Positions 1 through 64,000 of a stretch of 64,000 nucleotides of DNA are shown in pieces (position 1 is the stretch's first letter; every line of letters begins with the position of its first letter). A program made the position numbers and the translations under genes. This DNA comes from Callorhinchus milii (lineage: Eukaryota), in NCBI RefSeq assembly GCF_018977255.1, contig NW_024704755.1, forward strand, positions 6,882,001 to 6,946,000. The letters run 5' to 3'. The notes under the pieces are model-generated. The model saw nothing but the letters and a program-made list of their open reading frames with translations. It was not told the DNA's origin and ran no database searches.

Positions 1-389
1 TCCTACTCCTTATCAGTATGCAGCGAGATTATGCTCAGAAATTAAACCTCTTACATGCTGATCGATGAAGGTCGGAGTGCCTTTGCAGTATTCAAATCCT
101 ACTCATGTGATTGACACTTGGCATCTATCAACATTTCTTATAAACTGTATTTTTCTGTGCTTGTTGCCTCACTGCTAACTGTATTCACTCTGTATTAGTA
201 TTCAGTGTCTCATGTAACTGCTCTTGGCTCGTGTTTGACATCGTGCATTTAGACAGTTCTTTTTTAATAAAGTATACTTTGCCTTTTTTTTAAATTTAAA
301 GCTATTTGTGCGAAGAGAGACAACCTTTTATATTTTAGCAAAAATCTGCTAAACTTTTAGCAGTTACATATTTCTTTCTCTCATTACAG

Positions 390-522
390 GATGGCCAACC
401 TTAGCTATGTCAAGAATTTTAGGTTTTGCAGTGCAGTAAAAGATGAGTTGGGATATTGTCTAACTTCCTTCGAAGCGGCAGTGGAATATATTCACCAAGG
501 CAACCTAAAGTTTGGACAGCCA
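390..522 (+). CDS. ANKRD27: ANKRD27 exon, end of VPS9 domain
   Basis: tacag|G ATG GCC...CAG CCA|gtaag; MANLSYVKNFRFCSAVKDELGYCLTSFEAAVEYIHQGNLKFGQP. Confidence 0.93.
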
Positions 523-3500
523 GTAAGAAATCCTTTGTCTACAATTTTTTTTATTTCTGTTTCTTAACGTATGAGGTAGTTGGCCAATAAGCTGGAGGTT
601 AATGACCGCAAACTTGAATTGTTAGTGATAAACACTCTCGAGGTCATTCCTGTTGGTTTTTAATAGATCTTGTATCATATTTTCTGTAACATAAAATGAT
701 CTAATGTTTGTGTCGTCCTCTCTCAGGTTCAGATTGTAGCAGAGATGGATTTCATATTTATTTGCCATGATTTTTTTTTAAAAATGAACATCAATAACAT
801 TGCCATGTATCCCAGTGTAAATGGGGTGGCGGGGGAAAATATATACATTGTACATGCGTTAGTTGTGTTGGCCTGGCATCAATTTGCAGGTACTTATGAT
901 GAGGATTATTAATTTTACATAATATTAACTACGTGCACTTTACATCAATCCATGACATAAGCTTATTTTATTTCTTGGCTGATATCCAAAGGTTATTAAG
1001 TTCACCCCAAAGGTCCAAATAGAAACTCATCACCAAAGATGTTTGCAGATATTGGTTCAAACGACCATTTACATTTGTCTTGCATATGAAACACCTGCTG
1101 TGTGCTGACAGCAGGTTATCGAGGCAATAAGGCCATGTTCGTGCTATACAACCATCTGCTCATAAGGCTTCTTGGTGACATTTTCTTTTATGCTTTGGAA
1201 GCATAGTCAAGCTGTGGCTTCATGCAAAATTTAGGTGGGAGTGAAAGGATAAAGTGCAGGAGTATTTGTCTATTCTGAAATACCTGCCTCTGTTAAATTA
1301 ATAAAATGTACATATGAATCTTAATTTTGGGCATTCAGTTAGTAGGTGATATATTGCTTGAACCCATCACCCAAACACTGCACAGAGTGGTTCTAACTCA
1401 ATTGGCAGAGGTCTACATTTGCACTTTGAGAAAAAATTATAATGTGGAAGATTGAGAGGCAGGAACTCAATCTCCCAATGTAACAGCCTGATTTCAATGC
1501 AGACTTCATTTTCATTGTTACCAGTGGGTTAAAATGTTGAGACCTCCTGTGATCTCACTTGAGTTCAGATTGTGGTGTGCAAGGCGTCTTGAGCAACTTT
1601 GCTTTTTGCTCTTAAAGTTGCTCTCTGCAACACAGTATTGTGTAAGTGAACATAAATCGATGGCAAATGTTTGGTAGTATTTTGCTCGTTTTCTCAGTAA
1701 TTTTGTCAAATGTTATAAATGGTGGAACTGTTTTTCTGATTGGTTTGCTTCCTATGTTAATAGGGTTCTGGTGACTTGAATGACAAAGTCTTTTTTAGAC
1801 AGAGGATGAATTTACTGTCTCAGCTGTCCACCGCTCCCATTGATTTCTTATTTGAGGTAAACCTGGATTGCTTATGTGTATCTGTTCTTACTGCAGTCTT
1901 AAACAAATCAATTCAATCTGGTAATGGTCTGAGTGGCTGGATTCTTAGATTCATTCTAGAGTGTCATTTCTAGGGGCTGACTTGTGAAACTAGTAAATCT
2001 TGAAATGATTAGATGCACAATTGCTAATAAGACACAGCTGCATTGAAAAAAAAACTTTTGAAGGTGATTTGAAAATGTTCATTGAAAAGTCACTCTTTCG
2101 TGTTGAATCTTTTAATGTCTGCTAAACAGAACTAATGCCTTAATATGAATTTAGACCCCTTTTATTCGCCATGACGATGAGTTCTTTCAGGTTATCAGAA
2201 GCTGAACAAAGGAACTTTGTCAATTGATGCAATTTTAATTGCTTATTTCTTATAAGACTGGACTTCAACTTGATTATGACTGCAAGCTCCTTTCTTTGGT
2301 GGTACACAGGAAAGGGTTATAATACAAAAGTCAGTATCATTTGTAATTTTGTGACAATGTGCTTTCCAGCAGGTTTCCAGGCAGAAAAGAACCTGGGAAT
2401 TGTATAATTGGCTTTCTGTCCTCTCAGTTAATGCTTTGCTGGGGTGTCTGTCATGGTCATGTGTGCAGATACTCCTAATGTGCAGCTGTGCAGAGACCTA
2501 TTAAAATGTGACCTGTGGTTCTGGTGTTGCCATACCCATGATTCGCTGCCCCGTGAGTTCTTAATCTCAACTGGGTCATGGTGGGGAGAGGAGAGGGAGA
2601 AGCCGTATGAAGCAGAGGTCAGACAGTTAACCTTAACAGCAGGAGGCAGAGCAAACTGGGGAAGTCATCTTGTATACTTCCTACTACCCAGACTAGCCGA
2701 GGTCAGAGCATGTTGATTTATGGATGCCCCCAAGCATGGTTGTATTACATTTTGGGTGGGGAGAGAAGAGAAGGGAGGATGTATAAAAAGTCTTGGTAGT
2801 AAATCTTTCTTGCTCTCCCCACCCCATGGCTGATTTTGTGGTTGTATTTTGACAGCATATCGCAGCTGGTAATCGGGCAGAAGTGGAAGCATTGTTGAGT
2901 CAAGGTGAAAATGTTGAGGACCACGTGCAGAAAATGTGCCATCCGCTCTGCTTCTGTGACAACTGTGAGAAGCTGGTGTCAGGGTAAGCTGACAATTGGT
3001 TTGAAAGGTGCTGCTTGATGTTAATCAAAAAAGTACGTCTGACTGTGAAAAGGTAATGGAGATAGTCCTCCATACATTAGCTATTGAATTTAGAGATGTG
3101 TTGGCAGAGCTTTCACACGTCTATTATGTCGATGACAACGTAACTTGTACGTCCATCTTTCTTTAACTATCAAATTTGTGTGATTTTTTAAAAATAAAAT
3201 AAAAGTACCCAATATCAACATCAAGAACATGGTAACTTTTTTTTAAATTGAAGAATAACCATAGATGGGAGAGAAAATTTGTTGAGGGGTGTATTGGCTG
3301 CATAAATATTGCTACAGGTGACTAAATTTAGTAGTAGATTTGAGTCGATGCAACTTCTAGGTAAAGGCCTTTTTTTAAAAAAAAAATTGTTTAAGTGAGA
3401 TGAATTCAAAAATAGAGTGAATGTACTGTCTCAGAAGAGTTAAGTGTTCCAGGTCGTTGTGTGTGCTAACTTCAGGGTACACGGTTAATCCACTGTACAA

Positions 3501-6500
3501 TATATTCTGCAAAGCATTTTGAGACGTTTTGATAAGACTCCATATCAAATGCAAGGATTATTATTATTAAGATTGAAACCAGTGGAAGTTGGTTAACTAT
3601 ACACACAACCCAGAGACTTTAAATATCTGCATGCTTACTCTAAACTTCAGAATTGTGAGGATAAATTCATTGCATTTTAAGCAACTGTAACTAATTCAGA
3701 ATGTCATTTTTTTAAACTCCCATTTCTTAATGCTTTTATTTTATCGTAGGAGGATGAATGACCCATCTATAGTCACTCCATTTTCCAGAGATGATCGGGG
3801 CTACACACCATTGCACGTGGCTTCTCTCTGCGGTAAGTTGTATTTGCGTGCCGAAGTTTTTAAACAGTAAATTATGCACTAAATTACAAGACAGTCACAT
3901 TCTTTGCTGAAGTGGGTGGGGAAAAAAAAATCCATTCATTGATGTAAATGTTTGAATATTCCACGATTTTACAGTTGTAGATTTTCTTATTGTTTTATCT
4001 AAACTGACTATTTCATCCACAAGGCCAAGCAACGTTAATTGACCTGTTGATATCCAAAGGAGGAACAGTTAATGCTATAGACTATCATGGATTCACCCCG
4101 CTCCATCTCTCCTGTCAGAAAGGATATCAAAATGTGACAGTGAGTGAAACAGTCCAACAATTTTACAAGATGCCTGAAGAATCAATTACAATATTAGTCT
4201 TTCTGCTTTCAAACGGGTACATCGTCTGTGTAATGATGACCCATGCTCTCACTTGGAGTCTTTTCATGTTTTGTGAGGATTAATTGGGTATACAGCTACT
4301 GTGTTTTGATGTGGTTCAGTAAAATAATGTCTGGCATGATGACTCCAATTTATATTGCACATCAAAGAAAATTTCAGAGTTCAGATGATAAAATAAACAG
4401 CTTAACTTGTTTTGCAACTTGACATTTATCTCTCTTTCTTCCCCACCCACCCCCTCCAGTTGTTGCTTCTCCACTACAGTGCCAGTTCTGAAGTTCAAGA
4501 TAATAATGGCAATACTCCACTTCATTTGGCTTGCATGTATGGCCATGAAGATGTAAGTTATTTTAATACAAATTCAATGGCAGAATAATAAATGCACATT
4601 AGTAATTTTTGTTAAACTTTCATGTTTTCCCTTTCGCCTCTGGGGGTAAAATGCATTAGGATTTGAGCAAGCACTTGTTATGAGGAAGAGGCCAAGTAAA
4701 ATAGTAATGCTAAATATTAATTCTGAATTATTAGCTTTTTTTTTTTAGCTGTGATTTCTCTTGTTTAAAAAAGAATTCTTTTAAGTATTAACAGAAGATT
4801 TAGGGAAGCCTAAATGATCAAGGTAAATGGATGTCAGTGAAGGTTGCTGCAGTCTTTTTGTTTCTTGTTGCATTTTAATATTAAATAATGGATTTGGGTT
4901 GATTAACCATAAATACTCTCGTGTGGCATTTTTTTTAACTTGATTACGGTATTAATTTAACCATTACTTTTTTGTTTGCAGTGTGTCAAGGCTCTGGTTT
5001 ATTATGATTTAAATGCCTGTAGGTTAAACCTCACAAATGACAAAGGTGATTCACCTCTTCACATTGCAGCTCGATGGGGATATGACGGGATAATTGAGGT
5101 TTTACTGGAAAATGGAGCAAGTAACGAAATTCAGAACAAAATGAAAGAAACTCCATTACAATGTGCACTCAATTCTAAGGTCAGTTTGCATGTTAAGGCA
5201 GTTTGCTCTGTGATTGGAAAAATGTCTTTCAAGATCCCCTGCAGTTTTAAGAGGGAAGAAAGGGACGTTAATAAGTATTTGTTAGTTCATTCTTGCATGT
5301 TAGTATACGTAATTGAGCAGAAACTGCAAAAGCTCAGCTGAATTTAATATGATTTGGATGTGAAAATGTTACTAGAGCATTAAACTCAAGTACCAGTTAA
5401 TTTGCTGATACTATTTTTGCATACAAATTCAATGTTTTTTGGGGAGTTTTAAGTTGTAATGTTCTTTACAACCAAGACTTGCTTCAGTAAATTCTATCAG
5501 TAAAAATGTTTTGCATTTTGATTGTCTTTTCAAAGATTCTTCTTTGTCTTGCTTTTTTTTAAAAGAAAATCCTTTCTCACTTTGTGGAAACAATTAACCT
5601 GGTTTAATGTCTTATCCAAAAGATGGCACCTCTGATAATACAGCAGCCCCCCCTCCCCCAGCACTCTACTGGAGTGCAATAAATGGTTGCTTGCTGAATA
5701 ATGCATTTATTTCATCCTGTGACCATTCACATAGTAAAAGATGAGCTAATATCTCTGACATGACATTGTCCTTATATTTGATATGAATTGTCACAACTAC
5801 CTCATATCAAACACAAGGTGAGGAGAAATCCCACATAGGGGAGGTGAGGGGAAGTTTTTTTTACACAGCCAGTTGTTCGGATCTGGAATGCATTGCCTGA
5901 AAGGGTGGTGGAAGCCAATTCGATAACAACTTTTAAGAGAGAAGTAGATAATGATTTGGGGAGGACATGTTTGCAGGGCTATGGGGAGAGAGCGGGGGAG
6001 TGGGATTGAATTGAATAGCTCCTTTTAAAGAGCTGGCACAGTCACGATGGGCCGAATGGCCTCCTTCTGTGCTGTATAATTCTATGATTCTATAATGCCT
6101 CCAGTTGATCCTGAACTCAGTGGTGAAAGCTGATGTCATCTGATGCTCATGGTTGATGTCGATAAAGAGGTTAATCCTATACTTGACAAACTTGGACCAA
6201 AAGTATTTTAAAAATAGATTTTGATTCGCTATATAGTGTCACCTCATGTGTTTGAGATTAAATTGTATTTTTGGGAAGGCATGAGATTATGTTGTATTTT
6301 TGGAAGGTATTAGTGTTTTTTTGACGCAGTGCTTTTTGTTTCTAATTAATAGTTACTCGCTTTCTGTGCATCAAACGAGTAATTAATTTACATCAGAGGA
6401 GAAGGAGAACTTTTTCAATTTATGTAAAAATGTTAATACAGGGAAAGTTCATTAAGACTTTGGGCCCAATGCTGACTGAGAAAGTGGCTGTTTTCCGGGA

Positions 6501-9500
6501 TGTTGGGTCCCTCCTGAGGTTGCCTTGAAGCACCGTTGATGTCACTTTCTTTGTGCATTTTGCTTAGGCATTATATCTGCATTATAAATTCAGCAGTATT
6601 GTTGCCAGTTAACAAAGTGTTGTGCAAATATAATGTTCTTCTCAAATCCTTTCAGATATTAGACTTGCTGGAAATCACCCACATTGGTAACGATAGACGA
6701 CAGAGTGTTCCCGAGGTAATTTTCATTATTTTGTCCTAATCAAACTGACTCTTTCAGGGTCTTAAACAACAATGGGATCGAGCTGCAATGGTGTGGTATT
6801 GATTCTGTCTGTTAATACTTCATCAGAACATCAGGAAGCAACTTTTTTTATTGATCAGACTACTATTTCTCCCCAGCAGTCTCTGCAGCACCAAAGCCAC
6901 TAAGGTGGCCAAACTATATAATGTTGAGTGGCACTTTAAGAGAAGTTAAACAAATGATCTTATTTGTTAGCCTGGTTTACCATAACTTAGCCTTCCTTAA
7001 TCATCGCTATTTTGGGGGACATAAGGGGGGTGGGGAGGCGAACAAAGGTTTTGCTAACAATTATTTTGCTTAGCTGTAGTGTAAGTGTAATATTGTGTAT
7101 CCTGAACTGTTGCTTTATTTGTAGTCCTCTATCAGATCTCAATCTTCAACAGACGCCGGCAGTCAGAAGTCATCTGTTTCCAGTCTATCCTCTACGTCAG
7201 TTGAGGTGAGGCACGAGGAAGATAAGGGCCGATACAAAGAGGTAAAAGGCTGGTTTCACTCCACTGCTGTTTCTACATAATCCAGAATCTCTCCTGGAGT
7301 ACTAGCACATCTGAATCACTTGAGGCAATAAAAGATATCAACAAATATCACTCAAAACTGATCAAAATTTCCAAGAATATATATTAACAAAAAAAGGATT
7401 TAAGTAACTTTCATTCTTGAAGTGGTCGGAGGATTCTAAGCATAGTATTATGGAGGGGGGACACGGGGCTTTAAAAGGGGGAAATGAACAATTGAGCAAA
7501 GCATCATTCCAGTGGTAAGCAAACCGTAAAATAGAGCCTGGATTATAATGCAGTAATTAGGGTTCCATAAGATCCCAATGAAAGCAAGTAACAACATACG
7601 CTCGCTAGTAAGAGGTTCAGCATTCGCTGTGCAGAAAGATACTAATAATCCTTGCAGTTGATATAACTCCTTATCACGTTTTCGAGACATCTCAAAGCGC
7701 TTTATAGTGACTGTATATTTTGTGGACGAAACGCGGAAGCACACAGCAGCGTCCACAAGCAGGTAGTTGGCTTCATTCCCGCATTAACAACCCTGGCTGG
7801 TGTGCAGGTAACCAATGTGACTGACGTCGGGGTCACTTTTAAACTTGTTGAAACATTTTTTTTAAAAAAACAAGCTTTTAAACTGCCTTCACATTGCTGC
7901 AGTTTAAATGCCTCCTACACTACACACCACTTGCCTGAATCGAGTGGAATTTCTGAAAATGTCGAGATAAAAGCTACATCGAATTGCTGCAAAGTATTAA
8001 CTGCAGCATAAGGAACTCTTGATAATCCTAGCTAGCAACAATCCAATGTCATGAGGCAAAAAGGAAAATGGTTCAAGAACTAAATATTTTAAACTATTTT
8101 GGGTTATTGGTGAGTAAAAATAGTAATGAAAGTTGCCAAATGCCTTGATTCAAGTTGTTTTCATTTTAGAAATTGATGTTTTTTAATAGGTCCTTAACCA
8201 GTTAACTCATTAATGTTTTGCGTAATCCTTGTCTAACAAGATTAGAGTGTTGTTGAAGGGCATGGCCTAAAGCCAGATAATGCAGTTTTATTTCAACTTG
8301 TTAATCCAAATAAATTTAGCTTTTTGTCATTTCATTGCAGGTAGAAAAATTACTGCGCGCTGTTGCTGATGGAGATTTAGAGATGGTGAGTGCAATGCCA
8401 TCAAACATAACTGAAAATATTGGGGGGGGCATTTGTACAGGAAGCATGTGAATCCAATTTTGGGGTCCTCTTTGTACCTGAGGTTTGCTATCCATATTGT
8501 TAATCTGTGCTCCTTATTTTCAGGTGATTAGCACATTAACGTGGTGACATCGCAGTCTTCTGACATTAGTGCTTGTGTGGCTAAATTGCCAGTGTGTAAA
8601 TACTGAGCATCGTTTGTCTCTGGTGTGAAAAGAGGCTTAAAGGACATTATCAAGAGTGCTATCTAAAGTAAATTATTTTGGTGGGAAGATATGGGTGCCA
8701 TAAGTGTTCTCCCTCAGTAATCCTCTATCTGTCTGCTTATGGTACAGCCAGATCAGATGGTATGAAGGAGCCTCTAATTTTTATTGAATCTGCTGAAAGC
8801 AGACTGGGAATTATTGTGACTGCGAGTGACTGAATATACGGTGTTCATAACTTTTAATCCCATTTGTAAAAGTGTTTTTGTAATGTATGATTTTTTTTTT
8901 GCTGCTCTCAGTCATTGCTAGTTAAATATGAATATCGCCTATATCAAAAATCATTTCAGTTTTCCTTAGATCTGCTTTCAGTCTTCCTTTCTTTACCTGA
9001 TAAATGAATTGCATTTTATATTCCTTTTCTCTCCCATGGGCTGCCCTTTTAACGTGTTTTTTTTTAAAAAAAAGACTTTCGTTAAATTAAGACCATTTGA
9101 CACATTAAATCTATTCCTTCAACAGAAAGTCTACATGTTTCCCTACCATAGACTATTAGAGTTCCTGAGAGAAAGCTTGGCGCAAATAACAGTCTATCCA
9201 TTGCCACATCTCAATTATTCACTACTTGTTGCACTCTACAGATGACAATTCCCCTCTTCCAGTTTTACCATTGCATCCCATGAAATAACGGGCTATCACT
9301 GTCTGTGCCTATCTATGTGAGCTTCCATCCTTTTCCCATCCAGATTTTCTACCAGCTCCATTTTGAAGATTTAATCACTAATTTTGCTAACTAGTTTTGC
9401 TAAGAGTTTGTTCCGTGAATCTGTGGGAATCAGTTTCTTTTCATTTCCAGTTTCACTTGAGGTTTATTAATGTCAAGGTCCTTGACCTTGAATAACTGAA

Positions 9501-12500
9501 TCGGTTTTCTCTTCCCTTCCCTCTTAATCTAATTTTTCTTTCTATATGGAAAAGCCACTCAACAAATCTCTCATCATTTAGACTAAATCCTAAAATAATC
9601 CTGGTTGTCCTTTTTTGGGAAGCTTTTCCAAAATTGACACACAATATTTTGAATATAACTTGTTCCAATTTAGTCAAATACTTTGAGATGAAAAGCTGAG
9701 ATGTCTTTGGGTTTTCTTGCCTTAAGCTTCATATTAACTGGAACTTTCGGTGACTGATCAATAGTCCTTGTGCAGCTTTGGTAATGGACAGCCTGTATGC
9801 ATTGCACGCATCAATTTTTAATGCACGTAACCGTAACCTCACATTCATTCATTCGTTGCCCATCGCATTATTGTTTTTTTCCCTTAGTCTAGTCATATTA
9901 GCGTGGATGGTATTCAAAAATGTAATATAAAACCCTCCTCCGATATCCAGACCTTTTTCTGTAATGAATAGATCAAAAATAAAATATTCTTGAGCAGGTT
10001 AATTTGGGTTCCCAAGACCTTCTGTTGTAAACTGATTACAAATAAATATGGAAGCTAATGATAGGTTATTGGTCAAATGATCAATCTACATCGAGAATTG
10101 GAAGGAAATGGAGTTATCTGACATCAGTTGCTTAAAACCCTTATTAACATTTTCATAATCTTAGAAATCCACTCAAATCCACTTTAAGGGGATTTGAACA
10201 GAGGAGAGTGATCACTGATTAAGTTGTATATTGTCGTTTATAATTTAGTTTACTGTCATTCAGCAGTCTGACTGCCCCTAGCACAGTGAGCTTTCATTTG
10301 TCAGTAGGAACCAAGATAAATCTATATTAGGAAGCTGGAAAGTGAGGACTTCGGGATATTATTATTATTATTAATGTAGACACTACAGATTTATCTAATT
10401 TTATTAAAACTGTTGAAAATCAATTGAATATTCCCTTCTGTTCACAAGCTAGGAAGCTTGACCATGCTGTATTTTATATTTAGGTACGTTATCTATTAGA
10501 GTGGATGGATGACGAGCCAGAGGAAGAGGATGAACCTGTGTTGAAATCTGAATTCTGTCACCCTTTATGCCAATGTCCAAAGTGTGAACCTGCTCAAAAG
10601 GTATATTCTCCTTTCTGTAGACTACAGCCTCGCTCTCACTTGAGCTGTGTTTCAAATGACATTTAGTGCAATCTCCTGTTTGCCATCAAGGTTGCTGAAT
10701 GGTTTATGTGTTCTGCATAGAAACTTTCCAGTGTTACTGTAAATGGACTGAGTGTGAATGCTACCAATCAGGATGGGTTTACACCGCTACATGTGGCTGC
10801 TTTACATGGACACTTTGACCTTGTCTCACTTCTGCTGCGGCACGGTGCCAGTGTCAACACAAAGAATTTCCACAATTCAACTGCACTCCACCTAATTTGC
10901 CAGCACAATGAACCACAGGTAAGACTTAGCAACAGCGAGTGGCCTGCATTAATATCTTCCTATTCTCTTCCCCCTCTCCCACCAAAATAAAACATTAACC
11001 CCAGTGCCTTCGCCTTGCTTCCTCCCTTTCCTCCTTCAAGGCCGGTCTCAAAACCTTTCTCTTTGACCGTGGCTTCAGCTCCCCTCTCGACTCTATCCCC
11101 TCCTCGCTCCCTCCCTTCCCTCCCCTCACCCTGACCATGTCCCCCCTGCTCGGGCCCTGACCCAACTGTCCAGCGCCTTGGGACGTCCTCCCGACGTGAA
11201 GGCGCGCTATAAATGAAATCTTGTTGTTGTTAACCTTGTGCAGTTTACATCTTTTTTCCTCCATGTATCTGCATTTTCACAGCTATTTAGTGGAACAATC
11301 AATTTCTGTTCTGTCCTCCTTCCTCCAGCTGGGCTATATTTATATCTGTTTGCTTGAATAGTTATATTGTAAAAAAAAAAGCTGAGCTATATTGTAAAAT
11401 TAGATTTTGGTTGCTAATTGTCATTTTGGAAAATGCAAATGTTTCAGAGATCAAGGGGCTGCTTTACATTCAGAGATCTTTTATGTATAATGTTTATACA
11501 TAATACATTGTGAAATAACATTACATTATTTTGATATTGCCTTTTCTGCTCTTGGAAGACAGTCCCAGTCGATCAACATCCAAATCTATTGCTTGATACT
11601 TTGCTATTCATTCATTTCCTAAGCTCACTTGGCATACTTCTCTCGTGCATATCAAATGGAATAGTGTTTCAAGTGCAGAGCTTTGAATGAAGATGGCTGA
11701 TTATATATCTTCAAAATGGGTCTTAATAATTTGGAGAATAAGAATCCATCTAATCGACAAATAATGTATTCTGTCATAGTTGTGTGTTCGGAGTATTCAT
11801 AAGGAGTGCCACCAAATTAAATTAATGCATTGGTATGAAATTAACATACCTAAAAAAATTGTTTTCATTTTTGGTTTGTATTCATTTCAGGAAATTATGG
11901 ATTTTCTGTGGTTCTGAATTACTATTGAATATTGATTTAATCTTCTGGTCATATTATAAAAAGACAAAACACACCTTTCTGTGCTGTAAGATTCTATGAT
12001 TCTGTTCCATTTCTTACAAAATCCAGTCGCATTGAAACTGCAAGAAATAGTTTTGAAATAGTTGGAATACTGTTTCTGGTTTGGTACAATAAACGTAGAA
12101 CTTTTTTTCTTAAGTGCATTTTTTTAAATTAAACTCCATTTTATGTTCTTCAAATAAATAAGTGATACTCTATTCGTTCTGCTTTTGAAACAGATAGTGA
12201 AATACTTTCTGGATTATAATGCAAAATTGAATAAGAAAGATTCCTATGGTAATACTCCACTGTTGCACGCCTGTTTACGTGGCCATCTAGAAGTTGCTGA
12301 GCTGCTGCTAGAGGTAGGAGCATTTATTGTGTGAAATGTTTGTAAAGTTAAATTTATCTCTCTTAGTCTTGTTAGAATCAGACAATTTAGGCCATTATTT
12401 CTTCTGTGACTAGTTTGTATGTCCTGCAATATGTTGGGCTTGGGAAAGGAATCCTGTCCAAGCCCATATATGAAGCGTAGTGTGTAAGTGACAAAATCAA

Positions 12501-15500
12501 CAATAGTCAAATGTAATAGCCAAACACGTTATTAGCTCCATGAATGATTTACCATTTGCTTATTTGGGGGTCGGTTCCTCAGCATGGCGCGTCCATCAAC
12601 CTCACAAACAACCAAGGGAATACAGCCCTGCACGAGGCCGTAAAAGGAAAGCACGAAACTCTGGTGAATCTGCTCTTGACTTACGGGGGTTCAATCCACG
12701 TGCGAAATAAACAACAGTGTACACCGATAGACTGCGCTGAGGAAGTCTGCGGAAAGGTAAGAGGTTGAGACCAGCATGTGGCTTCATATCAGAACCTGAT
12801 TTTTTGTTTTTTTAAAAAAAAATGACTCGGTGACTCCTGGCTGGATAAAGGCAAACGTAAAGCTCTTGCTATTTTCCAAAGTGGTTGCATCCTGAGCCAT
12901 TCTTCCATGTACCTTCTGGCAGCGTTCAAGGTGAACAGGAATCCCTTCCTGACTAAGAAGGAAGTAGTTCAGAATATTTGTGGGGGCTGGCTGTATCGTA
13001 ACTTTTGTTTTTACTGAATTTAATAAGCTTCTTGCTTCTTAATACATTTTGTACTTAACTTTGTCACAGGATACTGTTTTGTGTGGTCACAACAATATAA
13101 ACACGTCATTTTTTTTACCCAAAGTGCAGAACAATGTGAATTTATGATCCATATTTATGGCTCAACCTAAAGGAAAATACATTTTAAAAAGTCAGATTTC
13201 ATTCTACTAGTAATTTTATGATGATGGAAAGCTTTTTTTTAAAAAAGAACTATTTGTGCAACTGGAATGTCCTGGCTTCACTGAACAGTTTTTGGCTTGA
13301 CACTTGCTTCTTGAAAATTGCACTCTTCAGTAAATTAAACTGGTTGGAATAGAGTAAATTCAAGATTGATTAATGCAAATAACAGTCAGTACTTGAAAGC
13401 ATAGCTTTTAGCTGGGGCACACAGCCTTATAAACATGCTATCCACTTACCGTGGAAATGACACCACCATTCCATAATTTAAATTAAATCATTTCCTGAGC
13501 ACCGCTGAAAATGTCATAGTGTGATAAATGGTGGATGCAGTTTCATTACCTCTACAGATGAGAACGGGTATGACTCATTATTTACTCCAGCCATAATGAT
13601 AACTGGTGATTTAAAAATATTGCCTATTTTTAGGACACTGAGATTTTTAAAATCACAATCCCTTGGTTCTACCTGTTTAAATGTTAGTTGCATCTGATTT
13701 TTGCAAATTTTGATCTTATAGTTTCATAGTTATTGTGCTATCAAATATGAGTAGTGGAGTGCTAAGAAGTTTTGGTGCATATCCAATTGTTTTCAGTAGT
13801 CAGTAATTTGACTAATATCCCTGCTCCCCACCCCACCCCCATTGATATTTGAAAGCTTAATAAACTATTTTAATGACACTAAGGAATGTGGAGCATCACT
13901 TATTTTGTGGGTTAACATTGAATTATCTACTACAGCAACAACAAAATTACATTTATAGAGCGCCTTTCACCTCGGGAGGACGACCGAAGGCACTGATTTA
14001 TCTATCTGATTTTCGCCCACAAAATTTACAGTCAATTCACTTTACAATATATTCTGTGAAGCGCTTTGAGACGTCTAGAAGACGTGAAAAGTGCTATTAT
14101 CAAATGCAAGGATTATTCTTATTATTATCAGTTTTCCTCGTGGTATTGTTTTGCAACTCTATAAAGTTTTTGGCTTTCTTTTCTGTAAATGAGTTGCTTG
14201 GATTGCCAGTTGTCATTTTATTTTTGGTTTTATATAGATCCGTTTTTTGTGACCAGATTATTTTGGCCACCTGTTATGGCAGGAAATAATTGGCTGTGGT
14301 TCACCTACTGGTCTTTTTTATTTAGACTGCGCTGCGGGTTCCATAATTTGAATATTTTATAGAATGTTTATTTTACATTTCGACGGAGGTTTACAAATGT
14401 ATGTTATCCCAGGGTTGCTGAATTTTGGTTTATGAGAAGTAATGTAGTCTGATACAGATACCCAGGAATAATCATAAAACATTTAAACAGAGGCAAGTCT
14501 ATAATGATTTCTGGGGCTTTGTGTTTATTATATTCAGAATATGGAGCTTTTGAAGACTTTGCAGAGAGTATCTGCTCATGTGACTGAGATGGATGGTATT
14601 CCCCGACTCAACACTGATCGGAAGAATCTCCCTGAAAATGTCAAAAAGAAACGTAAGATATTACTGAAACATGAATTGAACAAGTGCATAAAAATATGAC
14701 ACTTTTGTTACAGAATTGCACAGAACTGACTAGAGAGGTGCAATCTAGGGTAAAGCAGTTTTTATTCATCGTCATGAATAAAAACTGCTTTACCCTAGAT
14801 TGAAACTATAGGATAGTTTCTAATTCCCCAATTTATTGAATGAATTTTCTTCTGTGGAAAAAATGAAGCCACTATATGTATTTTAATAGGTGTTCAAATC
14901 CTGTTGATAGTCATAAGTTATTATGTAATTCCAATGTAGAAGTAGAACTAAATCCACTGACTGCTCTGTTTTAATCCAGTCTCTGTATGATTTTATGCCA
15001 CAAATGTTGAGGCCAGTGCTTTGAAGATTAATGCCATCATCCGAATGCTTTTCATTTGTTAGTTTGCCTGAAATTAATCCTCCCAAATCATTTCTTTTGT
15101 CGTTTAGCTGATATTTTTGTGAAGCAGACAGAAGCAGTAGATGAACTGACCAGAGGAAGAACGCAGCTCGTGAACTCTATTAATAAATTTAATAAGTAAG
15201 TAACTACTCTTGCAGAAGACATGCAATTTTTTAAAATCAATTTGGCTACTTTTCACTAATACGGTAAATATTTGTTCAGAGAATGTTTTGTACATTTTGC
15301 AAATAGTCGAGTGGAAATTGCTTCTGCTTGAGCCAGGATTCTAACTCTGAAATTCCCACTCTTGTCCTAATAGCATGGTCATTTCTGCCTCTTGTCAGTT
15401 TGGTGTATCTCCCCCTCCCTTTATTCCTTGAGCCCTTCACTGAAAGAAAGGCAGGACAACCTGAGTATCCACATTATAATATTCCTAATAAAAATAAAGC

Positions 15501-16646
15501 TATCAGAGGGAAGTTTTATGTCGAACTATCTGTGATATATTTTCACAACTTTGTTGCCCCTCTTATCCCAATGGGTCAGAAGAAACTTCCACAAAAAATG
15601 TAAACAAACCTCAAAATCCAGATAATCTGATGCTTTTCTTTAACTGTGGTATAATCAATGTTTTAGATGTTTAGTAACGAGAGCTGCTCAATTAAGAAAC
15701 TGCACACACAACTATATCTAGATACTTTTTTATGAAAATCAAAGCCATAACCTTTTTTTAAAGGAATTGATAATGATTAACATTTGACTGAAGATTACAT
15801 ATATACAGGCTGTTATTCTAGCTACATTCTTGTATTTAGATCCAAGCATTTAAGGAAGACAATGACCAGAGATAATAGCATGCCGAAATTTGATGAACAC
15901 TTAATTCATCAGGTAAGAAAATTGATTGATCTTGTAGTCATGAAAATGTGTAAAATACAAGAGTATGATGAGCATATTTTACAAACTGAACATTGCAAAT
16001 ATCCATGAGTAACTGTTTTATGTGTTAAATATTGCATCTGAATGAGGATGGATTTTTTTTGTCTTGTTAAGATGTCTTATTCCAATCGGTCATCCTGTTC
16101 TACAATTGGAAATTACCACACATTCAAAATACAGTACTGTGTTCGAATCACACAAAGAATTCATGGAACTATCGGCATTATCTTTTCGGCGGTGTTTTAT
16201 TAACAAAAAGAATAAACTGCTGTGAATAAGAGATTACTGAAAGCATCTAATTTTACAATTCACGAAGATGGTCTCTCTCTCTCGCTCTGTTTTGTGTGTA
16301 TTGTACTTTCACAGTATTTATACGATGTGTTCTCATCTGGTCCCAACAGTTAGCAATCAAGACATTTGATAAAGGGAAATTGAAACGAGTCAAAACAGTG
16401 GATCATAGCGGACCATCACTTTTCCATTCTGAAGTTGACGGTGAGAATGAGAAAGAAATGCTGGTGTCTCCAAACAGCAGGACAGAGTCTGGGTATCTGG
16501 GTGCACGGCGCACAGTTTCATTGAGCTATTTACCCAATGAATTGAACGATGTAAACAGCAACACAGAATTCGTAGGGAATTGCAGACTTTCTTCAAAGGT
16601 TTCACCCGATTTAGGGGACGCAAGGGTTGGCAACCACAGAAAATAA
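390..16646 (+). CDS. ANKRD27: ANKRD27 / VARP (VPS9 domain and ankyrin repeat protein), 3' part, 18 coding exons; 5' exons lie upstream of the window
   Basis: Exons 390-522, 1764-1856, 2856-2983, 3750-3832, 4024-4139, 4460-4552, 4982-5179, 6656-6715, 7125-7241, 8341-8385, 10484-10600, 10721-10918, 12194-12313, 12583-12756, 14538-14652, 15108-15195, 15840-15912, 16350-16646. All are AG/GT bounded and splice in phase. They encode the VPS9 C-terminus (MANLSYVKNFRF..DELGYCLTSFEAAVEYI), two CHPLCxCxxC Zn motifs and two ankyrin blocks. Confidence 0.96.
1764..1856 (+). CDS. ANKRD27: ANKRD27 exon
   Basis: tag|GGT...TTT GAG|gtaaa; GSGDLNDKVFFRQRMNLLSQLSTAPIDFLFE. Confidence 0.9.
2856..2983 (+). CDS. 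ANKRD27: ANKRD27 exon, first Zn-fingernail motif
   Basis: cag|CAT...TCA GG|gtaag; HIAAGNRAEVEALLSQGENVEDHVQKMCHPLCFCDNCEKLVSG. Confidence 0.93.
3480..3568 (+). mobile_element. SINE tail fragment
   Basis: AAAGCATTTTGAGACG...ATATCAAATGCAAGG(ATT)n. Confidence 0.65.
3750..3832 (+). CDS. ANKRD27: ANKRD27 exon, ankyrin repeat
   Basis: tag|G AGG ATG...TGC G|gtaag; RMNDPSIVTPFSRDDRGYTPLHVASLC. Confidence 0.92.
4024..4139 (+). CDS. ANKRD27: ANKRD27 exon, ankyrin repeat
   Basis: aag|GC CAA...GTG ACA|gtgag; QATLIDLLISKGGTVNAIDYHGFTPLHLSCQKGYQNVT. Confidence 0.92.
4460..4552 (+). CDS. ANKRD27: ANKRD27 exon, ankyrin repeat
   Basis: cag|TTG...GAA GAT|gtaag; LLLLHYSASSEVQDNNGNTPLHLACMYGHED. Confidence 0.92.
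4982..5179 (+). CDS. ANKRD27: ANKRD27 exon, ankyrin repeat
   Basis: cag|TGT GTC...TCT AAG|gtcag; CVKALVYYD...GDSPLHIAARWGYDGIIEVLLENGA...ETPLQCALNSK. Confidence 0.93.
5810..6093 (+). mobile_element. CR1 LINE 3' end
   Basis: TTTTACACAG...TGGAATGCATTGCCTGAAAGGGTGGTGGAAGC...GATGGGCCGAATGGCCTCCTTCTGTGCTGT...ATTCTATGATTCTAT tail. Confidence 0.85.
6656..6715 (+). CDS. ANKRD27: ANKRD27 exon
   Basis: cag|ATA TTA...CCC GAG|gtaat; ILDLLEITHIGNDRRQSVPE. Confidence 0.85.
7125..7241 (+). CDS. ANKRD27: ANKRD27 exon, Ser-rich linker
   Basis: tag|TCC...AAA GAG|gtaaa; SSIRSQSSTDAGSQKSSVSSLSSTSVEVRHEEDKGRYKE. Confidence 0.83.
7640..7760 (-). mobile_element. SINE 3' fragment in ANKRD27 intron
   Basis: AATAATCCTTGCAGTTGATATA...CTCAAAGCGCTT...GAAACGCGG. 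Confidence 0.7.
8341..8385 (+). CDS. ANKRD27: ANKRD27 exon
   Basis: cag|GTA GAA...GAG ATG|gtgag; VEKLLRAVADGDLEM. Confidence 0.92.
10484..10600 (+). CDS. ANKRD27: ANKRD27 exon, second Zn-fingernail motif
   Basis: tag|GTA CGT...CAA AAG|gtata; VRYLLEWMDDEPEEEDEPVLKSEFCHPLCQCPKCEPAQK. Confidence 0.93.
10721..10918 (+). CDS. ANKRD27: ANKRD27 exon, ankyrin repeats
   Basis: tag|AAA CTT...CCA CAG|gtaag; ...[31 protein letters not shown]...TALHLICQHNEPQ. Confidence 0.93.
11003..11231 (+). mobile_element. L2 LINE 3' end
   Basis: TCCTTCAAGGCCGGTCTCAAAACCTTTCTCTTT (SFKAGLKTFLF) then CAGCGCCTTGGGACGTCCTCCCGACGTGAAGGCGCGCTATAAATG and (TTG)n tail. Confidence 0.75.
12194..12313 (+). CDS. ANKRD27: ANKRD27 exon, ankyrin repeat
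   Basis: cag|ATA GTG...CTA GAG|gtagg; IVKYFLDYNAKLNKKDSYGNTPLLHACLRGHLEVAELLLE. Confidence 0.92.
12583..12756 (+). CDS. ANKRD27: ANKRD27 exon, last ankyrin repeat (alternative in-frame donor at 12744 possible)
   Basis: cag|CAT GGC...GGA AAG|gtaag; HGASINLTNNQGNTALHEAVKGKHETLVNLLLTYGG...TPIDCAEE(VCGK). Confidence 0.88.
13933..14128. mobile_element. L2-like tail (-) adjoining SINE 3' fragment (+)
   Basis: CAACAAC...ATTTATAGAGCGCCTTTCAC then TTTCGCCCACAAAA...GTGAAGCGCTTTGAGACG...CAAATGCAAGGATT. Confidence 0.7.
14538..14652 (+). CDS. ANKRD27: ANKRD27 exon, start of C-terminal tail
   Basis: cag|AAT ATG...AAA C|gtaag; NMELLKTLQRVSAHVTEMDGIPRLNTDRKNLPENVKKK. Confidence 0.82.
14741..14802. repeat. 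Perfect 29 bp inverted repeat with 4 nt spacer
   Basis: CAATCTAGGGTAAAGCAGTTTTTATTCAT-cgtc-ATGAATAAAAACTGCTTTACCCTAGATTG. Confidence 0.95.
15108..15195 (+). CDS. ANKRD27: ANKRD27 exon, C-terminal tail (helix of WH2-like motif 1)
   Basis: pyrimidine tract, tag|CT GAT...AAT AA|gtaag; phases 1/2 fit both neighbours; DIFVKQTEAVDELTRGRTQLVNSINKFN. Confidence 0.75.
15840..15912 (+). CDS. ANKRD27: ANKRD27 exon, C-terminal tail
   Basis: tag|A TCC AAG...CAT CAG|gtaag; SKHLRKTMTRDNSMPKFDEHLIHQ. Confidence 0.78.
16350..16646 (+). CDS. ANKRD27: ANKRD27 terminal coding exon
   Basis: cag|TTA GCA ATC...TAA; LAIKTFDKGKLKRVKTVDHSGPSLFHSE...VGNHRK*; followed by an AT-rich 3' UTR. Confidence 0.78.
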   Translation, partial: LAIKTFDKGKLKRVKTVDHSGPSLFHSEVDGENEKEMLVSPNSRTESGYLGARRTVSLSYLPNELNDVNSNTEFVGNCRLSSKVSPDLGDARVGNHRK

Positions 16647-17258
16647 ATTTCACTGCAATTTAGGGGACAAGAAATGTGTGGAAACAAAACACTTTCCTGG
16701 AAACAAAAAGGTAGGACTTGTGCAGGTGCTGTTCAAGAAAGGACTTTATCTGTCAATATATTTGTTCTTCTGTCAGTCTTGTAAGACTACAACTATGAAG
16801 CAAAAAGCACCGTTAAATTGAAAAAAAATAGCACTTCCACTGTGAGGTTACAAAGGGGAAAAGCACTTCCACTGTTAATGTATTACAATATTTTTTTGCA
16901 CTTGACTATTAGGGAATTGATGCTTTGTCCACGTTAGCTGCTGCATTGTACGCCATAAACATGCAATCTGTATTATGTGTGTGTATAATATATATATATA
17001 TGAAAAATATCACTGCTAGGCTGTTTGGGAATTTAGATTTTAATGCCAAGATTCTAAAATAGAGACCATTCAAATCTTATGAAAATGTATTTTTTAAATG
17101 CTGGTCTACCTTTCTATAAAGCACATACTAAACTTGTGTTTCCATTGATGTCTGTATTTTTCAAGAGACCTTTCTATAACAATGTAATAATGTGTGCCTT
17201 ATTTAATTTGTAAATGTGCTTAAGGAATGTTACTCTTCGTGTAAACAAATGACTAAAT

Positions 17259-17272
17259 ATTAAAACAATAAA
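17259..17272 (+). terminator. Probable ANKRD27 polyadenylation signal
   Basis: ATTAAA (17259) and AATAAA (17267) followed by GT-rich TTGGGTTTTTTGG, ~620 nt after the stop codon. Confidence 0.6.
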
Positions 17273-17462
17273 ACTTGGGTTTTTTGGAAAAGTTGTTTCA
17301 AACATTTCTTCAGAGTTTAAATGACTTCTTGGTGGCATATTAAATTGCTGTGAAGATCCATCCTAGCATTTCAATAGATTTGCTGAGGTTGACTCCATAT
17401 TGACTTGAAATTTCATTAATAATCAAAATGCTAATCGATGCTACTTCATTGTGCACCTATTT

Positions 17463-17764
17463 AATTCCTTGCATTTGATATAGCGCTTTTCACGTCGGGA
17501 GGACGTCCCAAAGCGCTTCACAGAACACACTGTAAAGTGAATTGACTATATTTGTGAGCGAACGCGGCAGCCAATTGCGCACAGTAATGTCCCACAAACA
17601 GTCGTGGATTGAAGATGACCAATTTATTATTGTTTTTGGTTTTGGAGGGATTATTATGTGTGTGGAGTAAGGAAACTTGCCCAAGGTTTCGCCCTCTGCC
17701 TGGAATTGAACTCCGGTCTCTCGCTTGCAAAGCGAGTGCTCGAACCACTGAGCTATAGGACTCC
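17463..17764 (-). mobile_element. Near full-length SINE, same family
   Basis: Reverse complement aligns by eye head-to-tail with 20856-21175. Confidence 0.88.
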
Positions 17765-19766
17765 TAATTTCCTGTTATGATTTGCAAACCATATTCATCT
17801 GTAGTAAAATCCATCTGATGCTAATTAAATCTTCACTGTCTTTTGTAGTTGTAATATAACTCTGAAGTTTGCTTGAACTCAAGCTTGACAACATTGTATT
17901 GTGTGGAAGGTGATTATGATAAGTGGTTCTTTCATTAATTGGTCTTGTCATATTCCTGAGGATAATGACCTGTTTTGTTAAGCACTTAAGTACTTTGAAG
18001 AGAAACTGGGTTGATAGCATTATCTTCCAATTAATAGGTGAGCTAAGGTCACTGTTCCAGTCTTATCCCTTAGAGCATAGGCCTTAAAACGGTAAAGAAG
18101 ATGACCTGTGACACCTTCAGCAATGGCTTTCATATGAGTTTAATTGTTGCTGCCTGAAATTCATGCTCGATAGATATAGCAATATTTCAGTTGCAAGAAG
18201 TAACTTCAATCCAGAGCATGGTTGCTATGAAGCACATCTTTATTTATTCATGGGCACTGAGGTGCAGATTAAATTAAGATTTAAAAAAAAATACAGCACA
18301 AAACTGTGCTATCTTAATATTTAACTATAAACTGATGAGAGTAAACTTACTGTTGCACTCAAGAGTACAACTCAGATATACAAGTTGTTTGCATGAAACC
18401 CCAACTTCACACAAGAGCTGCTTTTGGTAGATACATTTTCCAATGTGCCAACAACTTAATTCAAACTTAAATGAAATAAAACCCATGGAAGTTTATTATA
18501 GACACTAATGAGAGGCATAACACCCTTAGTACGTTTGTAATAGATCCTGGTTATTGTTCTTGGGTGATGGTGGGGTGTTTGGCAAATAACAAATGCCTAC
18601 ATTAAGATTATGCAACAATTTGTGCTTGTAATCCTGAGACTGTGGATCAGGATGATTAGCTGCCTAGAGAAATACCACCACACTGTCTGCTATCACAATA
18701 GCAGTGAACTGTGAGTTTGACGACCTATTCTGAATCTGCTTGTAGGGTCACAGTCCTCCTCCCAAATGGATTGTATGCCACTGCGTAAAAAACTCAAAAC
18801 ACCCATCTGGCACTGAAATGTGGGCTTGTGCCTCTTACTCTTAAAGACAAGTGGTTTTGTTCAGCATTTCTACTTAATGACACAAACCTGTAGAATTTTC
18901 TTGCTTGTGATTTTGCCATTTAAAGTCGTAAAGCTGCAATGTTCTGTTCCCAGCTGTTAAAAACTTGAATCAAACCGATATCTCGTTTCAACACTAGTCC
19001 ATTAGAAACATACTTGCTGATTAATAAGGACTCAGTTGACAAGCAATTCAATAAATATTCAAACCAAACTTCAATTTAGTTAAAACATATTGAACGTGGT
19101 TTTGTTATTGCACAGCGTAATTGTGCCCAAGTTACACTAAAGTCCAAACAGGCTGTGATCATCTTGTCACAAATGCATTACAAAAGCAGAATGTGCATGC
19201 TGATTAGATGTGCATACAACTAATGACACTCTGCAACACTGCAATGGTTATGTTGGGATGAGCACTAGAAGGAAAGGCCATAGAAAGCTATAGAAGAGAA
19301 CATAGGCTCATCTCCTGTCTGTTGTCAATTCCAGAGCTACTTTCACTTCTAAGGAAAAGGCAAATGGTTATGGCTGTGCGACCTGTTCTAAACATATTCT
19401 TGTTTTGTGTTGTAGTAATCCACTCTAAATGATGGGTTCAAGCCATGTAGTTTATAAGAACAATAGATATTTAATTATTTCAAACTCATTGTTTCTTTAT
19501 ACAATGGCATATTTTGCCTCTTTGCATTTCTGAATGTTTCAATGAATATCATTATAGCAACCACTTGCATGAACTCCTATCAGCAAAAAGCAATTGGGAG
19601 CTTCGGGCGAGATAATATACACACTTCTGTTTCCATTATGTTCCAATAGCTGAAGGAATCAATAAAACAAATGCAAAAATCCCCAAACACAAACAGTTAT
19701 GAATTCGCAGATCACCGACTATATTGCAAGTTTGCAGCCAGATGTGTTACAGAAACATTAAACAAG

Positions 19767-19870
19767 GCGGGATGGGGGAGAGGGGGGCGGATGGGGGAGA
19801 GGGGGGCGGATGGGGGAGGGGGCNNNNNNNNNNNNNNNNNNNNNNNNNGGGGGGAGTGGGGGGTGGGAGC
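19767..19870. repeat. G-rich minisatellite (GGATGGGGGAGAGGGGGGC), reverse complement of the 23697-24365 array, interrupted by a 25-N gap
   Basis: Units seen directly; N run at 19824-19848. Confidence 0.85.
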
Positions 19871-20138
19871 GGCAGAAGGTGCGGTCGAAGAGATAAGTCT
19901 TGAGACAAGTCTTTGAAATCAGAGGGGAATGAGGTGAAGCAAAAGTGTTTCCGGGGCTGTGGCGGACGGTCGAGACCCCGAGAGACAGACGCCCTCTGAC
20001 GGTGGAGTTGAACGGGGGCCGAGCTCTGAGGGTCTGTGTCCACCCGCGAGGCCCGAACCCCGGGTCCCGCTTCCCATCAGCGGCTTCTCCTTCCTCCGGT
20101 CTCCCCCCCCACACCACCCCCCCCCCGGCGGCCCTTAC

Positions 20139-20204
20139 CCCGCGTTGAGCCTGAAGCTCAGACAACCTCTGGCGCCGGATCGCCTCCAACTCCTCGTCCG
20201 CCAT
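20139..20204 (-). CDS. PDCD5: PDCD5 exon 1 (opposite strand to exons 2-6)
   Basis: Minus strand ATG GCG GAC GAG GAG TTG...CGC GGG|gtaag; MADEELEAIRRQRLSELQAQRG, 66 nt, phase 0, inside a CpG island. Confidence 0.93.
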
Positions 20205-20611
20205 CGCCGTCGCTCGCGTCGCATCCGGCGGCGCGTTTCGACCCGCGGCTCCCGGCGCAGCGCACCCCGGCGGCCACCGCGGGAACCACAGCGGCGCCCT
20301 GTCCAGCGCAGCGCAGCGCAGCGGAACGGCACCGACGGCCGAACCGCAGCTCAGCCGCGCAGCGCCCTCCAGCGGCCACCAGGCAGCACAGCAGCACAGC
20401 AGCACAGCACAGTAAAGGTTATTTTCCCCCCAAATAAAAAAAAAGAACCCATGTGGTTGGGAGTTTTTCTTGGCCACTGAGACCCACACTGAAGGCGCGC
20501 AGTCGTTTTAAACTCCAGCCCACGAAACACGCCCTTTACAAATCAATTCACGGTGCGCCTCGGGGGGGGGGGTCCCGGCGCGCGCGTCCCCTGACGCAGG
20601 CGGTGACCCCA

Positions 20612-20695
20612 TCAACAACAACAACAACAACAACCACAACAAGATTCCATTCGTAGAGCGGCGTCCGCGCCGGGAGGACGTCCCAAGGCGCCGGG
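20612..20695 (-). mobile_element. L2-like tail with (CAA)n
   Basis: (CAA)n GATTCCATTCGTAGAGCG...CGGGAGGACGTCCCAAGGCGC, reverse complement of the 11170-11231 tail. Confidence 0.65.
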
Positions 20696-20855
20696 CCGTT
20701 GGGTCCGTCGCCGCGCTTTTAAGGATGTCTTATTATTGCGAAGCACTCCGCAAAGGTTGCGCAGCACGGAAACAGCCCACTCGCCCAACTCGTCCACACC
20801 CGGGTGTTTGTCTTCCACATTAAGGTCTCGCTCCTCTCTTGGACGCATCGACCGT

Positions 20856-21175
20856 GGCCTCCTGTAGCTCAGCGGTTCGAGCACTCGCTTTGCAAGCGAG
20901 AGACCTGAGCTCAGTTCCAGGCAGAGGGCGAAACCTCGGGCAAGTTTCCTTACTCCACACACAGAGCCTAATAATAATCCCTTCAAAACCCAAAACAATA
21001 ATAAATTGGTCATTTTCAATCTACGGCTGTTTGTGGGACATTGCTGTGCGCAATTGGCTGCCGCGTTCGCCCGCAAATATACAGTCAATTCACTTTACAG
21101 TGTGTTCTGTGAAGCGCTTTGGGATGTCCTCCCGACGTGAAAAGCGCTATATCAAATGCAAGAATTATTATTATT
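20856..21175 (+). mobile_element. Near full-length tRNA-derived Deu-domain SINE
   Basis: tRNA-like head TCCTGTAGCTCAGCGG...CTCGC TTTGCAA GCGAG; Deu-like core TGTTTGTGGGACATTGCTGTGCGCAATTGGCTGCCGCG; L2-like tail AAGCGCTTTGGGATGTCC...GCGCTATATCAAATGCAAG(ATT)n; many copies in the window. Confidence 0.88.
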
Positions 21176-22342
21176 TTTATTACATAATTCTGATTCAACC
21201 GTCACTTCAGGCAGCGAGTTCGCTCTCCTCTGTGTGAAGTGGCCTTCGCGCGACGTTGTTTCTTGTTCCTTTTGAGCTTATTTGGAAGATTTTATTAAAG
21301 CGCGTTTCTTTTTGTTGCACACTTCATTTTCGAAGCATTCAATTCTATTATTATCCATTTTTTTTCCCCTTCTTATCCAGCCTTTCTTGGCTGGGAAAAT
21401 GCGTAGGCTTCAGAAAAGCACAACCTGATTTTTAATAAAGCCGTTAGTTCACGTTCAAAGTGGCTGAACATTTTTAACCCGAACGCCAGAGGGCATCACC
21501 AATACTGCTACAGATATAAAATCCATTTCCCTTGTAACTCAGGAACCAAAACTTCAGCCAAACTCCTTTTCTTCTAATAAAAAGTGCAGAGTTTCTACTC
21601 TGGCTGCTGCGAATGCTAATTTTGTAATAGATGAACATTGAATTCATTAAAATATTGTGTTGAGATTTTGGCTGATCTGCATTTCAAAGATCTGTGATGC
21701 TGAACATCTGGAAACATGAATTATTTTGTTGGAAAATACTCTGTGAACTGTTGCCAGATAGATGTTCAAGAAAATAAACCTTTAGGATAATTTGATTAAT
21801 GATAGAGTATATTTCCCCAAAAAAATAACATGGTATAAAACCGAAGCACTGTTTCAGCAGCTAGATTCTACTGGTTTAGAGGGATGAACACTTTAAATTT
21901 TAAAAAGTTATACATTTGTTTTAGGAATACAGTTAATATATATTTATGAAATAATCTGAACTTTTTGAGGTTGCTCCAAAATTGCTTTTACTGGTAATTC
22001 CTGCTTTTGGAGATTGTTGTCATTGCTTTGGCGAACGAAAAATACCTGTTTTGCTCAAAAAGCACGAGAAAGGGTTGCAACTGTATTTGTGGAGTGATGT
22101 CTTTCATTATCCTCATTATCCTGTGGTTCATGTTGATGAGACAGAGGTCACCGAGAAAAACTACTGCAAAATGATTCACTTTAGATCCATTTCAGTTTGT
22201 GATAGCGCAGTGGGAAAAATATATGAAACAGGATTTTGACATGATATGATCCCAGGAGGTTTTAATGAAACAATAGTTAAAAAAATGTAAAATGTGTGCG
22301 CTCAGTTCTGATTCTCCATTGTGAATTTGTTCAAATGAAAGT

Positions 22343-22552
22343 AATAATTATAATAATCCTTGCATTTGATATAGCGCTTTTCACGTCTTCTCGACATCTC
22401 AAACTGCTTCACAGAATAGAATGTAAAGTGAATTGACCGTATGTTTGTGGGCGAAACGCGGCAGCCAATTGCGCACAGCAGTGTCCCACAAACAGTCGTG
22501 GATTGAAAATAACCAATATATTATTGTTTTGTTTTTTGGAGGGATTATTATT
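22343..22552 (-). mobile_element. SINE 3' half
   Basis: (TAA)n CCTTGCATTTGATATAGCGC...GGCAGCCAATTGCGCACAGCAGTGTCCCACAAAC. Confidence 0.85.
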
Positions 22553-23696
22553 AAAATCTGCTCAGAGAGTAGTTCAGTTAAGTGAACAGAAATTGAACTC
22601 TTTCCGCTAATTATAAAACCATTGGATTAATGGTTAATAACTGAACAAATGAACCCTCTTGTTTCTCTCAGGTAGATGCTTTCCTGTTTAGATCGTACAA
22701 TTTATACCTGTTATTTTCAATAGATTGTCTCTCTTGAACCTCAAAGGCATGAGGGCCAGAATATTTCTGTTTCCACATGTTCACTATTCAAAGCTAATCT
22801 CCTAGCAGCATTTTCTAGCCCTAGCAGCACAGATAGCATTGTGTTGTATGGTGTATTTGTTTATCTCAGACTGCACAGTTCCCTTTATCTTCTCAAATTA
22901 TCTCAACTGGATATGTATCCAGTTATTATTCTACAAGAAGTTATTGCGGTGTGAATTGTTTCTGAGCCAGTTTTCAATTCAGTGTGTTAATTTGCCGTGA
23001 ATACCGTAGGTTTTAGCCTTAACTATTCACTGACTTCCAGTAGATTCGAGAAGCATGATCCATTGGTTATAAATTCATGTTGACTACTTATTGAATTGAT
23101 TGATGGCATCCCTTCTAACGTTTTCAGGTATTCTCCCCACTACAGATGTTAGGCTAACCGGCCTATATATTTAAGATTATGCCTCAGATTGCACTACTGC
23201 AGTATTAAACGCAGGTGGTGCAATTGATCTGGCCCTGTTGAGAAAATCCGTGGGCGGTCGAATAGACTGCTGAAGAGCTTGTAAGCGGAAAGTTTTACAC
23301 TATTGAACAGATAGTCATGTGGATACAGATAGTCACACATGTGCAGAGCTCGCTTCAAGCCCTAGTGGGAGCCTTGACAGCAGGAAATATAAATAAGTCT
23401 GTCCACTCCAATTCACAATTAAAAATAGACATGAGATGTAATGAGCTAATAATTCTTAGGAGTCTAGCAGCTTGCAGCATCTCACATTAGATTCACCTGT
23501 AATATAAATGGGAGTACTGCCACTGACAGTTTCTAGCCTTTGGAAAGTTCAATTCTTGAGCACAAGTGCATTTCCTTTGTTGTAACAGAATTAAAAAAAA
23601 TGGTAATAGTTGTTATTTTTAACTAGTGGAAGAACACAATGATTGGAAAGATTATTATTATTATTATTATTATAAGATGTTCTGAATAAAAGATTC

Positions 23697-24365
23697 GCCG
23701 CCCCCTCTCCCCCATCCGCCTCCCTCTCCCCCATCCGCCTCCCTCTCCCCATCCACCCCCTCCCCCATCCCCCTCCCCATCCCTCCCCATCCGCCCCCCT
23801 CTCCCCCATCCACCCCCTCCCCCATCCCCCCTCCCCCATCCGCCTCCCTCTCCCCCACTCCCCCTCCCCCATCCGCCCCCTCTCCCCATCCGCCCCCTCT
23901 CCCCACTCCCCCCCCCCTCCTCCCCCCACTCCCCCTCCCCTCCCCATCCGCCCCCTCTCCCCCATCCGCTCCCCCCACCTCCCTCTCCCCCATCCGCCCC
24001 CTCTCCCCCATCCCCCCCTCTCCCCCATCCCCCCCCTCTCCCCATCCGCCCCCTCTCCCCATCCGCCTCCCTCTCCCCCATCCGCCCCCTCTCCCCATCC
24101 ACCCCCTCCCCATCCCCCCCCATCCCTCTCCCCCATCCGCCCCCCTCTCCCCATCCACCCCCTCCCCCATCCGCCCCTCCCCCATCCGCCTCCCTCTCCC
24201 CCATCCCCTCCCCCATCCGCCCCCCTCTCCCCCATCCGCCCCCTCTCCCCATCCGCCCCCCTCTCCCCCATCCGCTCCCCCCACCTCCCTCTCCCCCATC
24301 CGCCCCCTCTCCCCCATCCGCCCCCCTCTCCCCATCCGCCCCCTCTCCCCCACCCCCCCCCCTCC
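23697..24365. repeat. C-rich minisatellite, ~18-21 bp unit CCCCATCCGCCCCCTCTC
   Basis: Many degenerate tandem units, seen directly. Confidence 0.92.
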
Positions 24366-25289
24366 CAGTTCGGCCCAGTTTGTGAAGTGCTTTGAGACGT
24401 TCTCACTGTGTGAAAGGTCCCATATTAGGGGTTTTTGAAAATCTTTGAAAACATGAGAAGATATAAGAGTGGAGACAGAACAGGGTCATGGGATTAGATG
24501 CTGTGGATAAGGGAGGGTGACAAACACGTGGCAGTGGCTTCTTTTATGATTCAGAACAGTTTTTACAACATTTTCAGAATGCAAAGATTAGCCAACCATT
24601 CGGGTTTTGTATCTTGCATTGCAGGCGTTATTTTTGTAACCACATTCTGCTTTGTATCATGTGGGGGGTGCCTTTTTGTGGAAAATAATATGCTATATTT
24701 TACCAGGATATTGGTAAATGTAGATGTAGTACACTACAGTATACTGTATAACTTGACTCCACTATTGAATGGCCTTGTCTAATATGGATTTTTGAAGATT
24801 GAACTCTGGCTATCTTTTAGCCTTTCCTGATTTCCCTATCCCAAGTCTGTGAAGTCATAACCTTTTTATATCATAGTTGCTTAATTCTGTTTACAACTTG
24901 AAACCCCACCTATTTACATCTGTCGAGGCAGCGCACACATGAAATTCAACCCCTCACAACACCCTTAAGTTGGCTGTTGTGCTGACTTGGAAACCCATTT
25001 AGTAACATCTCCCAAGGAAGCCCTGATAGTAACACGAGTCGTCTGCAAGACGTGTTAAAGCAGCAAACGGCGTGTTGGCATGAAAAGACTGCCTAAATAC
25101 CTTGCCGGTAAATTAAATTTATGATTTAACCTGATCAGTGAAAAATAGTTGGCTTAATGAACAGATGTTATGATGTTATATAATGTTAAGTTATGCCTGG
25201 CATATTTTGAATAATTATAGAGCTCATAAATCAGCCATCATTTATGTACGAAGGGTTGATAATATGTTACAAATCATATCTTAATTCAG

Positions 25290-27730
25290 GATGCACCAGG
25301 TGAGCAGCAAAACCAACAGGAGGCCAAACAGAGGTAGGAATACAGCTCCACTTGAGTCGGAGATTGCTTTTCGCATTGAAAATGTCATCTCTTTTCTAAA
25401 CTGTTACCGTCCAGAGGGGTAGAAGTACATCCTCCTTGCAGGTTGCTCAGCAATGGACTTTGCTTCCTTCCCTGTGTAAAAGTGGTGCCTGACATCTGTT
25501 TCATCGTGAGCACTAGTCTGAAAAACAATCTTCCTTGAAAGCACAGTCTCTCTGGAGCTGAACTAGCTGAGAGGAGAAATGCATTAAAAACACAGGCAGA
25601 AATGGTGGAATCAAAGACAAATTTAGAGGTATAGATCTGTCCTCAACCCTGCGCACCCAAAACAAACAGGGTACGGAGGTTGCTAGCTGGACATGTACAG
25701 TCACGTGCTAGTTACCATCCTGCTTGGTCCTTGCCAAATCGGGTATAAAATGACTCAGATGTGTTACTGTGATTTAGAGCCATCAAGCTGTGATTTATAA
25801 ATATTTGTTTTCCATTCACCAATTACTGTAATACTGTGTTTAACAACCGTGCAATTTTTATTTAAAAAAATTAAATTGTAAAGTTATCCCAGTTTTTAAT
25901 CCCTGTGAAGAATAGCCATTGGGTCCTCTGTGTAATAGCATTTATTTTGTCGATTTTCACTGTGCAGTGTTCTGTACTCTTGCCTCCCTAATACAAACAA
26001 ATCGTGATTGCAGGGAGGCAGAAATGAGGAACGGTATTCTCGCCCAGGTTTTGGAACAGTCGGCTCGCGCCAGATGTAAGTAGCCAAAACCAGACCTTGA
26101 ATTTAATCAGCAGGTAACTTCTCTGCCCTTTGCATTGTTTACTGCTCCAGCTGTTCTGCCTCAAATTTTAAATTAGGTCCAAAATGCGATATTCAGAATG
26201 AGCCCCAGTTCCTCTCTGTTCGGCAAACACCTGGTGTCTGCTTCATGATCCCGGCTCGATCTGCCCTTCCCTCCTTACCTTTGACTTGCCTTATCCCAGT
26301 TTTTAATCCCGGTGCAGTGGGACGTCCTCTCGACGTGAAAGGCGCTATACAAATGTAATTTTGTATTGTATTTTCAATTGAGCTTTCTCAGAACTCAGTG
26401 CATCCTGAGTACATTAAAGCTGCACTTGCTTGCTGTTACCATCTGGTGGTGTAAATGTTCTGTCACAACTGAAAAGGGTCAGTGCTGTAACTTTTCAGTG
26501 CCAACATTTTAAATTCTGCAAATAAATTAAATATTTTAAATTACGATAACTAAATTAATTAAATCACGATATTTAAAGTAAATTAAATTTACTTTAATTT
26601 TTAAATATTTTACATGGTTCATACAAACCAAAGATTCACAGATATAATTTGGTTGAGCCTTCCTCACTGTTCAAAAAGTCATTTTAAGTTTATTTTTTTT
26701 ATTTCAGTGAGTAACCTGGCCCTTGTGAAGCCTGAAAAAGCCAAATCGGTGGAGAATTACCTAATACAGATGGCAAGATATGGGCAGCTTGGTGGAAAAG
26801 TAAGGCAAAATTATTAACTTGAATTGTGTATTTATATTTTAAAAAGTATTTGATTTCACTCAAGATTGAATCTTTTATCAAACTTTATTGATGCAGAAAT
26901 GGATTTGAAACATTTGAAAAACATCTGTTTCAAACATTTGAAAAGACAAAAATTCACGGAGAGGAAATGAATGTTCTACCAGTACAACGATATTCCTCTA
27001 AAATAGTTGACTTACTAATTTGTGTATTACAATGTCTATTTGTCCTAGAAGCATATTTATCCTGTGGTGATAGTGTTTTTGCACAATGCTCTGCAATTTC
27101 AAAGTATTGAGTTAGATGTTAAACTTTTGTATGTTTTCTGTAATCCTGTCTTAACCACAGGAAGGAAATAAATAGTACAAGGACCTCTTGTATTTCAAGC
27201 CAGTTGCAAATTGTAACTTACATTTGTGCCTTTTAGATTTCTGAATCGGGATTGATTGAGATCCTTCAGAAAGTCAGCCAACAAACAGAAAATAAAACTA
27301 AAGTCAAGGTACGTGCAGATGGTTTGCATTTAAAACGTTATTTTGGCTCCCCAAAGATGATTTAGTTCTCAATCACCCCTCACCTTATCGCTGAGAACCA
27401 CCAGCAAATATTTTAAGTAAAATCTAAAATGTTTTATTCCTCCTTGCAACATATTCTGGCCACGGTGGTGATCAAGAACATTCTTATGAACGTGTGCTAG
27501 CTTTGTTCTCAAATCAGCCACTGGAAAGGGTGTGTGTGTGTGTGTGCGTGACATTTTTCTTTTAAAAATCCTTTTTTTTAAAAAAACATAACATTGAAGT
27601 CAAACTAAGCTGATAAGTTCTTGAAAATGTGAGATTTCAAAAGACATTGAAAGTTTAGTTTTGGTATCCTTGTGAATTTCAGTTTAACAGAAGAAAAGTA
27701 ATGGATTCTGATGAAGAAGAGGACTATTGA
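25290..27730 (+). CDS. PDCD5: PDCD5 (programmed cell death 5) exons 2-6
   Basis: Exons 25290-25333 ([15 protein letters not shown]), 26014-26075 ([21 protein letters not shown]), 26708-26799 ([30 protein letters not shown]), 27237-27308 ([24 protein letters not shown]), 27683-27730 ([15 protein letters not shown]). All AG/GT bounded and in phase. Confidence 0.95.
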
Positions 27731-28486
27731 AACCTGCCCCCGGAAGACCCTATTCCTGAAACCTTTAAGGACCGTGCTGACAAGGGTGGATGAGAGAGTG
27801 TGGATTTTTTTTTGTTTCCTGGAGGAATTCTTTGTATAGTTTTGTATGTTTGGGTGCAAAGGGGAAAGCAGTCGAAGGCTCAGTGGTTCTGAATGCTGCT
27901 TTTAATACAAGTACAAGTTCCTGGTGGGTTTGCGTGGAGCTGACTTTCTGATGGCTTTCCGAAAGACTTAAAAGCCTCGATCCTTCAACTATTTGCATCG
28001 CAGTAAGGAACTGATGCTATCAACTGGGAGACTATTGATGGCTTCTGTTAAGAACAACTAAGTAGCAGTTTTATATCATAATGCCTATTTATCCTACTGT
28101 TAATTTGCGCAGCACCATTTCTGTACATTGATGTGTTCTAGTGCAGTAACCTAGCCTCAAGCTGTTTTTATGGATTTTTTAAAATTCTGTTTTCACCAAT
28201 GCACAATTTAAGCTTTCTACGGACTATGGTTTTTGTTGACAGTAAATGTTGTTGCTTAGAAGTTCCCTTTGTAATCATAGGGCCAAGAAGAGATAGTTTG
28301 TGAAAAAAAAGATTTCGATTTAATATAATACTTGTAAAGATAACCAAAATGATATTGATACGTATTTCCTTTCTGCGAGTGTACATAAAGGTAAATTCAC
28401 TGTATTCGCAAAGCCTGTTTGATTGAGATAACATGAAAACCCTCACATCCAGTTAAATTATTGCTGTCTGCCTTCCATTGAATTCT

Positions 28487-28492
28487 AATAAA
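28487..28492 (+). terminator. Candidate PDCD5 polyadenylation signal
   Basis: AATAAA ~760 nt after the PDCD5 stop codon. Confidence 0.4.
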
Positions 28493-31400
28493 TGCTCAGC
28501 TAGTTTGATGAGAAATAACAGGTCTGGATAAGCCTTTGCAGATAAAACTGAAAGCTTGGAAATCTCTACAGCGCAGCCCTTTAATCATTCTTTCAATAGT
28601 TCAATCTGAACAAACAAAATGAATTTTAAAAAGTCAGAAACAAAGATATAATAGTCAAAATGTTTTTTAAAATGTGTGCTTCTGAAGAGTGCATTGTGGT
28701 GTGCCGAGTTAAGGTGTCAATGTTATTGTGGCGTAGTGTGGTAAGCTGTGAATTTCTACCTGTGATTCCTTCTACAGTGAATTCCTGATCTCAGCCAGGA
28801 TATTGTGCTAGGAGATAGAAAAGGCTTCCATGCAGGAAAGAATGAGAGGGAAAAAAATCAACAACAACTTGCATTTATATAGAGCCCCTTACACAGGCTA
28901 GCGTTCCCGATCGCTTAATCAGAGGGTGAGTCTGCCCTCATGTACCTATTAATATCTCGTCTAGTACTGTGCCTATTTACCACTCAGATTGGTAAATCTG
29001 AGGCAAGCAAAGAATAACATAAGCACAGTGTCAAGGTCAGGGAATTTACCCAGAACGAGAGAATAACCTGTCACTGCGATTTAATTATACATGAGTTTAA
29101 TCTGAAATTAACTATACACAGGTAGCTAACAGAAGGTGTTAAAAATGAAAAAAAAGTTGCATTTTCAGATTCAATTGCTTGCACAAAATATGTGCACGGA
29201 AACAAATCCTTCTGGGGAAGAGAGAGAGACAGCATACATTGAACTGGCTCTGAAGAAACACACCAAGTAGGTCTGGAATAATCTATGTAATAATACAGTA
29301 CCGATCATTTGTTATTCTTTTGCCTTGATCATGCAGGAGATGATATATACAAACCATATCATATCAGTAAAAGCAGCAATTACATATTACCACAGGGCAA
29401 GTAATGTATGCAATTAGAACTCCAAACAAATGGCCTGAAAGCAGTAGTCTATCAAACAGGCTAATTTATGCAAAAGGCAATTATCAATGAGATTTATAAA
29501 TGTTAATACAGGCTGTTGTTGTTTGATCTGATCTGGTATTGGATAGAGAAAGTATACTGCTGTGACTAATATTTTGCAATACAGAATTAAACCCTCGCAG
29601 ACCAGAAGGCAATTTTCTTTTTTTTATTCTGTTGAACACCTGGTCTGAAAACAGAGAAACATCCAGTGCAGTCCCGGCTCACAATGTCAGATAATTAACT
29701 GTGCAGCTTAAAGTGAAAGAAAAATATTTCTAAAAGGAGCAAAGGAGTAACCATTGTACTGGGAACTAGTCGAATCATATCACATTATCAACTTAATAAA
29801 CATACTTTAAAATAACTCACAGGCTATATGAGGGGGTTCATCAAATCATCCAACTGTACAGTATGGAACATGCTTTGGACCAGTTTCTGATGATCCTGTC
29901 CTCACACATCCTGCTCTAAGCAGAACAACAAGGTTGACATGACCCTCAGATTGCCCCAAAGCCACCAACATAATTAGCAAATAGGGACACATTAACAAGG
30001 CAGGCTGATGCTACTGCCTTGCTAATGTGGCCCCATTTCTCCCCACTCCTGCAAAACACACCATTCTACTCGTCAACCGTAAAAATCGAAGTAGCTGTTT
30101 TTTCAGTGACAGTGGAGGCCAAAGGATTTTATTTTCCAAGTCATTTCAGAAATTTACAGGTTGTACTGATGTTTTTAATTCTGTGCGATGGTAATGATAT
30201 CTGTTATCATGGTGTTCCAATTGTCCTCCCCATACTGTATTGATTTGAGGATGAGATTAGGATCCGTGAAAATGACAAATTTAGTAGAAGTGGTAGGGAA
30301 CAAGATTCAGCCCATATTAGTTGCTTTAGGACTTAATCTAAAAATCAATCATCTGAAGCTGTAATCGATCAGATAGACAACCATATTAAGGAGATCAGAT
30401 ATATGCCTGCATTGGTTTCAGTGTGGGGGTTGGGTGGGGTGGACAAGATATTTCAAGTGTTTCAGATATTTTAACTCCATTTAATTTTTGACTAAATAAG
30501 ATTTTTTTTATTATAATAATCAGGACAACCATCAGGTTGGAAATTGCTAGATGAAATTGTACATGTCTGAAATTGCAGGGAGGGATTCCTGGATGAGGAA
30601 GCCGATTTGATTGCTTGATGTTATTTGCACTGTATTACATGTACAAGTGTGCAATCTGCCACAGAGGAGCATGTATTTTGCTGCCAATAAGAGATCAGAA
30701 TATGTGATTCAGATGGGTTTATTCTACTCAATTTGGAGCAGAGTGCACACACTGCTGGATTTATTCCAGAGCCATCTTGATGGTGTCAACAGAATATTAC
30801 TTCCTATCACTGACTGGGCACATTAAAAATACACTGCAGCATTAAAATGCAGTTGATGTTCATTTAATTATCTTGGAAGAAAATCTATAACATTAAATCA
30901 TAAGATTACGAAGCAATGGTAAATATTGCCAGTAGACTAGAAATATGTGCAGAAAACAACCCATATTGTGTTATTATAGCTGGAAGCAAACAGTTGGAAT
31001 TCTGTAACAAAAGAGAGTTAATTTATTCCTATCGGGTTAAAGATTTGCCTTAATGCTTCAAAATTTTAATTAGCTGTACATTACCATTAGCAAGCCTACC
31101 AACAACATCTGTTTTAATAAATTATCGCTTGCAAACAAGAGAATTAATGAGCCGACAGAATGCCTAGGCTTCTATTTAAACATTTTTAATTAGAGGCTGA
31201 TCTTTGCTATTCAGTTCCACGTAAACCTTTGAAAGTTATTTTGATAAAACAGAATAATAGCTGGTGTACTTTTCAAAGTTTCAGCACAATTGTATAATTT
31301 AAGAGAGATCCTGAGTTGCAGTAGGATTGGCTATATGGTTTCTAAATGCTGTATTTACCTGCAGTCCTGCCTCCAATGGCAGCTACAACTTTGATGGAAT

Positions 31401-33032
31401 CGCTTCAAGATATAGCTGGTCCTTCCTCTAGAGGCACCAAGTTCCAGCTCAAGAGGTGGATTTCCTCAGTCCCTCCAGAGGCAGGAATGTTAAGACATCC
31501 TTGGAGAGCTCACTTGAACACTTGGTAACAAGGCTGAGGCCGGGCTTGTCCTGCCGGAGAAACCATCCCATCACCTGACTTGCTCGGGTGGTGGTGAAGA
31601 CAGATTTCAGGTCCACAATTTGACAATTCGGGGTCTAAAAGATTGGGCTTGGCTGTGTGGACAACCCTCGTTCCCTAATTGGAACGTATTTGGTCTAATT
31701 TGGTTTATGGGGGGTGAGCAGGCCTAACCATGCTCCCAATACTAAAAAAAAGCCTTGGGCTACTCTTACCTTGGGCAACCTTTGAGTTTGGCGCTGGGTG
31801 GGCTGAATGTTAGCTTGTCTATAGAGGTCAGTGACCTCTGGTTAATAACCTTTGGCCTTCTACCTTGTAAAGTCCTTCCAATAACGTATCCTTGGAAGCT
31901 CGTTAGAAATAGCGTAAATTAGACCGCAATGTTAACCAAAAGGTTGGAAAATACTTCTTTTACCAACTGGCTATTTGTAGACACTGCTGACATGGTTCAA
32001 AAACAAGCACAGTTTGTGAATCCCAAACACCTCAAATCACTTTGAATTGAATTGCATCTGCAATATACACTTGTCTTAAATCTACCCTAACCAGAAGATT
32101 GTGTTACAATCCCATAACTCAAAGCCCACCAAGTGCCAGGAAAATAAATCAAACGCCCTAATTTTCAGAGTGCAAAGTGGAATTTTAAACTTAATAGCAG
32201 GACAGCCACCTGCTCACCTTTCGTTAAATCACGAAATGTGATCATTATAAGAATCAAAGCATGAACCTTTCGACAAAAAAAGCGAAATGATTTTGAAGTG
32301 ATAGGCAATTGCTAATATTTCAGCTGCTATTAGTATCATGTTACCAGCAAACTCAAACTGACAAGGATCAGTCCAACTGGGTGGTGTGTTATGCTGCTAT
32401 AATTGAAAATGAAGCTCCAGTTAGCAGATGATGCCTTTTGTCTGTTTGGGTTACAGGACACCTTTGTGGAAAATCATACGTGGTTACAGCAAGAAAAACG
32501 TGCTGGGTATTATTTAATTTTATGCTGAAATCCACACATGACATTACCATGGTCTCATTTGCTCAGGCGCATTTTTGCATACAGCACTATGTATGTGTTT
32601 CTGATGTTCAGTTGTGGAAGTCACCATAACTTGTGTTGACAAACATGTTCAGGGTTTAAATGGGAGACAGAAACCAGACTGAAGCGCATGCTGATGACTC
32701 AGTTTACCTGAGTTAAATGGGACTAAAGTGGGGATGAAAATATGGGAGAGGGGAATAGGAGGGCTGGAGGCCTTAACGGAATATAAACATTGGCACAGAC
32801 TAGTTGGGCCGGTTTGTGTGCCTCAACAGTCTATGTAATTCTATGTAATATTAATAATTGCTTTACATTTAATTTAGGCTGATAAATATAATAGTCCTAT
32901 AAAGTTAGGGAGAGGTGTGAGAGAATAAGAGAGGAAGAATCCCATCACAGGGCTCTGCGAAAATGAAGCTTTATCACGTCGTTGAGACATGATAGGGTAC
33001 TGTATCAAATACAAGGGTTCTTACTTTCTGGT

Positions 33033-33134
33033 AGGAGTAAGGAAACTTACCTAAGGTTTCGACCTGCCTGGAAATCGAAGCTGGGTCCCCTCGCTTGCGA
33101 TGCGGGTGCTCTAACCAATATGCTACAGGACTCC
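33033..33134 (-). mobile_element. SINE 5' (tRNA head) fragment
   Basis: GGAGTAAGGAAACTT...CTCGCTTGCGATGCGGGTGCTCTAACC...GCTACAGGACTCC. Confidence 0.75.
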
Positions 33135-33589
33135 ACTTATACACTTTTGTGGGTTCTATTCATGCACTTGTGTAATAATGCTCACCCAACTGTGTCTGTT
33201 GCAACAGAAAAAAAATCTTCAAAGGAACATGTGCTCAAACATAGCACATGAGCCCTCAGGAGCTCTGGCAAGGTGAGAGCACTTGCATACGTGCTTACCA
33301 ACTTCATCTTTGATGATAAACTGTGTGAACATATGACAGGTGTTTACACTGAATCATCCTGAAGAAGGGGATTATGGATGTTGACATTATTTGCAGTCTT
33401 GGCAGAGTTGGGTCACCTTGTTCTTATGCAGCGCTTGATACATGTAATAATTTGGGGTGGTTGCCCTCTGACAGACTGACATTAACGTTAGTAACATGTG
33501 GCAGATGACAGGCAACAATCAGATTTCTTCGTTTTTTATGGTAAAATGCATCCAGTGACTCTCCTGTGGAAGAGTTGGCCAAAAATCCC

Positions 33590-33741
33590 CTTTGTGGGAC
33601 ATTGCTGTAGACAAGCTGGCTATCGTGTTTGCCCACAAAATATGCATAGTCACAGCACTTTACAGTATATCTTGTGAAATGCTTTGACACGTCTCAAAAT
33701 GTGTAAGTTGCTATATCAAATGCAGGATTATTATTATTATT
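33590..33741 (+). mobile_element. SINE 3' half
   Basis: TTTGTGGGACATTGCTGT...CTATATCAAATGCAGG(ATT)n. Confidence 0.8.
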
Positions 33742-34359
33742 AGTTTGTCGCATTGGTCATCACTTGCAAAAAGTGAACTCTGGGAATCTAAAATAATATC
33801 TGAAAAGGCTGGAAATGCACAACAGAGCAATCAGCATCTGAAAGACAATGACGGGTTAATATTTTTGGGTGTGACTCTTTATCACAACTTTCCTTTTATA
33901 CTTTTTTTGTAGTTTTTTTTTATATATCTTTTGTTGTCAGGTTTGGCGATTTGGAGCTGGAAGAATGAAATTACAACAGCTTCTGCCACCTGCTAAAGAG
34001 AGAACGGCATTAATTAAAAGAACACGGTCATTGAAATCTATACATTAGCATGCTACCCAGTACACAGGCATCAATAAATCCATCTTCTGCATAACTTTTG
34101 TCGCTTTGCAGAGTCGTGAAGATAAAGCAGTCATGGAAGCTGTCAGGGAAACTGGCACTTCATCGATGATGATATTTATGTCATCATATTCCACTTTCAT
34201 GTTAGTACAATGAAATCTTTCTTGTTACATTGAAAGCCGCCATTCTCAGAAAGGGAAGGGATGAGAGCTCGATTCTCCTTTGCTGGAATGGAGATATTAC
34301 AAAACTGACATATCGAGACGTGCTTTCTTGAGCAATTAAATGGCAACTGATTTTTTTTT

Positions 34360-34845
34360 TTACAAGATCAATTCAGATAAAGAAGGCCTTTTGACCCACC
34401 TGATCTCATCCTTCAAGAACATTGACCGCTACCAATCCCCATCACAGTGTCAAGCTGCTTCTTAAATGAGTCCAGTGACCTGGCCTCAACCACTCTTCCT
34501 GGATATCTGTTCCAGTCATTAATTATCCTCTGGATAAAGAAAAACTTCCTGATATTTGTCCTGAAATTGACCTTCACAGCTCTAAACCTATGGTCCTGTA
34601 GTTCGACTGCTTTGGGGGCATCCTAAAGTATTGTTCTGGATTTATTTTTTCAGTCCCATTTAACATTTTATACACGTGTAAAATGTCTTCTCTGAAACGT
34701 CTTCTCTCAAGACTGAAGAGCCTGAGCTTGTTTAATCATTGCTTACAGCTCATTCCTCTAACACTGGGGATTATCCGTTTTGCTCTTCTCTCCATTGCCT
34801 CTAAGGCCTGGTGTAGTGATTAGAACTCTACGCAGTGCTCCAGAT
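34360..34845 (-). mobile_element. Degraded CR1 fragment
   Basis: CTCAACCACTCTTCCTGG...TTCCAG...AAGAAAAACTTCCT...AGAACTCTACGCAGTGCTCCAG, typical reverse-strand CR1 ORF2 end. Confidence 0.6.
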
Positions 34846-37089
34846 AAATAAAAGATTGAGAGCAGATAAATCATAAATTAGCATTCCTTTTTGCAACATA
34901 TCAACATAAACTGTTTTGTCACATTAAGTTAATAAATGGTATGGTATAGCACAAATGATCCCAGAACAAAATAAATGCATAATGAGAACAAGGCAATTTG
35001 ATAAATACTAAATTAAATGCGAAATTGCTGTTATTTTGGAGAGAGAGAAAGCCTGTAGAGTTGAGTGAAGGGATGATTCCATGCAGGAAACATTCAGTTT
35101 ATCAGTGCAATGATATGTTTGCAACATGGATAATATCATCACACATAAATGAAGCCAACAAATGAAGTGCTCATCAACCTACTTTTTTTTCTGGGGGCAA
35201 CAACATCACTTCAGATGCTGTCAGTATCAACTTAATTTGTGTCACAGGAAGCATTATAAAATGTTTCCCTGTGCGTGTACATCTCTGTGCCCATCTTCAT
35301 TTCCTTCATCATTAACTGCGTTTCATAACCTGAAATCAAAAGTGAAAAGTAAACAGCTATGAAGGATACTCAAAGGTCTATTAAGTATTGGTTACTTAAG
35401 TGTTAACAAAATGTCACATTTACTTTTAATACTAAATAATTGGACAACAGATGTTTCATTATTATAGTTATATTTATGGCCAGCTGCCTTGTCTGTATAC
35501 CGCTTCTCACTATTCTGTTATATTCTAACCTCTGCTTGGGAAATGTATGCGATGGTGTTCAAATTCAAAATAAGCTGAGTCTGTTTGTACGCAAGTAATT
35601 GACTGCACTTCTCAGTGGCAGTTGCAGTGATCTTTGAAAAACTGCTCACAATGTCTCACTTGCACTTTCATTATTGATTGAATAATGAGGCCCTGTGATA
35701 GAACAATAGTTGTCCAGTCAAATGAATGAGGGTCTCTTTGGGTGGTAGCTGTAAATAGGACAAAAGATTATTCAGTTTGGGAGCAGAATCTACACACCAA
35801 TTAAGACTGTTCTCTGTTGTTTGTTACATCTTTGTTCTGTTGTTCTGATAAGACTATTACAATTTTACTGGGACAACATCTGTATAAGATTTGAAGGAAG
35901 GGGAGAGGGGAGGTCAGACTTGGCATTTGCTTGTTACATGACTGATGGATGTACTTTGGAAGGAACAAGAGTTTTTGCTGAGACTCGAGGGATAAAAGCT
36001 GGACTCATCTCCCATCTGCCAGTGGTGCTGAACAGACTCAGGTCTCATTTCTTCAAACTACATGGAGGGCCATCAAATATAAGTGTTATCTACTCCATCC
36101 TTGCACTCATTAGGGATCTGTTTGGGGGCAGTGCCCTCTGTCTTTTTGAGCAGTTGTGTGTGAAACTAAAGATTATGAGAACTCCCTGCCGAAGAGTCAA
36201 AACTGTCAGCTGTTGTGCCTGATGAGCACAACAAGGTACTGTATTTGTACTGAGAATGCAGCAAACTGTGGTTAGGTAATTAAGCAATACATTCATGCCC
36301 AATAATTATTTTTCTCTGTTGTCCTTGTTTACATTTTAGTCCCATAGCAATCCCTTGGGAAAATAGGAATGTATCACTTGTCTTAATAATTCATTAAATG
36401 GACAGTTGCAATGTTTGAACTTTGTGGTATTTTGTAACTCCTACTATCGATTGCCTATTTTGCTGCAGAAAAGGTAAATCTTAACATGACTTTGCTTTTA
36501 GGAGAATTGATCTCTTGATGTGCTCTTCCCCAGTGAAAAGAAAATGGATCACTGGCTGTTCCTTCCAGTTACTGTGCTTTGCTGAACACGTTTTGTTTGC
36601 TTAAGCCTAACTTCTATCTGTATTGCCTGTTGTCGTTTGAAAATTACACTATTTTTGGCTCTCTTTGTCATCTTTTCAGAACCACTTGTACAAAACCTGT
36701 CAGAACATGATGGAATTATCATGGCACCATAATGAGTTATTGCCTACTGCAAGTTTTCCTGAAGGAACCCAATTTGCTAGTTTTTCTTCACTGGTTTGAT
36801 GAAATGCACAAATTCAAACAATAACCTTAGCAAATTAATTTGCTAGTAGCAATTCTTGGTATTGAAATTTATTAATTCTGTCTATTGTAGTATTTTATGT
36901 TACATTGCATCCCAGAAATCTTATTAATTTGAACAAGATACAGTAAAGATTTAGTTGAAATATCTCATTGGAGATAAATTATGTTTTGATATAAAAGCCG
37001 AAGTAATCAAACTGACTGGTGTAAATCAGATCTACATCAGCCAGTTTCCAAGAATTATTTTCAAGGTTTGCTTTGATTAAAAAGTTAGT

Positions 37090-37312
37090 CACTTGCCTCT
37101 GAGTCAGAAGATAGTGGGTTCAAGCCCCATGTCAGGACTTTTAACTCACATAGCCGGCCTAAGCTGACCCTTCGATGCTCTGTATTGTTGGAGGTGCCAT
37201 CTTTCCGATGAGACGTTAAACCAAAGTCTTTCTGTCTGTTCAAGTGAACATTAGAGATCCCATGACACTATGCAAATAGAGAAGGGAGTTTCTCCTGGCA
37301 TCCCGACCAAAA
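37090..37312 (+). mobile_element. 5' part of the older DeuSINE family
   Basis: CTTGCCTCTGAGTCAGAAG...GGGTTCAAGCCCC...GGAGGTGCCATCTTTCCGATGAGACGTTAAAC; reverse complement matches 42640-42860. Confidence 0.7.
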
Positions 37313-39089
37313 ATCCCCCCAAATATAATGGGGATAGAGTTTGTATTGTACATGAAGGTTCTGCTGGTTTGATCGTATCATTATTACCCAATAGCTCAAA
37401 GCACCATTTCATTCTATTGATATTTTTAAAATGTAATAAAATCGGATTAATTAGAATGTTAGTGTTGTGTATCATTTTAATAATTGTGTAATTGTGTCCA
37501 TCGCCTGATTTCAGGAGTTGTGTTGGCAGGGGTGTGGGAACAGATCACTTGGGAATGGCTCAGAGTGTTGAGCAGGACAGATGAAAATAAAGGAAAGAAA
37601 AAAATTGAACTGATTTCGTCCATGAATTATTAACAGAGCCCAGAGCTTAATAAATCCCTCTGCTGGTTCGGTAAGACGGGTGCTGCATTTTTTGTACACA
37701 GTATCCAACAAACATCTTTGTAAAGGAATGCTTTGCTCTTTGCACAAGAGAAGAAATTCTCTTCAACACAGACAATATCGGTAACAACTAATAGTATAAA
37801 GCACTACCTTGACTGCCATGAGCATTTGTTACTAAGCAACTGTTTGGTATTTTCTTTTACTTTTTTTTCAATTAAGTATTATGGAGGAGGAGCCTTCACT
37901 CCTGTAGCTGTCAGAGATTGAACAGAAAGCTCAGACAGTCAGAGACAGATAGCAGCAGGAGAGCTTTGCCTTCAAGAACCGTGTGATGTTCAGTGGATAA
38001 GTTATTTTCTTTCTGTCAATTTAAAACTTGGGCTTCGGGGGGTGGGATTTTAGGACAGACAGAGTGAAGGTCATTCTGTGCCTGGCGCTACTGTCAATTT
38101 TGATTTTGTTTTGCAAGGGGGTAATAAATGTTGGTGTCTTGCAGTTAACACTTATGAATGTGTTCAATTTGGCATTTATTATTCAAAAAAAATGCTTTCA
38201 CATAATTATTATTATTACAAGTATTATTATTCACCTCAAATCCTGTTTATTTTTTATTCTCACAAATTAAACTAGAGGGTAACTTAGTGTGTAAATTCAC
38301 TGCAACCATATCTAAATGTACCCTCTCTGCATTAACAGTCATACCCTACTGGTGTGACTGATATAGGGAGAAATTCCACTTAAGTCTAGATTTACTCAAT
38401 CATATTGGAGTTCAGAATTTGATAAATTCTGAAATACACCCTTAATTTTGAAGCTGTAAGATCTTATAAGAACTATAGAAAACTGACTTGAACCTGAATT
38501 CAACAAGTATGAAAGCTGCTGCTCTAAAATGCTACAGAAATAAAATAAATCTAGACCCAGGTGGAATTTCTATCCAATAGTTGGGAACCAATATTTTAGA
38601 CTTGGTAACTGGTGGATGAATGCAACCTGCTCATTCCCAAAACAGATTCATCTAAACATTAATATAATTCACCACATCTATCAAAACACAAGAGTGGAAG
38701 TTTCCCCCAGACTTCCTGAAATAACTTCAGAATCTTTGCCTTATGCTTATACAAGATCAACAGTGTATATTTTGAAAACTCCATTCATGTTTGCCTTTTA
38801 ACAGCTCAGAAATTGTGAAGAATATATTCACAGCTTTACAGTCTGACTACAACAGTTTTACAGTCTGACTACAACACTATGAGATGAATTTCTGTGTTCC
38901 CATTGATTTTTTTTAAAAAAAAGGAGTGCAAGCAGTTATGTGATACTATTTTTTGCTTATTTTGTCTTGTAAATAAAATTTGGCCAAACTGATTTCCAAT
39001 TTTTTTATTGCTAACTTTTAAGATGGTTATGGCTTTATTGCAACATTTAAAAAGGGAAATAAATTTCACCTGTGGACTGTTATTAAAAA

Positions 39090-39399
39090 AAGGGTCACAA
39101 CCTTAAAATCAGAGGCCAGCCCTTTCGCACTGAGTTGAAGAACTTCTTCACTCAAAGGGTGGTGAATGTATGGAACTCGCTACCCCAAAGGGCTGTTGAC
39201 GCTCAGTCCTTGAACATATTCAAGACTGAGATAGATGGATTTCTTATTGCAAAAGGGATTAAGGGATATGGGGATAAGGCAGGGTTATGGTATTAGCTGG
39301 AGTTAGATTAGAAGATCAGCCATGATTGAATGGCGGGGCAGGCTCGAAGGGCCGAATGGCCTACTCCTGCTCCTACATGTTATGTTATGATCTGTTATG
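39090..39399 (+). mobile_element. CR1 LINE 3' end, second subfamily
   Basis: GGGTCACAACCTTAAAAT...TTCTTCACTCAAAGGGTGGTGAATGTATGGAACTCGCTACC (GH.LK..FFTQRVVNVWNSLP) ...GGCCGAATGGCCTACTCCTGCTCC, (ATGTT)n tail. Confidence 0.85.
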
Positions 39400-40309
39400 T
39401 TTCGCACAGCATGGATCCATAAAGCCTGATGATCCAAGGGTCAAGTGTGTGGGTTGTGAGAATGCGTATGGAATGAAACCAAAATCAGTGCCGAGCATTA
39501 CAAACGTTTGCTGGTTTTACACTAGGAACAAACAGTCCAACACAAAAACAACAACTTGCATTTACATAGCACCCTTCACACTGGTCAGTGTCTCGGAATG
39601 CTTATGGTTGCTGAAGAAACTGCGCCCTACTTTGGTATTTACACAATTGGATTTCCTGTTTCTCTTTGCATGCAGAACAATATTTAAATAATGAGATACA
39701 TTGTCACCGTCCCATCTGCTCAGATTACTACCTTGCTCTCAGTGGAGCATTGAACCACTGAGATATGCTTGACTCACAGGCAGGATTCAGAAAATCTATT
39801 GGATATTTAATAATTACATTTTCTGGGAGGCATCAAGGTTGGAAAACGTTTTTGGAGTAAGATGACTTTGCGCAACTAACTTTTAAATTTAGCAGTGTCT
39901 GCATTTGGCCGATAAACAAATCCAGGAGGCTTGGCCACATGTTTATCATGCAAGATATTGTCATGTACTGTCTGAAGGCACTCAAGATTTATACCATAAG
40001 CCATAAGCGCTTGTGGTAAAATAATATTCTTAGCTTTTACACATAGTATGTTTAGTGAGACTTAGAGGATCGCATCAATGATTGAAAAAAGTTGTTTAAC
40101 CTCCTGATTGTGTTGGTGTAGTTGTTAAACGTTAAAGAGCTAGCAGAAAAACAGTTTTAGAATCAAGGACGTATTTAAGAATTTGCCAGGATCGGACACT
40201 CCTAAAATGCCATATAGACAGAATAAATCTATGCCCTGGTGGAATTTCTCTCCGCTGTGTATTTTTATTATGTGACACAATTTTTAGTGAATAAAAGTTC
40301 ATCCGTGAT

Positions 40310-40437
40310 TGAGAAGTTTGCAGGGCTTTGGATTAAGAGTGGGGGAGTGGAACTAGTTGTTAGCTCTTTGAAAGAGCTGGCACAGGCACGATGGGTCGAA
40401 TAGCCTCCTTCTTTGTTGTAAAACTCTTATGATTCTG
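40310..40437 (+). mobile_element. CR1 3' UTR fragment
   Basis: GAGCTGGCACAGGCACGATGGGTCGAATAGCCTCCTTCT...ATGATTCT, same as 6030-6093. Confidence 0.75.
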
Positions 40438-41969
40438 TGTTTTTGTCCAAACCACTGGTGACCTATCTTTATAGTTGGCCAACAAAATAAATGTTCCTGG
40501 TTGAATACTCCTTGATTGATGCCATACATATCAAGTATATGCACTTCAAGAAAAAATTTAAACACGCTTACCAAGATGGGAGGCTGCTTCTTGACGGCTC
40601 TGCGGTCCATTTTCGAAAATACAATTAGTTTAGGATTAACAGAATAACCTGATGTGTTGGATTTTAGAATTTGCTTCAATGTAACTGGACTCCAGACTTA
40701 GTGTGTACACACTTGCTGCAATGAATGGAGTTGCTGTCAAACTTCACTTTGGAAAGAATGGCCTTTTCACTGTGGAATAATCAGTTACGCTCCGAGAATT
40801 TATGAAAACCATTTTAGAACTTAGAGTTCCATGTTAGAGTTTCATTATCTTCCAAAAAAAGTACCTGATATGTTTTATTTATTCAAGAAACCCCACATAA
40901 CTTTTAATCCCTAGTAACAACTTCTGATGCTGCCTGAGTATTTAATCCATAAAGAAAGGATTCCAAATGTAATTCTGTATTAGCACCATGTGGTTGGAAG
41001 ACTTAAGGAAGCTTAGATGTATGAGGTTGCTTTAAGAATGTTAATTTTTTGCCTGTACATTTAAGCATGCCAGCCTTTGGCTGATTTGAACTATTTTATG
41101 TATCCAGAGCTCACATAGGGATTGTACAAGGGCAGTGTGGCTGATATGCTGTAAGTGTATAAAGAAATCATCAAAATCAAATTTGTGTTTCTTTTTATGG
41201 TTCATATATCAAATGCAAGAATTATTATTATTACTTGCGGGGGAACTCATCACAACTGATCTGTTTGATCAGAAACTTGCTGAGTGAAGCACTGAGTTGA
41301 ACATATGTGTCCTGTTGGGGTCTGGAGAACTATAGGCAGATTCCAACCCTAGAATCCCCATCACACGTTGAAGAATGTCTTGTGGGCTGTCATGTTCACA
41401 GTTCGAAAGTATTTAAAATAATATAGTGAGAAAAAAAAATCGCATGCAAGGGACCTGTTCAGAATATGAACAGCAAAACCTCGCAGATACGCTTCAAAAT
41501 ATTTGATGATGAGCTTTCCTTAGAAATTGTGAATTAATGAATACACAGCTTAAATATTTAAATCGGAAATTAATTAAAAATGACGAATGACAGTATTCTT
41601 AGTGGCTTTTATATTCAGCCAAGCAAAATGCATAATATATTTGAAATTTGGTTGATGCATCCTCTAAAGTTGAAATTCTAAACTACTGTAGCTATTTTTT
41701 AAAAGGTGGAAATCTACAATCCCGAGACAAGTGTGCTAAGTAGCCACAGTATCAGACAAGGGAACTATGCTGGCAGTTGATCTTGCAAGGCACAGATAGT
41801 TTTCATTTGAAAGGACAACAATCTGAATTCTGGAGCAAAATATAGAAGACCTTTTTTCCCCCCAACTCTATATTTTGCTCTAATCTTTCATGGATTTTCA
41901 TCTTTACATTTACATTCCTTAAAGCTATAAACCTAACTCTTAATCGAGTCAGAAAATAGTGATCTTCTG

Positions 41970-42240
41970 TGAGACGTGATGTGTTGGAGAGGATTCAAAG
42001 AAGAGCAAAGTAGATTATTTCAAGACATCAGGGACTGTGTTATGAGAAGAGACTCACAAAATTTGATTTATTTTTTATTAGAGAAAGAATGAAGGGGAGA
42101 ATTAGCTTTAAAAATGCTGATATACGGACTGTTTACTTAAACCAAATCTCAATTGAGACAAGAAAGGATTTCTCCCCACTGAGTAGTGGACGTGTGGAAC
42201 AGGCTGCTAACAAAACCAATTGATATTGTGTTGAGGATAG
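41970..42240 (+). mobile_element. Degraded CR1 ORF2 fragment
   Basis: TTGGAGAGGATTCAAAGAAGAGCA (LERIQRRA)...TATGAGAAGAGACT (YEKRL)...GTAGTGGACGTGTGGAACAGGCTG. Confidence 0.6.
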
Positions 42241-42496
42241 CTATTTGCTTTGGAACAAAATTGAAGGCCATAACAACAGCTGCAGACCGAGATGTATGGA
42301 AAGTAGCGAAAAGCTTGTAAATGTTTGTAATGGTAAGTTTCATTTTTTTAGCTGTTAGTTTTAGCTAGTTAAACTCATACACTTACCCCATTGCACATTC
42401 CGGGGTCTCCAAGCCTTGGCTTTTGCCAAACATTACCTAAGTGACATGAGGAATTATGTAAACAGTAATAATGATAACAATGATTATCACCATCAT

Positions 42497-42871
42497 CAAC
42501 ACGTCTCAAAGCGCTTCACCGGATATAATGTAAAGTGGTTTTGACTGTGTATTTTGTGGGCGAAACACAGCAGCCAATTTGCGCACAGCAATGTTCCACA
42601 AACAGGCATGAAGTCAATGACCAATTTTATTTGGGGGATTGGTTGCCCAGGACACCAGGAGAAACTCCTTTCTTGTTTCAAATAGTGGTGTGGGATCTTT
42701 AACTTCCACCTAACGTCTCATCCAAAAGATGGCACCTCTGACAATGCAACACATCCACAGCACTGCATTGGAGTGTCACCTTAGGCTATGTGATAGCAAG
42801 TCCCGATGTGGGGCTTGAGCCCACAACCTTCTGATTCAAGAGGCGAGAGTGAGTCACTATGCCAGGCTGAC
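42497..42871 (-). mobile_element. Older, longer DeuSINE (SacSINE1-like) copy
   Basis: Same Deu core plus CCAGGACACCAGGAGAAACTCC...GGGATCTTTAAC...CATCCAAAAGATGGCACCTCTGACAATGCA and a different tRNA head (GGGCTTGAGCCCACAACCTTCTGATTCAAGAGGCGAG). Confidence 0.7.
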
Positions 42872-45800
42872 ACAGTGTGAGTCTGGGAGAGTGCACACTT
42901 CAACAACAACAGCTTGTTTTAATATAGTGCCCTTCAAGCAGGATAGCGTTTCGAAATGCTGATCTTCAACTAGACATCCAAATGGATGATATACATTTGT
43001 GGATCTCTCAGTAGTAGATTCTTATGCATGATAATAGATTTACATGTATCAGATGCCTTGATGAGAGGAAAAAATAAAGTCACGTTATCCTATCTTCTTA
43101 CTGATAACCAGTAGGAGTTATGTAAGCATTCAACGCTTCTGATTTTCCCTCTCCCTCCCCCCATTAGCTGAAGTAGTTCACTGGCAGACATGTCCCGTTG
43201 AGAAATGGATAGGATGTCAATACAGCAGCACCCTGAGGCACCAAGTCATCCAAAGTGGAATGCTGCTCACTGCGAGACATACTTTATGCTATCATCCCAG
43301 GATCCCAAGTGTGTCATGTACAAGTAAATGAATTCACAGCTTCTGCAATTTAAATATACTTTAATTAGGAATCATTTGCAGAACCTTTAATTTTTTTTTC
43401 AAAGAGTGATGCATTTGACCGCAATGCATTCCACTGGAAAGTTGCAAATTTTAGATGAAAGAAAATAAAGTTTAAGTGTTGGTGTTGATCCAGCAGGTGG
43501 CCATTCCTCATGTCTTTCTGTTCGTCCCTGGTGATATTCTGGTGGGCAGATGGACAATGGAAACAAAGGGCATAAAGGCTATGAACTCTGTCCCTGCCTT
43601 TCAGCCAAAGGCAAGTTTGTGACAAGGGAATACAAAAGTGCACTAAATTCAGTTTGGAACTGCATAGTACCTCGCTCCCATTTATTGCCATGATTACTTG
43701 TACCAAATAAAGTGTGAGGGATGGACACAAATAGGGGTGGGAAGGGAGTAATGAACATCACAGCAGCAATCTCACCTCAGACCTCTATAACCAGCGTGAT
43801 CCGAATCAGTCAGTCATAGTGTGAGAACAAATTTAAAAGAGAACTAGAAATGTATTGTGTATCATGCGATATGCGAGTTTGACGAGCAGAGTAGCTTAGC
43901 AAATTAAAGTGAACTTTGCAAAGAACTATTAGTTTTAAAAATTTAATTCTGCCATGAGGGCAAAACTGTTGAAAGGAACTAGGTTTGCTGACACAAACCC
44001 ACAAATAATACAAGTAAACTGTATATATATTTCATTTTCTAATATAAAAAACTTTGACTCCAAACTTTGCAGCAAACTCGCTACCATTGAATCATATTAC
44101 AGCATTTCATTCCACTGAGAGTACCAATGTAAATCTTCTGTTTTTTTGTATTCTAACTTTAAGAAGCTGGAATTGACTATAGCACCAATTATGTGAAAAT
44201 ATACCTCAAGATATGGCATTTTAACTGTGTTTTTTTTATTTAAAATAAAGCCCCTCAGCTCAACTTGGTAGAGAATATATGTTATATACTTTCAAACTTT
44301 TCTGTAGACAAACAGCATGCCTAGGCCACTTGAATCAACTTCAACATAAAGTGATCTATATTGTAAAGGATAAAATGTGTTTGGCAGATACAGAGAAAGT
44401 AATTGGATTTCAGGGTTCTGAGATCTGCCGATAAAATTTATCATGTCATGACAACAATCTGATTCTATTATTGCCTCGTATCTCAGCTATTTATTATCCT
44501 AGATGTCCTTTTTGTTTCTTTTATCCCTTCTATCTTGCATTACTTTTTTTGTGCTCATCAAGATGAAGAATATTAGCGCTGGGAATTGAAAACTTTCACA
44601 ATAAGTAAGTGCACAGCTTACCAGTTCAAAACACTAATAAGTTCCACAATTCTACAAGACACAGTGTGGTGGGGGCACCAGATACCATCCTATAGCTGAC
44701 ACATATATGTATATATTAGTGAACCTACAGTCATAGATACATACACAGCATATATACACTAATTGTTGAATAATGTGCGTATATACTTATTATTGATTGA
44801 TATGGCTGGAACTGATATATCAATATATATATAACACAGTTCTAGACATATTAATCAATCATTACTACAAAATCGTTGCTAAGAGTATTCCATTTTCTTT
44901 CTTCTGATCTGTCCTGTTGCTTAGTACAGATGGCAGCATCAAAGATTATTGATTGATGTGCTGTGAAAAGCTGTATTTTCATTAGAAATATAAGGAAATG
45001 ATATTCTTGATAGATTTTGTCTCAAACGATTCACTTTGTCTTATTTCACCAAGACACCATCCTTTGCGAAGGGCGCTATATAAAGGCAAGTTATTGTTTT
45101 ATCCAGAGCCCAGGTTCACTATTGACTGGACTTACAATATGACACACCTGTGGCACATTGAGATAAGTAATCAATATTTTTTAGTTTACAGTGATTTGGG
45201 TATCTAATATTAAGTAGGTGATTTTGAAAAGGTTTCACAGTGATTGATTGTTTGATCAGTCGTAAACACTTTGTGATGTGAAATTGAAAAGGGAACAAGA
45301 CGTTAATTTGGACAATTCATCTTTGACTTCTGTAAAAAGCAGCTCCTGATACACGTGCATCAACTTCAAACTGAGACTCAATATCTACCTATTGACAAGG
45401 ATCTATCAAAATGTTTCCTGATACAACAAGTAGATCGTATTTATGAAAATATAACTTCTTCCTTAAAAAAAGAAACATTACCAGCTCAAATATTCATTTG
45501 CACGTAATTACACTTTTAAATTAATTCAAAGATTAGGCTGATTATAAAGTAATGCTTAACTCTCTGACATAATGAAAAGTTGAGAGTAGAGGGATTTATT
45601 TCATTCCCAGGGAGAGAATAATGAAAATACAGAGATTAGCTACTCACTCTCTCACCAAAGGCCTGTAAGAGGGAAATTAAATAAAAAAGAAAGAAACTTG
45701 GGCAGCAGATTCTTACTGATGCAAATTAGTTGGTCAAGCACATCACTAATTATTGCAAGTTCCTATTGATTCAACAGAGGACTTCATGAATTAAAGAAAC

Positions 45801-46506
45801 ACAATGCAAACTGTAAGACAGTGAAACTAAAAATGAAATGGAAAGCAGATGGAAGAGAAAAGAAAGAAAATCCAATATACTATTTGATAAAGCTTTTATT
45901 GTATCTTCTTCAAATATATCCAAGCAAGGGCAATTAGATATTGGATGATTTTGCTGATTAGGTTTGATAGGTGATGAATCTTTTAACTCATATAACCCGC
46001 TGTAATATAAGGAAAAAAAAATCTAGTGTAATTTTTTTGGACATAGGTTTATTAAGAAACAAGAGAAACAGGAGAGGACAGAGAGGACTAAGAGAGATTG
46101 AAAGTAGAAATACGGAAAGAGGCACATAAATGAAGATGGAAGTAAAGACGGCAAGAGACAGAAGAATAATCGGATAAAGAGAGAAATAAAAGGGAGGGGG
46201 AGAAAAAGACATTTTAAAAGATGGAGAATCAGAGATGAGAATGTGTCCGATCATTCCTTTGCACAGCACAATGGTGCTCTTGTACACGACATCACTGCTG
46301 CATTAACTTGGCACTTATTTAATGGATGCAGCATTTGAAATATTGGTAAAATCCCAAATATCAGTTTTGAGATGCATCAGCCTTGTGAACGTGGTAAAAA
46401 ATAGATTGTACGACAGCACCCAACTATAATTGCCCTGCACAAATGAGTAAAACATGTGAAAGAGAACTCAGCAGGCACCAAAACATGAACAGCACTCCTA
46501 CAATTA

Positions 46507-46772
46507 CACGGCACTTTACAGTAAAATCCCTGTGATGCGCTTTGAGACATTTGGATAATGTGATGAAACCTTTTATCAAATATAATAATTCTTGATTTGA
46601 TATAGTGCTGTATCACGCTGTTCAGACGTTTCAAAGCACTTCACAGGATATATTGTAAAGTGGATTGACTGTATATTTTGTGGGCAAAATGCAGCAGCCA
46701 ATTTCACATCGCAGTGTCCCACAAACAGTCGTGGATTGAGTGACCAAATTAATACCAAATGCAAGGATTATT
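46507..46772. mobile_element. Cluster of SINE 3' fragments in both orientations
   Basis: + tail (46507-46590) abuts a - copy (about 46583-46750), then another AAATGCAAGGATTATT tail. Confidence 0.7.
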
Positions 46773-47279
46773 ATACAGTATTATTCTTGGTAAAGTGTTT
46801 TCAGAGGCCACTATTCTGATTTTCTGATTTAATGGCTTTATATTTTTAATCGTAAGGACGATTTGCCTTAGTTTATTCTTTGAATTTAAAGGTAGGATAT
46901 TTTGAATAACATATTGTGCAGTTTATGTGTTATATAAAAACATTAAATGCGAGAAAAACATTTAGTATGATACAGATTGATCAGGGAGAGGTCAAACTAA
47001 CATTTGTATGGACCATACTTTGCATTTCGTTCGAGTTTGCTTCCTAACTATGAATCCATTCATTATATTGTGCTCCAGTAAATTATTAGAAGATGCAATA
47101 TTTGCACAGTAAAGTGTCCAGAATTCAGTCAGAGCATTGTTAATTAATGAAACATACTTTTAGGTTAAAATTAAGGTATCACACAATGCACGCTTTGACC
47201 ACAACACAATTCATGATGTGTTTTTGTATTACGCATTGCATTTGCTTTCCGGAGAGTAATAATTCCTCCAAAAACAATG

Positions 47280-47456
47280 TGGTTACTCAATCCGTGACTG
47301 TTTTGTGGGACACTGCCGTGCTCGATTGGCTGCTGCATTTGGCCCACGTAAATATACAGTCAATCCACTTTACAATATATTCCGTGGACCGCTTTGAGAC
47401 GTCTCGACGACTCAGCGATAAGGCACTATATCAAATGCAAGGATTATTATTATTAT
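47280..47456 (+). mobile_element. 5'-truncated SINE in tandem with the next copy
   Basis: Core TTTGTGGGACACTGCCGTG and tail TATCAAATGCAAGG(ATT)n. Confidence 0.8.
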
Positions 47457-47492
47457 TTTTCTTTTTGCAGAATTGTACTTTGCGATTATTGT

Positions 47493-47770
47493 GGAATCCC
47501 GTAGCTCAGCGGTTAGAGCACTCGCTTTGCAAGCGAGAGACCTGGGTTCAATTCCAGGCAGGGCGAAACCTTGGGCAAGTTTCCTTACTCAATAATAATT
47601 TGGTCACTTCAGTCCACGAGTGTTTGTGGGGACACCGCCGTGCGCAATTGGCTGCCGCGTTTCGCCCACAAATACACCGTCAATTCACTTTACAGTCTAT
47701 GCCGTGAAGCGCTTTGAGACGTCGCGAAGACGTGATGAGGCGCTGTATCAAAATGCAAGGATTATTATTA
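47493..47770 (+). mobile_element. SINE, same family
   Basis: Head GTAGCTCAGCGGTTAGAGCACTCGCTTTGCAAGCGAG, Deu core, tail AAATGCAAGG(ATT)n. Confidence 0.85.
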
Positions 47771-47929
47771 TCAGTAGTATTATTTATTATTATTAGCTCG
47801 TAACAGTGAAACCCGGGACCAGACACGCATTGGCATGTGGAGAGACTAATGCTATAATGATAGGTTTGGGGGTGGGGGGATAAGTAGCTGTTGAGGTTAG
47901 TGTCACATGGAGTTGTTTGGGTACCAGTC

Positions 47930-48314
47930 TGGGGGAGGGAAGAGGGGGGAGGGAGGAGGAAAGGAGGGGGAAAGGGAAGAGGGAAGAGGGGGGGGAGGGA
48001 AGAGGAGGGGGAGGGAAGAGGGGGGAGGGAAGAGGGGGAGTGGGGGGGAGGGAAGAGGGGGAGTGGGGGGGAGGGAAGAGGGGGAGTGGGGGGGAGGGAA
48101 GAGGGGGAGTGGGGGGAGGGAAGAGGGAGAGTGGGGGGGAGGGAAGAGGGGGAGTGGGGGGGAGGGAAGAGGGGGAGTGGGGGGAGGGAAGAGGGGAGTG
48201 GGGGGGAGGGAAGAGGGGGAGTGGGGGGAGGGAAGAGGGGGAGGGAAGGGGGGGGGGGGAGAGAAAAGTGGGGGGGGGGGGGGGGGAGAGTGGGGGGAGG
48301 GAAGAGGGGAGGGA
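47930..48314. repeat. Polypurine minisatellite, ~21 bp unit GGGGGGAGGGAAGAGGGGGAGT, upstream of the cadherin gene
   Basis: Seen directly; almost only G and A on the + strand. Confidence 0.92.
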
Positions 48315-48339
48315 TTCCCGAGCTGAGAGAGCAGAGCAA

Positions 48340-49800
48340 ACGTATGCGCTGAATGTGCCCAACGCTCAGCATCACTCACTCACTCACTCACTCACCATCA
48401 CTCGCTCTGAGAGCGCAGCGACGAGCGCGCGTTACAGCAATCGCTCAGCTTCGCAAACAAACCCGTCCCACAGCCCCCGACCCCGACCAACGAGTTCCCC
48501 CCCCACCCCCCACCCCCCCCACCCCCACTTCCCCCCCACCCTCAAAAAAAACAACAACAACAGCAACAACAGCCCCCAACGAAGGCAGAGGGGAAGGAGA
48601 CGCTCAGCGCTATGCACTTGCTGTGGCGGTGGGATCTCGCGTGTTGTATGGCTTTGCTGACCCCGGGGCTGGACAGCCTCGACCCCCTTTGCCCGGGGTC
48701 CAGCGGGTCCGCCCGCGCCCGCACCCGCACCCGCGCCCACGGCAGCGACCGGGACCGGGACCGGGGGGACCGGGACCGACCCGCGTGGTATTACGGGCAC
48801 CTGAGCGAGAACCTGCCCCGGGGGTCCAGGGTGCGGGGAGCCACCATCCCCCTGAGTCGGCTCGGGCTGCCGGGGAGGTGCGCGGGGACACCGGGCGGCG
48901 GCGGCGGCGGCGGCGGCGGGTGGCAACTCGCGTTGATGGGCGAAGGGCATCCCGACTTCCAGCTGTATTCCCACCACCGGCGCGGACACGTCTCCCTGAG
49001 GAGCACCAGAGCCCTGGACAGGGAGGAGACCCCGGGGTACCGGCTGCAGCTCGGGGTGCGGTGCGTCCGGGACTGCCCGGTACCGGCGGCGGCGGCGGCG
49101 GTGTGGGCGGTGGCCGCCGAGGTCCGAGTGGCCGTGTTGGACTCCGACGACCGCCGTCCGGCATTCGCGGCCGCGGGGGTCCGGCCGCTGGCGCTCAGGT
49201 CGGTGCTTTACCGGGCGGCGGCCGCTGACCCCGACCCCGACCGGAACGGGCGCCCGGTGTACCGACCCGAGCCGCGCGCCTCGCCCTCCTCTGTGGTGCC
49301 CAAGACCGGGGACGCGGTGCTGCCCGAGTCGCTGCTGGACCCGAGGAGGAGGAGGAGGAGGAGGAGGAGGAGGAAGAAGAGGAGGGTGAGGGAGAGGGAT
49401 AAGCTGAGGCTGGACGTGGTGGTCAGCGACCGCGGTTCCCCGGGGCTGACCAGCCGCCCGTTGAGGCTGGAGGTCCGGTTGCACTCCCCGGTGTTGCCCC
49501 CGACCCCGACCCCGACCCCCGACCCGGTGCTGAGGGCCCCTCGGGAGCCCCGGTCGCTGCTGCCCCGGGAGTCCCGGCGCATCACCGTGTCGGAGGACGC
49601 CGCCGTGGGCTCGGTCATCCTGACCCTGTCCCCCGGCCGGAGGTTCCCCGCCGCCCGGTACGAGCTGGTCTACCCCGAGCACTCGCCGCTCAGCCTGGAC
49701 CGGGAGAGCGGGCGGCTGAGCATCAGCGGCGGCCTGGACCGGGAGAGCCGACCCGACATCCGCCTGACCGTCAAGATCCACGAGAAACAAGGTACCGGAG
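48340..49800. promoter_or_regulatory. CpG island over cadherin 5' UTR and exon 1
   Basis: Very high GC and CpG density against AT-rich flanks. Confidence 0.8.
48612..49791 (+). CDS. Cadherin exon 1: signal peptide plus divergent N-terminal EC repeats
   Basis: 1180 nt GC-rich open frame; MHLLWRWDLACCMALLTPG...LDREETPGYRL...VLDSDDRRPAF...AAADPDPDRNG...VSEDAAVGSVI...LDRES; donor CAA G|gtacc. Confidence 0.85.
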
Positions 49801-51016
49801 TGAGCCCTCCACCTCCACTCCACCTCCACTCCCTACTCCCTCTCCACTCACTCACTCACTCACTCACTCACTCACTCACTCACTCACTCACTCACTCACT
49901 CACTCACTCACTCACTCCTCTCCACACACTCACTCNNNNNNNNNNNNNNNNNNNNNNNNNNNNNNNNNNNNNNNNNNNNNNNNNNNNNNNNNNNNNNNNN
50001 NNNNNNNNNNNNNNNNNNNNNNNNNNNNNNNNNNNNNNNNNNNNNNNNNNNNNNNNNNNNNNNNNNNNNNNTCNNNNNNNNNNNNNNNNNNNNNNNNNNN
50101 NNNNNNNNNNNNNNNNNNNNNNNNNNNNNNNNNNNNNNNNNNNNNNNNNNNNNNNNNNNNNNNNNNNNNNNNNNNNNNNNNNNNNNNNNNNNNNNNNNNN
50201 NNNNNNNNNNNNNNNNNNNNNNNNNNNNNNNNNNNNNNNNNNNNNNNNNNNNNNNNNNNNNNNNNNNNNNNNNNNNNNNNNNNNNNNNNNNNNNNNNNNN
50301 NNNNNNNNNNNNNNNNNNNNNNNNNNNNNNNNNNNNNNNNNNNNNNNNNNNNNNNNNNNNNNNNNNNNNNNNNNNNNNNNNNNNNNNNNNNNNNNNNNNN
50401 NNNNNNNNNNNNNNNNNNNNNNNNNNNNNNNNNNNNNNNNNNNNNNNNNNNNNNNNNNNNNNNNNNNNNNNNNNNNNNNNNNNNNNNNNNNNNNNNNNNN
50501 NNNNNNNNNNNNNNNNNNNNNNNNNNNNNNNNNNNNNNNNNNNNNNNNNNNNNNNNNNNNNNNNNNNNNNNNNNCAATAACACTGATACCCTATCAATAA
50601 AACCAATACTGTCTCAACAACACTGATACTGTATCAATGAAACGGATACTATACCATTAAAACTGACACTGTATAAAAACGGATACTTTATCAATAAAAC
50701 CGACACCGCCGTATCAATAAAGCTGTTACTGCATCAAAACATTGATAACTGTATCCACTTGCGTGACACACAACATCCATCCTTCTCTCAACAGAGATGT
50801 TCCGACCCCAACCCGGATATTCCCTTCCTAATTAATAAAAAAAATCATTCATTGATCCAGACTTTCCGTTACAGTGGGTTTATCCGTGGTTTCCTTTCTA
50901 ACCTTGGCTTTCATCTTAACAACTGTTTTGTGTTAGTTTTAAAAGCCAAGGAACAATGTCACTTGGATTATCGAGGCATTGCGTCTGTTCGATTGCCCTA
51001 TTAATCTGAGTTACCC

Positions 51017-51047
<31 letters not shown>

Positions 51048-54000
51048 TAAACCCCAAAGGTACCAAGTGTCTGAGCTCCCAGGTTGAGGGTGTTTGGTGA
51101 GTGTGAGGAGCCTGGGTGCAAGGCACTGAGGGCAATGCGATGCTCTCGCTATTCTGCTTTCAGCCGCACGTGTGTCAGCTTCTCTGAGTGTGCAAATTCT
51201 CCCAGTAAAATACCCCCTCAAGTGTTTAGAGAGACCGGCTTAACTGGTTGCCGTGATGGCATCTCCGGAAAATCATGGGAAAACTTACTCTGACTTTTTG
51301 GGGCGCGTAATTAACAACGGTAAACAGTCGGCCGAAGAGTGAGCGAAATCTTTGCGATGATTTTCCAAAGATTGCCTGTCTGTCTGAACTGTCATTTGTG
51401 ATTGCCATACTGTAAGTAACGTTCAAATGGTTTGCCAATAGTATTGATAGGAGTTTTATAGAGAGCGAATCGATGTTTCATTCAGGCTCTGGGAGAAGTT
51501 ATTGGTGCTCGAGAGGATGTTCTTGGATCTTAGCTCTTTTTAATCACCTTCTATTTCAAAACTGACCATCTTCCTTCCCCAGTCTCCCATCTTCAGTTCT
51601 TAAGCTTCTATCATTCACTTTCTCCGATTGTTTGTCTGTGTGTATGTGTGGGAGGTGGGTGGGGGGGTGGGGGTGGGGAGAGAGAGAGACAGGCTTATTT
51701 AATTTATACATAATTCCTACATGTATTAGACTACAATCCACTCAATCCACGACTGTTTGTAGGACAGTGCTGTGCGCAACTGCCAGTTCAACGAGTGCTT
51801 TATTCAACAATAACGATCCTTGCAGTTGATATAGTACCTTATCACGTTGTGGAGACGTCTCAAAGCGCTTCAGAGAATATATCGCATAGTGGCTGTGTAT
51901 TTTGTGGGTGAAACGTGGCAGCCAGTTGCGCACAACAGTGTCCTACAAACAGACGTGGATTGAGTGACAATTTTTTTTGGAGGGGAGGTTTTACTATCCA
52001 TTGGAAAATGATCCGCCAATTGACTAATAACCGGGTTCCTACTTACTATTGGGTAAACAGAGATGTGTGGAGTATGGAAACTTGCCTAAGGTTTCATCCT
52101 GCCTGAGAATCAAACCCAGTCCTCTCGCTTGCGAGGCGAATGCTCTAACCACTAAACCACAGTTAATTCTGCCCCAAGAGGTCAATCCACCCTCTTCTTG
52201 CTGTCACCTGCGACAACTAGTACTGCCAGACCAGTGGGGGTGGGGTGTGAGTGGGAGGGGGCAAACACTTTGGAGATGTGCTGCCCAGATCTCAGCCCAC
52301 CTTCTGAAATAACTCGGGGGCACTTTGTAAAGCTAGACGGTGTTTGTCACTCTCACGTATGAGTCACTTACTAGTTAATCTCGAGTTAGTGAAGCTTGAT
52401 AAAGCTTAGCAATTCTTCTGAACTAAGCATCTCACAACCCCTGTCCTATAGGACTTTGTAAAACGGATAAAATAAAAAGTAAATCGAATAATTCACAGGA
52501 GTCTGCTTCACTCCTTATAAGATGATATTCAACAGTGTTGTCAAATTTTGTGTTCTAGTTATTTTGTGTATTTGGTGAGGTTACCAAACTACAGTGTCTC
52601 CTGTTCTAAAATTTAAAAACAAATGGCAAAAATAAATAGCTACTATGCAATATAATGACTTCTCTGCCAGACAGAAAGGTGACGGTATGTGGCTCCCATT
52701 ATTAAATATAATATTGAATTGTTCAGCTGCGAATATCAATCTCCGCAAAGTTGAATGATGCCTTAGAATTCCCTCAAGTTTTTGCCAATATCCATTGAGC
52801 AAAAGTGTATAATGTGAATCATCATTCGGTGCCAGAACAAATTAAAGCAGAGTCTTGTCAGACTCACTATAATTTTCAGATTAAAACTACAGTATAACAG
52901 GAGAGGGGAGGGGACGGGCACTGTCTCCAAGGATCTGCTTTCATTGATTCCTGAAGGGGCGTCCTATCACTAGAGCTGGTCAATTTTGCTTGTTTTAAAG
53001 GGCGATGCAGCAAGTAGACTTGGGCAATCAATAAAGATTCTGTTCATGTTTGCAGCTGCCATGCAGTAAATCTGCACCAACATAGCAGCTTGTGGCAGAA
53101 AATATTGCTCTTTCTATAGAGGTGCCACATCAGGTGCCAGTTTGTGTTTTATACAGAGAGAAGTCATCTCTCTCAGAAACACACAGCTTCTAGTCTTGAA
53201 AAGGTTATTGCATTTTAAAATCCAAAAAGATGGAGATTTATGATGTGATCTTTAATACCAGCGTTCTTTAGGAGAACAGATATAATTGGCATTTGAGTGG
53301 GCATAAAATCAGAAAATTGTTATTTCTGCAGGTATCATTGAGTAGCTTAAGTATAGGAGTAGAGGAATGTGCAGGAAGAACTACAGAGGCATTAGAGAGA
53401 GAGAAAAATAAGGGATTTAATTCAAATTACAAATAGTAAGTTTCATTGATTTCTTTCACACACTACTTGTCTGTTCGTTTCTGTTCCATATATTTGTGCT
53501 AATAGTAAACATTATTCCAACACCAGAGCAGTAAAATATACACTTGCATATTATTCACGTTGGCTTGGACTGTGATTTAATTATTTCAAATACTATACAA
53601 CAGGCCATTGAATTGTCACATACTCAATTTCCGTTTCCAGCTCTGTGACATTTTGAGGCTGTTAAAAGTGCTGGCCTGTGGTTATAGATGTGTCAGTGCA
53701 TACACATTATTACCGTCTGACGCTATTTATGTTGCGTGCAAATTAGCTGCCACGATGGCTGCCAAAAATACTGTGAAGGGCTTTGAGATGTTCTCTCGAC
53801 GTGAATTAAAAGTAAGTATTATTATGTTGATAATGTCTCCATGTTCAACACGCTATCACATTCCGTTGCTGCACAAATCCTACATTTTGGAGCCTACATA
53901 TCGTGCGAGGAAGACACACAAAATTCATTCATCCAAAGATTAATGTTGTGGCTTGGAGAGTGGCACCTGATTGTTATGTGCCTCCACATTTGTGCTGCCC

Positions 54001-57000
54001 TCTGGAGTTGCAAGCTCCATGCACCATGTGGTTAACTTTGCTTCTGGCACTCTTGTGTAATGCAAGGCTCAGCTCAAGAGTATCTCTAGGTGTATAATTC
54101 AGTCATAATTTAGGACCGCAATATGTTCGAGTAATGCCGCATTTGATGCGCTGTGATTGATTTACAGTATATATCACTTTACAGGTTATTCCGCAAAGTG
54201 CTTTGAAATGTCTCAATAACGTGATAAGGGCTACATCAAATGCAAAGATTATTATTATTATTACTACTGATTGACAGTGAACTCTCATTAGACCATCAGA
54301 TCACCAATTACTGTGAACGTCAGCGCTAAAACAAATACAATTTGAATAAATTCCTTCCAGAGGTTATTATTTAAAACATGCCGCCCAATTTTTGTACGCA
54401 GGGAGGTACGGCAATCTTATACGCAGGCTCTCAACATCATTTAAAATGGGGAATATAATCCCCGTGGACCGTTTCGGAATACAGAGATTAAGAATGCAGT
54501 CATTCTTCAGAACTGGGATGAGCAACTACGATGAATGGGGTTATTCATCTCTGAATTCTAGTTGGAATCAAACTGAGCATATAGTAAGCCTGTTTAGTTT
54601 AGAATGTAGGAAATCTTGCTGGGGACTCATTTGCGTAATCAGTGCTAAAAACAGAATCAAGCGAATGACTTCATTTACATTCTTGTGTTTGTAATTTGCC
54701 TTTTGTATGAAGGGCTGCAGTAATTCTTTTCTAGTGTGACCGATTTGTCTGTTGTGTATTTTGTTTGCACAAGGGGGTAGAGAAGGATTCATCACATTCT
54801 CTTTGAAGTCTTCAAAACACTGAACTACACGCAGGAAGCAGCTCGAGTTTGTACTTTTTTTCACATTTGACTTTGAACGGTTTACAATTTGTGCGGACAA
54901 AATTAATAGTTTCCTCAGGGATTCAGCTCCTATTTCTTATTCAGTTAATCCATTAGAACTCCGATTAGAGGACATTTTGGTTTTTCATTATTATTTTATT
55001 TGAGAATGGATTACTGCTTTCTTCAATCGTTCCTCAACAAGTTCTTTTTGGACGGTTTGGGTGGGGGGGGGCAAGTTCTGGACATCAAAGGCACAAACCC
55101 CTCGAAATTTGCAAGAGAACATAAGTTTAGATGTCGATAGTGACACTCATGCAGAGTGCATGTAGGCATATTTTAAAAAAAACAAATGCATGATGAATTG
55201 TTCTGACGAGTCGGTCTACCCTCTAAGATGCAACAAACACAAAACTCACAGCAGTTGATTCTCTCGCTGTCTATGACATTTGCAGAATTCAAGTCCATTC
55301 TTTCTACTTTTAAACACCCCGTATTTAAATGCATTTTTGTCAGGTTGCTTTGCGGTTGTGTAGGATCTCTAGAGTCACTTCAGAAAGAGGCATAGAGTCT
55401 CAAAGGGCTTTGGGAAATGATTATTGGCCTCTGATGAATTTGCCTGAAGAAGATGCTGGTAAAGCAGTAAATACATGGGTCATGAATGATAGATACATCA
55501 TGTTCCCACTCACAGGGTCACCCCTCCTGTTTGCAAAACATGATTGCATTCCGAGAGAGTGATCCACCACTGTAAGCAAAGCAGATGACACTTGACTTGC
55601 TCAATTAATACCATGTATAATGTTCAGCCCTGCAATTGGGAGGGGTGGGGTGAGGGATGAAAAATTGCAGCAACAAAGACTTGGGAGTTGTTCCTCATCG
55701 CTACAGGCAAGGCTGTGCTCAGTACCTCATCCCATTCTAAATCAACCCTTAATTCCTGACAGGAATCAAGAAGTGTTTGCTCTGACATCTGATATCCCTG
55801 GGTTCATTGATTATTTTGTAAGGTCAAGAACATATAATCAATTTGTGATGAAAAACGTATGTCAGAGTATAGCGATTGCCTGCAGTCTCTTCCTATTGCC
55901 CTTCCTCTGCATCTCTTCACAGCAATGCCTTGCTTTCTTTGCTGTTTAGTTCTGTAGCAGTCTGCTAGGTTTTGCACACTCAAAACAGTTCAAACAGCTC
56001 TTATCAGTAAAGGTTTTATGATAGCAAATTCTGTTACGATAGCACTGACACTGACTTCTGTTTTTTGCAAGTGCAATGAGCATATTGAAAGTTGTTGCTG
56101 TACATTGAGCTAGCCATATTTTTGAAACATTATTAAAGCAATTTCTATGGAAGATTTTATAACATTGCTCAACATTACGGGCGTGAGATGTCATGCCTCT
56201 GAACTGATGATCCCATTCAAATGACTTTGCTCATTACTGCTCCACAAGAGTTGACTTAATCCAATAAGCACTCTTCCTGCTTTCATTCAGTCAGTTAGTG
56301 TACCTGCAGAGCCTTAGTAGGACCCAACATTCTTTGAATATAGAGAGGTAGTGACCTATTTTCTAAGGGCATCCAATTTCCCTCCCCAACACTTCCCCAG
56401 GTTCAAAGGATTTTGAGGCTTTTAAGACATTGGAAATTTCTATGGAAACTTTATGTGTGGCTACCGTTGTGTTATACAATTTAGCTAATTAAATCTCTTT
56501 TTTTTAGTTAGCTTCTTTTCTATGATTTTTCCTTGAGTGCAGAGTTGAAGAAAAACGGAAGCTTTTCACCATAGTTACAGCAGGTACTTCACAGGAATTC
56601 AGAATGCATGTGTAGCATTTTTACTGTTGTGTGACCATGGATGTGAGAAAGAAAAGTGCCAGTAAGATGGCCCACAGGAAATCCAGCAATGTTTGTCTCT
56701 CTGGAATCAATCACCTTTATCACATCTTGCTTTGCGTTGTTTGCATTTGTGGTTTCAGGCAAATCAGTAAGATGAATGAATAGCAATCTTGAATGTATCA
56801 CGACAACCCACTGGGATGCAATCCTGGCAATTGCTTATAACAGCACAAAATAGCGGAATGATTCCACCACATGACTTACTAATTATATTTTTTTCTGCAC
56901 TTACGTAACTTGTAAGTAAACGTTTTATGACAGTGAAATTCTGTTATGATAGCACTGACACTGACTTCTGCTTTTTGACTAATTTCTTAAAATTAATTTC

Positions 57001-60000
57001 CTGTGCATGTTACAACCACAGCAACAAGAACCTGGATGTATATGGAATGCCTTTCACATATAATAATATCTTGAAGCTCCACACAGAGATAAGACAGAGA
57101 CCTGAGCAAGGTGGGAAATGGGAAGAGGGTAGCTGAGAGTTGAGCAAAGGTTAAGTGAAGAGGTACTTATTTTAGAAGGTTAAGTTGAACAGGTATATTT
57201 TGAAAGCAGAGAGGAACAGCGCAAGGTAGAGGTATTTTGTGAGAGAATTCTGGACAGTGGAGTCTGGAATGGCTGAAAGGAGGGGAACAAATCACAGATG
57301 TCCAAAGCAATTCCACCCAAGTAGCACACTGACTAAATACATTTGTGTCATGCTTCAGCAGATGTGATGTTGAAAGTGTATAATTGCACAGTATAAAAAG
57401 TACACAAAGACAATTATGACAGTTTAATGTTGGGATTACCTCAGAGTACCACAGTAAAGGCATCAAGCTTCCTCTTCTGATGGGAGGATTTGTGCATCAA
57501 TTCTTGTGTATACTTAGCAGATGCAATGCAGGAATTAACAGGAGGAGGATTTCAAAGGTTATGTTTCACAGATTGTCAGATTTACTTCACAAGCAATTTC
57601 ATTAGTTCATCGTACAGTATTACACAGATACTGCTGGACACATTCACTGCCGCCCACGGTTAGAAACATTAAATCATGGCAATAATGGGCTTAGTTCATA
57701 TTCCAACGCATAAACTCTTAAATATGGACTGTGGATTACTTTAATCCCTTCTAATTCTGAATGCCTACAGATTTCAGAGGTCAGGAAATGAATAGCAAAG
57801 ACAGTGAATTGTGGCTCAGAGGTGTTTTGTAATTACTTGCTGAATTTATTGCAAATTTAACCAAGAAACGTAGATGAAGTTTTGTTCCCATTGATGGCTG
57901 TAGAAGGTGGCTGAAAAGATCTGGTAGAGCTAAGGCAGCCCACAGTAGATGTGAATCCACAACTCTCTGAGCATCTTAGTTAGCTGTGCTACCTTTGAGA
58001 GGTCTGTGATCTGTCACCTGTTAGATTGATGGGCTACTGCAAAAAGATGCCTGTGTTTCCTCGGATCTCCATCGTAGCACGCAAGAATTCTTCAGGATAG
58101 AATGGAATGTTAGCAATATGGAACAGATTAGTTAGTGGTTACGATGGTGATATACAGCAGTTTGGAAATTGTTCGCACTGTATTAATCACTTAAACACTT
58201 TAAACACGGCTCACATTGTTGTCGTCTTGTATTCCATTTATTCTGTGCGTTAATGGGTTCGAGGGAGTTTCAAACCCCTATTGTTTTCAAGCTCAGCAAA
58301 AGCACCTCAAGATTCATGTAAGATAGACTCAGACTTGTACCATTATTGTGGCTGATTAACAGATAGAGGAAGAAATGTCAACAGTAGGAAATATCGAAAA
58401 ACCCAGTAGCAGTAACAGCTCGATTAGAGAGGGCTGTCATATCTAAAGCTTTCTGCTCATCCCTAATTGAAGTTAGTTTGGCTTTATCCATTGAAAAGAG
58501 AGTATTTTTCTCAAGTGGAGTTACATTTTACACATGGCTGATATACAAAGTAAGTGTCAACAGAGCTATCTTTAGCGTATTGAGTGCTTTGAGCATTTGT
58601 GTGTGCAGTGCGCTAGACAGCTGTCAAGTTCAGTTAAAATATCTGGCCATCTCCTCTAAGATTGCAAAGCTGACTTGGTAAAACTTACAAGTGTTAACCT
58701 GTTGATGCACTCATCTCACACACAGCAGCAACGCGATGCTGCATTGTGTGTTAGAGATGAAGCATTGAATATAGATGTTATAGATGCAATGGATGTTTTA
58801 GATATTATTGTGCTTTGCAAGTTTAACCTATTAGAAACAAAGCATAAAAAATGCGACACCACTGATAGTAAAAGGAAAAGGTCGCTATTGATGACAATGG
58901 TAAAGTGCTAGACTGTTTCCTCTCCTTCACCAATATAAAACCTTTTGCAATGGAGAGTAAATATTGGGAAAAAATAGAGTATAACTTTGCACGTCTCCAG
59001 CCTAAACTTAGTATGAAAAATATCAGTCAAGTCCAATATAATTGTTTAGTGCTCAAAATCCTGTGTGAGTTTCAGCTTAAACCGTGAATGTAAACTCTTG
59101 AATGTGTTTACATGAGTCAGCTCACCATGCAACAGTTTGCTTTGTCTTACAATATGTATTGGGGTCTAATTTGTGGCGTGTCTTAGAATTCCTGCCAACC
59201 TGCTCCCCCCAGAAAGAGAAGCTGTAGAAGCTGACATCCTGTGGATAGACACAAGGGAAGGAATTGTAATTTGTCCCACTCAGATTCTTAATTGAGGAAC
59301 CTCATTAAAAATATCCTGTAAGCGCTACAACTGAACAATTTTCTAATAATTATTTTGAAGTAGTGATTGAATCTCAGTCAGAAAGTCATATTGATTCACA
59401 GGCCACTTCCTCTCTATGTTCTGATACCCTTATCTTTTTTTATTGCTCATTGTCATGTATGTATGTTTCTCTTATTTCAGGACATGACTGGTATCTATTA
59501 CACATTGAAGTGGTGGTTACTGACATCAATGACAATGCTCCTGAATGGGTTATGCACCCTTTCCCCTTCCTGGCTGTGGTATCTCCTGACGCTCCCCGAG
59601 GGAGCTTTGTCTACAAGCTCCTCGCTCAGGACAAAGATGAGGGTATCAATGGGGAAGTGGAATATTTCTTTGTGGAAGGTATGAATGCAACTCACTGTCA
59701 GGGTACAACACTGCTAATGTAGAGTGTGACATTTCAGGGGGGAGGCTTGAAATTTATGTTATGGGTGATCAACTGGATATTTTACTATAATTTCTTGGGA
59801 ACATTTGTGGGCTTGTCTTTTACAATTGCCAATTGCAAACTAACAACTGACTGTCACACCTAAGCTTAAGACAAGAGAGTTTCAGCATCGGGGAAAACAG
59901 CTTAAAAGAGCTCCTCTATCGAGGTTAAAACTAAGGTGGGGACAATGTGTTTCCCTCCACTGTTTTACGGTGGATACAGTGCTAAGGTGTGATTCTGTAA

Positions 60001-63000
60001 TTTTGCAAAGCACCCTTTGTTGGTTTATTCAAACAGATGGAGATGGACGTTTTGAAGTAGACAGGAAGACCGGTTCCATTCGAACCACAAGCCTGCCCCT
60101 GATGAAGGATGATGAATACTTGTTGACGGTCGTGGCTTCAGACAAACTTGGCCTCAAAAGCGCTCCTGCTGTTGTGTCTGTCACTGCTGGGCCCCGAGCT
60201 CCGCAGTTTGCAAACCTATCGTACCATGTAGAAATTGCTGAGGACACTGGAGTGGCCGAACCGTAAGTAGAGATTCAATCTTAAGAGGCTGGTAAAGTTA
60301 AGCTTGGAGCGATGTGGAAGGAACTGCTGGTGCAATGATATTTGTAGGCTCAATGCCAGGAACTGCTGCAATGTGGTCTTGACTGATGATTCCCTCCCTC
60401 CACTCCCCCACACACCCCCAGGGAGCTAATAAACCATCAAAAGGTCAGATTTTTGCTCAAATACAATAGAATATTCAGAGAGAACTCCTCATAACTGCCT
60501 CCGTTGGTGCTTGTGGTGGCTTGTTGCATTCTGTTGCGGATGTGTTTCATATCATGTGGTTAGTGTGAAGAAGCACTAGGCTACTGACAGCATTGAACTA
60601 CCTCCACTTGTGCTCTCCTGGTGCAATGTGAAGCCACACCAGACCATTCAGACTATAGTGCCTACTTTAAAAATAGTACAAAGAACAGTTATTGTCAAAT
60701 CATTCTGAACATATGTTATGTTATCAGATGGGGGAGCATGCTTTGTCTTCTGGTAAAGATGCAGTTCAGTAAGGTGACTGCTGAGGCAATGCAGAACTCC
60801 ATGTTATTGTTTTCACTGTTCCCAGGTTCCTGACAGTCTCAGCCAAATCCTTCCAGAAGATGCCTGTTCGCTACAGTCTGCTAATTAATCCCAGCAGTCT
60901 TTTCAGCATCAAGAAGGAGACGGGAGCGATAAGCCTGACCAGGTCTATTGACTATGAGAGTGATCAGCATCGGTACCTGCTCTTGGTAACAGCAACAGAG
61001 GAGGAGAATCTGAGCAGCGCTGCCGAGGTATAGAGCACATCTGTTTATTCTTTTCAGACCCTAGCCTCCCCTCAAGACCTGTTGCTTCTGTACGGTACAC
61101 ACTCCCCATCGGTGAGAACGTTTGTCCTTATCTGTCAGCAGGTTTTGCATTAGGCCTCAAAACCCCTGAAGTGCGGACAATTCAGGAATGATTTTATGGC
61201 TTTCCAGGAGTTGCCAGGCTGTCACTTTCTACACTTCATTTCACTTCTGTTCCTGCCTGCCGTTTCAGGTGGATGTTACGGATCCCATGGTACACAAGTA
61301 TTCGAAGATAGGAGTTTCTACCTGTGTCCTGCCAACATACACAAATTAAATTACTCATAATGTCATGGCTGTTTGTGGGACAGTGCTGCACACAGTTTGA
61401 GCCTTATTGCATTTTGAAAACATCTCAAACTGCTTCACAGGATGTTCTGCAAATTGTCGTTACTGTGTACTTGTAGGCCAGTGACAGGAGTTTCCATGAG
61501 TTGACTTGATGCGCTTCCAATTTTCTTGCTAAAGAATTCCATTAGAAATTGCTGTGTGTTAAACCCAATGTATTTAAATGTATTTGCAACACACAAAGCG
61601 TACTGACAAATTACAGAAAAACACGGAACTGAAAAGCGCTTACAGCTTTGTCTTCCTTTACAAAACATAATAATGCAGATTTAAACAGATAATAATCTTT
61701 GCATTTGATAGAGGGTCTCATCATCTTGTTGAGAACGTCTCAAAGCACTTCACAGCATATTTAGTAAATGACTGTGTAATTGTGGGTGAAACGCGGCAGC
61801 AAATTGCGCACAGCAGATTGTACCAAAGTGATTGTTCTGTCTTATCCTCTCAGGTTTTGGTGTTGGTCACAGACGTAAATGACTGCACCCCAGAATTCTT
61901 TCAGTCTATATACAGTAAAGACAACGTGCTGGAAACAGTTACCACGGCAACCTCTCTGCTTCAAGGTAAGTATTTGGAAATTCCTCCTCCACCCCCCCCC
62001 ACCCCCAACCTTTCCAAAGATATTCATCACACAAAAGAGCCATCATTTCATCATTTCTGGAACCAATTATGTAACCTGTGTGGAATTTAAATGCTCACCG
62101 TCATAACACGTTCACATGTACTTTAGGACAACACAGTAGCACTTTGAAATAGAAATATCATGAAGATGCTTCAGTTTGTCTGATCAGAGATCAGTGTTGC
62201 AGAATATGTGGTTTGAACCTCGGTCAAGTCCCATAAAAGCAGGCTGCATGGAGACATTATGACGGAGGCATTCAATTAGGTAAAGCTGCCTTTTTAGTTG
62301 ATAAGTTTTATGCATTATAGTTACCATTTTGTACCATATGAAAAGGGAGATAGTTTTAGTTTCATTCAATGGGTAACAGTGTGGAAATTCTTTACAATGA
62401 AATAGCAATGGTAAATATGCCACGTTTCATAGAAAACAATGGCTAGTTATAGCTGAAGATCAAAAGTGTTATTTATTAGTTATCCAATCTCGATCGGATC
62501 TGGAACTTGTCTCAGCCACAGATGTCTACAGGTAAATATAATGTGCAAAGTTGAAAGGCATTATTTACATAGTAGTGTCATGAGCGACAAAGTTAAAAGC
62601 AAGCAAGACATAAATTGTATCCATGGCTCAAGCCTTCTGTTTATTTGACAAGCTGATTAAACAATTATTTATTTATAATCATAATAATTGAATCAACCCT
62701 TTTGGCAGTCCGGTAACTGAGCCAAGTGGGTCCACAGTACTCCAGGCACTACTGATGACAGACCAGCGAGACTGGGTCCCTGGCTCATCAGTGGGACCTG
62801 GAGGGCAGACCAGTCACTGGACACAGGAGGAATTCTTCTAACATGTCTCCTGTTAACTCTGCAAGCCAAACACCTAATGGGTAGGGTGGTTCTAGCTGGG
62901 GGTCATCGCATGGGGATGCTTGCCAGACAGTGCTCTCAATGGTTAAGCTATGCCGTTTTAGCTGGTTAAAATTACAAAAATTAAAATGATACAAGTTGGA

Positions 63001-63595
63001 TGTTAGAGGTCAGAGCAATTGACTATATTGTGTATCTGACTCTATATTTTCTTGTTCAAATGTTTGACATGTAATTTTCGTGGGTCCCGATTATGTGTAG
63101 AGCAAAGAGAGAAAAGCCACAGGAGTATACTTGAAACCTTTTCAAAAGAACTTGTGAAAAAGTCACCTGCTGACCAGACACTCAAAACGAGAGCACGAAT
63201 TGAAGCTGCGACCATTTTTCTTCTTGTGTTGTGCTGTTGGTTGCTTCACACTGTGAAACATTACGGCACACAGCAGGCTGTGCTAGTGAAGAGTTTCCTG
63301 TGTTGAGATAAGATGAATTTCCTTTCTGCTCTTTTCTGGATCTAGTTTCAGTCAGTGACTGTGACGCAGAGAAGAATGCTGAGATAATGTATTACACCCT
63401 GAGCCCAGATTTCACCATATCTGCACACGGCACCATATTCCCTGCCAGGCATTTGGACTTTGAACGACCAAATCACCTGTATGAATTTGTGATCATGGCT
63501 GTGGACAAAGGGGAACCACCTCGCACAGGGACAGCAACAGTCAGGATTCGGATGTCAAACGTCAACGATGAGGCACCTGAATTTTCCCAAATGGT
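48612..63595 (+). CDS. Neural-cadherin-like long cadherin (type III / cHz-cadherin-like), first six exons; continues beyond the window
   Basis: Exons 48612-49791, 59481-59678, 60037-60262, 60826-61027, 61854-61965, 63346-63595, all in phase. Signal-peptide-like start and repeated cadherin motifs (LDRE, DINDNAP, AQDKD, IDYE, DVNDCTPEF, LDFE, AVDKGEP, NVNDEAPEF). Cadherin call is firm; the subfamily is from recall, not a search. Confidence 0.85.
49844..49935. repeat. (TCAC)n microsatellite running into an assembly gap
   Basis: Seen directly; a shorter (TCAC)n lies at 48373-48395. Confidence 0.9.
49936..50574. other. Assembly gap (N run)
   Basis: ~640 N with an isolated TC at 50072-50073. Confidence 0.99.
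50575..50755. repeat. Degenerate ~20 bp tandem repeat (CAATAAAACTGATACTGTAT)
   Basis: About nine imperfect units directly after the gap. Confidence 0.75.
51805..52162 (-). mobile_element. Diverged full-length SINE in cadherin intron 1
   Basis: Tail CCTTGCAGTTGATATAG, core GGCAGCCAGTTGCGCACAAC, head CTCTCGCTTGCGAGGCGAATGCTCTAACC. Confidence 0.8.
54165..54263 (+). mobile_element. SINE tail fragment
   Basis: CACTTTACAG...AAGTGCTTTGAAATGTC...CAAATGCAAAG(ATT)n. Confidence 0.65.
59481..59678 (+). CDS. Cadherin exon 2
   Basis: cag|GA CAT...GAA G|gtatg; HDWYLLHIEVVVTDINDNAPEW...AQDKDEGINGEVEYFFVE. Confidence 0.92.
60037..60262 (+). CDS. Cadherin exon 3
   Basis: cag|AT GGA...GAA CC|gtaag; GDGRFEVDRKTGSIRT...EYLLTVVASD...PQFANLSYHVEIAEDT. 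Confidence 0.92.
60826..61027 (+). CDS. Cadherin exon 4 (absent from the ORF track)
   Basis: cag|G TTC CTG...GCC GAG|gtata; FLTVSAKSFQKMPVRYSLLINPSSLFSIKKETGAISLTRSIDYESDQHRYLLLVTATEEENLSSAAE. Confidence 0.9.
61688..61816 (-). mobile_element. SINE 3' fragment just upstream of cadherin exon 5
   Basis: AATAATCTTTGCATTTGATA...GAAACGCGGCAGCAAATTGCGCACAGCA. Confidence 0.75.
61854..61965 (+). CDS. Cadherin exon 5
   Basis: cag|GTT TTG...CAA G|gtaag; VLVLVTDVNDCTPEFFQSIYSKDNVLETVTTATSLLQ. Confidence 0.92.
63346..63595 (+). CDS. Cadherin exon 6
   Basis: tag|TT TCA...ATG GT|gtaag; SVSDCDAEKNAEIMYY...LDFERPNHLYEFVIMAVDKGEPPRTGTATVRIRMSNVNDEAPEFSQM. Confidence 0.92.
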
Positions 63596-63627
63596 GTAAG
63601 CATAGACATCTTCAATAATAATAAATA

Positions 63628-63810
63628 AAAATAATAATAATCCTTGCATTTGATATAGTGCCTTATCACATCTTCTAGACATCTCAAAGTGCTTCACAGA
63701 ACATACTGTAAAGGGAATTGACCGTATATTATGTGGGGGAAATGCGGCAAATTATTGCACACAGCAGTGTCCCACAAGCAGACATGGATTAAGTGATTAA
63801 ATTATTATTA
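63628..63810 (-). mobile_element. SINE 3' half
   Basis: (AAT)n CCTTGCATTTGATATAGTG...GCACACAGCAGTGTCCCACAAG. Confidence 0.8.
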
Positions 63811-64000
63811 CTTTTTTGAAAAAAATATTATAATAATGACAGACCAAATGATATTTCGGTCACTTGGCAGGAATAAATATCTTACAAAAAATAGTGAGAG
63901 ATATTTATTGTTTTCCTTGCCTTCCTCTCTCTTTATTATCCCGAGTTTCTGAATGAAGTCTTAAGTCGAGCTGCCAGGTTTCGAGTGCTGTGTGTGTTTT

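Follow-up and report, generated by a model that had tools for sequence, protein, structure and literature searches.

The window, the whole 64,000-nucleotide stretch that was analysed (Callorhinchus milii contig NW_024704755.1, positions 6,882,001 to 6,946,000 of the forward strand), opens on the 3' part of the elephant shark gene for VARP (ANKRD27). Eighteen coding exons at 390..16646 (+) form a single open frame with AG/GT ends, and the 5' start of the gene lies upstream of the window. Translation and Pfam identify the end of a VPS9 domain, two CHPLCxCxxC Zn-fingernails and two ankyrin stacks, the set by which we place the gene in ANKRD27/VARP, followed by a tail of 190 residues. The last exon matches UniRef V9K9D9 (P0001), the 1,079-residue C. 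milii ANKRD27, at 98% over that exon; an initial search with the tail gave two proteins among 39 candidates. The disordered tail carries, at residues 945-1004, a module of two repeats 31 residues apart that resemble WH2 and beta-thymosin motifs. The features are as follows.

390..16646, + strand: 3' part of ANKRD27/VARP, 18 coding exons (translation, Pfam)
14538..14652, + strand: exon closing the second ankyrin stack and opening the disordered tail, residues 890-927 (contig joint)
15108..15195, + strand: tail exon with helix 1 (transcript joints)
15158..15190, + strand: repeat 1 helix R945-F955 (L948, I952, F955), predicted in the actin barbed-end cleft (alignment, models)
15840..15912, + strand: 73-nt exon with LRKT, the long-WH2 extension and the start of helix 2 (transcript joints)
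15850..15861, + strand: LRKT (961-964), repeat 1 motif of the LKKT type, predicted to lie on actin 23-25 (complex model)
15865..15885, + strand: T-R-D-x-S-x-P (966-972), in register with the WIP extension and doubling as an R-x-x-S-x-P site (profile alignment)
15901..16367, + strand: repeat 2 helix L978-F987, interrupted by the intron 15913-16349 (AlphaFold2, complex model)
16350-16646, + strand: last coding exon, joined at 15912/16350 (stop codon 16644-16646)
16365-16385, + strand: F-D-K-x-x-L-K (987-993), thymosin-type linker and repeat 2 motif (alignment, profiles)
16365..16418, + strand: repeat 2 with its less conserved extension, to S1004 (alignment)
16419..17300, + strand: weakly conserved tail end, stop codon and 3' UTR within transcript contigs (contigs, alignment)

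Tail to tail with ANKRD27, positions 20138-20203 (-) hold the first exon of a gene that resembles PDCD5, which would be the gene order of human as well; the 22-residue piece from this exon had no Pfam match. Further along, 48411-63600 (+) holds a cadherin gene of several exons, the first of them GC-rich, with Pfam Cadherin in 5 of 6 tested pieces.

The tail is spliced as the preliminary description had proposed from the letters. Its tail peptide agrees with the 18-exon translation and is included in the tail of V9K9D9, and both joints on which that peptide depends, 15195/15840 and 15912/16350, occur in transcript contigs (5/7 and 6/7 RNA-like runs); the joint 14652/15108 occurs in 7/7. The contigs come from three studies, in which 8 of 15 listed runs were examined (seven RNA-like, one DNA-like); RNA status is a software guess, no run being recorded as RNA, and two joints are supported by fewer than 31 letters in one run each. 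Tail joints were absent from the one DNA-like run (X11, 0/1), whose contigs cover the introns. An artefact of guessed splicing is thus ruled out by the joints in transcript contigs, and a processed gene copy as their source was not seen in the one DNA-like run. The same description held that exon junctions hide the motifs from a list of open reading frames; the L-K of repeat 2 is nonetheless visible in the plain ORF 16251-16646. Assembly and runs differ in single bases at window positions 15139, 16510, 16521, 16525 and 16607, leaving module residues unaffected. No exon-skipped isoforms appeared in the examined shark contigs, from which rare forms get dropped. Annotated isoforms of several species skip or truncate one or both repeats (P0005, P0033, P0038, P0064, P0075, P0083, P0119); without the 73-nt exon the reading frame changes and the protein stops after helix 1.

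Each repeat opens with an amphiphilic helix of the 9-10 residue WH2 kind, as judged from conservation and helix prediction (hydrophobic moment 0.53 for helix 1 and 0.38 for helix 2, tail mean 0.31 +/- 0.13). The LKK(T/V)-type motif follows as LRKT (961-964) in repeat 1 and as L992-K993 in repeat 2, and the long-WH2 extension is represented by D968, S970 and P972, all invariant. Position 969 is K or R in 15 of 16 rows and N in the elephant shark. The beta-thymosin linker F-D-K-x-K is exact in repeat 2 and reads F-N-K, one residue longer, in repeat 1. Repeat 2 is without the T of LKKT and its extension is badly retained in tetrapods; the shark repeat 2 has the full extension. The R-x-x-S-x-P of repeat 1 has the form of a possible 14-3-3-type site.

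The module stands out as an island of conservation. Among 30 full-length orthologues chosen from 123 for having the tail (11 cartilaginous-fish and 18 tetrapod rows), mean shark-versus-tetrapod identity is 0.64 in repeat 1 and 0.48 in repeat 2, against 0.19 and 0.09 in the flanks; by the same measure the second ankyrin stack reaches 0.58 and the VPS9 region 0.72. The 49-residue core at 945-993 has an identity of 0.646, compared with 0.136 for the remaining tail, a value reached by none of 20,000 shuffles of the tail columns. The helix hydrophobics L948, I952, F955, L978, L982, I984 and F987 have conservation of 0.83-0.94, the L and T of LRKT 0.94 and 0.83, and L992 and K993 of repeat 2 0.89 and 0.94. 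In 16 rows picked for having the module, there is no variation in the helix hydrophobics, the two L positions or D-x-S-x-P, and the elephant shark retains all 15 invariant columns. The conserved positions, as aligned, are those important in WH2 motifs, namely the helix hydrophobics, the L-basic pair and D-x-S-x-P. For repeat 1 this bears out the helix, LRKT and D-x-S-x-P singled out in the preliminary description. Its second motif, LKRV, fares only in part: the island lies far above its flanks, but R994 (0.09) and V995 (0.18) are variable. We therefore take I-x-x-F-D-K-x-x-L-K as the conserved core of repeat 2, dropping LKRV as a four-letter motif and retaining L-K alone.

Profile searches place this island among actin-binding peptides. 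A vertebrate module profile built from 16 picked rows had nine PDB matches at E<=10, seven of them WH2 or thymosin peptides; the best were thymosin b4 chimeras (E 0.0007 and 0.003) and WIP (0.006), with WIP aligning to repeat 1 and thymosin to repeat 2. An invertebrate-only profile gave the same picture, 8 of its 10 PDB matches being actin-bound WH2 or beta-thymosin peptides. Pfam WH2 (PF02205, gathering cut-off 23.1) scores 14.0 bits on the full shark protein and 23.4 bits, over two stretches and with E 4.5e-5, on a 70-residue shark cut-out, trimming of the query being a step that raises scores; the Lingula cut-out reaches 24.4 bits, and 12 of 30 full-length orthologues match at E<=1. Pfam thymosin (PF01290, gathering cut-off 24.8) stays lower throughout, at 10.1 bits full-length, 16.3 on the shark fragment and 21.6 on that of Lingula, with matches on cut-out modules in 16/16 and 7/13 rows. 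Four flanking VARP exon pieces had no Pfam match. WH2 membership is thus formally borderline by sequence score, the cut-off being passed on the cut-out module and missed on the full-length protein, and filing as a beta-thymosin was rejected, the cut-off being missed and the second half of the motif absent.

The two repeats are also alike. Scanned with a profile built from repeat 1 of invertebrates, vertebrate repeat 2 scores 5.5-26.6 bits; of 467 tiled windows, the top 25 all fall at the module, so that on profile evidence the two repeats are homologous to each other.

Comparison with known systems helps to place each half of the module. The available text of a WIP review describes WH2 as a 9-10 residue helix plus LKK(T/V), to which long forms add an Arg toward actin E93 and a small Ser, R54 and S55 in WIP (PMC7407642). 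Repeat 1 aligns with the long WH2 peptides (WIP, PDB 2a41; MIM, 2d1k; PF02205) in its helix, LKKT-type motif and T-x-D-x-S-x-P, matches WIP in register save for the shark Asn at the Arg position, and shares with them a disordered context. It differs in the eight residues that separate the Leu from the last Ile of the helix, in a thymosin-type Phe, in having no adjoining proline-rich profilin site that we could see, and in its host, a Rab GEF and retromer accessory protein. Repeat 2 reproduces exactly the I-x-x-F-D-K-x-x-L-K of the beta-thymosins (b4/b9, ciboulot; PF01290; PDB 1hj0, 3u9d, 3u9z, 4pl8), and the tandem arrangement, in which one helix closes a repeat and opens the next, recalls their multi-repeat forms; unlike these, VARP lacks both a second half of the N-P-L-P type and a separate C-terminal helix past repeat 2, scores below the Pfam cut-off, and sets its repeats of 31 residues within a 1,079-residue protein. 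By likeness, then, the module reads as a long WH2 followed by a thymosin-type repeat.

The module is old. Among the 150 best 50%-cluster representatives, 37 are VARP-like; the vertebrate-only profile matches 19 of these and not the other 18, many of which stop just past the ankyrin stack, whereas 2 of the 113 non-VARP proteins matched, at 1.5 bits at most. Both repeats occur in Lingula (66.8 bits), Babylonia, Patella, Argopecten, Elysia, oysters, Asterias and Patiria, and in Capsaspora, a single-celled relative of animals (37.3 bits). Another Lingula protein, of 102 residues (P0274), falls in one cluster with the Lingula VARP and had no notable Pfam match. Repeat 1 alone occurs in amphioxus, an Acanthaster model, the nemertean Tubulanus and, weakly, Hydra; the VARPs of lamprey, hagfish, Phallusia and the wasp Orussus had no profile match, and no fungal, amoebozoan or choanoflagellate VARP was among the proteins retrieved. 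A shark-specific innovation is ruled out by the two-repeat molluscs, brachiopod, starfish and Capsaspora. The available part of PMC7539009 dates the double fingernail-ankyrin layout to the holozoan ancestor, Capsaspora included, so that the tail module is likely as old; its sequence distribution indicates a pre-animal origin.

Its later history includes erosion in several lineages. In a census of 111 labelled proteins, using patterns drawn up after the alignments had been inspected, counting isoforms of one species, and excluding unnamed proteins and models that skip or stop short of the tail, the cores of repeats 1 and 2 were found in 12 and 11 of 12 cartilaginous-fish proteins, 37 and 37 of 37 from birds, 5 and 5 of 5 from turtles and crocodilians, 9 and 5 of 9 from squamates, and 2 and 2 of 3 from amphibians. 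Neither core was found in 13 ray-finned fish or 11 mammalian proteins, human not among the latter. Both patterns together occurred in 0 of 11,100 shuffled tails. Profile scores are graded accordingly: 68 of 123 proteins exceed 80 bits, monotremes and marsupials reach 38-53, and placentals lie at 17-28. The decay in mammals that had been suspected from the shark sequence is thus upheld; the age of the module had been put too low, since it reaches back to Capsaspora, and ray-finned fish are eroded too. Given its absence from many lineages, the module is dispensable. Mammalian VARP is an orthologue, with the VPS9 domain, two Zn-fingernails and two ankyrin stacks in common; unlike the two-repeat shark tail, the examined mammalian tails keep only R-x-x-S-x-P and a degenerate helix, the former in 11/11 proteins without actin cores. 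Seven decayed tails (a teleost, a sturgeon, a frog and four mammals) had no Pfam match. In teleosts and sturgeons (P0021, P0027, P0062, P0110, P0061, P0113) the L-[RK]-R-x-E-T of repeat 2 is retained and the helix or its Phe is gone, so some residual actin contact is possible there.

Structure prediction suggests how the repeats could engage actin. AlphaFold2 gives low confidence to the tail (902-1079), with helices at 938-957 and 976-982 and pLDDT below 50 over 902-942, 961-973 and 976-1079; with a shallow alignment of 30 rows this is an indirect sign of disorder, and the predicted setting is the intrinsically disordered one of WH2 motifs. For the complex, ESMFold2 was run without alignments on residues 936-1006 with two actins and with three controls. 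The actin (L018, 375 residues) is 98.4% identical to the shark cytoplasmic actin exons and was used since the intronless actin-like genes of the shark's own genome are too divergent; at least eight such divergent reading frames (L001-L008) occur in that genome. The complex scored 0.72 and the best control 0.00, with at least 93% of contacts shared between runs and partner pLDDT of at least 78. The pass mark is reached by 51/78 solved and 2/108 mismatched microbial pairs and by 39/65 and 2/126 eukaryotic ones, a calibration that lies outside disordered peptides.

The model sets one actin on each repeat, head to tail, in the usual WH2 pose, in keeping with the earlier suggestion that this tail may bind G-actin. 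Contacts fall in the barbed-end cleft (143-148, 167-168, 344-352), on the strand 23-32, on E93 of both copies and on subdomain 2/4 residues; I952 lies on actin 143, residues 961-966 on actin-1 23-30 and 993-999 on actin-2 24-30. Actin 199-211 and 242-246 are also contacted, with no tail residues given for these in the contact list. E334, linked to sequestering in the available text of a review (PMC8880164), is absent from the confident contacts. The pointed-face C-terminal helix of beta-thymosins has no counterpart after repeat 2, and the helix following repeat 1 is helix 2. Since WH2-actin complexes have been solved, such peptides are uncalibrated and two actins were supplied, the pass shows likeness only: the pose is a prediction, made for a module whose expression, frame, conservation, duplication and age are observed.

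We consider it very probable that the VARP tail binds actin directly. The best overall explanation, which we consider the probable one, is of two WH2/beta-thymosin-type repeats, each taking one predicted actin monomer, head to tail. Each helix would fold into the barbed-end cleft, each L-basic motif would pair with actin 23-30, and the extension is predicted to head toward the pointed end. According to the available parts of the sources, retromer holds VARP via VPS29 (PMC7539009) and Rab21, together with WASH and retromer, acts on F-actin at endosomes (PMC8265274), so that the tail likely gathers monomers at recycling tubules. From this literature we infer that VARP is anchored on retromer through its Zn-fingernails and activates Rab21; the tail would then collect monomers where WASH-Arp2/3 makes branched actin and pass them on. 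It is therefore probably a local actin-monomer buffer, or hand-off point, on retromer-coated endosomal tubules. In yeast Las17, phosphorylation inside a WH2 reduces actin affinity (PMC8102491, available text), and by this precedent S970 could be a phosphorylation switch of the putative actin binding.

Buffering, nucleation and tethering fit the present data alike, although they differ in probability. Unlikely, in our view, is that the tail holds F-actin or barbed ends and thereby positions Rab21 GEF activity, leaving polymerisation unchanged. The precedent would be Connecdenn 3/DENND1C, a Rab GEF whose C-terminal LKK-containing motif couples Rab activation to actin and, in the available text, co-sediments with F-actin without shifting the G/F ratio (PMC3248895). 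That protein has a single short F-actin motif, a DENN domain and Rab35 as its target, whereas VARP has a VPS9 domain, Rab21 as its target and two repeats of helix plus motif. In favour of such a role, invertebrate VARPs have an extra helix upstream that ends in F-E; against it, the helix is predicted to sit in the barbed-end cleft, a surface hidden within filaments, and the profile matches are all monomer-bound peptides. This extra helix, S-[IV]-x-D-L-F-x-A-F-E, lies about 10 residues before repeat 1 (P0137, P0156, P0165, P0228 and others); its vertebrate counterpart is weaker (window about 15110-15140), and it is loosely like the F-E-ending DENND1C actin motif.

Like the tandem-WH2 proteins Spire, Cobl and JMY, VARP has closely spaced repeats that are predicted to bind consecutive actins. 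By analogy the VARP repeats might align an actin dimer on the long-pitch helix, so that VARP clustered on retromer arches nucleates like Spire or Cobl. The head-to-tail pair in the model, the 31-residue spacing, the joint retention of both repeats from Capsaspora to birds and the capacity of VARP to bind two VPS29 on one arch (PMC7539009, available text) are in its favour. Yet there are two repeats only, and neither a dimerising nor a formin-binding partner is known; repeat 1 stands alone in amphioxus, a nemertean and Hydra; a thymosin-type linker with Lys suggests sequestering (PMC8880164, available part); and the two-actin pose was invited by the modelling design. We regard nucleation as improbable.

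Quite improbable is that the block is conserved for another partner, such as 14-3-3 at R-x-x-S-x-P, the WH2 likeness being incidental. Persistence of this site in all 11 mammalian proteins lacking the actin cores would fit. In two-repeat invertebrate and unicellular proteins, on the other hand, R-x-x-S-x-P is present in 2/12 and the repeat 2 core in 12/12; the D-x-S-x-P is itself the long-WH2 extension seen in WIP (R54, S55; PMC7407642, available text); and the helices, L-basic motifs and duplication would be left unexplained. The literature listed for ANKRD27 with 14-3-3 held nothing evidently about this site. That the family module binds actin and the elephant shark copy is decaying, its binding gone, is very improbable: N969 replaces the K/R of 15/16 rows and several lineages have lost the module, but 15/15 invariant columns are intact, the shark fragment passes the WH2 cut-off and its repeat 2 has the full extension.

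Returning to the monomer-binding tail, its significance lies in the host. VARP has been studied closely as a hub of endosomal recycling (retromer, Rab21, Rab32/38, VAMP7, SNX27), and the work cited here, as far as its available text goes, is on mouse and human cells, in which the module appears decayed; decay of the mammalian tails would explain why that work missed it. In line with the preliminary description, which knew of no actin-binding module annotated in VARP, none of 120 plus 20 database matches carries a precomputed WH2 or thymosin domain, and a full-text search, with most subscription papers and supplements outside its scope, found no paper pairing VARP/ANKRD27 with WH2 or thymosin. 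Actin binding by VARP is not described in the available parts of PMC8265274, PMC3279394, PMC7539009, PMC11817943 and PMC4231307; background on the topic is given in PMC3464195 and PMC9569871, likewise available in part. The motif kind is already known, and the host protein and the pattern of loss are new. VARP, a Rab21 GEF bound to retromer, thus carries a real, ancient and apparently unreported tandem module of WH2/thymosin type.

Should the tail indeed bind actin, VARP in its ancestral and most widespread form would couple retromer directly to actin, alongside WASH. A bolder scenario, rather unlikely as a whole, would make pre-animal VARP a retromer-anchored actin assembly factor, its tail nucleating or feeding filaments at the tubules of endosomes and its other domains seeing to Rab21 activation and VAMP7 capture, with independent losses in mammals, ray-finned fish, cyclostomes, tunicates and insects, mammals keeping only a phosphorylation/14-3-3-type remnant. 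The 70-residue peptide, or swaps between chicken and human tails, would offer a cheap route to actin supply on recycling tubules, and the monotreme, marsupial and placental tails show the motifs decaying in natural steps, with one sub-motif preserved.

Some 40 residues beyond repeat 2, the tails of amphibians, reptiles, birds, mammals and some teleosts carry R-R-H-[TS], presumably a basophilic kinase site, to which the shark tail has a loose match only.

What the first reader, a model, noticed from the sequence alone, without database searches (positions are those of the whole stretch)
19767..24365. PDCD5 exon 1 and promoter are flipped relative to exons 2-6, on a ~3.9 kb segment bounded by inverted minisatellites
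Seen in sequence: exon 1 (20204-20139) is intact on the minus strand while exons 2-6 are intact on the plus strand, so no cis-spliced mRNA is possible as assembled. The segment 19849 to ~23700 is flanked on the left by a G-rich array with a 25-N gap and on the right by its C-rich reverse complement. Inverting that segment restores a collinear gene with exon 1 (phase 0) joining exon 2 (phase 0). Inference: most likely a mis-oriented contig caused by the repeat. A real or polymorphic inversion by recombination between the inverted arrays, which would act as an on/off switch for PDCD5, cannot be excluded from sequence alone.
Basis: partly seen in the sequence, partly recalled or inferred. Interest (0 to 1): 0.7.

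Follow-up and report, generated by a model that had tools for sequence, protein, structure and literature searches.

The report
Assembly flip splits intact PDCD5 gene
In this elephant-shark genome sequence a 3.9-kb piece carrying the start of the PDCD5 gene lies backwards, but DNA from other animals of the species and spliced RNA show that piece the normal way round, so it is likely an assembly error and not a genetic on/off switch.

Summary
Verdict: real in the assembly, most likely not in the animal; ordinary. Exon 1 of the only PDCD5 copy found is on the minus strand and exons 2-6 are on plus. The flipped piece is 19767-23694 (3,928 bp). In all 4 whole-genome contig sets laid (one study), a contig stops matching at 19766 and runs on. 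In the 2 where letters were shown, it continues into 23694 on the other strand, with no array and no base lost. RNA-type contigs of 2 studies join exon 1 to exon 2. A public 127-aa protein holds all six exons. The 'inverted minisatellites' are likely two pieces of one intron-1 array that the flip cut. With no array at the upstream junction, the normal allele offers no substrate for a recombination switch. Still open: a pipeline error (about 0.8) or a private heterozygous inversion in the assembled animal (about 0.17), whose reads I could not test. The scan has noted similar private-or-artefact rearrangements at other loci of this genome.

The parts
19767..23694 (-). Segment flipped in this assembly (3,928 bp): a piece of the intron-1 array, the N run, the 5' part of intron 1, exon 1, the CpG-island promoter and about 3.4 kb upstream
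   Evidence: contigs leave the window at 19766 and re-enter at 23694 on the other strand
19766..19767 (.). Left breakpoint, in unique sequence. In other animals 19766 is followed by 23694 downward. The cut falls inside a GATC word of the collinear form
   Evidence: table 7 (X1, X4), checked against the window; table 8 (X1-X3 stop aligning at 19766)
19767..19823 (-). 57-nt piece of the G/C-rich minisatellite carried to the left by the flip; absent at this place in X1 and X4
   Evidence: depth 0 at 19780-19835 in both runs; for the unit
19824..19848 (.). 25-N run, likely an assembly gap inside the G-quadruplex-type array
   Evidence: a second run of exactly 25 N on another contig, in 984 kb scanned. 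Cannot be told from masking with certainty
19849..19945 (.). One half of an interspersed repeat copy (LINE-2-like, label recalled); its other half lies at 24367-24430 on the opposite strand
   Evidence: 8 of 13 other copies carry both halves in line
20139..20204 (-). PDCD5 exon 1, coding part (22 codons)
20205..20850 (-). 5' UTR and CpG-island promoter region (extent approximate)
   Evidence: 20001-21000 has GC 0.63 and CpG observed/expected 1.03; X8 contig reaches 20217
23694..23695 (.). Right breakpoint; inferred to lie inside the single intron-1 array
   Evidence: the array side is inferred, not seen in reads
23695..24366 (+). Main part of the C-rich minisatellite (672 bp, G-quadruplex motifs on the minus strand); intron 1 in the collinear gene
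24367..24430 (.). Other half (tail) of the interspersed repeat that begins at 19849-19945
25290..25333 (+). PDCD5 exon 2
26014..26075 (+). PDCD5 exon 3
26708..26799 (+). PDCD5 exon 4
27237..27308 (+). PDCD5 exon 5
27683..27730 (+). PDCD5 exon 6, coding part with stop; an AATAAA lies at 28487

Best explanation
The assembly carries 19767-23694 backwards relative to other animals of the species, and this is likely an assembly error in an otherwise ordinary, intact six-exon PDCD5 gene. Shown: other animals join 19766 directly to 23694 on the other strand with no array, and exon 1 is spliced to exon 2. Inferred: the natural locus has a single G/C-rich minisatellite of 750 bp or more in intron 1, grown inside the purine-rich tract of an interspersed repeat. 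This hard-to-sequence array left a 25-N gap. Some step of scaffolding, gap filling or polishing then cut once in unique upstream DNA and once inside the array, 57 bp from the gap, and turned the piece in place. That produced the look of two inverted arrays. Which program did it is not known.
For:: X1 record 1 (3,226 nt, depth 9.8) lies + on 18607-19766 and then - on 23643-22528, with 48 letters between; the window has 51 unique letters there, and the difference fits one unit of an ATT repeat. X2 and X3 contigs also stop matching at 19766 and run on 44 and 43 letters; the loose letters of X1 and X4 behind 19766 equal the reverse complement of 23665-23694, and both runs have depth 0 on 19780-19835. 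X8 (1,002-nt contig, depth 365) and X11 (859 nt, depth 107; another study) run from exon 1 straight into exon 2; public protein P0001 (127 aa, XP_007887567.1 / V9L5E1) contains all six exon translations in order; in 8 of 13 other copies of the repeat at 19872-19945, the 170 bp in front match the reverse complement of 24367-24430 above all 60 shuffles (controls 0, 0 and 2 of 13), so the flip parted one repeat copy; no second PDCD5 copy found. PMC5520688 (abstract and passages): Pdcd5-null mice die at mid-gestation. PMC3504050 (passages): overfilled gaps are suspected to mark inversions and assembly mistakes. PMC7757076 (passages): gap-filled sequence is GC- and G4-rich.
Against: No read of the assembled animal was tested. 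Both breakpoints in the assembly are plain sequence with no N, reciprocal and exact on the unique side; a simple mis-scaffolded contig usually has a gap at each end, and I cannot name the program step that would do this. The four DNA sets are one study, and contigs drop rare variants. X5 (RNA?) did not cover exon 1. In the split-repeat test 5 of 13 copies gave no match, and in the first version only 1 of 4 copies beat 200 shuffles. The second 25-N run found has no inverted flank, so the pattern is not shown to be systematic.
Confidence: 0.8

Rival explanations
1. A real, private and probably heterozygous inversion in the assembled animal: a blunt end-joining event with one break in the G-quadruplex-forming intron-1 array and one in unique upstream DNA. 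It would be a PDCD5 null allele, and the assembler would have kept this haplotype.
For: Both junctions are N-free, reciprocal and lose no base on the unique side. The 57-nt extension beside the gap is what a gap filler would write if reads really held this junction (inference). Heterozygous Pdcd5 mice are born at the expected ratio (PMC5520688, passages).
Against: Not seen in 4 of 4 other animals' contig sets, though these can drop a rare or G-rich branch. One break sits 57 bp from an N run, and N runs of 10 or more are rare here (4 in 984 kb). A haploid assembly would have had to choose the broken allele. Earlier unchecked notes list several other private-or-artefact rearrangements in this assembly.
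Confidence: 0.17
2. An invertible on/off switch: two natural inverted minisatellites recombine and flip the promoter and exon 1, as a polymorphism or somatically.
For: In the assembly the arms are inverted and up to 100% complementary over 39 nt.
Against: The collinear allele has no array at the upstream junction, so it has only one array and no substrate for recombination. Flipping back through the two array pieces would leave array sequence at that junction, and X1 and X4 have none.
Confidence: 0.01
3. The window's orientation is fixed in the species and the mRNA is made by trans-splicing or from a second gene copy.
For: RNA contigs alone cannot tell cis- from trans-splicing.
Against: DNA contigs of other animals are collinear at the upstream junction; one match only for exon 1 and for exon 4 in G000.
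Confidence: 0.01

Closest known systems
Vertebrate PDCD5 (human chains 1yyb, 2k6b, 9unw_D; Pfam PF01984; public protein XP_007887567.1 / V9L5E1 of Callorhinchus milii)
   Same: All six exon translations are exact substrings of the public 127-aa protein; exons 1 and 4 match the human chains.
   Different: Only the orientation of exon 1 in this assembly. The gene itself is ordinary.
Local mis-orientation beside an overfilled gap in long-read gap-filled assemblies (PBJelly; PMC3504050, PMC9635638, PMC7757076, passages read)
   Same: N run of exactly 25, which is PBJelly's minimum gap size in PMC3504050; it lies in GC/G4-rich sequence; such gaps are tied to hidden scaffolding errors and inversions. 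That PBJelly writes 25 N at overfilled gaps is recalled and was not in the passages seen.
   Different: Neither breakpoint is itself a gap; the N run lies 57 bp inside the flipped piece. That this assembly used PBJelly was not tested.
Repeat-mediated recurrent inversions such as the F8 intron-1 and intron-22 inversions (recalled; F8 intron 1 also named in note e1-9917629)
   Same: An inverted segment that parts promoter and exon 1 from the rest of a gene, with inverted repeats at its ends in the flipped form.
   Different: F8-type inversions need two pre-existing inverted copies in the normal allele. Here the normal allele has none at the upstream end.

Membership tests
Intact vertebrate PDCD5 gene | Six exons with canonical splice sites that give a full-length PF01984 protein | tested here: met
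   384 coding nt, 127 aa plus stop; every exon found in P0001
Intact vertebrate PDCD5 gene | Exon 1 spliced to exon 2 in RNA | tested here: met
   2 of 2 RNA-type runs laid there (2 studies); X5 had no cover of exon 1. The tool marks RNA as a guess, but the contigs change exactly at the splice sites
Assembly mis-orientation | Independent DNA of the species shows the other orientation | tested here: met
   4 of 4 sets stop at 19766; letters shown in 2; one bridging contig. Upstream junction only; one study
Assembly mis-orientation | Gap or hard-to-sequence repeat at or next to a breakpoint | tested here: met
   25 N 57 bp from the left break; right break in a G4-motif array
Assembly mis-orientation | Reads of the assembled animal do not carry the assembled junctions | not tested
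   The source animal's runs are not identified and both read-laying runs were used
Repeat-mediated invertible segment (NAHR inversion or switch) | Two inverted repeat copies flank the segment in the un-inverted allele | tested here: not met
   no array at the upstream junction in X1 and X4
Repeat-mediated invertible segment (NAHR inversion or switch) | Both orientations found in the population or in one animal | tested here: inconclusive
   Only the collinear form seen in 4 contig sets; contigs can drop rare or G-rich branches
End-joining (blunt) inversion allele | Reciprocal junctions with little or no homology and little loss | tested here: met
   no base lost or doubled on the unique side and no shared letters at either junction; a software cut gives the same picture

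The most novel reading that the evidence does not exclude
The assembled animal carried a real heterozygous 3.9-kb inversion, made by blunt joining of a break in a G-quadruplex minisatellite to a break in unique DNA. It silences one PDCD5 allele and creates, after the fact, a pair of inverted arrays through which it could revert.
Probability: 0.17. Interest if true: 0.3.

Novelty: not a real feature. Interest (0 to 1): 0.1.

Why it matters
As biology it matters little: PDCD5 is intact and spliced in this species. As a resource matter, this genome serves as a slow-evolving vertebrate reference, and here a conserved gene's promoter and first exon are flipped with N-free breakpoints that look like a natural invertible cassette. 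Other small inversions and inverted repeats noted in this assembly should be checked against independent animals before they are read as evolution. If the private allele were real, it would be one more example of a gene-breaking inversion at a G-quadruplex array.

Tried and rejected
(1) Idea that exons 2-6, not exon 1, are the misplaced part, prompted by the recalled human order with PDCD5 facing ANKRD27. Rejected: the bridging contig turns the exon-1 segment, and no N run lies between 24366 and 49936. (2) Idea that the segment's left end belongs to the second G-rich array at 47931-48309. Rejected: only 19-20-nt low-complexity matches, and the split repeat points to 24367. (3) Idea of a 5-nt shared word at the breakpoints. 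Rejected once the junction letters were seen. (4) The cut lies inside a GATC word (about 1% by chance for one end). Noticed after the fact, and the other break is not at GATC, so it is not used as evidence. (5) Joint and loose-end tables were swamped by a high-copy SINE; only table 8 was used. (6) No listed holder was on record as RNA; X5 had no cover of exon 1 and no DNA contig covered 19836-19875 properly. These blanks are no evidence. (7) Test for a systematic pattern: 984 kb of G000 held 21 single N, two 25-N runs, one of 136 and one of 501; the second 25-N run (L053, 4.5 kb from a SPRY1-like gene) has no inverted flank match within 15 kb. I could not confirm the SPRY1 flip of note e1-7791166 there. 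(8) Literature: 'PDCD5 + Callorhinchus' listed 1 paper, unrelated by title and abstract start; 'PDCD5 + inversion + minisatellite' listed 0; the search on mis-oriented small contigs listed 3 papers, seen as listing only. No supplements were read. (9) Of 24 runs listed, 7 were laid (X1-X5, X8, X11).

Full report
Observation. The window holds a six-exon PDCD5 gene. Exon 1 (20204-20139) is on the minus strand and exons 2-6 (25290-25333, 26014-26075, 26708-26799, 27237-27308, 27683-27730) are on plus, with canonical splice sites and compatible phases. Exons 1 and 4 match solved human PDCD5 chains, and exon 4 passes the PF01984 cut-off. Searches of the own genome G000 gave one full match for the exon-1 region and one for exon 4, so no second copy was found. 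A G-rich piece (19767-19823) and 25 N lie on the left, and a 672-bp C-rich array with the same unit lies on the right.

DNA of other animals. The run search listed 24 runs, four of them genome-sized contig sets of one study (X1-X4). On 18600-23715, X1 gave one 3,226-nt contig that follows the window to 19766, then lies on the opposite strand from 23643 down to 22528, with 48 letters between. The tool masks 23644-23715, and the window has 51 unique letters from 23644 to 23694. X2 and X3 contigs also stop matching at 19766 and run on 44 and 43 letters, which were not shown. On 19500-20330, the loose letters of X1 and X4 behind 19766 are the reverse complement of 23665-23694, and neither run covers 19780-19835. 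X4's contig runs on 1,167 letters and X1's 1,164, which fits seven and six units of an ATT repeat (inference). So in these animals the segment is turned round, the upstream junction is unique sequence, and no base is lost or doubled there. The true segment is 19767-23694, 3,928 bp.

RNA and protein. Contigs of two RNA-type runs from two further studies (X8, 1,002 nt, depth 365; X11, 859 nt, depth 107) pass from exon 1 directly into exon 2 at the splice sites. The tool marks these runs as guessed RNA. A third, X5, did not cover exon 1. The protein search returned a 127-aa PDCD5 of Callorhinchus milii (XP_007887567.1, V9L5E1), placed on a contig of the same length as C14. Each of the six exon translations is an exact substring of it, in order. 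How that model was drawn on this contig was not shown.

The other junction. The link rests on the splice junction and on a split repeat. The stretch 19872-19945 belongs to an interspersed repeat (LINE-2-like; label recalled). In 8 of 13 other copies found in the fetched DNA, the 170 bp in front match the reverse complement of 24367-24430 above all 60 shuffles. The controls scored 0, 0 and 2 of 13. A first version on four copies gave 1 of 4 against 200 shuffles. The two halves of one repeat copy therefore likely stood in line with the array between them, that is, the array grew in the repeat's purine-rich tract in intron 1.

Mechanism. The natural locus likely has one minisatellite, in intron 1, rich in G-quadruplex motifs. 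The assembly shows one cut in unique DNA and one inside this array, 57 bp from a 25-N run, with the piece turned in place. The two 'inverted minisatellites' are then a product of the flip and not its cause. N runs of 10 or more are rare in this genome (4 in 984 kb), and two have exactly 25 N, on different contigs, which suggests an assembly convention, though masking cannot be excluded. The PBJelly paper defines gaps as 25 N or more and suspects overfilled gaps of marking inversions and assembly mistakes (PMC3504050, passages). PMC9635638 ties them to hidden scaffolding errors (passages), and PMC7757076 reports GC- and G4-rich fill (passages). Whether this assembly used that program was not tested. 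Pdcd5-null mice die at mid-gestation while heterozygotes are born normally (PMC5520688, abstract and passages); the cause is placental, so this carries over to an egg-laying fish only loosely. I put assembly error at 0.8.

Rivals. A private heterozygous inversion in the assembled animal (0.17) explains the N-free, exact, reciprocal junctions at least as easily, and only that animal's reads can exclude it. An invertible switch (0.01) fails its defining test, because the collinear allele has no upstream array. A fixed inversion with trans-splicing (0.01) is contradicted by the bridging contig.

Comparison and novelty. The gene is an ordinary PDCD5. The flipped form looks like F8-type repeat-mediated inversions (recalled) but is not a member of that class. 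Two paper searches found no report of this locus. Earlier unchecked notes on this genome list other rearrangements left open between private allele and assembly error. I looked at four Sprouty loci for one of them and could not confirm it. A look-up for PDCD5 found nothing of this kind among the 8 of 10 notes shown. Verdict: not a real biological feature on present evidence; interest 0.1.

Noticed in passing
window 1-16700 (+), 48600-64000 (+); G000:C14:6982590-6997197 (-): Neighbours: an ankyrin-repeat gene (ANKRD27 by recalled sequence; Pfam Ank), a cadherin gene (PF00028) and a Dpy19-family gene. Once repaired, PDCD5 points the same way as the ankyrin gene, whereas in human I recall them facing each other. 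That would be an old whole-gene inversion in one lineage; not tested.
   Followed up: partly
window 20324-20341: X1 and X4 contigs depart from the window at 20323; X1 shows 18 gap letters, X2 and X3 show 5 in this region. A length polymorphism in a GC-rich repeat just upstream of exon 1.
   Followed up: no
window 23651-23671: ATT microsatellite likely polymorphic (six or seven units); X2 and X3 contigs break in it.
   Followed up: partly
window 49936-50574: 136 N, two bases, then 501 N, beside a TCAC repeat in intron 1 of the cadherin gene; gap or masking cannot be told apart.
   Followed up: no
window 47931-48309: Second G-rich minisatellite (23-nt unit, about 17 copies) just upstream of the cadherin gene's CpG island.
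   Followed up: partly
window 48600-49790: First coding exon of the cadherin gene is very GC-rich and codes poly-Gly, poly-Ala and poly-Arg runs.
   Followed up: no
window 17466-17760, 20860-21180, 22342-22560: Three copies of a high-copy tRNA-like SINE, in inverted pairs of 85-96% complementarity; one lies about 650 bp upstream of exon 1. None is at a breakpoint.
   Followed up: partly
L053:924-948 (G000:C1:842924): Second 25-N run, 4.5 kb beyond the stop of a SPRY1-like gene, with unique flanks and no inverted flank match within 15 kb.
   Followed up: partly
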